DNA of 64,000 nt, from positions 77,376,001 through 77,440,000 of the forward strand of contig NC_043000.1 of the NCBI RefSeq assembly GCF_006345805.1. Direction: 5' to 3'. Within the stretch, counting starts at the first letter, position 1. Each line of letters opens with the position of its first letter. Position numbers and translations under genes: made by a program. The notes under the pieces are model-generated. The model saw nothing but the letters and a program-made list of their open reading frames with translations, was not told the origin of the DNA and ran no database searches. The stretch comes from Octopus sinensis. Taxonomy: Eukaryota. Shown here piece by piece: positions 1 to 64,000 of this stretch.

Positions 1-79
1 ACATACATACACTCAAACATACATACATACATACATACATACATACATACATACATACATACATAATTTCCATATAAAC

Positions 80-1113
80 AGTGGTGTAGACCGCCTCTAC
101 CTAAAGCGAAAACAAGGAGGCAGAGGCTTAACATCGATCCAAAATGCCTTTGAATGTCACATCATATCCCTTCGGCAACATCTTTTAATCACCAAGTGTC
201 AGAGTGAATCCCTTGACCAAGTTTGCATACACGAGGCTGAAAACATCATAAGATTTGGAAAGCAGTTTTATGCAACACTCTTTGTCTGATAACCTAGAGT
301 ACATACCCAAACAAGTCGCACGACTCTACCGCAACGTATCATCAGATGAAAGGATGAGCCTGTATGAGCAGAAGACTATGCATGGATATGTCAGTAGAAA
401 GTAACATCGATCATCAAAGCAGTTTATCATGGACCAGTAGCTGGATTACTACCTCCCACTTTGAAGGATATGCGTTTGCAATCCAGGAACAGGAAATATC
501 AACCAAGTACCTGATACACAAAAAGGAAAGAGATGCAGGTAAAGCCGTGAAGTGTGACAACCGATGCAGATTTTGTGGAGTTCACAATGAAGATATCACC
601 CACATTATAAGCAGTTGTCCGAAAATGTCATCACGGTATTATCTACCGATGAGACACAATGTTGTAGCTAGGACACTCTATAATGAAATCCATCGGAAGA
701 ATAATCCTGAGGACAAAGAAATAAGAGCCTACAATGCCCTAGCCACTCACAATAAAAAGGAATACAGGTGGAATGTGCCAGTAAAGACCTCAATAAAATG
801 TACGCACAACAGCCCTGATATGATGATTTGAGATAGAGAAGAGAAACTGTGCAGAGTTGTGGAATTTAGCTGCTCAGCGGATGTTAACATAAAGCTGAAG
901 ATCAGTGAAAAAGAGAACACCTATGCTGAACTATTGAGAAATTTACAGTTACTCTCTCTAGATTACAAGTTCAGGTTTATACCTGTAATTATTGGGGCCC
1001 TGGGATATGTAACACATTGCCTAAATACCAATCTTGAGAAATTGGATTTCTCAAAACCAGAAACGAGAAAGCTAATTCAAAGACTACAGGTCCAATCCAT
1101 CACTGGAATCGTA
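80..1113 (+). mobile_element. 3' fragment of an R4/Dong-like (RLE-endonuclease) non-LTR retrotransposon, pseudogenised
   Basis: Translates to VDRLYLKRKQGGRGL (~85-130), CRFCGVHNEDITHIISSC and RHNVVA (CCHC/RH motifs), PDMMI..EFSC (PD..D/E nuclease) and FIPVIIGALG. ORFs 364-831 and 859-1389 are in one frame, split by an in-frame TGA at 829-831. Runs into (ACAT)n. Confidence 0.85.
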
Positions 1114-1430
1114 AATACATACATGCACACACATACATCACACATACATACATACATACATACATACATACATACATACATACATACATGCATGCATACA
1201 TACATACATACATACATGCATACATACATACATACATACATACATACATACATACATACATACATGCATGCATGCATACATACATACATACATACATACA
1301 TACATACATACATGCATGCATACATACATAAATGCATAGATACATACATACATACAAATATGTATGTATGCAGGTATTCATTTATGTAGATGTTTATGTA
1401 TGTGTGTATACATACACACACGCACGCATA
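1113..1430. repeat. (ACAT)n/(GCAT)n microsatellite; also 1-65
   Basis: Direct reading of tandem tetramers. Confidence 0.97.
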
Positions 1431-1596
1431 TACAAGTGCTTCCGTAGCACTTACATAACCTTATTTGCCTTTTGGTATCCAGAAGATCGAAGAGGCAGGT
1501 AAGACTATGTAAATTTTACAGAAGGACCGCTGTTAGACTCCTGGTTCGATAATATTATGAGTGAGGAGTCTAACGCGGGTCGTCTGTGAGCGTGTA

Positions 1597-2080
1597 TAGG
1601 TTAAATAAAATGGGATCACAAAGCCAAGGCAGTGTGAAATTTCTAGGACATTTTATAAAGAGCAGAGTAGTCTTACAGCTGTTTCATGGTTATGAAAGAT
1701 ATCCCATCATAACAGATGATATGAGAGAGTTAAATAGAAGGAAATAGTAGAGTTCAATATAAGAAGTTATTATGGTAAGGGAGAGATATAGGAAGTATAA
1801 AGGTAAATATTAAAAAAAACAAAGATAAAGATATAACATCCAATACATATCATTATGTTTATTATTTTATTTCCCTTTCTATGTCCTATATCTTTCTTTT
1901 TCCATAATATCTTCTTATATTGAACTTTACTATTTCTTTCTATTTAGCTCTCCCATATCGTCTCCGAGGACGGGATACCTTTTATATCTCTGAAACACCT
2001 GTAAGACTACCCTGTTCTTTATAAAATGTTCTAGAAATTTCACACTGCCTTGGCTTTGTTGCCTCATTTTATTTAACCTA
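1597..2080. repeat. Imperfect long inverted repeat (~240-bp arms), probably inverted Penelope-like pseudo-LTRs
   Basis: 1597 taggttaaataaaatg..aaagccaaggcagtgtgaaatttctag is the reverse complement of the sequence ending at 2080. Pairing continues inward to ~1840 with mostly transition mismatches. The arms contain GAAACAGCTGTAAGAC-type motifs. Confidence 0.85.
1960..2007 (+). ncRNA. Degenerate minimal hammerhead-ribozyme-like motif
   Basis: gtct|CCGAGGA|c-gggata..tatctc-t|GAAA|cacct-GTA|agac: stem I gtct/agac, stem II gggata/tatctc, core differs from CUGANGA at U4, GUA cleavage triplet. Confidence 0.45.
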
Positions 2081-2131
2081 ACACACACACACACAAACAT
2101 ACACACACACATACATACATACATACATATA

Positions 2132-2173
<42 letters not shown>

Positions 2174-2636
2174 ATATATTATATATATATATATATACAT
2201 ATATATATACATACATACATACGTACGTTCGTACGTATGCATGCATGTATGTTATAGTATCTTATGTGTACAAATAAATGTACAACTGTTAAAGTTTAGA
2301 GTTCCACATAAATTATCAAAATCAAGTCGACTTCCTGTCTAGTGGTTAAGCAACTACTATACTTAGTAGTATTACCAGTTATGAAATTCAGAGCAAATGT
2401 GTAGAAAATTAGGATAAACAGAAGTTTATATTATTAGTTTCTATGTACGTTTCACAATTATGGTTGCTTAGAACCATGCCGTGCTTATTTCGAGTGCATT
2501 TGGATGCTTAAACAGAACTGACAATTAGGGAACACTTTATTACACTAAGTTACAAAGAACTAATTATATCAGTTCTCTTTCCGTACGTAGGAACTAATAA
2601 TATAAACTTGTGTTAATAATAATGTCTCTCTCTCTT

Positions 2637-2671
<35 letters not shown>

Positions 2672-2729
2672 ACACACACACACACACAAACATACACACA
2701 CACATACATATACATACATACATACATAC

Positions 2730-2780
<51 letters not shown>

Positions 2781-3213
2781 TATATACATACATACATACG
2801 TACGTTCGTACGTATGCATGCATGTATGTTATAGTATCTTATGTGTACAAATAAATGTACAACTGTTAAAGTTTAGAGTTCCACATAAATTATCAAAATC
2901 AAGTCGACTTCCTGTCTAGTGGTTAAGCAACTACTATACTTAGTAGTATTACCAGTTATGAAATTCAGAGCAAATGTGTAGAAAATTAGGATAAACAGAA
3001 GTTTATATTATTAGTTTCTATGTACGTTTCACAATTATGGTTGCTTAGAACCATGCCGTGCTTATTTCGAGTGCATTTGGATGCTTAAACAGAACTGACA
3101 ATTAGGGAACACTTTATTACACTAAGTTACAAAGAACTAATTATATCAGTTCTCTTTCCGTACGTAGGAACTAATAATATAAACTTGTGTTAATAATAAT
3201 GTCTCTCTCTCTT

Positions 3214-3244
<31 letters not shown>

Positions 3245-3260
3245 AACACACACACACACA
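2081..3260. repeat. Tandem duplication, 577-bp period
   Basis: Non-SSR core 2221-2630 recurs at 2798-3207 with no difference seen by eye; ORFs at 2610 and 3187 are also offset by 577. Confidence 0.95.
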
Positions 3261-3354
3261 CGCACACACACACAAATACATATACATATTTATATACATA
3301 TGTATATATATACATACACACATTTATATATATATGCATACATATATATATAGG

Positions 3355-3500
3355 GAGAGTTTACGAAAAAACAAAAGACGAAGACAAGTGGCTTACAAAG
3401 CAAACCGATGTATTAGTATAACGCTCAGGAATAGAAAAAGTCTTTTATGTTTCGAGCCTACGCTCTTCTACAGAAAGGGACACAGAAAAAACAAGGAGAA
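3355..3500 (-). mobile_element. Short Penelope-like repeat with hammerhead-like core (related copies at 45960-46025 + and ~49990-50060 +)
   Basis: Reverse complement reads ctgtagaagagcgtaggctcgaaacataaaagac; 45990 reads ctgttgaagaacgtaggctcgaaacgaaaaagac; ~50025 reads cgatgaagagctatgcaccaaac. Confidence 0.5.
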
Positions 3501-3567
3501 AAAAAAAGGAGAGAAAAAAGGAGAGAAAAAAAAGATACATATATATATATATGTATATATATATGTA

Positions 3568-3606
<39 letters not shown>

Positions 3607-4224
3607 ATACATATACATATATACATGCATATGTATACACACACAAATACTTAAGCACACACACACACACACACATACATACACACATACCAGAGAGAAA
3701 CATGCACATTTGCTGGGGGTGCTGTTTATTTCATACAGGCTTATCAGTATTTTAATATATATCTAAATCCCTATGGATTCCAACTGGTTTCAGCAACCCA
3801 AAGCTCTAAGAATACGACTTCCACATTTATCTTACAGAGAAATTATATTTTCATTGATGATCCCAAATACAGGTGAAACATCCAGAATTATCACTCCTAG
3901 CTGATTGCTGAACAAATAATATTAGTGATCAATCCGTAGTTCTTTTTGTTTCATTGATGCTTGGTCGTATTTTAACTTCTCTGCATTAGGTATATCTTCA
4001 TACTCTGATTGCGTACATAATCTGTAACCAAAGAAATTGTATTCGAGTAATATATACATATATTAGCGTGCCACGCCATGAATAATAACGGTAAAATATT
4101 TATCACGTGTAAATGTACTAAAAATGATAATAGTAGAAATTATGATAATATAAATTTATATAGTGTGTTCCTACGAAATACAGTTAAAATATTGAAAACT
4201 ATGCATTTTTCAAGTAAAGCCATT

Positions 4225-4456
4225 TGCCACGTCATAGTGGCTGTTCAGTGTTACTAATAGTTTAACACCAGATAGACTGTCGGCCAGCTGGTTATCGGTG
4301 CGACGCTGCACCCTTTATATACAATATATATTGCTAGCAGGGGGAGCGAACTCCTATCATTCTCCAGCAGATACTAGGATCGCGAGACTGACTGAGTTTC
4401 GAGCTGACTGGCTCATCCTCAGTCGCGCACACCTGGCTTCTAGAGCGATTGCCAGG
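4225..4456 (+). promoter_or_regulatory. Candidate core promoter and non-coding first exon
   Basis: Non-repetitive, locally CpG-rich patch; CCACGTCA (CRE/ATF-like) ~4227, TATATA at 4325, Inr-like TCATTC at 4357, donor-like GG|GTATTT after 4456. Confidence 0.25.
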
Positions 4457-4574
4457 GTATTTTTCCATGACTTAGCTATATTTTAGCTATTATTGAATAA
4501 CCTGAGAATTTTAGTGATCTTTTTTAGTTTATAGTGAAAGGTTTATAACTATAACAAGCAGATAGCTAGCTAGT

Positions 4575-4900
4575 TAGAATAGTAGGTAGGTAGGTAGGTA
4601 GGTAGGTAGGTAGGTAGGTAGGTAGATAGGTAGGTAAGTAGGTAGGTAAATAAACAGATTGACAGTGAAATAAATGTTGACTGGAATTGAGTTTAACATA
4701 GTTGTAACATAGTTGAGTTTAACATAATGGTAGTGATAGTGGTGGTGGTAGTGGTAGTGGTAGTAGTAGAAGCAGCAGCAGCAGCAACAACAGCTGTAGT
4801 AGTAGTAGTGAAGTGGTGGTGGTAGTTGTCGTTCCTGGTCCTGGTACTGTTGTATCTTTCCTTCTACCACTGTCGCCATTGCTGTTATTGTTATTGTGGT
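4575..4900. repeat. (TAGG)n followed by GTA/GTG/GCA triplet low-complexity tract
   Basis: Direct reading. Confidence 0.9.
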
Positions 4901-5949
4901 GTAATTATTAAATTTATCTTTTATATTACTGAAATGGTGTCAGTGTTTGTCAGATGTTTACGGTCCAGTGACACGACGTTCTCAAGTCTCAGCACCTGGT
5001 ACATAGAAGCAACTAAGTGGAACGGCGGTGGAAGAGAGATAAGACGGTGGAGGGTATCATAGTAATGTTGCCGGTGAGTTGGTAAGATTGGTGGCGATGG
5101 TATAGAAGGTGAGATTCTAATTAACTGTAATAGTGCTTGTGTTGGTGGGTATTACTGTTGTGGTGGTAATGAATGTTGTAATTGTGGTTGTGGAGATGGT
5201 GAGAGGTATTGTGGGGGACGTATATAATAGAGTATAGTATAACACGGTGTATGGTGTATACACATACACACACTCACTCTGTCTCTGTCTCTCTTTCTCT
5301 CTTTCTCTCTCTGCCTCACACACACACACATATGTCGGGAGTTGTGAATCGACTTTAGCACAGTATGTGGTTTGCAGAAGAGACACAGAAATAAATTAAC
5401 GTTGGAATGCAATAAAGAATCAGTGGGAATAAGCGGAGTGTTGCTGTAGTGAAGGTAAAACATGTAGGTCACGTCTGGAAAGAGGTTAAAGATTTTCAGT
5501 AAATACTATCTAAGAAACTGCTATATGAATATCGCTCAAGTAGCTAAAGGTCGTAAAAGTACAATACCATCCTGGAACTGCTGTCTATAGGAAGTGCGGC
5601 GTGCAGTTTGAGTTCGTCCATGTATTTGTTATTCCATTTCATGGTAAAAATTTGTAGGAGGTTAAGAACAGACAAGTAAATTAACCCAATTCGTGGCTGG
5701 CATCGATTATATTGATTCAGAAAAGATTTGAACTCAAAACATCAAGAGATGTAAGTAAAAACATTTGTATCGTGGGCAAGATATATGCTGCTGCCTTCAC
5801 CAGGTATGCGGGCATTTCACAAGGTATGCAAGTATTTTAAAAATACCTCACGGTGTGATGACCATACCCTACATAGTTACGGGCTGCCCTTTGACAAGGA
5901 ATAACACCCGTTCAATTATCCCGCTAGGGATACGGCGAAGTCATGGGGC

Positions 5950-6600
5950 AGCAAGATGGCGGATTCTGAGGAGTTAGCGAAAGAGCTCAACTGAGCACTT
6001 ATGTTGAGTGGAGGAATTCTAGAAGAACAGCTGTCAGGACCACCGACCTCTATCAAGAGAGTAACTGCAATGCGTCCGTAGGGGTGGCGTCCATGGTTGT
6101 GTAATCTGCAAATGAAAGATTGACTATGACACAAACTCCCAATTCAAATTCATAATAATGAAATTGGGTGGCGACAGAGAATCATGGGAATCTGCAGAAG
6201 CAGTGAAAAGAATATAGCTAGTGAGTTGGATTGTTGTAGTTTAGAGCGTAGTAATGAGGCAGTTTATGTGAAAAGCAATTCCAGGCGACAAATGAAACTT
6301 GCTTCTGAAGAACTAGGACATTTTATCCAACAATTTTCCTCACAGTTTCATTTAGGTTTTATTGGGATTATGGCAGAAGACATTTTTCCAAGGTGCCATA
6401 CACTGGGGTAATCGAATCAGAAACCATGTAGGTCTGCTCTAGAGTCGCTTGGATATTGCTGATAGCACAGAAACGCAAAGAAACATCAGCACTGAACCTG
6501 AAGCAGGCATTTCAATACATTTGTTTGCAAGGCTGTCCCGTCTCTACACAGTAAGTAGAAATCTTTAGCGACTGAAGAGAGTTTAATGCTACTAGTTCTC
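5950..6600 (+). pseudogene. Highly degenerate Tx1-like ORF1 5' remnant (tentative)
   Basis: ATG ~5956 MADSEELAKEL..LSTYVEW; MKLASEELGH resembles VRFATEEVAK, and HWGNRIR resembles YRGKRTSR of ORF1 at 28361. Many stops and frameshifts. Confidence 0.35.
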
Positions 6601-7881
6601 ATTAGTTCCCAACATAAACTCATTGAAAAAATAAATTCTGACAAATGTCAATAAATAACAAACGATGCAGAATATTCAAGAAACAGTTGAAATGACGAAC
6701 TAATGATAGGGTTTATACATGGTCGCTAGACTTGTTAGAAAAAGTTGCTCAAGTTCCTTCAAACATATTGTAGTAGAAAGAAAAGAAGGTCATAAAATGT
6801 TCTAGTCTCATATGCACAATACCCGAAAACAATAAAAGATGCGATATTCACGGCTAGGAATATCTTTGATTACAGAACTGCTGAATTATGGACTGACCTG
6901 TGCTAAACAGCAGCGGCAGCAGCAGCAACAACAAGAGATAAAGTGTGCATGTATCCATAGAGTGTTTCGAGAAAAGCCAGTATTAAATATCCACACAAAG
7001 CGTATGAGAACATCTTGGTAGATGAAATTGTATAAGGGCTTCCGGATTCCTACTTTAGATAAGGCTGTAATTCAACACCTCAAGGTTAGGGAAACAAATA
7101 GTTTGCTCCTGTTTTTTTAATAATTCTTCATTAGAAGGAAGTCGGCCAGCCAAAGTCGTTAAAAACCCATTTATCATGTTTCTTACCTAAGTGGTGGAGC
7201 ACCTAAGTGTACAAGATCAAGTCATACTCATTTGCTAGAATGTGAATTTCAGTCTGACGTCCCACTGATTTAACAACATACATCCTTCCAACCGATAAAA
7301 TAAGATTAGCCAGCCCAATACTGTTATATCACCTTGCACAAAATCAGGAATCTCACTGTCTAGGCGATCACCTCGATGAAAATACATACATGCAGACTCT
7401 CCCTGTCTCTCGCTCACACACACACACATACACACATATGCACACACATACACACATACACACATGCGACCGTGCGCAACATTCAGCAGCATTTTGCTCA
7501 TATAACTTTTGCTTCCTCCTATGCCTCGTTTCTGTATATTTGTCACCCCACTTTATCCTCTGTGATCCCTCCATGGTTTGACTGATTTAATTGCTGTCAC
7601 TCTCTTCTTTCTATCCCTCTTTCTATTTACCAATTCCCCCTTCCTCTTCTACTCTGGTGCTGCAACAGTCAATCTCCTCTCCAGAAAACTACATCGATTT
7701 TTCCTTCGAATTCTGTCTTTCTTTGACTGTTCACTTCTTTGCGTATTTTCTATCTTTGTTATTCCTGGCGATGCTCGACCACACATTGTATTTTTTGCTT
7801 TAAATACTGTCTATATTCCATTTTTGTGTTATGTTTTGTAACTTTTTTCTTTAATCGTGATGCTCTTTTGTTTCCTTGCAG

Positions 7882-7983
7882 TCAGAATTTTCCCATTAAT
7901 GAATGTTCTGTTTTGGAATTTTCATGCTTACACGTGGAATATGAAACGCTGTCGGAAGGTGTCGAAATTACACTGATAACCAG
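7882..7983 (+). other. Candidate exon (102 bp)
   Basis: Acceptor tttgtttccttgcag and donor CAG|GTAAAC; one open frame; no recognisable homology. Confidence 0.25.
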
Positions 7984-8929
7984 GTAAACAACCACGTCGA
8001 TTTTGGTGACTGAATAACTCGCCTCACAAAATACTTCACTAGCTTCAGTATATCTCACATTCTGTTCCTTAATAATCTATTCATTTTTACTTCGAATCAC
8101 ACAAACATTTGTATTTTTCATTCGCTGGCTCTTAGACACATTAATTCTTTTCAATGCCACTTTTACAGCTATTATAACAGTCTTTAGACCTCCGAAAAAA
8201 CAACTGTATGTACTTTATCTGCCGTATATCATTCATTAATACTAAAAATAACACAATATTTTATAACTTTTGTTTCCCCTTATAAGTATCTCTATGTAAG
8301 ATTGCTGAATTAAACAGGTGTAAAATAAAATAAAAAACACACACATATATAAATTATTTTGTATGCAGAACGCCATCCTTGATGAAATTCAAATTCAGCT
8401 ATTTTCTTATTTTGGGGTGTGAAAATTTCATTCTACAAAGAAGACCGTTAAGACTTACTTTGAAACCTGATTGAAGAAATTAGCATTACATAATTAGCAT
8501 TTTCACTTACAATATTGTACTACAAACAATAAGCATGTATCACTTTAGTTGTAAAGAAATGTTTTAGAAATTGCATAACTATTTGTGATTGTATATATCT
8601 TGTTAGTGACCAGGTGGCTGAAGTGCGAGTAATTGTTACAGTTTCAGCACACGGTGTTAATTCAAATCACTTGTCAAACAAGTACATCTAAAACAAATAG
8701 AATAAGAACACACGCGCGCGCGCGCACACACACAGGGGAAAATAGAGAAATATAAATAGACATAGCTAAATAGATAGATAACTAGAAAGATAGACAGACG
8801 GCCAAACTGACTGATGCATAACGAGACTGACTGTTGCATAAACAGAAGATATATAGACAGACAGATAACTAAACAAACACACAGAAATATTGAAAGATAT
8901 ATAAACAAAAAGACTGCGAGAAATTCTTC

Positions 8930-10330
8930 TAGACACTGTTTATGCCTCAGCTGAGGCTTAAACGGCCACTAGACTGACGCTATTAATTTCGCTACTTTTC
9001 ACTCCAGTACCACTACAGTCCAGTCATGCCACCTAGATTCGGAGAAATCTTCTTTCTTGTACCTTCAGATCCAGATATTTTCAAAACAACATTGCCACAC
9101 TGCTTGATCCATGGCCGATAAAAAAATTCTGTACCTTGTTGTTCTTGGGAAAGAGCGTGTGTGCGTGCCAGAAACCAATGACCTTGCTTCTCAGTGGATT
9201 TCAGGTAACCGAATCTAAGTAATGACATATTAGGTTGACAATATGTAGACACCTTGGTAATCCGGCTTTTGAATTTCCTCAAAAGTCCCTAATGGGTTGA
9301 ATAGAACGTTTTGACTTCAGAAATCACCGCGTCATGAGAAAACTTACTGAGACTGAAAGACTTTCGTAAATGTCTATTATATTCCACCGTGAGCCTTGTT
9401 CATGTTACTTTTGAGAGGAATTAGTCGGTGTCTCCCTCTGTTTTTGCTATTTTGATCTACATACCCCATCAACTGAGTGTTGTTTTTCGGAAACTGAAGT
9501 TTTCGGTGACACCTTGGGTGTGGTTGACTGCTTTTCATTTTACTGTTGTTGCTCTTATTGTTGTTTATGTTCACTTTGATGTTTCTTTGTTAGATTTGCA
9601 GGTTGGCTTGTTTTTGTTGGTGTTAATATTGTTGTTGTGGTAGTGGCGATGAGAAGTTACTTTGGGAAAGGCTGGCATCCACTTAACGAGAAATAAGTAG
9701 AGGAGAAAGATCGTAGAGGCTGACTGATTCATACGTATGTATTTATTTTGGGGTTGTTGTAAGGCGGGTGTTCATGTAAAACATCCCTTTTTGATGACGG
9801 AGTCCTCCATTTCGATATCTTGACTGTAGTTTTGATTTTGCTGTTGTCGCTGTTGCTGTTACTCTTAACGTCATGATTGCGGTATTAGCAGCAAGGAGTG
9901 TGATACTCTGGTTCATGTTAGGAAGTCTTCTTGTGGTTGCACCTGGCTCTTCTGCTCTCTATCAGATCTCTTATCCGATCCTCACTCTTCAAGTGAATTG
10001 CCTTGGGTATCTTTAGAATGTTCTCAGGCTGGAGCAGTATCTACATCTCTATTTTGAATTCTGACTTGTTCCTGTGGGGCTAATCACGAGTTGGCACCTT
10101 TTTCATACTTCAATATAAAATAATTGATATCTAATCTCAGTTGATCTATCGTTGACTGTGTGATGGCTATTCATCGTCCCATATTGGACGGCATTAATAA
10201 ATACATCGGAGGCGAATGTTTACCTGGTTATTTTCCTGGCCTCTTCTCTTTCGAGGCATAAAGTCACCTGGTTCTATAGTATCCGCCTTTCTTCACATCT
10301 TGCTTATAGAGGCAATGACGAGGTGGTGCA
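8930..10330 (-). mobile_element. Old ORF1-only Tx1-like element remnant
   Basis: Minus strand LKIPKAIHLKSEDRIRDLIESRRARC (~9950-10030) resembles LEEIPETLKISEEERVTVFVEGRKPRC. It is followed by a low-complexity linker, then GHW..HALSQEQQGTEFF (9013-9282) resembling GHIW..TALIPEEGAAEFF, then hairpin gcctcagctgaggc + ataaac. No ORF2 motifs. Confidence 0.5.
9069..9204 (+). other. Candidate exon with ATG at 9111 (MADKKILYLVVLGKERVCVPETNDLASQWIS)
   Basis: Acceptor ttctttcttgtaccttcag, donor CAG|GTAACC, in-frame TGA two codons before the ATG. Lies antisense to the old TE remnant, so it may be coincidental or exonised. Confidence 0.25.
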
Positions 10331-11229
10331 GGGTTGCTGCTGTTGTTGCTGTTGACATTATTGCTGAACTTATTGTTCGTGTTGATATTAAGATCAAGGT
10401 GGTGGTTAAATCGAGTTGCTAATATGCATATTTTTGTTTTCAGTTTTTATATTAGAAAGAGGGATGCACTCAATCACAAAACCGATGAGTTTCTCCTCTA
10501 TAGCGCCACCTCCCTATCATTTCTTCTTCATTACATGATGCAATTTTAATTTTTAAATTTAAGGATAATTTATCAGCATTGCTTTTATTTATGTGAGTTC
10601 GGTCCTCATATGGAGGTTGTGCAAGAAAACAATGACACAACTCTTTAACAAATATGTAAAATTCCTATTTGGGAACACTAATGACAATTGTAACGATAAT
10701 TTTTGAGTGGCTAAAGTATTATTAACATACTTTGCAGTAGTAGCAATAATAACAACAAAAAGCAATAACAACAACAGCGGCAGCAGTAGCAACAACAACA
10801 ACAGCAGCAGCAACAATGATGATGCTGATTCTTTATCTAATACAAGAATATCAAATGATGGAGTGTGATAAGGAATGAAAATACAAATGTGTGTATTTAT
10901 ATAGTATGAAACATAGGAGAAAAAAAAAAGATTTCTCTGAATATCAAGGGCTTTCTCTCAGCTTAGAGACATACTGCGGGCAAGCTCGCCTCAGGACCTG
11001 GTCTCCAATGTCACTTTTCTTTCAGCCAATTTACAAGGTGATGGTGGTATTTTCCTTTCCACTTACCCCTTCATCTACGAGCAAAATTGGTCGAAAAGAA
11101 AGTGTCTATTCTTTTACCTTTGAATCTTGCCCACCATATAATCCGATTCGCAGTAACTACCGGACACAGAAAAACTAAATAATATCTTCGATCGAAGGAA
11201 GGTGACCAGATGATCGTCACAATGAACTA

Positions 11230-11560
11230 AGTTGATAGCTGGATCTATTTTACGTGTGCCAACAGCTGTTGCACATAACTCCAAAAGATAGTAATGTACG
11301 GATACAGAACTGGTAGATGCAGAAATGTTTTGTTTCCCAAGATTAGGCATTTAGGACAAGCTTGGCTGAGGTTACCACCGGGTCTATAGAGTATATTCCT
11401 ACTGGTAACGTCACCTAGTAGCGCTAGCAGCACAACAAAGATTTCTGGAAGTTGTAAATACTTCCCAGGCTGAAAATCCTCTGAGATGGAAGAGGCAGAA
11501 GAACAAGGGGAAGGAGGAACACAAGAATGAAGATTGATTTATGATTTTGTAAGATTTAAT
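11230..11560 (+). pseudogene. Degenerate ORF1 zinc-knuckle remnant (tentative)
   Basis: tgttttgtttcccaagattaggcatttaggacaagcttgg reads CFVS(fs)KIRHLGQAW, a decayed CX2CX4HX4C comparable to CFGCGKKGHVRAEC, followed by a K/E-rich tract. Confidence 0.3.
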
Positions 11561-11951
11561 GGGGAATAAATGAGCAGAACCTGCAATAACAAAAACAAAA
11601 ATGAAAGAAAACTGATAAGACACAATCACAATTTTCATGGTACTCTGATTCTTTTCATATCTGATGTAAATATATAACGCCACGAGTAGAATATTCCATC
11701 GTCAAAAATGGATTAACCGACATTTCCGTAAGATTACGTCAACTCTCGTGGGATTCTGTTAAACAGTGTCATGGCATGACTCACTTAACATGTGTGATAG
11801 TTGGTAATGTGACCTATAGTGTTATCTTATGAGGGGTTACATGTGTTATATCTCACCACTTAAAGTCATTGGGAAATGGAAATGTATAAATATATAATAC
11901 ATGGGTAGACATTCGAAAATGGGTATATATACATAAGCAAATGTATGTTAG

Positions 11952-11988
<37 letters not shown>

Positions 11989-12004
11989 ATGTGTGTGTGT
12001 GTTA

Positions 12005-12033
<29 letters not shown>

Positions 12034-12036
<3 letters not shown>

Positions 12037-12305
12037 CAATTAAGGAACGGCCATAATAGGCCATTCACCCACTAGAAATAACAGCCAAAGCTTCTACCGC
12101 AAATAAAGATTAATTCCGTAAACAGGAGAAAATTAAAAAAACATTTACCCTGTAATTACAGGGTAAATGTTTTTTTAATTTTTTTTAATTTTTTTAATTT
12201 TTTTAATTTTCTCCTGTTTACGGAATTAATCTTTATTTGCGGTAGAAGCTTTGGCTGTTATTTCTAGTGGGTGAATGGCCTATTATGGCCGTTCCTTAAT
12301 TGTTA
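12034..12305. repeat. Spacer-less palindrome (122-bp arm; right arm carries 28 extra bp of TTTTTTTAA repeats)
   Basis: Centre tgtaa|ttaca at 12155/12156. Arms are exact reverse complements apart from the T-run expansion and include SINE-like ggccattcacccactagaaata. Confidence 0.95.
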
Positions 12306-12450
12306 ATGTTGAACTTAAAAATGGTCTTTGACTATTTAATTTTTTTCCCGCTGGGCCGCTGGTGGCAATAAAATTCTACAAAATTTTCCTTGCCACCCTA
12401 TATTGATTAAATATATATATATATATATATGTTAGTATATATATATATAA

Positions 12451-12598
12451 CGAGTGGCTTACTTCCCAACCACATAGTTCTGCATTTAGTCCCACTGCGT
12501 GGAACCTTGGGCAAGTGTCTTCTACTATAGTCTCGGGCTTACCAAACCCTTGAGAGTGAATTTGGTAGATGGAAACTGAAAGAAGCCCGTCGTATATA
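12451..12598 (+). mobile_element. tRNA-derived SINE, 5' part
   Basis: Matches the SINE body at 18960-19085 (agtcccactgc..ttgggcaagtgtcttctactatag..ggaaactgaaagaagccc). Confidence 0.85.
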
Positions 12599-12769
12599 TA
12601 CACACACACATACATATATATATTTCCCACCCTTTCCCTATTCTTCTCCTCTCCCCTTTACCGTTCCCTCTCTCTCACTCTTCCTTCTTGACTCTCTCGT
12701 CCCTCACACGTGACCAACGGTTATCTATCTATCTGCCACTTCCTTCCTAAATGCTTTTGTCTGTCTCTT

Positions 12770-13140
12770 CTCAAAGCTTGTTTTTCCAGCGTTCACCAAT
12801 TCATCTCGTGATAGCTTAACAACACTGACCATTTGTTTTTACTGTTTTGTTCTCACTGTCCTGTTTTTGTTACCACTTTAACCCTCCGAAAAAAGATCCC
12901 AAATTTAATTTAATTTGCTTTGCGCGAAGGACTGTTTTAATGAAGTCGCGTCTTCTCTCTACCTTCGAAACACGGAGTATATAAAACAGGGGTCAACTGA
13001 TGAAGGGAATGTTCTTTATGTTGTCTATCTCGTTTCTCTATTTGTTTCTTTCGTTGTTCGAAAAAAAAATTCGTTTTCTATGTTTTAGTTTTTTATGTGA
13101 CCCTTTCTCATTTTGTTCACGTTTTTTGACGTCCTGTACT
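12770..13140 (-). mobile_element. Penelope-like element 5' remnant (second copy 50690-51000)
   Basis: Shares SLKQSFAQSKLN.IWD-like translation and nucleotide similarity with 50700-50990; VVxLS..L..xEKQAL resembles the start of Penelope ORFs. Confidence 0.55.
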
Positions 13141-13235
13141 CAAATATACATATATATGTAGGTATGTACATATATGTATGTATATATGCATATATTTATA
13201 TATTAATTATATTATTTTATATATATATATGTATA

Positions 13236-14493
13236 TACCAGGTCATCCCATAAGTAATGTCCGGTCTTCTATATCTTTAATTTCTAAACTTTTTAATAAT
13301 ATTTTAGAATGTCTAATAGCATCAAGTAAGATTTATATGTATTTGGACATATTCAAACTCACTAGATTTCATTTTAAAGGATAATCTAATTGAAGTTTCA
13401 CGAATTATAGCTCTTCAAACATGGAAGTGTCTAAGGAGCATTTGAGGTACATAATGCTTTATGAGTTTAAAAAAGGGAACTCTGCAGCTGAAGTGACTCG
13501 AAATATTGACTCAGCTTATGGAGAAGAATGCCTGGATGAAAGAACTTGCAGAAGATGGTTTGTAAAATTCAGAAGTGATTTCAGCCTTGAAGATAAGGCC
13601 GGAACAGGACGTCCAATTGAGTTTGATGATAAGCTCTTTTTGATAGAACTTGAAAAAGATCATGGAGTTTCAGTTGGAGAATTGGCAAGCAAGCTTCGTT
13701 CAAGTCATACAACTATTCATCACCATGTTCAACAGCTTGGAAAGGTCCCAAAACTCGAAAAATAAGCTCCTCGTGATTTGTCTGAAATCAACTGCAGATC
13801 CCAGCTGGACATCTGCTCTTATCTTCGTTCTCGTGAACTCATCTCGACCTCTTAAGACAGACTGGTAACCGGTGATAAAAAACGGGTCACTTACCAAAAT
13901 GTTAAGCGTTGTAGACATTTTACCACAACCGTAAAGGAAACTCCATGCGAAGAAGGTTCTTCTCTCTGTTTGGTGAGATTGCAATGGAGTCATCCATTTT
14001 GAGTTGCTACTAACTAACGCAACAATCAATGTTCAAGTCTACTATCAGCAATTATAGCATTTGAACGCTGCTTTGAAGGAAAAAAGGGCCTTCTCTAGTG
14101 ATTCAAAAGGGACTGGTGCTCCATCAGAACAATGCAAGACCCCACACTGCTAAGATCACATTACAGAAAATCGAGGAACTTGGCTGGGAGAAAATTGCTC
14201 GTCTGCCTTATTCCCCAGACCTTGCTCCTTCAGATGACCCGTAGTTTACAGAATCATTTGGATGGATTAACTCTCGAAACAACTGAGGAATTTAAAACTG
14301 ACCTTTCAGAGTTCTTCTCTTCGAAGTTGAAAGAGTTTTTCACTAATGGAATTAGAATGGTTATGAGTAGATGGAAAGATGTCATAGTTAATCATGGAAA
14401 CTATATTGACAATTAAATTTCATTAAAATGTAAGATTTGATCACTTGTTTCCCTCACTTAAAATCCGGACATTATTTATGGGATGACCTAATA
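13236..14493 (+). mobile_element. Mariner (D,D34D) transposon, full length, transposase pseudogene
   Basis: TIRs aggtcatcccataagtaatgtccgg / ccggacattatttatgggatgacct in TA context; MEVSKEHLRYIMLYEFKKG..RRWFVKF, VTGDKK, HQNNARPH, YSPDLAPSD; frameshifts and stops. Confidence 0.95.
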
Positions 14494-14500
14494 TATATAT

Positions 14501-14559
<59 letters not shown>

Positions 14560-14633
14560 TGTTTGTGTGTGTGTGTGTTGTGTGTGTGTGTGTGTGTGTG
14601 TTTGTGTGTATGTGTTTGTGTGTGTTATGCATG

Positions 14634-15075
14634 TACAGGGTGGGGCAGAGAGGACGGACGTTTTTGAAAAATACACAAAATCATTAATTGACATCAATGT
14701 GTTTGTTTTGTCAAAAACAAATATGGAAAAGAACATCCATCATGTGGCGTCCGTTTTCACTGATGCATTTCTGAAGGCATTCTTGGAAGTTGGCCTCAAC
14801 TCTCTCCAACATTGCTCTGTCGACTTAGGTGACTTCCACGCGAATAGCTTCCTTCAAATCGTCTGAGCAGAGCGATTCGGACTCGTATCAAAGTTTGTCG
14901 CGTTCCACGTTTTCCGGGGTCCGTACCGTACGTGCCCCCCCCCCAGTCTCCTATTCATTAATGTACCTCGTGTACGAAGTGCATTCACCTGATGTAAGAC
15001 TGTGTTACGGATAGAAACAGCTTGGTTTCGGTGAACGTTGAAGTGGCGCCGAAACTTGCTGAACTACTGTGACAA
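14634..15075 (-). mobile_element. Internally deleted Tc1/mariner-family element
   Basis: Minus strand VRTPENVER (HTH region) joined to DDLKEAIRVEV..FQECLQKCISENGRHM (C-terminus); terminus tacagggtggggcag at ~14634. Confidence 0.7.
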
Positions 15076-15079
15076 ACTC

Positions 15080-15830
15080 GTTATTCTTCATGTAACTGGC
15101 GTAGGCAAACATGCGATGCTCTATTGTACACAGCTAGTAGGGAGTCATAGTAGTAAAGGGGGAAGGTGGGAGGAAGAGGAAAGGGTGGTTTAGGTAGTAT
15201 GTGAATGGTAACCTTTGTGTTAGTTTGTATGAAAACTATAGAATTAAAGGCTGAGATAATGAAAATGGGAATGGCCATTCTTTGAAGGAAATAAGTTGAC
15301 TGGCTCAGTAGCTGAGGGAGATTAGTATGGTATGTAGAGATGTATGGGTGAAGATAAACGGAGATAGAGTGGGGGTCAAAATAGTAGTTATTAGTGGGGT
15401 AAATGAACTGGGTTGGTATTGGAGGGGTGTTATGGTATGGAGAGGTATATGAAATTGAATACAGGGATTTGAATAGAGAGGGGGTAGAGATAGATTGGTT
15501 AGTTTTCAAAAGAGTGGGGTAGTGTTAAGTACTTTTGAAGGTAGGGAGGGTGGGGAGGCTGAGTGGGAAGTTGGAAGTAGTGGATTAGAAGAATTTGGAA
15601 ATGTGTATACGAGAATGAATAAGAGGCGGGGAGTATTTTTTAAGTGATAGGTTGCTAGCCTGGCTTTGTGTTAATTTAAGGTTATTTTGGGTGCGTGAAA
15701 GATGAAAAGTACCTTCGTTTACAGGAATAAGTTACATCAGAGAATCTGTTTAGTAATTAGGAGTTGTGAAGGCGAATAATGGTTAATGATTCTTTTAGAC
15801 ATAACTTGGCATATCCCATGTGAGAGCTGA
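15080..15830 (-). mobile_element. Penelope-like 3' fragment (GIY-YIG C-terminus and pyrimidine-rich UTR)
   Basis: Minus strand KESLTIIRLHNSxLLNRFSDVTYSCKRR (~15700-15795) fits the E...I...LLN...CRH end of Penelope GIY-YIG domains. Confidence 0.55.
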
Positions 15831-15834
15831 GAAT

Positions 15835-15945
15835 ATTTTGCTCAATGAACTTGGATGACGAAGGTTTCTGCTCGGTGGTGCCACGTCTTCTGACACGTGA
15901 CCGAAAGCGCACCAGGCTGACCATGTTACAGGAAAATGTGATATT
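15835..15945 (+). mobile_element. Mariner fragment of the same family as 19464-20616
   Basis: aacttggatgacgaagg..ggtggtgccacgtcttctgacacgtgaccgaa matches the reverse complement of 20085-20170. Confidence 0.85.
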
Positions 15946-16069
15946 AATAACCCCTAACCCTGAAATTTATTTTCTCCTCTCACTATTCTCTATCTAAATA
16001 CCTCCAAATTCCTCCTAATACACTCAGTTCTCCACAAAATCATTCCATCTTTAATCTCCTTTCTGTCAG

Positions 16070-16215
16070 CCCCTCAAATGTAGAACTTCTTCCCTGAAGA
16101 CGGAGGTTGGTATTATCTGGTGCTAGAATCAATTTAGAATCATTATTTTGGATCACTAACTCTCAAGAAACAGCTGTTGGACTCGTAAAACTCTTATTCA
16201 ACCCCTTTAATTCCT
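16070..16215 (+). mobile_element. Penelope-like pseudo-LTR fragment with hammerhead-like core
   Basis: CTGAAGA (16094) + stem ggaggttggt..actaactctc + GAAACAGCTGTT (16167), palindromic ACAGCTGT. Confidence 0.5.
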
Positions 16216-16345
16216 GATATCATTTCTATTCTGTGTTAGTCGGACCTCTCTATATGTAAACATATCTATATTTTTTGTATATCGATTTGCCTAACTTACT
16301 TATCCTTACGTTTACTCCTATATATATATATATATATATACAATA

Positions 16346-17601
16346 TATGTTAGTGGTCAAGGAAGTTCTTGCAGTTTTTAACCTTTAAATTCAGATACAC
16401 ATATCTCGGCTGAAACATAAATTTATTAATTGAAAAAAACACCATCAGAATGAACTCACTTTTGCCAACGCGAAACAAGTTTGTTTATGCCAGTAGCGTA
16501 AAAATCCTGCGTTCTTGTGGCGATGAAGTCATTGAAAGTGTGTTTGGCATCGTCTTGATTTTTGAAGCATTTCTCACGCTGGAAGTTGTCGAGATGCTTG
16601 AAAAAGTGGTAGTCGGTAGGCGAGAGGCCTGGTGAGTATGGCAGATGTGGCAGAGTTTCGTAGCCCAATTCGCTCAACTTCTGTAGGGTCAGTTGTGCGA
16701 CGTGCGGCCGAGCGTTGTCATGGAGAATTGGTTCTTTTCTATTGACCGATGCTGGCTGTTGTTGTCGGAGTTTCTTATGCATTTCATCCATTTGTTGACA
16801 GTACTTCTCCGCCGTAATGGTTTCGCCTGGATCCAAAAAACTGTGATGGATGAGACCGGCCAAAGACCACCAAACAGTCCCCATGACCTTCTTTTGGTGC
16901 AACTTTAGCTTCGGGAAGTGCCGTGGAGCTTCGTCGGCGTCCAACCACTAAGCTGAGCGTCGCCGGTTGTCGTAAAGAATCCACTTTTCATCGCAAATCA
17001 CAATCCGGTCGAGAAGCAGGTCGCTCTTGTTAGGTAAAAGAAGGGAAGACGACACTTCAAAACGGCATTTTTTTTTGGTTGTCGTTCAATTCGTGCGGCA
17101 CCTCAAGTATTTTTGTTTTTCCAATCTCTTTCAAGTGGTTGGAAATTGTCGTATACGTTTCGTCTAACTCGGAAGCAAGCTCTCGAACAGTTGTGCGTGA
17201 CCTGGCTTCGACTAAGGCTCTTATTTGATCGTTGTCAACATCCGATAGCCGACCACTACGCTTATCATTTTCAAGACTCTCGTCACCGCTACGAAATTTC
17301 TTGAACCACCATTGTGCTGTACGTTCATTAGTGGTTCCCGGGCCAAACACATCGTTGATATTGCAAGCTGTTTCAGCAGCTTTTCGACCTAGCTTGAACT
17401 GGAATAAGAAAATTGTGCGAATCTGCTTTTTGTCCATGTTGTATTCAATGTTCCGGAAAAAATGGCCTAATTATTCAAAAAGAAAATGTAACGCGAATAG
17501 ATAGAGAGGGTTTTAAAACAATATATAAAGTAACAGTAATTTAACGAAAATTTATTTGAAAATACATCACTTAAAACCAAAATTGAAAATTCCGCAAGAA
17601 C

Positions 17602-17608
<7 letters not shown>
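16346..17608 (-). mobile_element. Mariner (D,D34D) transposon, near full length, pseudogene
   Basis: MDKKQIRTIFLFQFKLGRKAAET..WFKKFRSGDESLE, VPHEL, HDNARPH, YSPGLSPTDYHFF; terminal gttcttgcagtttt / aaaattccgcaagaac inverted repeats. Confidence 0.95.
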
Positions 17609-17676
<68 letters not shown>

Positions 17677-17682
17677 TGTGTG

Positions 17683-17725
<43 letters not shown>

Positions 17726-17744
17726 TGTGTGCGTGAATACATAC

Positions 17745-19320
17745 ATAGGAGTGGCTGTGTGGTAAGTAGCTTGCTTACCCGCGCATGCACATTGAACAAG
17801 GGGGACATGAGCTAGTACGCTCCGTCCTAAAACTGAAAATTAAGAAGTCGGTCAAGGTAGGTGATTTCGTTTGTTTTGAGTTGGGCGTGATTTATTGTTT
17901 TGAAATTTTTTTCAATAAATTTCGCCCAGATCTGGGACAATTTCACCTGCTCTCGGCGGCTATTGTGATTTTTGTATGTTGAAAAAATGTTGGGGGCGTA
18001 TCCCCGCACAAAAATTGAAGTTGGTTCCAGTCATTAAAAATTTTTGTGGCCCATTGTGGCGAAGATTCGTCTTCTGTGGATTTAAAATTCCAGCTCGGAG
18101 TACCAGCCGAAGAAGAGCGCCAGGAGTACCTGTGGCCGGAATTGTGTAGTTGCCATTTGGAACCATATTTTTATTTCTTCGAGAGGTGAGGAAGAGACTC
18201 TGGACAAAGCAGAAGAGCCCCACTCTCCTGAAATCAGGAAGAAAAGAAAGAAGAACGGGTCATTGCAGGTGGGAGATGATGTGCCGTCTGCATGTCCCGA
18301 AGTTGTGTCACCCACGGGGGAAGAAACGACCCCACCCTTAAAGATGATGAATTAATTATCTTTTTCTACAAGGGCGGGGAGGTGGAAAAATAGTAGAACA
18401 TAAAGAGACAGTAGATATGCCCTTCACACAGGATGTGGAGGTCATAAGGTTTCCCTCGTGGGAAAGGCTTAAATGATTTGGGGAGGAGTGTCGCATATGG
18501 CCGGGTGGCCCTTACACGATTTACATGTCTTACATGAGTGAGGCATGGGAAATGGTGGGATACTGGAACTCAAGCGTTATTGAAGATAATGACGGATATA
18601 TTGATGGATATATCGATGAGCAGGAGGTGAAAAAGCCTCGTTAGAGGGTTTGAAACCTCATCTTAATGTATTATTTGTAGTGGTTTATAACCTAAATTGT
18701 TTGTTTTGAAAAAACCATGTTCAGTAAGAGGTTTTAGTGCCTCCTTCTTGTAAGAGGTTTGAAACCTCATATTGATCTTTAAAAAAAGAAAACTGTTTTC
18801 GAGAAAAATCCAATCGGTGGGTGTTGGGTTTCGTCTCTCATTTATTCATTTTATTTCATTTCATTTTCATTCATTAATGTGTTTGTCCAGCCCGCAAAGC
18901 TACCCAATCTTTGTACTGTCTATATGACAAATTTAATGAAATAAAGTAATTTTCTTACCAAACACATGGTTCCGGGTTCAGTCCCACTGCATGGCACTTT
19001 GGGCAAGTGTCTCCTACTATAGCCTCGGGCCAACCAAAGCCTTGTGAGTGGATTTGGTTGACGGAAACTGAAAGAAGCCCATCGTATATATATACATGCA
19101 TATATATATATGTGTGTGTGTTTGTGTGTCTGTGTTTGTCCCCCCAACATCACTTGACAACTGATGCTGGTGTGTTTACGTACCCGTAAATTAGCGGTTC
19201 GGCAAAAAAGGCCGATAGAATAAGTACTAGGCTTACAAAGAATAAGTCCTGGGGTAGATTTGCTCGACTAAAGGCGGTGCTCCAGCATGGCTGCAGTCAA
19301 ATGACTGAAACAAGTAAAGA
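17745..19320 (+). mobile_element. tRNA-derived SINE split by a 1.17-kb insertion (pieces 17745-17779 and 18954-19320)
   Basis: Head ggagtggctgtgtggtaagtagcttgcttacc resumes at 18960 with aaacacatggttccgggttcagtccc; 3' end aaggcggtgctccagcatggctgcagtcaaatgactgaaacaagtaaa. Confidence 0.9.
17780..18953 (+). mobile_element. Unclassified retroposon-like insertion with CTTACC target-site duplication
   Basis: CTTACC at 17774-17779 and 18954-18959; broken coding-like frames (VPAEEERQEYLWPELCSCHLEP; SPEIRKKRKK; KIVEHKETVDMPFTQDVEVIRFPSWERLK); ends aaataaagtaatttt. Confidence 0.7.
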
Positions 19321-19343
19321 GTGTATATATATATATATACACA

Positions 19344-19374
<31 letters not shown>

Positions 19375-19463
19375 ATATTATGATATATGTACACACACAC
19401 TAACACATACATGCAAACACACACACAGACATGCACACACACACAGACATGCACACACACACA

Positions 19464-20611
19464 TGCGGGTCGGCTGAAAAGTTCACAGGCTAACCAAGAT
19501 ACTCCATGGACTATGACCAAATGAGGTCCACACCCTTCTTCCATCGATGTTGCAAAGCTTGTATCCCATTGGTGAATGAGCTTTCATCCAATTGCTCAAA
19601 GAAGTCATAACAGCAGGTATCTAGTCATCATCACTGCGATACCGGTGAAGTGCTTTTTTTCGTGTTGGAGAACAGATAATAGTCAGATGGGGCCAAATCA
19701 GAGGAATAAGGAGGGTAATCAACCATTTTAAAGCCACAGTCACGCACAGAAGCCATTAAAACCAATGACTTGTGTTCCGGAGCATTGTTCTTACGTCAGT
19801 TTTCCAAAGAATTTGGTCTTGATAGCCTTTCATAACTGCCTCAGCAACTTGGCGTAGTACTCTCCAATAAACACAATGCCTTTTGCATCACCCAAAACTG
19901 AGGCCATCCCCTTCCTTGCAGATGAAACGACCTTGGCCTGAATTGGAGCAGATAAGGAGGGGTAGATCCACTGCATGGACTGTCTCTTTGTCTCTGGTCC
20001 AAAGTGATGAACCCGACATTCATCCTGGCTTAGGAAACTTTTAAGGAAACCAGCTGGATCTGTTGGAAGCAATGTCACAGTTTCCTGTAATGCGGTCAGC
20101 CTGGTGCGCCTTCGGTCACGTGTCAGAAGACGTGGAACCACCGAGCAGTAACCTTCATCATCCAAGTTCATTGAGCAAAATATTATCAGCTCTCACATGA
20201 GATATGCCAATAGCATTGGCTGTTTGATCACTATGTGGTGGGTACGATCAATGTCTTCCTCGGTGTTGGCAGTTGCAGGACGTCTAGACCTCCAAGACTA
20301 TCCGTTCCCATTCAAAATACATCTGCCCACGTTTGCACTGTTGATAAAGCTGGAGCAACCAGGTCAACATGAATGCTTTGGGGGCTAAACCCTTTTTCTG
20401 CAGTTACTTGATAAAACCACGATGCCCAATTCTGCCGATGTTCAAGGAGAAGTTGTTACTAGTTACTTCTGAAGTATCCTTTGAACAGTTAGATATTAGT
20501 TTTGGAAAGAAACAAAGTAATTATTCATAAGAAGAAATGAAATTAATGCATGCAAAATTTCACAGCCCTAGCATCACTTCGAAGTTAGTCTATGAAATTT
20601 TCAGCCTACTC

Positions 20612-20616
<5 letters not shown>
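19464..20616 (-). mobile_element. Mariner transposon, full length, pseudogene
   Basis: TIRs gcgggtcggctgaaaagttcacaggctaac / gttagtctatgaaattttcagcctactcccg; SQDECRVHHF.PETKRQSMQW and PYSSDLAPSDYYLF. Confidence 0.92.
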
Positions 20617-20657
<41 letters not shown>

Positions 20658-21156
20658 TTTGATTTCAGTTATTTGTTATTTCACTGCGAATATCTTTTAA
20701 TAAAAACATATTGTTTTATTTTCCATTAGAATACAAATATAGAAGCAAAATAACATTTAGTTAACTAAGACTTATATATTACTTTCTATATTGTCAAACT
20801 ATGTCATTGGTAAAGCATTTCATTGTTCTGAAAACGATGTAACATTATAGCAATCCTATTCAATTTTGTAGGCATACACAGTTCAAATGCTGTCTGATCA
20901 AAGTGGTTAGCTGTATCAGCGGCAAAACACTGGGCCAGCTGTCTTAGAATTCATGGACCGCGCAATCAACGGAGGTTTTCATGTATGCGAAGAGGATGTG
21001 AGTGAAGTCTGTGGTGAGGAGGTGGGAGGAATAGAAAGATCGGTGAGGTTTCCACTGATCTCGGTTATTGTCCGATTTATATTAATGTTAAAGGGACCTC
21101 CGAATCAGATAATGCAATCTTTTATTTCTTCCGGTCATTGCACTACTGCCATACTG

Positions 21157-21390
21157 GGGTATCGCCTTGAAGGGCTTTGGTCGAACTAAACGACCCCAAT
21201 ACTTATGAATCGCTAATTTAAGGGTAAGTAAACAAACTAATATCGATTGCCAAGAGGTGGCCGTGACAGTAACAAGCACAGTCACAAAGTCACACACATA
21301 TGCATACGTGGGGCTTCCACACAGTTTCCCTCCACCAAAATCACTCACAGAGCATCGTTGGCTAGGAGATCTGGGAACTGTTCCTAATGC
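21157..21390 (-). mobile_element. Degenerate SINE copy
   Basis: gcttccacacagtttcc..ccaaaatcactcacagagc and gtatcgccttgaagggctttggtcg are the antisense of the SINE at 18960-19320. Confidence 0.7.
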
Positions 21391-21925
21391 CATTCAGTAA
21401 CAACTCTAGCTGTCTGAATTGGTGCATTATCATCCTGAATAATTGCGTTTCCCTCCGGAAACAGTTCCGCAACCTTAGGATAAATTTGATCAGATGAAAG
21501 CTTTAAATAGTCTTGACTATTAATTCTGCCATTAAGAGTAACCATTGGGCCGGCGGATATCCAAGACATAGCACCCCACCCTCAAATTATCACAGATCCT
21601 CCTCTATGTTTAACAGTTGGAAGAAGGCAGTCTGGGCCAAATGCTTCTTTTGGTTGTCTCCACACGTATACTCGGCCGGTGGTCGGAAATAAGGTAAAGG
21701 ATGACTAGCCCGAGAAATAACCAATTCTGTAAGTTTTTTCTCTAAACACTTTGCGACGTTTGTTTTTAAAAGTAGTGGTTTTATGATTGCAGCCCTCCCG
21801 TGAAATCCATCCGGCTTTGTGCAGCTCCCGGCGAACAGTTTTTCTGGAAACTGGGTTCTCGAGGTGGTCATTAAGCTCTGCAGTAATTTTGGGAGCTGTA
21901 CTTTTGTGATCCTTTCTAACAATTC
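21385..21925 (-). mobile_element. Tc1 (DD34E) transposase remnant
   Basis: KITAELNDHLENPVSRKTVRRELHKAG.HGRAAIIKPLL and GRINSQDY..IIQDDNAPIQTAR. Confidence 0.88.
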
Positions 21926-22043
21926 GCGTATATATACATACGCACATAATATATATGCATACATATATACATACATACATACATGCACACATACATATAT
22001 GCATACATACACACATACATACATACATACATACATACATACA

Positions 22044-22074
<31 letters not shown>

Positions 22075-22561
22075 GCCCACACATGTATGTATTTACTACC
22101 GAAACTTGAGTGAAAGCCAATATATTTATATACATAGAGGAAATCTAGCATAAATGTTCCACAGCCGTTTTCTGGACACAAATTTCATTTTTCTTTATAA
22201 AACAACATTAACACCATCATTATCACCCTCCACAACAACAGCAACAACAATTTTTGTGCTTGCATTACAATACTAGTGTTTCATATAAAAAGCAGATCCC
22301 ACCATTTTCCCATTTCTTCATCGCTTTGTGTGACCCATTAGGTCGTTTCTGTTCTTGTGGTTATTGTTGATGTTTTCTTTTGATTTGTTTTGTTGATCTT
22401 GTTTGTTTCTTTTTATTCCCTTTCGGTGTTTCGTTTCTCGTTATTTGGTCGGCTATTTTTATTTTATTCATTCATTTATTTTATTGTTTTTGTACCCCTT
22501 CGAAAGGGCGTTGTCGGTTTTAGCAGTGAAGCATGATGCTGTTCTAGGAAGTTTATGAAGA

Positions 22562-22592
<31 letters not shown>

Positions 22593-22808
22593 GGGAGGGG
22601 GTTATATGTCGTAATCAACCAACATTTATATAATATCTGTTTATGGAAACATTCAATTACACACACATTTAGAGACGTACACACAAAGCTTTTACATCCA
22701 TACACGCACATAAACAGAGACCTACATACAAAACTTGTCTACGTACACAAGCACTCACATTCATTCTTTTCCGTATTAGTTTCTATGCACGGACATTCTC
22801 CTCTTCAG

Positions 22809-23012
22809 ATGCCGACTGGAAATCTCAAGGAATTTGGTACATTCCAAAAGTATTTTACTCTTCAGCGCTACCAAGTAGCCCTGGTGCTACTGAAGCATTT
22901 TCTAGTCCTTTTAGGTCACATAGTTTCGCACGTTTCCTCTCTATTTCTCGTCCATGTAGTCTTTATCCCTCGCAAACTAGGGGCAGTTGCAACCACTCCA
23001 ACTATACAATAG
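22809..23012 (+). other. Candidate coding exon (204 bp, phase 1-1)
   Basis: Acceptor attctcctcttcag and donor AG|GTATTT; open frame DADWKSQGIWYIPKVFYSS..SRPCSLYPSQTRGSCNHSNYTI in non-repetitive sequence; no recognised homology. Confidence 0.3.
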
Positions 23013-24079
23013 GTATTTCATTTTACTATTTGTTCAGGAATTGTCCTTTACTCTACCATCATTGTCGTCGTCGTCGTCGTCCGTCATCATCATCATCATC
23101 ATCATCATTTGCGGATAGGTTTTAAGTGCTTCGTTACCATATTCGTTTTGAAATACATAACCTTTGTCTCAATTAATTTTTTAAATGCTGAAGAAATTAG
23201 TAAAATAACAGAATCATTATTAGAATGGTTTTTGGAATTCCAATACGAAATTTTAATGAAAGGTTCTAATTTGGATCACTTTAAATCAGGACGCTGGTAT
23301 AGTAGAATCAGGGGTGATCTGAGGTGAGTGGGTATCAAAAGGGGTAAGTTACCTCATTTAACCCACATCACCCCTGTCTTTCTTTGCTTTTATATATGTA
23401 TATATGTGTGTATGCATAAATATATGTGTATATGTATGCATATACATACTTACATACATATATATATGTATGTGTATACACGCATGCATTTGCACACACT
23501 CTCACGCATACACACACAGACATGAAATAGAAGTGTACAGTGTTATATATCCATCACGGTTGATCTTAGCAATCGGTTTCGCGCTAGGGGCAACAATCCG
23601 ATTATATAACCATATATATATATATATATAACGTATGTTCTGGTATATTAGATGTACCCTTTTTACCCCATATTTCCCCACAAAAGTCACCATGCTCCTT
23701 ATATGCTGAAGAATCAGACTTTGGGTATATTTTGTTAGTGTTATTAACGATGGACCATAGAGGTGACGGTGGAGATCAGTGTTGATATTTGTTAGTGTTA
23801 AGGTAGTTATTGTAACTTAGTTTAACATAATAGCTTACCAAAGGCGCCAGTTTAAATTTTCATGGTTCCTATACATGAAAATGTGTGAGATATTCAGTTT
23901 GAGACTTGCGGGGTTAGCTTTCTATTTTCTCGCAAATTAGGTCTGCCAAAATTGGGGTACGCCTTATTTGCCCGAAAATACGGAATATGTACATATATGT
24001 GTATATATACACGTATGTGTGTGTGTCTATGCATATATACACACACATATAGATATATATGTACATACACATACATATG

Positions 24080-24142
<63 letters not shown>

Positions 24143-24691
24143 ATATGTATATCTTTATATATATAAAACTGAGAATGTGTGTCTCTGTCTGTCTGTTTGT
24201 GTGTTTCCCTAAAACTTGAGAACTACACAACCAATTTCATTCAAATTTTACATATGCCTTACTTAGGGTCCATGTAGTTTCATGGGCAAAAACAAATGTT
24301 CAACTTCTTGCCTAGAGCGAGCCATATCAATATCATATCTTCTCCACTATTTCAGTAATACGTGTTAAAAGTGAAACAAAAATATTTCTCTATTTTATGT
24401 CAGATGCTTTCGCTTTAACAATAAAAATAATAATAACAATTGAATTATATGTAGTAAGTAATAATTAAAATCAAGCTAAAGTATAATATAAGTAAAAATA
24501 GCAATTGGTATAAAATTGCATCAGTGATTTGAACTTGAATAAGTGGTTTCACATGAATGGGAATTAAATTAAAAATAAAATTAGCGTGCAGAAATGGAAT
24601 AGTCCAGATGGATAATAAAAATTTAAATTAAAGAAAAGACTATTTTCTATAAAGTATACAATCTAGAGAAAAAAGAAGAGCTAACAATTGC

Positions 24692-26160
24692 AGAGGAAAG
24701 AAATATGGTACGGTGGAGGTGAGATGCGCAACAAAAGGAGTTGCGCCCTCGTTAGCTTCCACGGTACTGAAAGCTGAAAACTTCACCATGTGGCCAACAT
24801 ATAAAGGACGAAGAGGGGTTCGGATAAAGATCCCAAAGGTGCCCCCAGAAATAAAAACAGAAATGCTGGTAACAGCTATTCTAGGGTCAGCAAAGGACGA
24901 AATAGAAATAGGCTCGATCAAGGAGACCAATGTTGTAAACTGGAAGGGATTCGGAGTGGAGATGTGGCTGATGGCCACAAAAGAAGACACAGAAAGGTTT
25001 CCCTTCCAAATTGAACTTGAAAATGAGAGAACAATGAGCGTAATTGTAGAGGGGAGAAAGCCGAACTGCTACTTGTGTGGGTCAAGAGGACACATAAGAA
25101 AGGAATGTCCGCTATATGAATTTACAGCAGAGAAGGAAATGGAGAAAAAAGAGACACAAAGTGGAAAGAACAAAAAAGAGAAGGAAAAAGAACACGAAGG
25201 AAAGATAAGCGAAAGCAAGGAAAAGGAAATAACGGTGAAACAACAAGAGAAAGGAAATAACAACGCACTGAAGGAAAATGAAATCAAAGGGAAGAAATTA
25301 ATAGAAAAGGAACAAAATTCACAGGGTAAAGAAGTAATAGAGAAAGAACCAAAACAGAATCAAGAGAAAGAAAAGGAAAGTACACTAAAGGAAAGAGAAA
25401 AGACAGGGAAAAAACAAGAGAAGGAACAGAAGCAAGATAAAGGAAAATACGGTACACGAAAAGAAAAAGAAACAACAGGAAAGGAACATAAGGCACTGTG
25501 TAGAGAGACGACAGACAAAGAGCCAAAAAGACAAGAGAAGGAAAAAGAATGAAGAGAAAACAAAAAGAGAGAAAGAGAGAAACAAAGAGAGGAGAACACG
25601 GAAGAAATAAGCCCGAAAAGGAAGATAAAGGAAAACGCAGGACGGATACAAGATTACTATTACTATAAGTTAGTAACCTATCATTTCTGCCCTGAAATGA
25701 GTGAATTAACAAGTAAAACGGAGGGACATATATGGGTCAACAGGATGACCGACCGGTGGGAGGAGACTGCTCTAATCCCCGAGGAAGGTGCCGCTGAGTT
25801 CTTCAGAGCTGCCGGAGAGAGTGTAATATTTTACACGAAGGTTCGAGTGAGAGAGCGGCTACCTGAGGACTCAGTGATGGACTTCAGAGAAGTGGAAACA
25901 ATTATAGAATATGTATAGAATTGTGAGAGGAAAAAAAAAGAGAAAAAAGAAAATTTTGTGAAATATATGTGACGAAAATGTAACCTCTTGATTCCGGGGA
26001 TCGAGTGGACATTTACATCTCATTGTAAATATTCTTTCATATGTAATTATTACTTTTATTTTTTCCTTTTCTTGTCATTCGCTTTCTTATTTTAAGTTCC
26101 CCGATTGTATTGTCCCCTCTATGTTCGCCCCTTGTGGGTGGTAATAAAATCATTGCAGTC
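24692..26160 (+). mobile_element. Element A: 5'-truncated ORF1-only Tx1-like retroelement
   Basis: Homology to element B starts mid-ORF1 at ~24692; no APE/RT sequence; ends ttgtattgtcccctctatgttcgccccttgtgggtggtaataaaatcattgcagtc. Confidence 0.85.
24713..25918 (+). pseudogene. ORF1-like protein of element A (RRM-like region, CX2CX4HX4C knuckle, K/E linker, ~88-aa C-terminal domain) with one premature TGA
   Basis: CYLCGSRGHIRKEC; ORFs 24713-25552 and 25697-25918 are in one frame and read through after the single TGA at 25550-25552. Confidence 0.85.
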
Positions 26161-27945
26161 TTCATTGAGTGTGTGTTGTTAGTTGTGACCAGACGGTGAA
26201 TTTTTTCTGTGTAAATTGATTTGATATCGCGCGAGGCGTTTGCCTCCACGTGTGGAAACCTTCCGAAGAAGGTGAATTGACCCTCTAATCATGGCGACTT
26301 ACGCGGGTGTCACCGGAAAAAATAGCGATTCGTCGCTAATTGTAAGGGAGGTGTTCCTTGAGAAGGAGAAACTCAAAGAATATGAAAAGCTTTTCAAAAG
26401 GGAGGGTGATAGCGTGAAGCTAATCCCCCCCGCGAAATCAAAAGAGGATAAAGAAAGCAAGACGGTGACATATAGAACCCAAGACAAGGATACGAAGAAA
26501 CTGGCAAGAGTGGAGATAGACGAAATTGAGAAATGTCTGGGAGACATAATGGGGAAAATAACTTACGTGAGTAGAGGCAAGAAATTTGGTACGGTGGAGG
26601 TGAGATGTGCAACGGAGGAAATTGTGACCTCACTGGCTACCACCGTACTAAGAGCCGAAAAATTCACAATGTGGCCCTCATACAAGGGAAGAAGAGGGGT
26701 CCGGGTTAAAATCCCGAATATATCCCCAGAAGTGAAAATAGAATGGCTGGCAACATCTATTCTAGGAGCAGCAGAAGAGAAAGTAGAGGTAGAATCAATT
26801 AAGGAGTCCAACGCGATAAATTGGAGAGGATATGGGGTAGAATTGTGGCTGATGGCCACAAAAGAGGATATTGAAAGGTTTCCCCACAGAATTGAAATTG
26901 AAGAGGAAAAAACCCTCAGCGTAATTGTAGAGGGGAGAAAACCAAACTGTTACTTGTGTGGGACAAGGGGGCACATTAAAAAAGAGTGCCCGTTATATGA
27001 ATTCGTAGCGGAGTGCGAGCAGGAACTTGAAGAAAAGAAGAATACTGTAAATGAGAAAGAAAGCATAGAAAAGGAAACAAAACAACAAGAGAAAGGAAAT
27101 AATAAGTCAATGAAGGAAAAAGAAATAAAAGAAAAGAAAGAAATAGAACCAAAACAGAGTCAGGGAAAAAAAAGGAAAAGGAAACAATAGGAAAAAAAAC
27201 AAGAGAGGGATCAGAATCAAACGAAAAGAAAGGACGGCACACAAAAGGAAAAAGAAAATACAGGAAAGGAACAGAAAGCAAGAGAGAAAACAGACAAAGA
27301 GCCAAAAAGACAAGAGAAGGAAGGAGAAAGAAAAGAAGGCAAAAAGAGAGAAAGAGAGAAACAAAGAGAGGAGAACAAGGAAGAAATAAGCCCGAAAAGG
27401 AAGATGAGGGAAAACGCAGGACGGAAACAAGATTACTATTACTACAAGTTAGTAACCTACCATTTCTGCCCTGTAATGAATGACTTAACAAGTAAAACGG
27501 AGGGACATGTATGGGTCAACAGGATGACCGACCGGTGGCAGGAGACTGCCCTAATCCCCGAGGAAGTAGTCGCTGAGTTCTTCAGAGCTGCCGGGGAAAA
27601 TGTAATATTTTACACGAAGGTTCGAGTGAGAGAGCGGCTGCCTGAGGATTCAGTGATGGACTTCAGAGAAGTAGAAAAAATCATCGAATATGTGTAAAAT
27701 TGTGAGAGGAAAAAAAAAAAAAGAAAAAATTTTGTGAAATATTTGTGATAAAACTGACGAAAATGTAACCTCTTGATTCCGGGGATCGAGTGGACATTTA
27801 CATCTCATTGTAAATATTCTTTCATATGTCATTATTACTTTTATTTTTTCCTTTTCTTGTCATTCGGTTTCTTATTTTAAGTTCCCCGATTGTATTGTCC
27901 CCTCTATGCTCGCCCCTTGTGGGTGGTAATAAAATCATTGCAGTC
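26161..27945 (+). mobile_element. Element B: apparently full-length (~1.8 kb) ORF1-only Tx1-like retroelement
   Basis: ~130-bp 5' UTR, ORF1 from ATG 26291, 3' UTR nearly identical to A, same 3' terminus; no ORF2. Confidence 0.88.
26291..27697 (+). pseudogene. ORF1-like protein of element B, frameshifted in A-runs of the linker
   Basis: MATYAGVTG..RGKKFGTVEVRCATEE..EGRKPNCYLCGTRGHIKKEC; reading resumes in the same frame with DYYYYKLVTYHFCP..IIEYV (27404-27697). Confidence 0.85.
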
Positions 27946-28193
27946 TGTTAATTGCGTAGTGAGTTATTATATTTTCCTCTGTTATATTCTACTGTGTTTT
28001 TGAAGTACTGTTGACTTTGTCTGTATTGTCTGTTGTTGTACAATTATTGTAATCATCCTTCGTGTGAGGGCTTCGTGTTGGTGTTCCCCCCTCCGTGGGG
28101 GAAAAACTATTATTATTGCTGCATTTGAGGCTTGCAAAACCAAAAACTTTTTGTCGCGGTTGTGCTAAAGGCTTGTTAAGTCAGTGTTAGGAG

Positions 28194-29500
28194 ATGGACA
28201 CCCCCATCTCCTATTCACATGTGACAAGTGATGCAAGATCACCGACGGTGTCGCCGAAAAAAAAAAGAAACCCCAGCACCAGCTAGAAAATTTTCTGAAG
28301 TAGCTGGAAAGAAAATTAAAAAAATTAACACTGCAAAACCTGCAGAAATACGCAGACTGTTTGATAAAAGAGGGCACAGAATTAACGGTGGTTACTAATG
28401 CCCAAAAGCAAGAAGAGATTGATAAAAAAAGAATAATATATAAGACATTCAACATCACAAGTAAGTCTATTCAAAAAATAGAGGAGAAAAAGATAGAAAA
28501 CTGCCTGAAGCCGATATGGGATAAGATTACGTACATCAATCGCGGGAAAAAATACGGCACAGTGGAGGTGAGATTTGCAACAGAGGAAGTAGCCAAAAAG
28601 CTATCCATGGAACCCATGAAAGCGGAGAATATTGTTCTCCTCCCCTTGTATAGAGGCAAAAGAACCTCAAGGATAACAATGAACAATATTCCGCCAGAAG
28701 CGGACGCCACATGTCTGGTGGCAGCAGTTATGGTAGGCCTGGAGGAAAAAATAAACATCCTCCAGGCCACAGTAGAGGAGGAAGAAAATTGGAAAGGGCA
28801 GCGTATAACGATAGCCATCCAGGCAGAGATACAAACACTGGAAGAGATTCCGGAGACACTGAAAATCAGTGAGGAGGAAAGAGTCACAGTCTTTGTAGAG
28901 GGCAGAAAGCCGAGGTGCTTCGGCTGCGGTAAGAAAGGGCATGTAAGGGCAGAATGCCAACCCAAACCGCAGGAAGCAGCCCAGCCAGGTGGAAGAACAG
29001 AAGAGGTGTCACCAGAAGCAGCGCCGGGCGGCCCAGAAGGGACGGCTGAAGGTGTGGAAGTGACAGAGGCAGCAGAACCGGCGGCGAAGGTAGCGGCGGA
29101 AACAAAGAGCGAGGAAACGAAAAATGAGGAGGGGTGGTCAAAAATCACTAGGAAAAAAAGAAAAACTGAAACCACCCCTCCGAAAGTAAACCAAAAGAAA
29201 AAAAGAGAGTCTTTGAACTCATTTATGGCCATTAAGGCCTCAAATAATAGACTCGGTAATGTGTTGGCAGCTATGGCCAAGGTAGAAAAAATTGGAAGAA
29301 AAAATGATTACATATTGTACAGAATAAGCCGGAAGGATTACGGACGAATAAAGTCCGAATTTTTTCATGACGTGGGCCCCCTCAGAATGGATATATCATC
29401 ACCATATATATTCGAGGGCCTGCGTAAGACTCCCACACGAGGCCCAGAAAAAGAGGAAAAAAATGAAGAAGAGAAAGGAAAAGTCGAACCACTGATATAA
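28194..29500 (+). CDS. LINE ORF1 (nucleic-acid-binding, CCHC knuckle) of element C; N-terminus frameshifted in an A-run
   Basis: 379-aa open frame 28361-29500; ATG at 28194 (MDTPISYSHV) in another frame; homologous to ORF1 of A and B up to the knuckle, with a different C-terminus. Confidence 0.85.
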
Positions 29501-29508
29501 GGTAAGTC

Positions 29509-32500
29509 ATGGATTACATTTATGTTGGTTGTTTAAATGTGCGCGGCCTGGGATCAAGCTGGAAGCAAGGTCGCTTCCTTAATGATATCAGGTCGCGTAA
29601 TTTGGATGTTATTGTTGCTACAGAAACCCGGTTAGAGGGGCCAAGAGGTCTACTCCCGCTGTTTGACGGCTACGAGAGTTTTTTGGCTCCGGCCAGTCCT
29701 ACAGGCGGGGGTGGGGTGTTGGTCCTATTAAAAAGAAACCGGGTTTTTGAGAAAAAGATAATTTTTTCAGACCCAGAAGGAAGGCTGGTCGTCATGGATT
29801 TGACGTTCAGTAACGGTAAAGTTATCAGACTGGTTGCGATTTACGCACCCAACCAAAAAGGGCAAAGTGATTATTTTCGAGAACTGGAAAACTTTCTTGG
29901 TACTTCGCATTCATTAGTTGTGCTAGGAGACTTTAACACAATTTGCAAAGCGGATGTAGATTGTGTTGGCTTGCGTCCAGATAGAAAAGGTAACATTGGC
30001 TTCCTGGAACTGCTAAGCCGCTTTGAGCTAGCAGATCCTTATAGGTTGGAATTTCCGAACGCTCCATTGTGGACATGGTTAAACAGCGACGGATCTTCCA
30101 GGTCATACATAGATAGGATACTAATTAGAAAAGTAGACAGAAAAATAGCTAAGTGTCCACAGTTTTACCTGATCAGCTACAGTGATCATAAAATGGTCAC
30201 CTGTAAGCTTGACATTGGAAGCTCCGGTTATTGGAAACTTAATAATTTTGGCGATTAAGGAGTACAGAGACCGGATTAGGACTATAATTCAGAGGACGCT
30301 ATCTGGTGCCATCATTAATAACAAATGGTGGTATGCCCTCAAGCGAGCCATCAAATTCGAGATATAGCTTGACATAGATAAGGTTAAAAATAGAGGCTCC
30401 GGTTATTGGAAACTTAATAATTTTGGCGATTAAGGAGTACAGAGACCGGATTAGGACTATAATTCAGAGGACGCTATCTGGTGCCATCATTAATAACAAA
30501 TGGTGGTATGCCCTCAAGCGAGCCATCAAATTCGAGATATAGCATAGGATTAGTGGCTAGAGAGGCTAGGAGGGAATCTACTCTAGTTAAGGAATTAGAG
30601 GAAGCCTTGAAAACTGGCTCTGCGGCTCAGGTGACGGCCAAGAGACTGGCGTTAAACCAGCACCTCGAGGCCAAACACATGGGCTGCATTGTCAGGGCTA
30701 GGATCCGCGCAATGGGTTGTGAAGGAATCAACGCCGTGAGATGGGCCCGAGTGGTGGAAGCTCAGCGTGGTAACAACGCCACGATTCGATCTATGACGAA
30801 CCAACAAGGTGAGTTGATAAACGAGCCCGAGGAGATGTGTGAGGCCTTTCAGGAGCACTTCGCTCAGCTTTTCGGTGAGGGCGGCGGACTGGATAGGAGG
30901 AGGGCCTTTACGGACCTCCTCGACGGGCTTCCGCGCTTATCGGGGCGAGATGTGGAGGGCTGTGAAGGGCCAATCACGCCTGGGGAGGTAGTTGAGGCGA
31001 TGGCGGACTGCGGCGCGGGCAAGGCGCCGGGTTTAAATGGTCTACCCTATGAGTTATATAAGAGTATGCCAGACTTTGAAGATTTTTGCCAAAGTGTTAT
31101 CGAAAAGATTGGCGCGTGTCGTGGATGGTCTGATCGGGGAGGCACAGACATGTGCCGTTCCCGGCAGAACCATTCAGGATAATCTCCATCTTATGCGGTA
31201 CGCTATAGAGTGGTTTAATAGTGATTCTGGCAAGGGTGGGGCACTGGTCCATTTAGACTAATCTAAAGCATTCGATAGGGTCGACCATCGCTACCTGGTA
31301 TCTGCCCTGGCACAGTTCGGGCTGGGCCTTGGCTTCCTCAGGTGGATTATCCAAATTTACGACAACATCGACTCGGTAGTTCGGGTGAACGGCTTCTTGT
31401 CGAAGCCGTTCAACATTAAGCGCTCGGTTCGTCAAGGGTGTCCGCTCTCCCCGCTTTTGTACGTGGTAGCTCTTGAGCCATTACTGCGAAAACTGAGCGG
31501 CATCCCGAGACAGCCAGGTTGTGGAAAATCGGTGTCAGCGTACGCGGATGACATCACCATCATCGTAACCGAAATGGATCACCTACAGAGGGTAGGCAAG
31601 GCCATAGAGGTTTTCGAGACGGTGACAGGAGCAAAAGTTAATCGTGAAAAGTCAGTCGGCTTGCAACTCGGCACTTGGAGAGGCAAGTCGATGCCTCCTG
31701 ACAGCGCTGAGGTTAAGACATCTGTGGCTCTACCTGGATGGTGAACGGGTGTGGTCTCTGCTAGCAAACTGATGTTTCCCAAGTTCACTAGTTTCGGTGG
31801 ATGGGAAACCTGGCTGAATCGTAGATCGAAACTGGGCACATGGTACACGGAGTGTCGCAAGGCTCTCCTGCTATTCCGTTGCTCGGGCAACACCTTCGGT
31901 GGGGGTTCCACCACATTCTTCTATAGAGGGTTGGTAGAGGCGGAATGTGAAGATACCTTGGGGGAAACCCTAGGTCTCGACGATAATCAGCTGGTCAGTC
32001 TGTTCCGACGTACGTTCGAGCCGAAGACACTGGACAACTTCCAGAAGTCTCTGGCATGGCAATGCTACAGAGGAGCTCTACCTGTTCGGGATAAACTCGC
32101 AAGGCACGGTGGCCAAGACAGTCCGATATGTCCAAGATGCGAGCGGGATAGGGAAACCGTCCCGCACGCTATTGTTCATTGTTCGGTCGTGTCTGAGGTG
32201 TAGGTTTATGCCGAACAGCTGTTGTCAAGCACACGAAGAGTACAGCTGTCGACTGAGTCTATTACAAAAATTGACCCACCAGATTTCCTCGCGAAAGAAG
32301 GTAAGAATTGTTTTCTCGTTGTAGTAGCAATTGCGAAAGAGGTGATATGAAAGACGAGAATGAAAGGTTTACGGTCAGGCAAGTTCATCTCCGGCCCTGG
32401 TTTGATGAATTACTTCATCTTTCACCTGAAAAGGAAGATAGGGCTGGAGAGAAAATGCCTGACTAAGAGAGTGTACGAAGAACGATGGAAAGATGTAGCA

Positions 32501-32530
32501 CGAAAGTTGCGAGTGGATGATACCACATAA
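29509..32530 (+). pseudogene. LINE ORF2 (APE endonuclease - reverse transcriptase - zf-RVT), multiply disrupted
   Basis: Intact APE 29509-30258, then internal duplication, frameshifts, stops and deletions (e.g. MPDF joined to LKIFAKVL; PPDSAE joined to VKTS). Confidence 0.92.
30206..30542 (+). repeat. Tandem duplication inside ORF2 (175-bp offset)
   Basis: gctccggttattggaaactt..aaattcgagatatagc occurs at 30221 and 30396. Confidence 0.95.
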
Positions 32531-32954
32531 ATGTAAAACTAGACGAAACCAAAGTATCAGTGGGGAGGCGGGGCTCGTGGGGTCCGAGCTAAACCCGCTC
32601 CCACTCCATCCGTAATGTCTTCCGGTTTGTTCTTCATTCGATTTTTTTGCTATTTTGTCATTTTTGTAAATTTTAAAATTCACCTTTTTTGTAATCCCAT
32701 CCGTTAATCTGACCCCACATCAGGTTGTATTGTCCCCTCTATGTTCGCCCCTTGTGGGTAATAATAAAACAATTCCAGTCTGTTATATATTTTGAGTATT
32801 GTTATCATTAGCGATATCAAGATATAACTTTGTATTTTGCATTTTATGTGTAGATGTATATATATATAGATGTACATGTAATATGTACACATATATATAC
32901 ACATATATACATGCACTAGCACTATGACCCAGCAACGGCGGGTCTTTAATGCTA

Positions 32955-32999
<45 letters not shown>

Positions 33000-33999
33000 T
33001 ACACATATATATGTATGTATATATACGCAATTGTTAAGTATGAGTTTGCGTGTGCGTGTGTGTTCCCTTTCTTCCCTCTACATCCCTTACACACGTCACA
33101 CAACCTATATCCGTAAGTAGATGTGAAATACATATAAAAGAAATCAAAGCAAGTTTCACTACAACGTCTGGTGGAAGTTCTCTATTGTCGCCATTGGGTA
33201 GACATCTACTCATCCCTGCAACACCTATAGAATCATTAAAGCGAGCAAAGTGGCATCTTCGTTTTATTTAGTTTCTTTAAAAACAGTTCAACCGTCGACA
33301 TGCACTCCTCAGTGACACAGTAGTGTTTCTCGTCATATAGCGGTGATGAAAGCAATGTTGTGGTCGTTGGCATCAGCAAAGTGGCCAACCACATGTAAAT
33401 CTCCCAACAAAGTTACCTATTTAGGGTGGGTTCTATTCGTCTTTCATCTTTTGATTGAAGATACTCTATTAGATAGCTGACAGAGATCTTCCTGATCTAT
33501 ATTCTAAGCACCATATTTTATCTTCTACATTCTTTCTTTTGAACATTGATAAAACAATATGTGTTATTTCTAAACCTCAATTGACTTCACAAAGGCAAAA
33601 GAACGACGGAGAGTTTATAGTATTCACCCCATCTATCAAATCTCTCGCTAAATTTTTTGCTAATAAATTACGTTATACAAGAGTTTAGTGGCAAGTGTCC
33701 CATTCTTCCACTCTTCACGGCGATTGGCACCTACAATCTCCCATATGTACAACAAAGGTTAAGAGGTAAATTTCGAGGTGTTAAGTGCTGGGTCGTGCAA
33801 AAAAAAAAAAAAAAAGATAAAAATTGGGAAATGTTTAAAAATTCTTGACTTCCGACCTCTAAATATCAGAATATCTGATATTTCCATCGTAATAAAGATT
33901 GGTCAGCGGAGAAAACAACTCAGAAGACCTGTTACTTTTCAGGGCCTCTACGACAAAAGACAGGAAGTTAACCTCAGATGAGAAACATGACGCAAATGC

Positions 34000-34150
34000 T
34001 TGCAACAGATTCGGCCCACAAGCACCATGTTGAAATCAGGTAAAGTCTCCACCCAACAGCAAGACTGGTCCCTCTGACAAGGCTTCCACATAGTTTCTGT
34101 CCACAAAATTTCACTTACAATGCTTTGGTGTTACCGAGGCTTATTCAATG
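34000..34150 (-). mobile_element. Degenerate SINE fragment
   Basis: ggcttccacatagtttctgtccacaaaatttcacttacaatgctttgg..ccgaggct is antisense to the SINE body. Confidence 0.6.
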
Positions 34151-37100
34151 AGATGGAGTATGAAATCACGTTATTGTAAAATGAACTACTTCGTAAACAT
34201 GCAGTCAAGATTCAGTTGCATTCTGTATTACACGACTGTTTTTTCTTAGTTGAACTGGACGAAATTAACAGCAACAACAACGACAATAATATAAACAACT
34301 GAAACCATAACATCTAGAACAATAGCAGCTACAGGAATAACTATGATAAAATTACTAGCAATTATAACAGCAACAAGAGCAACATCAGTTACTACAACGA
34401 CAACAGTACAAAATATCAACAATAACAGCAACAACCACAACAAAACCAATAACACGAATAATAGTTACAACAACAATCACAGAAACTACGACAATAATAA
34501 GTTGGAACTGTTAACTGAAAAGCTACTAGTGTTATGCAAAAGGAGTTTTTCAGATTCTAAATTCCCGAGAGATAGAGATAGAGAGAGAGAGAGGGAGGGA
34601 GGGAGAGGGGGAGAGGAGAGAGGGAGTGAAAGAGACGGGTAGGGCTGACATAGATTGATAGAGAAAGATGGTAAGATAGGTAGATAGGTAGAGAAAGGGA
34701 AAGTGAGATACATACATTGATTCATACACATGGAGGGAGAGAAAAAAACAGAGGGAAAGAAATATATTTTAAATATATATATATTTTTCTCTTTTTCTTT
34801 CTTCCTCTCACTCTCTCTCTGTCTGCCCCTCCCTCCCTATATATAAATAAATATATATATATATATATATATATAGCGAGAGAGAGAGAGAGAGAGAGAG
34901 AGTGAGGAGGAGGAGGAACAGAACTAAAAAGAAATACAGAGAATCAAATTTCCATTCACTCGATTTTTCCTCCTTCTTTCTCGTATTCTATTTCTGTCAC
35001 ACTCTTACATACACACAAACATACACACGCGTACACACACACACGCACGTATGTGTGTGTGTATATATATATATAATGTATATACATTCTCTCTCTTTGC
35101 TTCACTCTCTCCCTCCCTCCCTCTAAATATGTGTGTGTGTGCGCGCGCGCTTGTCTGTGAGTTTGTGTGCGTATACACAAATGATAATGAAATATATATA
35201 TACGGACGTACATACATTCATACATATGCATACATACATATATGCTTGTGTGTGTGTATGTTGCATGTATGTATACGTAAATATGTATGCATGAATGGCT
35301 TTATGAATGGATGTACCTAGGTATATATAATATATTTCATTACCATTTAGTAAATGATAAATATACCACATCTGTTACCAAGTAGCAAGAGTTTAGTGTC
35401 AGAGAATCACTGATTCTACATATGATGCTATGGAAATGTTAATGGTAATTCTGTCTCTCGCCGAACATTCCAGATTTTTTATTCCTTTTTTATTGATTTC
35501 AATGGGAAATATTTGGTCTTTTCTTGGAGATGGAGATATCTGTTGCAGATGATAGGGAGAGGCTGGCAGAAGATCAATAGAACTAGCTTTCAACTCTTTC
35601 TTTATTTCCTGTGAGGAATATGCGGACACACGTCGTTATCTATGTATGAATATACGCACATATGCACCTACATATACATATTACATATACACGTACATTA
35701 ATACACACACACGCGCAAACATATATACACACATACATAGATACGTACATACGTACATACATAGATACGTACATACAAACATACATACGTGCATACATAC
35801 ATGCATACGTACATACATGCTCGTACATATTGTTTGAGTATATTTATACATTATAAACAATTGCCTCACGATGGATATCAATTTTATGCAGTTACACATC
35901 TGAGTATATATCAATACATGTGCATGATTTTTAACAGTTCGTATATATGCTCATATATACAGTAATACGCCAACGCTCATGCGTATATAATAGCTTGTGT
36001 ATTCGCATATATGTATATATATATATGTCTGTATACACATTTAAATGTATTTATACTTATATGTGAATTCATTCATATATCTGTCTCTGTCTGTCTGTCT
36101 CTCCCCTCTCTCTATATCTATCTATCTTTTGATCAGTATGTCACTCTGCTTGAATTCATGTTTGCCTGCCTATCAGCTTGCACATAGCTCTATACTTATT
36201 CACACACACAAATATACAAGCACACACTCTCTCACACATGCACACACACACACTCATAAGATTGTATATAAAGTATTATAATAATGTATATGTATGTATG
36301 TATGTGTGTGTGTGTGTGTGTGTGCGCGTGTGTGTGTGTGTGTGTTAATGTTAATACTGTATTTGCCTAGTTAAAAACGTTTTACAAAATATTAGTTACT
36401 CATACATAGAGAAGGGGAGAGAGATTAACAATAGAATTAGACAATGTAGATATAATGGATAAGATACAAGCTACTAATAAATAAAAGTACATTCTAAGGT
36501 GACAAGATAATTCTAATTATAAGGCAATGATGCCATTAAATATATGAAGAAATAATCGAAAAAATAACAATGCTTCGCATGATCAAAGCTTTCTTCGTAT
36601 TTATAACAGATTCACCTCTTTTGATTATCTCTTTAAACGTGTTTCTTAAATATTTGTGCACGTGCTTACATACATACATACATACATACATTCAGATATA
36701 TATATATATATGCACATATGCGCATGTGGGTTTATGTATTGTGCATGTGAACTGCGAATTCAAACGGCTTCTGGAGGAATGTTGCATGTCCGGAAATATA
36801 ATATATAAAATAAGATAATATAATACGTACACGCATGCATACATATACATATATATATGTATGCATATGATTATTTTGATACATATGTCATGATTTTTTT
36901 CTTGTTGTGAATGACTGACTTTTATTACAGCGTTGAAATATATAGAAATAGGAAAGAAGAGAGATAAGAAAAGAGAATAAAGAAAAGGTAGAAAGAAGGT
37001 GGGTGGGTGGGATAAAGCAGCGGAAGAGGGGCGAGGGGATGATGAGCCACATATCCCAGATCAAATGGTGTGCTCCTACATACACCATCTCGTGATGAAT

Positions 37101-38067
37101 GCAGTCTATAGGGCACTCCAATAGATTTCAACTTCAAGATGAATTCCTAATATAATTTGAGACATGTAATAAAACTATATTTGTTGAAACACTTTCTTAA
37201 AAATTATTCTTTTGATAGTCATGGAATATTTGAACTCAGATGTTTCAACTGAATTTTGAAACCACCTGGCTTACTGCTATTGTATATTAATCTGTGTCAC
37301 TCAAAATTTTTATTTATTTCTCACTGTTGTCTTGTTATAGTTATATCTCTACATGTGTAACTAGTTTCCAGGATCACAAGGGTGTCCCGATATATTTTAT
37401 TTTAATATGCCTTTCATTATTTCATTGCATTCATATGTATCTTTCTGCAACCTCAAGTTGCATAAGGCTCTTATGAAATCTCGTTAGAAATTCATAGTTA
37501 GTCATTTAGTCTTTTTTTTTTTCTACATTCAGCTCGATGCCAGTGCTTCGATACCCGCCCGGGAGCTTCTTGAAAGTTTTGGAATTTGAATTCAGAATGC
37601 AAAGAGCCGGAACAGATACTACAACATTCTTATAAGACGCTCAAAAATCCGCAGCCCTAAATTAGCGACACCGAGAGGTTGAATAGTAAAGTTGACCTCA
37701 ATGGGACAAAGGTGCAGAGAAATGAAAGAGATACTGCTGAATTCAGTCAGCTGCGGTATATTTCGACAAAGAAGTACTCAATCAATTAGAATGCGTGTGA
37801 GTGGGATTGTGTGTGTGTTTGTGTGTGTGTATATTTTGTGTGTATGTGTGTATGTGTGTTTACAAAAGTCTGTAATTTCGTTTGGCTACTTAGAGTTTCA
37901 TAATTGCTTCTAGATTGTAAATCAATCTTTAGACAAGTGGAAAACACCAACTGACTCTAATTAGTGAATTCTGTGTCTTATGAAGATTGTTTTTTTTAAT
38001 TCAACGCCGGATATTATGAAACTCTAAGTAACCCAATCGATAAATAGCTTTAAATAGTTTTTATACG

Positions 38068-38279
<212 letters not shown>

Positions 38280-38462
38280 ATGAATGAGTCAGCTCTAAAA
38301 TTTCTTGTCCTACTTCTCAGAATTTTACCGTATTTAGTGTTTGTCACACTTCATTGCACACGCTCACGTTAAATACTATTTATTGAATATATAAGCATAA
38401 TGAAAGATTATAGAAAATTACTATTTGTAAATTTCTGAACAAGAGATATTCAGCAACAATAC

Positions 38463-38753
38463 TCTAGAGTAAAGATTATTTGCCAACATAACATGGCAGT
38501 CCTGATTTAGGACGAATGTTGCTGTAATTTAGCCCCAGGAGACATCGGGGTCATTTCTCTTCCGCGGCAATCGCGATATACAGATATTGTTTTGAGCGGA
38601 GTGGGGGTGTTAAATGCCCTTGTTCGAAAATATAAGGGCGCAAATCGTGTCGTATAGCCAGCTGGAGACGATGTCTCCTGGGGCTAAATTACAACAACAT
38701 TCGTCCTAAACCAGGACTGCCATGTTATGTTGGCAAATAGTCTTTTCTCTAGA
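38463..38753. mobile_element. MITE with ~85-bp terminal inverted repeats
   Basis: tatttgccaacataacatggcagtcctgatttaggacgaatgttgctgtaatttagccccaggagacatcg versus its reverse complement at ~38668-38753. Confidence 0.88.
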
Positions 38754-38879
38754 TGAAAGATTATTTCAATATGTTTTTCAGAGAATTGTAATGAAGTGGG
38801 GTAAGAAATTTTAGTAACGATTCACTATTATATTGTATGCGTGTATATACATGTGTATGTGTGCGCGCGCGCGCGAGTG

Positions 38880-39050
38880 AGTGCGTGTGTATTCGTGCTT
38901 GTGTCTGTCCTTCCCACACCGGCTTGACAATCAGTATTGGTTTCTTTACGTCCCAGTAACAAAGCGGTTCAGCAAAAGAGGTCCATAGAATGAGTACCAG
39001 ACTTCAAAAGACAAGTACTGAGATAGGTTTCAAGGCGGTGCTCCAGTACA
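38880..39050 (+). mobile_element. SINE 3' part (another copy at 49740-49916)
   Basis: gcttgacaatc..tttacgtcc..aacaaagcggttcagcaaaagag..atagaatgagtacc..aaggcggtgctccag. Confidence 0.8.
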
Positions 39051-39073
39051 CAGACACACAGACACGCATACAC

Positions 39074-39108
<35 letters not shown>

Positions 39109-39780
39109 CACACACACGCATATACACATATGTATGTAGACACATATAATAGTGAATGTAGGTTATTCAATCATTAGTTATCAACCTTTATTCAAAGATA
39201 GTTATAACACTACCCGTTGTGTTACTACTGTTTTAAAAACATAGCATGTGACATGAGGGAAATTTGTCCACTCTATCTAGCAAATCGAGTGACAACGTTG
39301 GGGTTCTTTTATTAGCATACTGTACAAGTTAACAATTCTGCTATATATTCGGCCAGTTTCGACCCCGGTCTATCATTGTCAGTGGTGAAACAATGTTTCA
39401 ATTGTTTTTTCGTCCACTGAGAAACATTCGAAACATTGTCATTAGCCAAAATGATCCTCACAGAAAATGTGCAAAATGGTTTGAAAACAAATATCGAGCC
39501 TATATATATGAGAACTGTTTTGATATATATTTTACCTATATTGTACTTCTGTAAACATATCTTCTTCAAATTTCCACACATTTTCCCAGAAATTGTTGTG
39601 TATGTATGTATGTATGTATGTATGTATGTATGCATGCATGCGTAGTGGCGTGTGTCTCTCTCAACACACACATGCATAAATAGAAAGGTAGATAGGTAGA
39701 TAGATTTAGATATTCATAAAAGTGGGTATATGTGTGTGTGTGCGTGTGTGTGTGTGTGGTGTGTGTGTGTGTGTGTGTGA

Positions 39781-39850
<70 letters not shown>

Positions 39851-40968
39851 GTATATATGTATATGTATATATGTAGTTTCAAATCGGCTTCATTCGCCCG
39901 TAATAGGATTGTATCTGTGTTGCATTCAAATTATACACGTTCGATATTTTTTGTATATGAAGATGTATATTGATACTCTGATTATAAAATTCTTCTCATT
40001 AATCCAGACAAAAAAGTTGTTGCATTTCTTTGTTAGTGTTTTGCTTCGTTTGTTTGTGCTATACGTGTATGTGTACGTATGTGTTTATCTTTCTTGGAAT
40101 AAGCAAACTTCTCCCGTATACACGCGCGCGCGCACACATGCATGTATATGTATATCTATATAATTTCAGTGGCAAATTGACAAATTCATAAGAGCACCGG
40201 ACAAAATTCTTTACGATATATATTTCACCTCGTTACGCTCACATCTCAACTTAAACTTTTCTCTTTCCGGAGGTGATAAAGTTAGATCACCGGGTGGAAT
40301 GCTTTGTGGTATTTCTTCCGGCTCTTTGTGTTATGAATTCTAATCCTGCTGTACCATACATACACAGTAGACACACCACCTGGCACTTTGGGCACCGTTG
40401 GTGAAGCTCACCATGTGCAGGTATTCAGGCCATATTTACAGTTTGAGTAGGCCATCCTCCCTCCTTTCCGCCTGTTTTGAAAGCTCTGTTAAGCGTCATG
40501 GATGCAGTCTTTCTTTCTGTTTATTGCAGTTGTGTGTATCTGCATGTCTCCACGCCCGTCTGTATGCATTATGCATTATGCATTATGTATTCTATGTATT
40601 TCCACATACTTATCATTCACATGTATAAACATTTATATATCTATATGTTCATGGCGATATATATGGCTCGATTGTTGGGAGTTCTGATAGGATTCCTTGA
40701 GGCATCAGTTGCGTCTTTGTGTCCAGACGACAACCTCTGACACAAAGCTATTTTGACTATTATCCTTTTTATGGACAACATCGGTGGGCTAGAGTGATGA
40801 GGCTTACAGCCATGGGTAATTGTGGCATTCTTTTAATCCTCGCCCGGACCTGCTCCTTGTGAAGAACTTTCAAGGTGCAGACATATTTTGTCTATTACGG
40901 ATGGAAAATCCACTGATATACATAAATATACATATACATACCTAAATATATGTATACATCCACAAACA

Positions 40969-41036
<68 letters not shown>

Positions 41037-41208
41037 CACACACGCACACATATATATATATATATACACACACACATTATGTATTTATGCATTTGTAAAC
41101 TAGCTGGGATACTCTGTATTATTCGGAAAAGTCTGAGATGGTGACCAATTTCCTATAAAAAGCCACGCTGAATCTTTTCTCTGTATACAACGTTTATGTT
41201 CTTTGTCA

Positions 41209-44200
41209 GGTCTGCAAAAGTTCAACCCCTCCTCCACGGGGTGCAGACTGGGCAACGCGAGCACAGCAAGCCAGCTGTGCTAGCGGCAAACGGGGCTCTG
41301 ACAGTCATCAAGTTCTCAACGGTGGAACTGGCGGATGAAGTTGCCTTAACAACTCAACGGCTGTGAAGGCGGACGAAGGCTGTAGCAGACCATCGACTCC
41401 AATCGTCTCGGTTTACCTTGCCATTGGGTCAAGTTGGTGGTCTGTCAAGTTTACGTGTGCTTTACTGGGCGTGCGACCTCAAGCACACGTTAAAAATTTC
41501 ACGCACAGGCGTCTTCGCCACCACTCTTCTTCTTTCCAAGTCTTTCGGCGATCGGCGATGGATGACGGGAGCAGGCTCGTGAAAGCTGGAGGCTCCTAGT
41601 GCAGAACCGGCACGGATGCGGTGGTTACATGATTCAGTCGCTCTATCTTTCGGAAGAAGCAGGGAAGATGTTCGGCAGCAGTATCCACGACTGAGCAGCC
41701 CTGTTTAGGATCCACTCTGCTCACCCTGAATTGGGAAGGGGCTAGAAAAGGTGCCCTAAACATAGTCTGCTTCACCCCAATCCTGTCTGGAAAACCGCGT
41801 CCAGAGGGATCCCCATCATGCGGTCGAAAATCAAGATCAAGACACGCAACGCTGAAATTCGGGACCTGGAATGTCAGGACTCTCATAGATAACACCAACT
41901 CAGACAGACCCGAAAGGCGAACTGCAATCATCGCCCGGGAACTCCATCGATTCAATTTTGACATCGTAGCTCTCAGTGAAACCCGGAGAGCCGGAGAAGG
42001 CCGGCTGAGAGAAGAAGGCGGTCAATACACCTTTTTTGGAAAGGTTACGATCCCGACCATCAACGGATCCATGGTGTGGGTTTTGCAATACGAAACACCA
42101 TCCTATCCAAACTGACAGAGCAGCCCATCGGAATGTCCGCAAGACTCATGACCCTCCGAATCCAGCTTGTCAAAAGTCAGCACGCAACTATCATCAGCGC
42201 GTATGCTTCCACCCTTGACGCGGAAGATTTAGTCAAGGAAGAGTTTTACAGCCAGCTTGATAGCATTCTCTCTACCGTCCCAAAGGACGACAAGATCATT
42301 CTCCTGGGAGATTTCAACGCCAGAGTTGGGAGAGATCGTGAACTCTGGACAGGAACCATCGGAAAGGAAGGAGTGGGAAAAGTCAATGTCAATGGAACTC
42401 TGCTACTCACCAAATGTGCTGAACATAACCTGGTGATAACCAACACCCTTTTTCGCCAGAAGAATCGATATAAGGTCTCATGGCAGCATCCAAGATCTAA
42501 AAAATGGCATCTCATCGACTATATCATCGTGAGATTCCGAGGCCAGCAAAATGTGTTGCTCACCAGAGCCGCCACTGGAGCAGATGAGTGCTGGACAGAT
42601 CATCGCCTCATCGCCTCCTCCATGAAAATCAAACTCCGACCAAAAGTGAAATATCACAGCAAGGAAAGCAGAGTAAAGAAATTCAACATCGAAGCACTGC
42701 AAGACCCAAAAACTCGTGTCGCTTTCCAGCAGCGCCTACAGGTCAATCTTCAAAAAAAGACTCCAAATCATCTCGTCGAAGAAAATTGGAACCAGCTGAA
42801 AGAAACCAGCATCACCACTTGCGAAGAAACCATCGGTCGCAAGAAAAGGAAACACCAGGACTGGTTCGACGACAATGATGAAGCTCTCAAAGAACTGATC
42901 GACCAAAAACGGAAAGCTTTCATCAGCTCACAGAATGATCCAAAGTCTGTCACTAAACGAGAGTCTTTCAAAAAGTGCAAAGCCGCAGCTCAAAGGACAA
43001 CCCGTAGCCTGAAGAACCAGTGGTGGAGACACAAATCTCGTGAAATCCAGCAGCTAGCAGATGTAAACGACACCAGAGGGTTCTTCAAAGCCACGAGAGA
43101 AATATACGGACCTTCCACACATGGACAGGCTCCTCCGAAGAGTAAAGACGGAGCGACCATCCTGAAAAGCAATACCTAAATAGGAGACAGATGGAGAGAA
43201 CACTTTGATGACCTCCTCAATCACAAGGCTACCATCGACAAAAGCATACTTGACATGTTTCCTAAAGAGGCCAAATATTACTCTCTCGCTCGAATTCCAT
43301 CCCTCGAAGAGGTCAAAATTGCTATCACAACGATGAAGAACAACAAAGCCGCGGGTCCTGACAGAATCCCAGCTGAGTTCTACAAACTGGGAGGTGATTT
43401 TGTCCAACACCAGCCCCACCAACTCTTGGTCAAAATCTGGACAAATGAAGTTGTACCATCCGACTTCAGGGATGCTAACATCATTACCATTTACAAACGA
43501 AAAGGAGATCGGTCTGAGTGTGGAAATTTCGGGGTATTTCTTTATTAGCAACTGCTGGGAAGATTCTTGCACGCATCCTGAACAACTGCCTCAAAACGCT
43601 GTCAGAGAGGATCCTTCCTGAGACGCAGACCGGCTTTAGGCCATCACGAAGCACAACCGACATGATCTTCACGCTGCGACAGCTACAAGAAAAATGTCGT
43701 GAGCAACACCAACCGCTCTATTTGGCCTTTATCGACCTATCCAAAGCCTTTGATCGTGTCTCGCGAGAGCTCCTCTGGGATATTCTCGCCCAGTATGGAT
43801 GCCCAGATAAGTTCATCCGGATCCTCAAACTCCTCCACGACAATATGCACGCCAGAGTCCAGACCGACGGAGTGAAGCAAGGCTGCGTGATAGCGCCAAC
43901 TCTCTTTACCATCTTTATCGCGACAGTGTTGCACATCATACGAGATGACCTTCCACCTGGCATCGAGATCTCGTACAGAATGGACGGCAAGCTTTTCAAC
44001 CTCGCTCGCCTCAAAAGTACGTCAAAGACAATAGCGCGAAGCTTGCTAGACTTCCAATATGCCGACGACAACAGTGTAGCAGCTCACAGAGAGTATCACC
44101 TCCAACAGATCCTAAATGCTTTTCATCATGCATATACTAAACTTGGACTGAGCATCAACATCAAGAAGACTCACTTACTCTACCAATCTCCTCCCAATGC

Positions 44201-45057
44201 CCGTGTTTACGACCCGCCATCGATTCAACTCGAAGGAATTCCACTGGAAAATGTGAACCATTTCTGCTACCTTGGGAGCCATCTGTCAGCAATGGTAGAC
44301 CTCAGCGATGAAATCCAACACCGTCTGAAGTGTGCAGGAACAGCTTTCGGCAAGCTTCGAACAAGAGTTTTTGCTGATCGGGACATCCGAACCGAAACCA
44401 AACTCATGGTGTACAGGGCAGTCATTATTCCAACCCTCCTTTACGCATCCGAAACCTGGACCCCGTATAGTCACCACCTGAAAACGCTCGAGAAATTTCA
44501 CCAACGCTGTCTTCGGAAGATCCTTAACATCAGCTGGGAAGACAGAAGAACTAACGTCAGCGTGCTACATAAGCAAAAATGACCAGCATCGAAGCCTATG
44601 TCATCAAAGGCCAACTAAGATGGAGCGGCCACGTGGTTAGAATGACTGACGAACGACTTCCCAAACAGATCTTCTACTCCCAACTCAAAGACGGCAAGCG
44701 TACAAAAGGAGGCCAGAAGAAACGCTACAAGGACTCCCTGAAAACGAACCTCAAAAAGTGTGACATCGACTTCACTAACTGGGAGGAAACGGCAAAAAAC
44801 AGACTACTCTGGAAAACCACCATCCATGAGGGAACGGCGACTTTCGAGTCGAAAAGGTCTGCAGAGCTGGAGGAGAAAAGACGACGACGGAAGGAGCGCC
44901 AACAACAACCACGTGCGACTCTCCCTTCTGGCACTAGATGTCCGCACTGCGACCGATCTTTTCAAGCAAGAATTGGTCTTATCGGTCACCTACGGACTCA
45001 CCAGTAAATTTGCGTGAAGACTATCATCCTCGACCTTGAAGGATTGCCATCATCATC
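41209..45057 (+). mobile_element. Full-length RTE-clade LINE with 13-bp TSD
   Basis: TSD ATGTTCTTTGTCA at 41196-41208 and 45058-45070; ~600-bp 5' UTR; (CAT)n tail; APE-RT-C2H2 architecture. Confidence 0.96.
41818..45007 (+). pseudogene. RTE ORF (APE - RT - terminal CPHC..HLRTH zinc finger) with few lesions
   Basis: LKFGTWNVRTL, VALSETR, LLGDFNARVG, TDHRL, KAAGPDRIP, FIDLSKAFDRV, GVKQGCVIAP, FQYADD, CPHCDRSFQARIGLIGHLRTH; frameshifts near 41840, 42035, 43530 and 44575, TAA at 43177, small deletion near 43865. Confidence 0.95.
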
Positions 45058-45129
45058 ATGTTCTTTGTCACAATTACACGATTCAAGAATGTTCGTTACC
45101 TCTAACAAAGCATATACTAATTATGTTGG

Positions 45130-45800
45130 ATCTAGGACAATTCGCCGTAAGGAACTTCGTCGTAGGACAATTGGCCATAGGGCTATTCGCCGTAAGAGAA
45201 TTCGCCGTACGATATTTCGCCGCAAGGACATTTTGTAGTGAACCATAAGAAGAGAAGGATAAAAAATAAAAATAATGAAGGTTATACACTTTATTTAAAA
45301 ATAACGAATGTCATACATTTTATTTAAAAATAATGAAGGCTATACACTTTATCCAAAATTTAAGCTAAAAAAAGTAAAAAGCTAAAAATAATATGAAGTT
45401 CATTGAAATTCCACGAAAATAACGCTTCTTTTATTTTGATCGTAACCTTTGACAATGCTTAGCATGCGCTTATAAACATCTTTGTATATTTTTCTTGGTT
45501 GCGGTTTCTCCTCTTGCTGCATCTTTTTAGAAAGAATTTCTTTATTTTTCAAGACATTGATAAGTTTCCATAAATTTGGATGAGTATTTGTAATAGATTA
45601 TGGAAACCCTCTACTCCATTGTTGACTTAGGGCTCTTTCATGCATATTCCAAAGACTGATAGAAAAGTAGGAGGAGCTCTACGTCTACGAGCTCCCCAAT
45701 GTAATGCGTTTCAAAATATGCCAAAAAACTTCCAATAGACCTTGCCTCCATATTTTCTTTCTTGCCTATAAATGAAGTTAGAGTCGACTACGAGCTTATC
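45130..45800 (-). mobile_element. MULE (Mutator-like) DNA transposon 3' remnant with subterminal 15-bp repeats
   Basis: Minus strand SFLAYFETHYIG..LWNMH..NNGVEGFH..HPNLWKLINVLK..KIYKDV..IVKGY..YFRGISMNF; about seven ggacaattcgccgta-like units at 45133-45238. Confidence 0.8.
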
Positions 45801-46029
45801 ACGGGTTTAATAGTGTACACGACACAAAATAATAGTGTATTTAGGTATTTAGTATATGTACATACTTTATTATCTTCTCTTCTTCCTAGCTCTCCTTTCT
45901 GACCACTTCTGTCCGGCATTCGCCAAGATTGATCGCTAGACACAACCTTTTTTTATAATTATCTCTGTCTGCTTATTTCTGTGTTTCTTTCTGTTGAAGA
46001 ACGTAGGCTCGAAACGAAAAAGACTTGTA

Positions 46030-49000
46030 AACTGTATTAAACGATTCAAATGGTACTGCATAAGGAGTGGGCCCATGCAGCCATTTCATTTTCATTATAT
46101 AGTATCTTCATTTTCATTCGTTTTATGTTTTTTGTCCCCACTGTAATGTTCTGCCTGTCCTTGTCGTGTCCCCTTTGTGTTATGGCTGTAGTACCAAATA
46201 AAGGAAAGAGTTCGTGCTAGTTCCACAGTTCGTGTGTTGATAGTTCAAAGTCGGAGTTCAAAATTCACAGTTCGAGTTAGCGTGTTGGGTTCTTGGTTCT
46301 TAACAGATTGTTGTTACGTTATGTGTGGTTATTGCTGTTTGTTTCGATTATATTATTATTATACTGTTGCAGTGTATTTGCTTATCCATAAGGATATAAC
46401 ATCTGGCGACGAGGATCGTTCGAAACTCACATTGGTTATTTGACAATTTCTGCGTCATGGAAAATCTATTAGCCGCAGTAGTACCGCTTCAAGAGAAGCA
46501 ACTACAGGAGTTGCATAAACAAATACTACAAGAACAACAATTAACTGAGTTACAGTCGACGAAGTCTGAAAATCTAGGCAGCCCGTTTACGCCAAACGGC
46601 CTGGCTAACGCAATCTGAATTTACGTATAACCCAGAGGAGAGTATTATATTTCCCGCGTAATATAGAAGATACGAGAAAATTTTTAACAACGAGTGCAAG
46701 AGTGCAGGTCATGATTGAAAGAGCAGAAAGTAAAGCTTTTACTACACAAGGTTGCTCCTGCCGAACATGAACGCTATTGTAAGTTTATTCTTCCCCCAAA
46801 ATCGAGTGAGATTGTTTTCCAAGAAATCATGGAATTACTTTCAAAAGTTTTTTTGATAGAATCAACACCAGAATGAAGTGTTGTGACTTAATAAAAATTG
46901 AGGAGGAAGATTTTATTACCTACACCGGAATAGTCAACCGTATGTGCGAAAATTTCAAACACCATGATCTTACCCAGGATATCTTCAAGTCACTTACCTT
47001 CGTGCAAGAACTTACAGCACCTGAAGATAGAGAAGTTCGGGCAAGGATTCTCTCGAAAATGGAAAAGCGAACCAGGATTTATCTCTACAGACCATCGCAG
47101 AAGAATGTCAGACTATGATAAATCCTAAACAAGATGTGAAAAAAATAAAGGATTCAAATGTGTTGTCCCGGGAAGCACAATAAAAAAACGTGTCAGGCCC
47201 TAATCTGTGTTATGGTTGTAGAGGCCAACTCTGCAAAAAGGATTGTCCGTTTAAAAGAAAAAAGTTCTATAGCTATTAGAAGCTGGGGCAACGAGGCTCA
47301 AACACAAAAAGTTCTAAGGTGTTTTCAGTGGAGAGTGCTTGCGACGGAAAAGCAAGAAAATTTGTGCACGTTAAAATAAATGATGTGACTACCAAATTAC
47401 AGTTACACACAGGTAGTAACATCTCGAATATAAATGCAGATACTTAGAAAAAATTGGTAAACCGAGATTACGTAAAACAGCGAAAATAGCGCGTGGTGTA
47501 ACAGGTGATAAATTACATTTCATGGGCAAAACATGTATCGACGTCACATTTCGAGGAGAGACACGCTGAGCAAAATTATTCGTTCTGGATAATACAATCA
47601 ATCTCTTTAGTACAGATTGTTAGAACTATTCGACTTATGGCACCTCCATTTTTACTGCGATAACATAAATGGTTGTCGCGTTAAAAACAAATGTCGGAAG
47701 CCTATTTACAGATAAAAGTAAATGAAAAATGTTCAAAGTATTTGACAATAAATACACACAGAAGATTGTACAGATACACACGATTACTTCTTGGATTAAA
47801 AGTGGCCCCAGCAGTATTCCAGCAAATTATGTATACTGGGTTATCTGATTGTGAATTTGCAGTCCCGTACTTGGACGATATTTTGATCAAGAGTAATTCT
47901 CGTGAACATCATGTGGAACACAAAAGCTGTGTTTAAGAAAATTAAAGTTTTTGGGTTTTGAGTAAAGAAAAATACCAATTCTTTCTACCCTAAATTAAGT
48001 ACTTTGGGCAAATAATTGATAAAATTGGTTGACGTACTGACTCGTCGGGAGCAGGCGCAATAAGGAATATGCCTGCACCGGCAAATATTCCAACTTTACA
48101 AGCGTTTCTTGGGTTGGCAAACTATTATCAAAGCTACATTCCTAATATGCACAAGTTAAGAGCTCCATTGAACGACTCATTAAAAAAAGAAGTAAAGTGG
48201 AATTGATTCACTTTTGAAGAAATAAAAATAAATCCTAAACTCAGACTTCTCGTTAACACATTACGATCCCGAAATAAAACATCATTGTAGCGTCCGATGC
48301 TTCCGAGCACAGATTAGGTGTAGTTTTAATTCATAAATACGAAGACGGAAGTACAAAACCAGTGGTTTATGTTTCGCGCACGCTAATAGCGGCAGAGAAA
48401 ATATATAGTCAAATTGAAAATAAGGCCATTGTAATTATTTTTGCAGTTAAAAAATTTCACAGGTTTCTGCATGGCAGAAGTTATTTTTATTGCAAACAGA
48501 CCATAGACCTTTGCTTCGATTTATGTGTCTAAAAAAGGGTTAACGACTCATACTGCGAACCGCCTGCAGCGGTGAGGTGTAATATTACTAAATTATAATT
48601 TCAAAATGCAATACATTCCATCGAAAAAAATCGGTCATGCGAACTGCCTTTCGAGATTAATTCAAAAAAATATGGAACCATTAGAAGAGACTGTTGTGGC
48701 TGCACTGCAGGCAGAAAGTGAAATTAAAAGTGTTATGACGAATGTTATCCAAGAACTACCAGTGACGGCACAGGATATAAGAATGAAAGCTGTAAATGAT
48801 GAGTATATTGCGAAAATAAAAGAAGCCTTAAAAAATAAACAAAATAAAAATTGAGATGCCAGTAGCTTTTCAATTTGCGACGATATTTTGATGTATACCC
48901 AAAGAGTGGTGGTTCCAACTATATTACAAAAAGGTGTATAGCAACAATTTCACAGCGGACATCCAGGAATGGCAAGAATGAAGTCTGATGAGGACTTAGT

Positions 49001-49395
49001 TATGTCTATTGGCCGTCTATGGATCAAGATATCGAAAACTTGGTGCGAATGTGCCGAGGTTGCGCGCTCCCAGTGTAAGCCCCGCCGGTAAAATATCAAT
49101 TGTAGCTAGAGATGGAGAACCCATGGCCTAGATTACACATTGACTATGCCGGATCGGTAAACGGCGCTTACTACCTAATCGTAGTAGATAGCTTTAGTAA
49201 GTGGCTGGAGGTTTTCAGGTGCTATAGACCAACCTCTAAGACAACTATAAAGTTTTCAAACGAATTGGTTGCGTTATACGGTGTCCCTGACACGCCAGTT
49301 TCAGATAACAGAACGCAGTTCTCTGGGTATGAATTCAAGAACTTCTATAAAAGGTATGCGATAAAGCATATTTTCACTCCACCCTACCACCCGAG
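46030..49395 (+). mobile_element. Ty3/Gypsy (Mag-like) LTR retrotransposon, 3'-truncated and degenerate
   Basis: LTR ending ..ATAACA at 46401 (start uncertain, 46032 or 46142); gag from 46458; RT SEAYLQI..GLKVAPAVFQQ..YLDDILI; RNase H SDAS..YSQIE..TDHRPL; integrase PWPRLHIDYAG..VVDSFSKW..VSDN..QF..PPYHP. Confidence 0.93.
46404..46416 (+). promoter_or_regulatory. Primer-binding site, complementary to the 3' end of tRNA-Ser(GCU)
   Basis: TGGCGACGAGGAT two bases after the LTR end; matches the reverse complement of ..AUCCUCGUCG-CCA of vertebrate-type tRNA-Ser(GCU) as recalled. Confidence 0.75.
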
Positions 49396-49920
49396 GTGTA
49401 GAAATATATGAATGTGTATGTATATGTAGGTTTATGAGTATTTGTTTATATGCATGAATGTATATGTGTGCTCGTGTGTGTGTTAGTATGTCCATATGTG
49501 TGTACATACATATGCATGTATATATGTGTGCGCAGAGATGTTGAACGTGTATACGTGTGCATATGTTTATATGTGTGTGTGTGTGTGTTCGCGCGCGTGT
49601 GTTTATATGTATGTGTGTGAAGGTTTTTATGTTCGAGTGTTTATCTATGTGTGTATGCGTCTATGCTCATATGTGTGTTCTCTTATGTTGTGTATAAATG
49701 TGTGCATGCAGCAGTGCGCCTTTGCGTCTGTGTGCGTCCATCACCATCAACTGGTGTTGGGGTGCTTAAATACCCGTAACTTAACGGTTCGACAAAAGAA
49801 ACCCGATAGAATGAGTAGCAAACATATAAAAAATATGTACTGGGATCGTTTCATTCGGTTAAAAACTCTTCAAGGCAGTGCTCCACATGACCGCAGTCTA
49901 ATGACTGAAACAAGTTAAAC

Positions 49921-49958
<38 letters not shown>

Positions 49959-50128
49959 ACTACACGTGGGCCTTTGGCGATTCCTACTCCTCCTCCTTCT
50001 TAGGACTTTTCTCTTTCTCCTTTTCGATGAAGAGCTATGCACCAAACTTTACACTCTCTCCTTTCACCGAGGGTCAAACTTGTACACGTCGTCATTTCTT
50101 TTTTCATTTCTATCCTTTTATTTGAATT

Positions 50129-50245
<117 letters not shown>

Positions 50246-51113
50246 ATAAAGTGAATAAAAGAAAATGGAGAAGAAAAATTAAAAAAGAGGCTTGGTTCAT
50301 TTTATTTGTATTACAATTGTAAAAGTAATGCAAATAAAAAGATATGCATATAAGAACAGGTATAAAAGGAACCGCATCAACAAAATAACCCCCAAATATC
50401 CCAAAATATATTCCACATATGTTTCAATATAACAATATTTTAGAATCAACGTAATAAGCGGAATATTGTTAGATCTCTTCAGGAAAAATAAGTATATTTT
50501 AGTCTTGAGTTACGAAATGACTTACTTGAAGACTATATATAGGAATTTTCAAATGTAAACAAACACGTGTTTGTTTACATTTGAAAATTCCGAAACATAG
50601 TCCTCGAAACATACAGTTTATGGGAAAGAATGCTTGAATGAAAGAACTTGCAGAAGATGGTTTGCAAAATTTAGAAGTGGCCATTTCAGTCCTGTTTTTA
50701 CTGTTTTGTTCTCACTCTCCTGTTCTTGTTACCACTTTCCCCCTCCGCAGAAAATCCCAAATTTTATTTAATTTGCTTTGCAGGAAGGATTGTTTGAACG
50801 AAGTCGTGTATTGTCCTTGCCTTCGAACTCGGAGTAGATGAAACAGGGACAACTGAAGAAGGGGAATATTCTTTTTGTTGCATGTCTCGTTTATCTGTCT
50901 GTTTTTTTCGTTGTTCCAAAAAAAGTTCGTTTCTATGTTTTTGTTTTTATGTTTTCGTTTCTCATTGTGCTCAACATTTTTTTTAATGTCCTGTACCCAC
51001 ATATGCATGTATATATGTAGGTATGTACATATACGTATGTATATATGCATATATTTATATATTATTTATATTATTATATGATCGAACGCCACGCATCCTT
51101 TTCCAAGTAAGTT

Positions 51114-51153
<40 letters not shown>

Positions 51154-51154
51154 A

Positions 51155-51263
<109 letters not shown>

Positions 51264-51272
51264 GTATATGTT

Positions 51273-51645
51273 AAGTATACTAGCCATCTCAATATGGCTA
51301 ACCACTAAGAGTGGGTGTTACTGAAGCTTTTAGCCCCATGAGATCATCGTCTCCAGCTGGCTTTAGACACACTTTCTGTGCCCTCATGATATTCGCAAAG
51401 GGAGGTCATCCCCTCTCGTAAACCTAAGTGATACGCGAGGACTATAGTTTCGAGTCCGTGACGAGAGGTAAAAACCTCGAAACTATAGTCCGCGCGTATC
51501 ATTTAGGTTTACGAGAGGGGATGACCTCCCTTTGCGAATATCATAAGGGCACAGAAAGTGTGTCTAAAGCCAGCTGGAGACGATGATCTCCTGGGGCTAA
51601 AAGCTTCCCTTAGTGGTTAGCCATATTGAGATGGCTAGTATACTT
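51273..51645. mobile_element. Foldback/MITE-like palindrome (~170-bp arms, ~25-bp loop)
   Basis: aagtatactagccatctcaatatggctaaccactaag..ggactatagtttcgag pairs with ctcgaaactatagtcc..cttagtggttagccatattgagatggctagtatactt. Confidence 0.92.
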
Positions 51646-51719
51646 TACGTTGTCGAGCGGTTACTGTTTACATCTCGTTCAGAGATTTATTATTGCTTAT
51701 ATGTATATGTATATATATA

Positions 51720-52025
51720 TCCACTCATATATATGCATACACCTGTTATATATCGATGGTTCCATTTGATCCGATCAACGGAACAGACTGCTCTTGAAAT
51801 TAACGTGCAAGTGACTGAGCACTCCTCAGACACACGTAACTCTCCATGTAGTTCTCAGGGAGATTCAGCGTGTCACAGAATGTGATAAAGCGGACTCTTT
51901 AAATTACAGGTACTACTCATTTTTGCTAGCTGAATAAATTAGAGCAACGTGAAGTAAAGTGACTCCTTCAAGGATACGCACCGCAGGGAATCGAACTCAC
52001 GACCTTATGATCGTCAGCCAACAGA
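51720..52025 (-). mobile_element. tRNA-derived SINE, antisense
   Basis: gggaatcgaactcacgacctta (antisense B-box-like head), ctcatttttgctagctga..agagcaacgtgaagtaaagtg..tcaagga. Confidence 0.75.
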
Positions 52026-53142
52026 ACTATATATATATATATATATACACTTCTGTTGTGCGAGGTTATAGGCTACAATGTATATATGTATGACAGGTAC
52101 TTAAGATAATTTCAGCTTATATTTCAGTATGGCAAGGATGTGATGCTTGTGTGTGTGTGTGTGCGTGTGTGTATGTGTGTGCGTGTGTGCGCGGGCACTT
52201 CCATGTACGTGTGAGTGCGCGCATATGTGATAAGCTATACGTATGTATTTTTTCATATGAATGTTTGTGTATGTGTAAGTGTCAGCCGTGTAGAATGTGT
52301 CTGTATTTGTGTATTTGTGCATGTGTATGCATACATTTATGCGCTTGAGCAAGTGTAGTTGTAATCACATATCTATATGTATACGTATGTATTTATACTT
52401 ATGCGTGTTGTTCTTTTTTGTGTATGTGTCAATACGTGTTTATATACGTACATGTATACATACGTACATAGATACATACATGCATATGTATATATATATA
52501 CGCACACACACATACTTATATATATATATGTGTGTGTGCATTTAGTTTTGTAAATGTATATAAGGGTTTTTGAGTATGTATTCGTAAGTATGTGGATATG
52601 TTTATGGTGAAGATAGCAGTGACGGAGAATCTCTTATTATAAAAGGCAGATTTTATCTGCCTCCCTTTGTCAGTTATAGAAATCTACAATATAGGATTTC
52701 TTCAATTACAATTTACCTAGCATTTTTAAGAGTAGAATGCATCGAGTCATGCCAGGTCCAGTTTTTAAAATTTAAACTCCAATTAAGCAAAATTTACAGA
52801 AAACTCACATTCTGGTGTGTATGTCAAATGCTTTTCTTAATGCTTTTCTTACACAACACGCACACGCACACACACAGTGTGCAACGAATAAAATGAAAGT
52901 AATTCACTGTGTGTGTGTTGACAGGTAGACAATAGAATGCGATGGCGATGGCGATGGCGATGTAATATTTGTTTCTGTCTATCACGCTGATAGATACATG
53001 AGTAAAATGTATGGCAAGCTAAGAGATAAGAGTGAGTGAAAATGTTCTTGGAAGAGAGTAAATAGCGAGAGTGATTTGAGGAAGACTTTACATTAAATAA
53101 CCGTAGTGGCTTGTATATATATATATATATATATATACATAC

Positions 53143-53410
53143 ATAAGACAGTAAGGTGTGATTTGAGGGAGATTTGGCTGCTATTTCTACCATGTCTAGC
53201 TGCCATGTAGGGGTCTCCCTCATAGGCTCATACATACATATATACATAGATAAGACAGTAAGGTGTGATTTGGGGGAAATTTGGCTGCTATTTCTACCAG
53301 GTCTAGCTACCATGTAGAGGTCCCCCTCATTGGCTCATATATATATATACATACATAAGACAGTAAGGTGTGATTTGAGGGAGATTTGGCTGCTGTTTCT
53401 ACCAGGTCTG
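53143..53410. repeat. Three tandem ~106-bp copies of a SINE-derived segment
   Basis: ataagacagtaaggtgtgatttg(a/g)ggga(g/a)atttggctgct at 53143, 53250 and 53355. Confidence 0.92.
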
Positions 53411-53469
53411 TTAGGTCTTCTCATGTAAACTCAAGCTTTCTCATGCCTTGAACATAAGACCAAAGCAGA

Positions 53470-53700
53470 GAATGTATTCTTTTATTCTTCTGCTTTTTCC
53501 AGCCATTGGTCTGTGGCCATGCTGGGGCAATGCCTTGAAGAATTGTAGTTTAATGAATCAACTCCAGTTTTATTTTTGTAAGCATTGTACTTATTCTATA
53601 TGTTTCCTTTGTCAAACCACTAGGTGACAGGGATGTAAACAAACCAACATTCGTTGTCAAGCAGTGGTGGAGGACAATCACAAGCACAGACACGCACACA
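53470..53700 (-). mobile_element. SINE 3' part, antisense
   Basis: gtggccatgctggggcaatgccttgaag..gtacttattctat..gggatgtaaacaaaccaacattcgttgtcaagc. Confidence 0.75.
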
Positions 53701-53777
53701 CACACACATACATGCATACACATATACACACATACATACATACATACATATATATATATATGTGTGTATATATATAT

Positions 53778-54034
53778 TGCAGCGTGGAAGGTGTTTGTAA
53801 GCCATTTAAGAAACACACAAAAACCGTTAGATTCACTTCAACATCTAAATTTAATTTGCCAAAATATTTTCCTCGCTTTGAGACCGCGACCTGTTCACTG
53901 ACAAAAATATCGTGCTAACAGGTCGCGGTCTCAAAGCGACGAAAATATTTTGACAAATTAAATTTAAATGTTGAAGTGAATCTAACGGTTTTTGTGTGTT
54001 TCTTAAATGGCTTATAAACACCTTCAACACTGCA
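53778..54034. mobile_element. MITE/foldback element (~117-bp arms, ~22-bp loop)
   Basis: gaaggtgtttgtaagccatttaagaaacacacaaaaaccgttag..ctttgagaccgcgacctgtt versus its reverse complement. Confidence 0.92.
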
Positions 54035-54197
54035 ACTGTTTTCGTTCCAGCACACGATCTCAGATCAAGTCACTTGCTATGCAAGTACATCTCTGTAACT
54101 ATATATATATTTATATATATATATATATGTATATTGGTAAAAACAGTAAGATAACAAAAGAAAGAAAGAGACCTCAATATTATGTAAATAGAGGAAA

Positions 54198-54590
54198 TCT
54201 TTATATATAAAAGTGAGGTTGTGTGTCTGTCTCCTACGATTTAGATTCCTAACTACTCCCACATTTTGCGGTGCAGTTTAACCAAAACCGGGTATCTTAT
54301 AGTCGTGATTCATATCGAGACCGTCTGGGTATTAGCGCGCGTCTACGATGAGTCTACGATTTAAAAAAAAATTATCATCAATTTTCCCATTTTTAATCCA
54401 TTTTTGACATATATAAGGGAAGTAACTCTCTAAAATTTATTATTAAATCTCAGAACGTAAAAAGCTACAGTAACACCCCTCCCCCTTTGTGGTTAGCCAT
54501 ATTGAGATGGCTATTATACTTTACATCTCTAAAAATGCTTATATAATTATTTCCCTTACAAACCCGAGCAACGCCGGGCGATACTGCTAG
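54198..54590 (+). mobile_element. Complete non-autonomous Helitron (393 bp)
   Basis: Inserted between A and T; starts TC, ends with hairpin cccgagcaacgccggg followed by CTAG. Confidence 0.88.
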
Positions 54591-55089
54591 TATTAAATAT
54601 TTAATGAGATTACAAACTAAGAATTAGCATGAATCTTTTTAATAATAATGAAATGTTTATACGAACCCTAACCACAATGCTAATATCCTTGTTTTCTCCT
54701 CTCTCAGTCGACTAAGGAGAAAGCCTCTTTAGGTTTGCTAGAAATGGAAGGAATGGCAAAAGACATCAACTTTCATAGCAAGTATCTAAACTGGTGTACG
54801 ACTAGATAGCTCCCCAGTTCATTGGTAATCCATAACCCTAAAACTAATTATAAGGATTCACAACGATCCAAAATCGGTTCTTTTATGCGGTCGATATATT
54901 TGCTAGAAATATATATATGCGCTTCAGTAACTGTTGACAAATGATATGTATGTAAATAAGTATATGTCTATTTATTCGTTCATACAAATATGTGTTCGTA
55001 CCTTTTACATTTTCAAAACATTTTCTTTCTGTTTCTCTCCCTTATTTTTCTCTCTTCACATTTCCTCTCATCTCCCTCTTTCCATCTCC

Positions 55090-55600
55090 CATCCAAGGTA
55101 ACCCATTTATGTCAAGGCTGATGATGCTTTTCCGCAGCTCGTGTTTTCTTTGATTGGGTACCTGTTGACCTGGTATATTTTTGCTATGGAAACATTCAGT
55201 AAAGAGTTAGAGGAAGGAATGAGTAACTATACGCCGGAGGAGAATCTGGTCGTCGACGGAGACCAACTGCATGGGTTTGTTTTAGTCAACTTTCAGGTGA
55301 ACCCTATGAATAACTTTTCCAAAACCCTGGCCTTGAAGTGCTTCCGGAGGGCACTACCTGTTCGGTATAAGCTTGATAGATACTGGAATACCGCAAGTCA
55401 ACCCTATTTTAGACAACAACTGTTGTCGACATGCTCCTTCATGCTCCCAACATGGCTGATACCATGAACGCCTGTGTAGGATGAATGTGGCTGGCCTCAA
55501 GTAGGTCAGCTCCCACGCCCCTCTATTGTATGAAGTTGCATACATCTGCCTTAAGGATATAGTCAAAAGGTGCACAGAATACACGGGTAAAAGGCTTCGG
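55090..55600 (+). mobile_element. Old Tx1-like ORF2 3' fragment related to element C
   Basis: NNFSKTLALKCFRRALPVRYKLDR aligns with DNFQKSLAWQCYRGALPVRDKLAR of element C. Confidence 0.8.
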
Positions 55601-55924
55601 AACAGACTTCTTTCTGTCCCATTAGCCCCTCATTAACTTTTTAAGTAATATTTGCAGCAAAATGTGAGCGTGGAGAAAAAGGTGCTGCCCTAAATCAAAT
55701 TTAATGGCGGCACGTAGCAAAAGTAGTACAAGAGAGAGAGAGTCGAGTCATAATTTCTACCTGTTCGTCTTTTGGAGCAGAAGAGAATGGAGTCAATGGT
55801 GGTTTTCCCCCATTGGACTTAGGAACCTCTCTTTAAGTTTTATCATCATCATTGTCTATATTTTCGCTTACAGTTCCCAATGCACTAATTATTATGGGCA
55901 CAACGTTTACAATTTTCATACTTC

Positions 55925-56104
55925 AAATTCTTGCATTATTATTATTTATGGATTTTTCTTCTTCTTTCAAATTTGCTTCCATTTCTTGCCGAGTGTCTTC
56001 CCGACTCCTAGGGCAAAGAAACTCATAGTATACATTGGTAGGCCATTAAACTAAACTCACTAGTTCGTTCATTTTTTTTTGATAGTAATAAAGTTAAATT
56101 AAAA
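55925..56104 (-). mobile_element. 3' UTR-only copy of the R4/Dong-like LINE at 62288-64000
   Basis: ~150 bp nearly identical to 62318-62470 (cttgccgagtgtcttcccgactcctagggcaaagaaactcatagtatacattgg). Confidence 0.88.
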
Positions 56105-56165
<61 letters not shown>

Positions 56166-56190
56166 GTTATTGTTGTTGTTGTTGTTATTC
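56105..56190. repeat. (TTA)n/(TTG)n tract, tail of the adjacent minus-strand LINE
   Basis: Direct reading. Confidence 0.95.
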
Positions 56191-59100
56191 CTTCGTAACA
56201 CAGTGTAGATAAAAATACACCGGAGTCTTTAGTCATCTGTCAAGTCACAACAAGGATATCAGGCAGAAAATACTTTCCTTAGATGTGCGCTGTGCCCAAT
56301 AAGGCTGCTTTCTGCAAGACATCAATCTTCCATGGGATTCCTATTTGCCTTAAGAGGTCTTGAAGTTTCAATGGGATTGAGCCCAACGCTCCGATCACCA
56401 CTGGTATCATGTTTACATTACACTCTCGCATTCCATAGTCTTGCCATTTCCACTTTCAATTCGGAGTAATTGGTGAGTTTTCCAACCTCTTTTCTCACAA
56501 CATTCAAGTCATTTGGTATGGCTACATCAATGATCTGACAGTATTCAATATGACAATAAAATACCGACGGTGTTCGATTACACTATCCGTCTGAAACTCA
56601 TAGTCCCATAGTATCGTTACTTTCCCATCCTCCTGCATAACTTTACTTGGTACATGCTCTTACCAGTTCTATGTTACTTCATATTGGAATTTACGGTATA
56701 AGAGCTAATGATGATACACACACACTTTATCATGGTGGCGCTTGTATTCTTTTTGCGCCAGGATCTCACATCCACTTACCAAGTAGGTCTCTTTTTCCTC
56801 ACCCTTTCCACAGAGTCTGCATTTCTGGGTGTCAGAAGTTTTATACATGTTATTCTTCACTAAATTGGTAGAGAGAATCTGGTCTTGCGCAGCAATCATC
56901 AGGCTTTCGGTTCAAATCACGTTGCTCAAGCCATGCCCGTGATGCTGTATTATCCTTAACATCCTGTCTCATTTGCATTCTCAGTTCAAGAAGGTCTTCT
57001 TTTCTCTTCTCTTCCGCTCTTTGGTTAAACTCTACCTTGCCCATCATTTCATCTGCACTTACACTATTTATCAAATAGTCGGCAAGCGTTCTCTTTCACT
57101 CTTTATACAATGGTCTATACTAATTAGTCATCTGCCACCATTCTTTCTTTTCATATGCAGTCTGTTTACGTTTGCTTTAGGGCGTAGCGCTCTATGCAGC
57201 GTCATCAATTTTCTCGTCCTATCTAGTATTGATATTTCCTCCGTAGTCCACTTGAAGATGGACGCACTATACCTGACCACCGCTACTGCTCAGATATTCA
57301 TTGCAGTAATCAAATTTTTGGCATTCAGTTTGGATTTCATCACCATTTCAACCTTTTTTGGTACGCCTCGCTGACTTTGACTTTCATTTCTCTGTGTAGA
57401 ATGTCATCCAGCTCCAAAATCCCTAAATATCTATATTCACTACCGTCGGGTTCACCCATGGCCTCTCTTGATGGTAACTGCGATACTCTGTTTCCTTTCC
57501 TCTTTTCATATTAAGTACTGAGAATTTGGTACTCCCAAATTCCATACCGATGTCCCTACTACACATCTGGACTGTTTTGGTTAAGGAATCTATCTGTTTT
57601 TCGGATTTCCCAAGCAATTTTAGTTCATCCATAACCTGAAGATGGTTCAATGATAGGCTTTTCTTCTTACATCAGTAACCCATCTTGACTTCCCTATGTG
57701 TCATTGTTATGGGTATTAGTGCAATTACAAATAGTAGAGGAGAAAAGAGGTCATCTTGGAAGATGCCCCTTTTAATATTAACTTCTCCAAGGAATACATT
57801 ACTTGAGTACAATTTGGTTTTCCACTCTTTCATTGTGATATTGTCGTCAGCAACACCAAACATCTGCAGGCAGGCTTTCAACGATCCAAAAATGAGGCAT
57901 CATATTTTATGCCTTTTTAAAGTCAAAGCAAGTGATAGACATATTTGTATGATGTTTTTTTTTTTACAATGCCTCAAAACTGTTTTATCGATGACCAGAT
58001 GATCCATGGTACCCTGAGAACCCTTCCTACATCCTTTTTGTTCCATTGGCAGTATTTCCTCTTGTGCCAGGAAAGTATGTCTTTGCCGCACATATTCCAG
58101 TGAGTATCTTCTAGATTATGTTTAGGCATGCTATGGGATGGTAATTTTCCACAATATTCCTCTTTCTTCAATCTTTCATTATAAGTGTTGTCCTCCCAGT
58201 CACCATCCACGCGGGGACTGTACCTTTCTGGACACACTCATTCAATTGGGCTGTTAGTCTTTCATGCACCGCGTGGCATCTCTTCAGCCAAAAACCATAA
58301 TTCCCATCTGGTCCGGAGACTTTCCAGTTAGGCACTTTACCCACATTTGTTCTTTCACGTCAATCGTACTTATGACAATATTCCTTTGTTTCTTTCCTCC
58401 TTGTAATTCTATAGTCCCTATCTATATTGCATCCCTTTTATACACCACATTGTTTCTCCATAATCCGCTCCAGAACTTCTTGGCTTGATTTGCATTAGGA
58501 GCAACATTTTCCCCATTGTCTCCTTCTAACGTTCGGAAGAATTGCTTCGGGTTATTTTTGAACAATCTGTTCTCGAACTGCTTATTTCTGTTCACAAAAT
58601 GTTCCTAGATCTTGCCTTGCTCGCATTATGTCCCTTTCAATGCGTCGTTTCCACCATGGTTGTTTTGCTCCACCAATTTTTTGTTCTCTTAAGTTGTAAT
58701 TTCAACAAGCAGTGCAATAGCTCAGAGACGATTCCTTGTTTGTGTTACGTCCTCCATCTATATGTATGGCATGACAGTGTTTATCTTTTGTGCTACTTTA
58801 TTTATCATATTCATGGGAATTTTTTTCTTCTGGTGCATTCATCAAGTCGGTGAGTCGTCTTTGAATTTCAAGTAAATCATTATCTAGTTGGTTCATTTCC
58901 CCTGCATATCCGCCCACCACAATACCAGTGTTCACTGTATAACATTTCTGTTCCTCATCCTTAACAGCCCCATCACCATTTCCCTGATGTTCCTGTGTAC
59001 TCTTCTCCCTGCTTTCAACTCCTACCTCTCTATTTTCAACTTTGATTATTCTTTGTACCCCTTCCGCAGGGTCTCTCAGACCCTCACTAATCCGAGATAT

Positions 59101-59455
59101 TTCTACTCCAATTAAGTAACCCTTCCTCCTAATCACTCTCACTTGGTTCATTAGCATATTTTTTGACATTGGACACATGTCCTTTTCTATCCAAAATTTC
59201 AAGGTACGTCGGTCTACTCCACAACTTCTTTCCAGCTTTGCTCTTTCAAGACATTTAATAAGTGTATCGTACTTTTCCTTCGTCCGCTTATGACTGTTTC
59301 TGCGCACACCGTGTACGTGATCTGTTGTGACATAACGACCGTCTGAGGCCAGATCACTGTTCCTGATGCGGGCAATTTTGGACTTGCCGGGCGGGAAACC
59401 TTCACCATGATCGCCTATAGTTCCATTCTCGCCGTTAATTCTTTCATTGTTATTG
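56190..59455 (-). mobile_element. R4/Dong-like LINE, near full length, degenerate
   Basis: N-terminal LMNQVRVIRRKG; EQKGCRKG; GIFQDDLFSPLLF; MDELKL; CRLCGK..YKRHHD; IIDVAIP; LQKAALLGTAHI. Confidence 0.88.
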
Positions 59456-59459
59456 TTGC

Positions 59460-59462
59460 TGT

Positions 59463-59528
<66 letters not shown>

Positions 59529-59544
59529 CACCACCACCACCACC

Positions 59545-59586
<42 letters not shown>
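59460..59586. repeat. Compound (TAC)n-(CAC)n-(TAC)n microsatellite
   Basis: Direct reading. Confidence 0.97.
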
Positions 59587-59587
<1 letters not shown>

Positions 59588-59589
59588 TG

Positions 59590-61150
59590 GAGGGGGTTTA
59601 TGTTCCCACCAGTTTTTATCATGGGGCAAGCCCAGGTTTTTGCAAATTACCCCATGAATATATTGTGCAGCTCTATCATGCCTGTTGAGATACTCTGTAG
59701 GGGCAAGAAGACTGTACTTGGAGACAACATGATCAATGGTTTCATTTTGTTGTTGACATACACGACATATTGGAGAGCTGCGGTTCTTTAGTATGTTGGC
59801 CTGGTAGTTCCTTGTAGATAGGTATTGATCTTGGGCTACTATGACAAACCCTTCTGTTTCTTATTTTAAGCCCAAAGCCATTAGCCATTGATGGGTAAGT
59901 GTTTTGTGAACATCGGCATTATTCGCTCTCTTTGGGTATTTGCCATTGAGAGGTTTTTCTTGCCATTTATCAGTCAGAATATCTAAGAAAGCAGTTTTAG
60001 TACGGGTTTTCATGCTTAGCTTTTTCTGCGCTTGTTTCTAGTATGTCTAATTCCGGAATTTATTGTATTTGGAATTCATTTAGATATTCCTTTGCCTGTT
60101 TTGTTACTGAGTATGATGCTTTCTTGTTTTCATTTTTTGAGACAAGTTTTACCATCCAGGCCTCAGCGTTTTTCAGGTAGGTTTCTAGGCCAATCGTGGC
60201 AATCTTCATTGTTAATGCTAGTTGTAAAAGTCCACGGCCTCCCTCTTTTCTTGGCAGATAAAGAGTGGTGTATTCTATGAATTGTCAACAGTTTTCGTAT
60301 TTTTCTGTCAAGATTACATATTTCAGTAATTGACCAGTTAATTATATTGAAACTGTAAGTCACGACTTGTATGGCTAAAGCATTGATCGCTTCGATTCTG
60401 TCTCTTGCATTTAGTTCGGTCATAAGTATTGCGCTTACCCTGCAATAACATTCTCTTCTGATCCTTTCCTTCATTACTGAATGCCTGATTCCATAGGCTT
60501 CAAGTACCCCTAGGTATTTGTAGCTTTCCGCTGGTTCTAACTCTTTTATGACATTCTACTGGACAGGGTTAATGTTAGATGTTTCTGTCATTTTTCCTTT
60601 GATAAAGGTAGCTTTTGGACATTTATCGAGGCTAAATTGCATCCTAATGTCATCACTGTGTTTAACAATTGTAGTAAGCCCTTGAGTTGTTGGTCATTTT
60701 TTGCAAGGAGCTTTAAATCATCCATGTAAATGGGATGATTTATATTTTTTATCAAACATTTTATAACTGTACTGTGCATCATTGAGCAATTTTGAGAGAG
60801 GTATTAAATATAGAAAAAAGAGGAGTGGTGACAGTGAGTCACCCTGGAAAATATCACATGAAATTCTTACATCTCCAGCATTTAGAGATTCATTGTCACT
60901 GTTCAAAGTCAGTGAAGTTCTCCATGATCTCATACTTACTAACAAAAAGTTTCGCAGAGTAGGAGCTATTTTATACATTTCCAGACATTTCTTAATCCAG
61001 CTATGTGGTAAGCTATCAAAAGCTTTTTTATAGTTTATCCAGGCTATCAACAAGTTTTTGTGTCGTTTGTGACAATCTTCTAAAATAATATTATTGATGA
61101 GTAGCTGATCTTTACATCCTTTTAGTTTATTAGGGAATATGCTACTTTCT
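59590..61150 (-). mobile_element. R4/Dong-like LINE internal fragment (RT to CCHC)
   Basis: GCKDQLLIN, WINYKKAFDSLPHSWI, IFQGDSLSPLLF, YMDDLKL, RELNARDRIEAINALA, YLNRHD. Confidence 0.92.
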
Positions 61151-61169
61151 ATTTAAAAAACTATAGGTA

Positions 61170-62170
61170 TATTCAGTCGTCATTTTTACTTCTAATCTGC
61201 ATGTTTGTGACAGTCACTTGCCGAGACACACCCAGGATCTTGGAACGAGTGAAGGATAAGAGATGTTACAGTATGACTGAAAGCATAGGGAGGGGAGGGA
61301 GTGAAATACCTTCATGTAACACAATACAGACATTTAAATGGATAGGCTTTTTCTAAGGATGTGGGCAGTACTTGTCAGTACAAACTTTTGGATTTCTCCG
61401 GGACATGGTTCTCCTGGGATCTTATCAAGGTGTTTCTGACATCCATTTTTTATCATACCTAGCGCACCCGCAATAACAAGAACAGTTCTCATTTTAAGAT
61501 GCCACATCTTTCGTATTTCAATTTCCAGGTCCTTATATTTACTTAGTAAGTCATCTTCCTTGACAGATATATTAGTGTAAACGTTTTTTCTTCCCTGTCT
61601 TTAATAATTATATTTGGTCGATTATCCTGGATCGGTCTGTCAGTGTTTACTGGAACAACCCAGAAGATAGTGAAATTTTTGCCTTCAACGATTGGCTCAG
61701 GATGATATTCATGCCAGTAAACAGTGCTGATTTCGTAGTGTTTACATATTTTGCAATGTAAATACTGTCCTACCCTATCGTGGGTCAGAACCTGGTAGTT
61801 TTTTGTGAACAAGCTTTGGTCTTATGCTGTCAATATAAAACCTCCAGTCTCTGCTTTCAGTCCTGAAATTCTCAGCCACTGATGGGTTGTTGCTTGATCT
61901 ACATTAGCATTTCGACTTCGAAGTATATACTGTCCATGCAGACGCTTCGGGCTCCATCGCACCTCAATTTGTTTCTGCCCGTTCTTTTTTTTACAGTCTG
62001 CTTGATCCATTTTGCTATTTTTGTGGAAGTGGTTTCAGGTTCTTCAACTATTTCAGGATTGTCAAGTTCCCTTGCGAATTTGCAAGCTTCCTTGACAATC
62101 GAATGTGACTTCTTGCTTCTTTCGTGTTTGCATACAAGCCGCAGCGTCAAGCCCTCTGTCTAGATAAGTA
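61170..62170 (-). mobile_element. R4/Dong-like LINE 3' fragment
   Basis: HQWLRISGLKAETGGFIL, YQVLTHDRVGQYLH, RPNIIIKD, TAHILRK. Confidence 0.9.
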
Positions 62171-62287
62171 CCTGTTCATTGCTACTGTTGAGGCCTTATA
62201 GGACAGTTCTACTTGCATCATTCCTGTTCCCCCATTACTTCTAGTATGGGTGGCGAATGTTCCTTAGAAGTTGGTATTTTTCTTGAC

Positions 62288-64000
62288 TTATTATTATTAT
62301 TATTATTATTATTACTTTTTTTTCTTCTTTCAAATTTGCTATCATTTCTTGCCGAGTGTCTTCCCGACTCCTAGGGCAAAGAAACTCATAGTATACATTG
62401 GTAGGCCATTAAACCAAACTCAGTAGTTCGTTCATTTAAAAAAAAATTTTTTTTTTAAAGTTAAATTAAAATACATGAGCAGCAACAGTTCTCACATCGA
62501 CAATGCTCTTCTCAATACGTGTGATGTACCAGTTAAGACAATCTTTTGCACTTCTTGCAGGGATGGTAAGCCAGGGATCATTCTCATATAATTTTCGGTT
62601 CCCTTCTTGATCATTCCTAGTGCTCCTACGATCACTGGTATTGTAACCGCCTTGAGATGTCACATTTTCTCAATTTCAATGAGTAGGTCTTTATATTTTC
62701 TGAACTTGTCAAACTCTTTCGCTGAGATATTATGATCACAGGGGATGCTCATGTCGATCAATAAGCAAACTTTATTGTTTTGGTCTTTCACAACAATATC
62801 TGGTTTATTGGCCTTGATGGTTCGGTCTGTATGTACTGGAAAGTCCCACAGAATGGTTACATTTTCTCCTTCAGTTACAGCCTCAGGGTGGTGATTATAC
62901 CACTTGTCGGCAGTTTTGATATTGTAATGCCGACTTATTAGCCAGTGGAGATATTGGCCAACTCTGTCATGTCTTAATTTATACTCCACTGGTGCTAAGA
63001 CTTTACATCCAGAGATTAGGTGGTCCACTGTTTCAATCATGTCGTTGCAGAATCGGCATTTTGGGTCTGCTCCATTTTTCATCACACTGGCCTGGTAGTT
63101 CCGAGTTAATAGGCTTTGATCTTGAGCAGCCAGGATGAAACCTTCGCTCTCTGCTTTTAGCCCTGAGCTCCGTAGCCACTGATGGGTTTGCTCTGGTCAA
63201 CATCAGCTTGTTTGCTGCGGGTCACATATTTGCCCGGCAGAGGTTTCTCCTCCCACCTATCAGCCAATTGCTCATGCGCATTTTTCATTGCCATCATTTT
63301 CACCTTCTTTGCAACAATAGTTGCCGTACTTCCCTCGGATTGTTCAGTTTGGGTATCCTGCACGAGATCAATAGCAAATTTTTTGCTTTCCTTTATGATA
63401 GAATGAAGCTTCTTTCGTCTCTCGTGATTTTCCACGAGCTTTAGCATCCAGTCATTCGATATTTCGAGATATTTGGCCAGTCCAATTGTGGTTGTTTTGT
63501 AAGCTAGTTCAAATTGGATCAGGCCTCGACCTCCTTGGGCTCTGGGAAGGTAAAGGCGATCTACGTCTGCCTTTGGGTGGTGCATCCTATTACAACTCAG
63601 CAGCTTGCGTATTTTCCTATCTATATTCTTTACTTCAATCATATTCCAGTTCAACACATTGTAGCTATAAGTAACAACTGGAACTGCTAAGGAATTTATA
63701 GCTAACACCTTGTTACGTGCATTTAGTTCAGATTTCAGGACTGCACGAACTCTCCTATAACATTCCTTCCTGATTTTCTCTTTCATGCTTGCATGCTGAA
63801 TACCAGAGCCTTCATTTATCCCTAAATATTTGTATGTTTGTTCTTGCTCAAGCTCTCTTATGACTGTGTCAACATCTAACACGACTGAATTTGTGGTCTT
63901 CACTTTCCCTTTCTGGAAAGTGGCCTTGGCACACTTCTCAAGTCCAAACTTCATCCCGATGTCATCGCTGAATGCTTTCACGGTGCGCAATAGACCTTCA
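62288..64000 (-). mobile_element. R4/Dong-like LINE 3' half with (TAA)n tail, running off the window
   Basis: FGLEKCA, DVDRLYLPRAQGGRGL, CRFC..ETVDHLISGC..RHDRV, KPDIVVKD..LIDMSIPCD (RLE nuclease), IPVIVGALG; (TAA)n at 62288-62313. Confidence 0.95.

Follow-up and report, generated by a model that had tools for sequence, protein, structure and literature searches.

To our knowledge, Tx1L is the sole L1/Tx1-type element known to target a DNA transposon. Helitrons capture genes and other sequences, as in maize, and the HAL1 ('half-L1') elements of mammals are said to be ORF1-only L1 derivatives, reportedly described by Bao and Jurka in 2010. In Xenopus laevis, the Tx1-clade LINE Tx1L inserts at one site of the non-autonomous DNA transposon Tx1D (PMC4494074). 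The tandem array of R1 in Drosophila melanogaster has a documented model, which starts from two insertions into the same site, the target being kept in the junction, and continues with unequal exchange (McGurk and Barbash 2018, PMC5932611). We analyzed a 64,000-nucleotide stretch of the Octopus sinensis genome (the window), where three retroelement units, A, B and C, lie head to tail in one orientation between two Helitron arms (Table 1). The locus is probably one copy of a non-autonomous Helitron of ~0.7 kb with an internal landing site for a group of L1/Tx1-type LINEs, at which insertions followed one another serially.

Table 1. Coordinates of the composite and of the related small element in the window
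Feature	Position	Strand	Remarks
(TA)n microsatellite, 5' flank	24077-24151	.	Matching (TA)n past the 3' end, 32956-32996
Helitron 5' arm ('pre')	24152-24684	+	Starts with TCTTTATATATATAAAACTGAG after A, ends ..AGAGAAAAAAGAAGAGCTAA
J0, host target left of the array	24685-24693	+	CAA+TTGCAG, directly before truncated A
Unit A, 5'-truncated ORF1-only LINE unit	24694-26150	+	Ends in 3' box + AATAAAAT
Unit A ORF with CCHC knuckle	24713-25552	+	C-terminal ORF1 piece 25697-25918
J1, host target copy between A and B	26151-26161	+	CA+TTGCAGTCT, 9-nt copy
Unit B, full-length ORF1-only (HAL1-like) LINE	26162-27935	+	1.77 kb; 5' leader, 3' box + AATAAAAT
Unit B ORF1 (CCHC)	26291-27190	+	Frameshift in A-run, resumes 27404-27697
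J2, host target copy between B and C	27936-27950	+	CA+TTGCAGTCTGTTA, 13-nt copy
Unit C, autonomous-type L1/Tx1-like LINE	27951-32769	+	Decayed (family D9)
Unit C ORF1	28361-29500	+	
Unit C APE	29509-30258	+	
Unit C RT fragment	31385-31744	+	
Unit C zf-RVT	31751-32203	+	
Unit C 3' box	32725-32769	+	
Helitron 3' arm ('post')	32770-32955	+	Opens with host target copy CAATTCCAGTCTGTTA (32770-32785)
3'-arm hairpin	32926-32944	+	
Terminal CTAG	32952-32955	+	Followed by T
Compact Helitron, same terminal family	54198-54590	+	393 bp, no retroelement cargo; between A and T

The Helitron termini TC and CTRR were present in the composite (TCTTTATATA.. at 24152 and ..GCTAG at 32955), and TC/CTAG termini were also found at 54198/54590 and in the octopus loci L003, L008, L009, L010 and L012. 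An A preceded TC at all five 5' ends, and a T followed CTAG at all five 3' ends. The GC-rich hairpin GACCCAGCAACGGCGGGTC sits 7 nt upstream of CTAG; its folding as DNA gave z = -4.7 in the window, -6.1 in L009 and -7.3 in L010, and the hairpins of the small elements were weak (z = -0.9 and -0.1, DNA folding). The 5' arm in the window was 88-92% identical to those of L003, L008, L010, L011 and L012 with the same starting base, and its 3' arm was 95-97% identical to those of L009, L010 and L012 with the same CTAG end before T. Homology between loci began exactly at TC and ended exactly at CTAG, and the flanks outside were unrelated. Orthology of the window and L003 was rejected on the same ground of unrelated flanks. 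Every large copy elsewhere also sat within short (TA)n runs.

A preliminary description of this DNA had assigned the two ends to one Helitron, and the same pairing in L010, L012 and 54198-54590 bears this out; L010 and L012 carry both arms together with the array, which speaks against ends from different families or copies. The small element was examined by motif search and direct sequence reading. Its 5' end (TCTTTATATATAAAAGTGAG..GTGTGTCTGTCT after A) and its 3' end (..GCAACGCCGGG..CTAG before T) match those of the large composite, whose 35-nt 5' terminus recurs at 54198, and a matching small-element 3' end is present in O. vulgaris at L008 6186-6217. Its flanks, ..GGAAA and TATTA, contain no repeat, in keeping with Helitron insertion between A and T, which involves neither a target duplication nor terminal inverted repeats; the large copies have (TA)n flanks, so that an insertion duplication could be present there. 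No autonomous partner coding for Rep/helicase with the same termini was found in the window or the fetched loci, a similarity search for further arm copies in the window gave only low-complexity matches, and metagenome scans with the start of the 3' arm and with the LINE 3' box each gave no match.

The three units share a 61-nt 3' box with 90-92% identity (repeat family D11), and each ends in this box followed by AATAAAA(T)CA(A). Pfam searches identified zf-CCHC in A and B, and Exo_endo_phos, RVT_1 and zf-RVT in C; the box and the domains in each unit uphold the earlier description of A, B and C as co-oriented retroelements. From B position 412 onward, A matches B at 79.6% identity; it is most similar to the units located between B and C in L008 (85.8%) and L010 (83.9%). 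B, which lacks ORF2, is 94.9% identical to a unit of L008 and 87-93% identical to at least 30 array units of O. vulgaris. It thus has the features of the ORF1-only class, namely ORF1 and a LINE 3' end without ORF2 in a multicopy family (more than 30 units at O. vulgaris loci), some of whose O. vulgaris members keep a 380-codon ORF (P0001). The ORF1 products of B and C are only 36% identical, and the two units share only the 3' box. Judged from these sequences, the relation of B to C resembles a SINE/LINE tail partnership more than that of a recent deletion derivative. A consensus fold of the box contained only an invariant 3-bp CCC/GGG stem without covariation, and we therefore claim no structure for it.

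Unit C carries a 175-bp tandem duplication (30204-30368/30379-30543) and lacks ~157 bp near 31076 and ~359 bp near 31706 compared to intact relatives, in which ORF2 has 1130-1133 codons. In the C unit of L012, ORF1 (340 codons) and ORF2 (1130 codons) are both open. An N-terminal APE, an RT and a C-terminal zinc-binding domain follow one another in the window C unit and the intact ORF2 of L004, which is the order of the L1 superfamily, and the best PDB match to ORF2 was human L1 ORF2p (E = 3e-68, residues 4-869). The L1-like LINE class in the O. vulgaris repeat annotation is named 'L1-Tx1' (PMC13282606). Fish relatives contain ZCCHC3-type RNA-binding domains and CCHC. Both observations would be compatible with a Tx1-clade position. 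There were no octopus proteins among the ORF2 homologues, the best matches being 57% and 41% identical. The C units fall into four groups, with 96-99% identity within and 76-88% between groups in the 5'UTR/ORF1 region.

The four junction strings of the preliminary description, aacaattgcag (24683-24693), atcattgcagtct (26149-26161), atcattgcagtctgtta (27934-27950) and aacaattccagtctgtta (32768-32785), were read identically by us. Helitron bases that lie downstream of the array are copied at these junctions, 6 nt after the 5' arm, 9 after A and 13 after B, and the original target copy stands after C. On their sequence, the copies (TTGCAG at J0, TTGCAGTCT at J1, TTGCAGTCTGTTA at J2 and TTCCAGTCTGTTA at J3) are nested target-site duplications. 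The duplicated host part reads TTSCAGTCT(GTTA) with lengths of 6, 9 and 13 nt, and all four copies follow from one C-to-G change, after the insertion of C and before that of B, provided that growth was on the 5' side. As in R1 arrays, a target duplicate is kept in each tandem junction. J0 matches the uninterrupted GCTAACAATTCCAGTCTGTTA of L009, L010 and L012, and a J1-type junction, ..AAAATC+TTCCAGTCT+TCATTGAGTGTG, is found in L008. The proposal that each insertion regenerates the site holds insofar as a host copy stands at each junction, but the first 2-3 bases (CA/CAA) are common to the LINE tail.

At four junctions, in the window (J0-J3) and in L008, the sequence TTCCAGTCT is found. The junction motif stands immediately behind the AATAAAA tail in each unit, and the 5' arm closes with it as well. 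A whole-window search with the 14-mer gave 2 matches against 0.83 expected, which is not significant alone, whereas at least 10 of 11 matches at one fixed position have a probability of ~8e-6 by our own arithmetic. The junction signal thus lies in position and not in the window-wide motif count. That 14-mer result, the location of the motif at the very end of the 61-nt shared tail and the 5' end within low-complexity (TA)n would agree with the absence of any Helitron or target, the motif being a retroelement 3' end and TC/CTAG arising by chance in TA-rich DNA. We regard this as very improbable, since the motif closes the 5' arm without a preceding LINE tail and is free of any LINE tail in L009, L010 and L012, O. 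vulgaris arrays of near-identical units have other spacers, and both termini are paired at 54198-54590 and in complete copies elsewhere. The spacer as a mere LINE tail or leader was also rejected, because near-identical B units (98-99%) differ in spacer between L002 and L003 and because the spacer equals local host sequence.

The same layout, comprising a 5' arm, 1-8 ORF1-only units, one C-type unit in the last place and a 3' arm, was found at the window and seven octopus loci (L002, L003, L008, L009, L010, L011 and L012), on five O. vulgaris chromosomes and with unrelated flanks. The seven loci were reached solely via annotated ORF1 homologues, so that the sample of eight composites is small and biased toward arrays. 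Two of them, L010 (8036-19375) and L012 (8625-16789), are complete O. vulgaris copies with 5' arm, array and 3' arm. In this array-biased sample, the array directly follows the 5' arm at the same place in all seven 5'-arm copies, and all four visible array ends continue into the 3' arm, which disagrees with random flanks. The predicted empty site, uninterrupted GCTAACAATTCCAGTCTGTTATATATTTTGAG, lies beside the 3' arm in L009, L010 and L012; an empty Helitron copy with arm joined to arm, also sought, was not found among the loci reached via ORF1 homologues. All eight composites use the same Helitron position in two independent site variants, in a small and array-biased sample, and arrays of related LINE families exist elsewhere than in the Helitron (L004-L007), those of L006 and L007 having no visible duplication.

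The two variants correspond to two Helitron sub-lineages, whose arrays lie few bases apart, each with its own duplication. With a slash for the insertion point, H1 reads ..GAGCTAACAA/TTCCAGTCT, and H2 reads ..GATTTGAACA/CATGGAGGAAAG, the latter part opening a 320-bp segment, Y, which is absent from H1 and has no similarity to the 5' arm or any unit. The H2 array lies a few bases upstream of the motif with a different duplication (CATGGAGGAAA..), and the H2 spacers are of the CATGGAGGAAA type, identical to the first bases of Y, the host segment that follows. In all three H2 copies, the AACAATTCCAGTCTGTTA site is uninterrupted beside the 3' arm and unoccupied, which would be unexpected were that sequence itself the target. 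Of the earlier proposal of the motif as the site, the non-random flanks of the units thus stand, but the motif does not by itself make up the landing signal.

The arrays are heterogeneous, with A-type, B-type and other units. A 1.7-kb gap in L010 was considered as Helitron sequence and rejected, as it is a diverged ORF1-only unit. The long homogeneous array of L003, whose spacers are equal in length, agrees equally well with unequal exchange and with repeated insertion. L012 has just one B unit, which lies between perfect 18-nt repeats, CACATGGCTCCAAGCTAT, a variant unique to this locus; the repeat ends in bases that match the beginning of the C unit downstream, indicating that B entered L012 after C.

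These loci could also descend from one chance LINE array in one Helitron that spread with its cargo by rolling-circle transposition, unequal exchange and gene conversion having changed unit numbers and homogenized spacers, and LINE target specificity would not be needed. The homology from TC to CTAG between unrelated flanks agrees with such a spread, as do the occupation of all observed 5' arms and the 98-99% identity of B units across loci. L002, L003 and L009 have one and the same idiosyncratic B-to-C junction, CACATGGAGGAAATCAATTTTTTGCG, and J0 is identical in L003 and L011; junction variants common to several loci point to copying of whole composites and not to independent insertions. However, the H1 and H2 points with their unrelated duplications are not interconvertible by point mutation with the neighboring tail and leader remaining >90% identical, and the nested 6/9/13-nt duplications of the window and the L012-specific 18-nt duplication need separate insertions. 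Unit order and type also vary between copies, and the L008 5' arm is closest to that of L003 (95%), whereas its cargo is closest to that of the window (95-98%, as opposed to 78-82% to L003). Trees of arms and cargo, compared for co-transposition versus independent insertion, gave mixed signals, and we consider the spread of one chance array unlikely.

Insertion of several units in one step is more doubtful still. Reverse transcription would start on C RNA, which brings its ORF2 protein in cis, before jumping to ORF1-only RNAs or copying a read-through B-to-C co-transcript, and would produce the array in a single event. C is present and last in all eight composites, ORF1-only units always have a C unit downstream, and the B-to-C junction is conserved across loci, all of which agrees with such an event. 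Template jumping, however, copies no host DNA, yet every junction has local host sequence of varied length; the locus-unique B duplication of L012 contains the opening bases of the resident C; and the first B of L011 (87% to window B) is of another sub-lineage than the next two (92-93%).

Under serial insertion at one site, the Helitron (TC...hairpin-CTAG) would have inserted between A and T in a (TA)n run. Target-primed reverse transcription may then have begun, in every round, at one and the same bottom-strand nick (top strand ..AA/CA(A)..), where CA/CAA at the RNA 3' end would overlap the target, and a second nick 6-18 nt downstream would yield a target-site duplication that restores the site. 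The autonomous C unit probably entered first and the ORF1-only units later, at the site copy beside the Helitron 5' arm; with growth toward the 5' side, A would be the youngest unit. As the ORF1-only units encode neither endonuclease nor RT and have the same 3' box, they were presumably mobilized in trans by the C-type ORF2 protein. Arrays elsewhere may have been further enlarged by unequal exchange. The putative recognition signal is the sequence on the 5'-arm side (..AGAGAAAAAAGAAGA plus 5-8 nt), not the duplicated motif itself.

Tentatively, Helitron and LINE could form a two-way partnership, in which the Helitron offers a safe and dispersed landing pad, recognized by the LINE endonuclease, and transposes with an intact, expressed array as cargo; L012 has open ORF1 and ORF2 within a complete 8.2-kb copy. 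If so, rolling-circle DNA transposition would act beside reverse transcription in the spread of a retrotransposon lineage and of the ORF1-only units that depend on it. Site-specific LINEs are natural models for programmable, RNA-templated DNA insertion, and the octopus system would add a Helitron as target and an ORF1-only partner family whose common sequence with the autonomous element is limited to a 60-nt 3' box. The sub-lineages would serve as a natural experiment, since the sequence downstream of the nick differs and the upstream arm is the same, which points to the location of recognition. A single locus would illustrate how serial same-site insertion leads to tandem arrays, potentially satellite-like blocks, of up to 8+ units, and the reading would account for an expected entanglement of some L1-Tx1 and 'Helitron' annotations in octopus genomics.

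Comparison with the known systems places the octopus composite among several of them. Like Tx1L/Tx1D, it has an APE-type L1/Tx1-group LINE at a fixed point within a non-autonomous DNA transposon of many copies, and, as in Tx1L, ORF1 has a CCHC knuckle and ORF2 consists of APE and RT with a C-terminal zinc-binding domain. However, the host is a Helitron-like rolling-circle element, as opposed to the piggyBac-type TIR element Tx1D, and the site is reused, giving arrays of 2-9 units with mostly ORF1-only partners. R1 arrays similarly contain head-to-tail LINE units with a duplicated target piece between them, tail-to-internal junctions from 5'-truncated units (unit A in the octopus) and later expansion as homogeneous blocks. 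The octopus target, in contrast, is a mobile Helitron and not rDNA, autonomous and ORF1-only families are mixed, and the composite is dispersed over several chromosomes. Like HAL1, A and B have a 5' leader, a CCHC ORF1 and a LINE 3' end without ORF2; unlike HAL1, they have only the ~60-nt box in common with the resident autonomous unit, from whose ORF1 that of B has diverged to the extent given above, and such units were found only inside arrays. As in maize-type capture, a non-autonomous Helitron carries foreign sequence between conserved termini at several loci, whereas the octopus cargo came in by retrotransposition, as indicated by a target duplication for each junction, and not by read-through capture.

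Two Helitron arms enclose three retroelement units, A, B and C, in one common orientation at 24152-32955 of the window. The three units share a 61-nt 3' box with 90-92% identity and AATAAAA at its end (repeat family D11). Between B and C, ORF1 protein identity is just 36%, indicating that unit B is a separate ORF1-only lineage with the same tail as the autonomous element. The ORF1 frame of unit B is broken by a frameshift within an A-run. Part of ORF1 in A and in B (25130-25600 and 27040-27400) is lysine/glutamate-rich and internally repetitive (repeat families D2, D6 and D8), and the A-run sits inside such a stretch. Unit C is decayed, with stops and with two deletions when compared to intact relatives (~157 bp and ~359 bp). 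It also contains a 175-bp tandem duplication at 30204-30543, where the APE region ends; the copies are 96% identical, and none of the relatives from O. vulgaris and O. sinensis has the duplication. A C relative that is intact, with 1133 codons, lies at 6107-9508 of the O. sinensis locus L004, and its best match among solved structures was human L1 ORF2p (E = 3e-68).

Features of the composite in the window, its junctions, and the related O. vulgaris loci
Feature	Sequence	Position	Strand	Content
(TA)n run	window	directly 5' of 24152	+	
Helitron 5' arm	window	24152-24684	+	AT-rich, non-coding
Unit A	window	24694-26150	+	first base inside ORF1; 279-codon ORF with CCHC knuckle
Unit B	window	26162-27935	+	complete, 1.77 kb; leader and CCHC ORF1, without ORF2
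Unit C	window	27951-32769	+	ORF1, APE endonuclease, RT, zf-RVT domain; decayed
Helitron 3' arm	window	ends 32955	+	186 bp; hairpin and CTAG at end, then T and second (TA)n run
Junction J0	window	5' arm to A		TTGCAG after CA/CAA overlap
Junction J1	window	A to B		TTGCAGTCT after CA/CAA overlap
Junction J2	window	B to C		TTGCAGTCTGTTA after CA/CAA overlap
Junction J3	window	C to 3' arm		TTCCAGTCTGTTA after CA/CAA overlap, runs on into arm
L002	OX597820.1			at least 5 B, C
L003	OX597814.1			5' arm, 8 B-type units, C
L008	OX597833.1			5' arm, 3 units, C
L009	OX597816.1			partial 5' arm, 4 B, C, 3' arm
L010	OX597830.1	8036-19375		complete copy
L011	OX597814.1			5' arm, 3 B-type units, C
L012	OX597816.1	8625-16789		complete copy: 5' arm, 1 B, C, 3' arm
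Segment Y	L009	19763-20082		
Segment Y	L010	18897-19205		
Segment Y	L012	16300-16621		

A compact element of 393 bp at 54198-54590, flanked by A on the 5' side and T on the 3' side, carries no cargo. Its 35-nt 5' terminus, TCTTTATATATAAAAGTGAGGTTGTGTGTCTGTCT, is identical to that of the large composite, and its 3' terminus, ..CCCGAGCAACGCCGGGCGATACTGCTAG, is of the same type. Since both termini recur together here, the two ends of the large element belong together. When the hairpin at the 3' end of the large element was folded, the z score was -4.7 in the window; two O. vulgaris copies scored -6.1 and -7.3. Homology between loci begins at TC and ends at CTAG, with no relationship among the 3-kb flanks. 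We saw no Rep/helicase gene in the window or the retrieved loci, which points to a non-autonomous, Helitron-like family. Interior pieces of the compact element occur again at 51268-51331 and 51607-51648. Just upstream of it, at 53777-54035, lies a near-perfect long palindrome (119-nt arms, 95% complementary, 21-nt loop) that looks like a foldback or MITE.

Homologues of the ORF1 of the window units were found in Octopus vulgaris and O. sinensis, which assigns the window to an octopus, and all 12 loci retrieved through them contained head-to-tail arrays. The window architecture was repeated at seven O. vulgaris loci, giving a sample of eight composites reached via annotated ORF1 proteins only. 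C was the final unit in every one of them. The array lay at the same place after the 5' arm in 7 of the 7 arms seen, and all four visible array ends led into the 3' arm. The nearest relative of the window copy was L008 (94.9% identity for B and 95.7% for C), and in the C unit of L012 two reading frames are open, one of 340 codons and an intact ORF2 of 1130 codons at 12661-16050. An internal duplication of ~145 bp is common to the 5' arms of L011 and L012. An inverted fragment of another copy's 3' arm, with hairpin and CTAG, lies at 8443-8563 (-) of L011, with 40 bp between it and the composite's 5' end.

The preliminary description had placed a recurring motif at the four junctions, and all four strings were exact at their positions in the window sequence. 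A blind search of the window with a 14-mer gave 2 matches versus 0.83 expected, which is not significant; the evidence for the motif is its position, not its frequency in the window. Every unit has the motif immediately after its tail, and the 5' arm, which has no LINE tail before the motif, ends in it as well. The CA or CAA at the junctions is an overlap common to the LINE tails and the host. Every upstream junction copy in the window reproduces the host sequence from its first base onward. Target-site duplications are expected to look like this when the first nick is fixed and the second varies in position. The empty site predicted earlier, GCTAACAATTCCAGTCTGTTATATATTTTGAG, was indeed present without interruption beside the 3' arm in L009, L010 and L012.

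These three loci belong to a Helitron sub-lineage, H2, in which the array follows ..GAAGATTTGAACA. Each H2 unit is followed by a CATGGAGGAAA-type spacer, equal to the first bases of Y, a 320-bp segment between the array and the GCTAACAATT.. sequence. Y resembled neither the arms nor the units. The other sub-lineage, H1 (the window and L008), is without Y, and its array follows ..GAAGAGCTAACAA. The H1 and H2 arrays thus occupy different points with their own duplications, indicating that they were founded separately. Each duplication matches its own downstream sequence, and each array starts within 5-8 nt of the purine-rich 5'-arm end ..AGAGAAAAAAGAAGA. The H1 motif is unoccupied in H2 copies, where its upstream neighbor is Y rather than the arm, which suggests that site recognition sits on the arm side. 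No empty Helitron copy, with the arms joined via ..GAAGAGCTAACAATTCCAGTCTGTTATATATTTTGAG or via Y, was found in the retrieved sample, and metagenome scans with the 3'-arm start and the LINE 3' box gave no match.

The single B unit of L012 has a perfect 18-nt repeat, CACATGGCTCCAAGCTAT, on both sides. This variant occurs in L012 alone among the loci, and its last bases match the start of the downstream C unit, so B entered between the arm and a resident C unit. In the window, J0, J1 and J2 carry G at a base that is C in J3 and in all O. vulgaris copies. One mutation is enough for this pattern if C came first, followed by B and then A next to the 5' arm; an array growing at its 3' end would require two. 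Equal spacers repeated along an array, as in L003, and unit blocks with 98-99.8% identity point to later unequal exchange. For the Drosophila R1 array, the same course has been described, with insertions and then unequal exchange (PMC5932611).

The composites could have spread by Helitron copying or arisen by independent insertion. A B-to-C junction variant common to L002, L003 and L009 and a J0 variant common to L003 and L011 fit the copying of whole composites. Unit types and unit order vary among loci, however, and the C units fall into four groups with 5'UTR/ORF1 identities of 96-99% within but only 76-88% between groups (APE regions, 91-99%). Moreover, the arm of L008 is nearest that of L003, and its cargo is nearest that of the window. 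The differing unit order, the C groups and this mismatch fit repeated colonization of Helitron copies. Probably, both composite copying and repeated colonization occurred, and movement of the Helitron with its cargo is plausible.

Outside this Helitron, C-like families that are more distant also occur in arrays (L004 to L007); in L006 and L007 the period is 5.28 kb. In L004, one full unit with an intact ORF2 is followed by internally deleted units in which ORF1 is fused to the 3' third of ORF2; at least four identical deleted C-type units occupy 10166-21353 with a period of 3.57 kb. L005, also from O. sinensis, is a heterogeneous array with a locus-specific spacer, ACTGAATACTCGTCAT, at three junctions, before two different leaders. 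At 9590-9745 of L005, where ORF1 of one C-like unit starts, a 25-nt unit, GGCGGTGTCGCCAAAGAAAAAAGAG, is repeated in tandem about six times. In the window, a non-LTR retrotransposon fragment at 42076-44582 (+), with an endonuclease-RT domain (367-codon ORF) and RVT_1 (354-codon ORF), is unrelated to the tail family of A, B and C.

A repeat annotation of O. vulgaris reported 13 recently active L1-Tx1 and 8 Helitron families, with no mention of such a composite (PMC13282606). Among known systems, the closest is that of Xenopus, where Tx1L resides in the DNA transposon Tx1D (PMC4494074). Array building in the octopus matches the mechanism of R1 double insertion, and the ORF1-only units resemble HAL1. 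What is new compared to these systems is that the host is a Helitron, that an autonomous element and ORF1-only partners reuse one site, and that the composite is dispersed.
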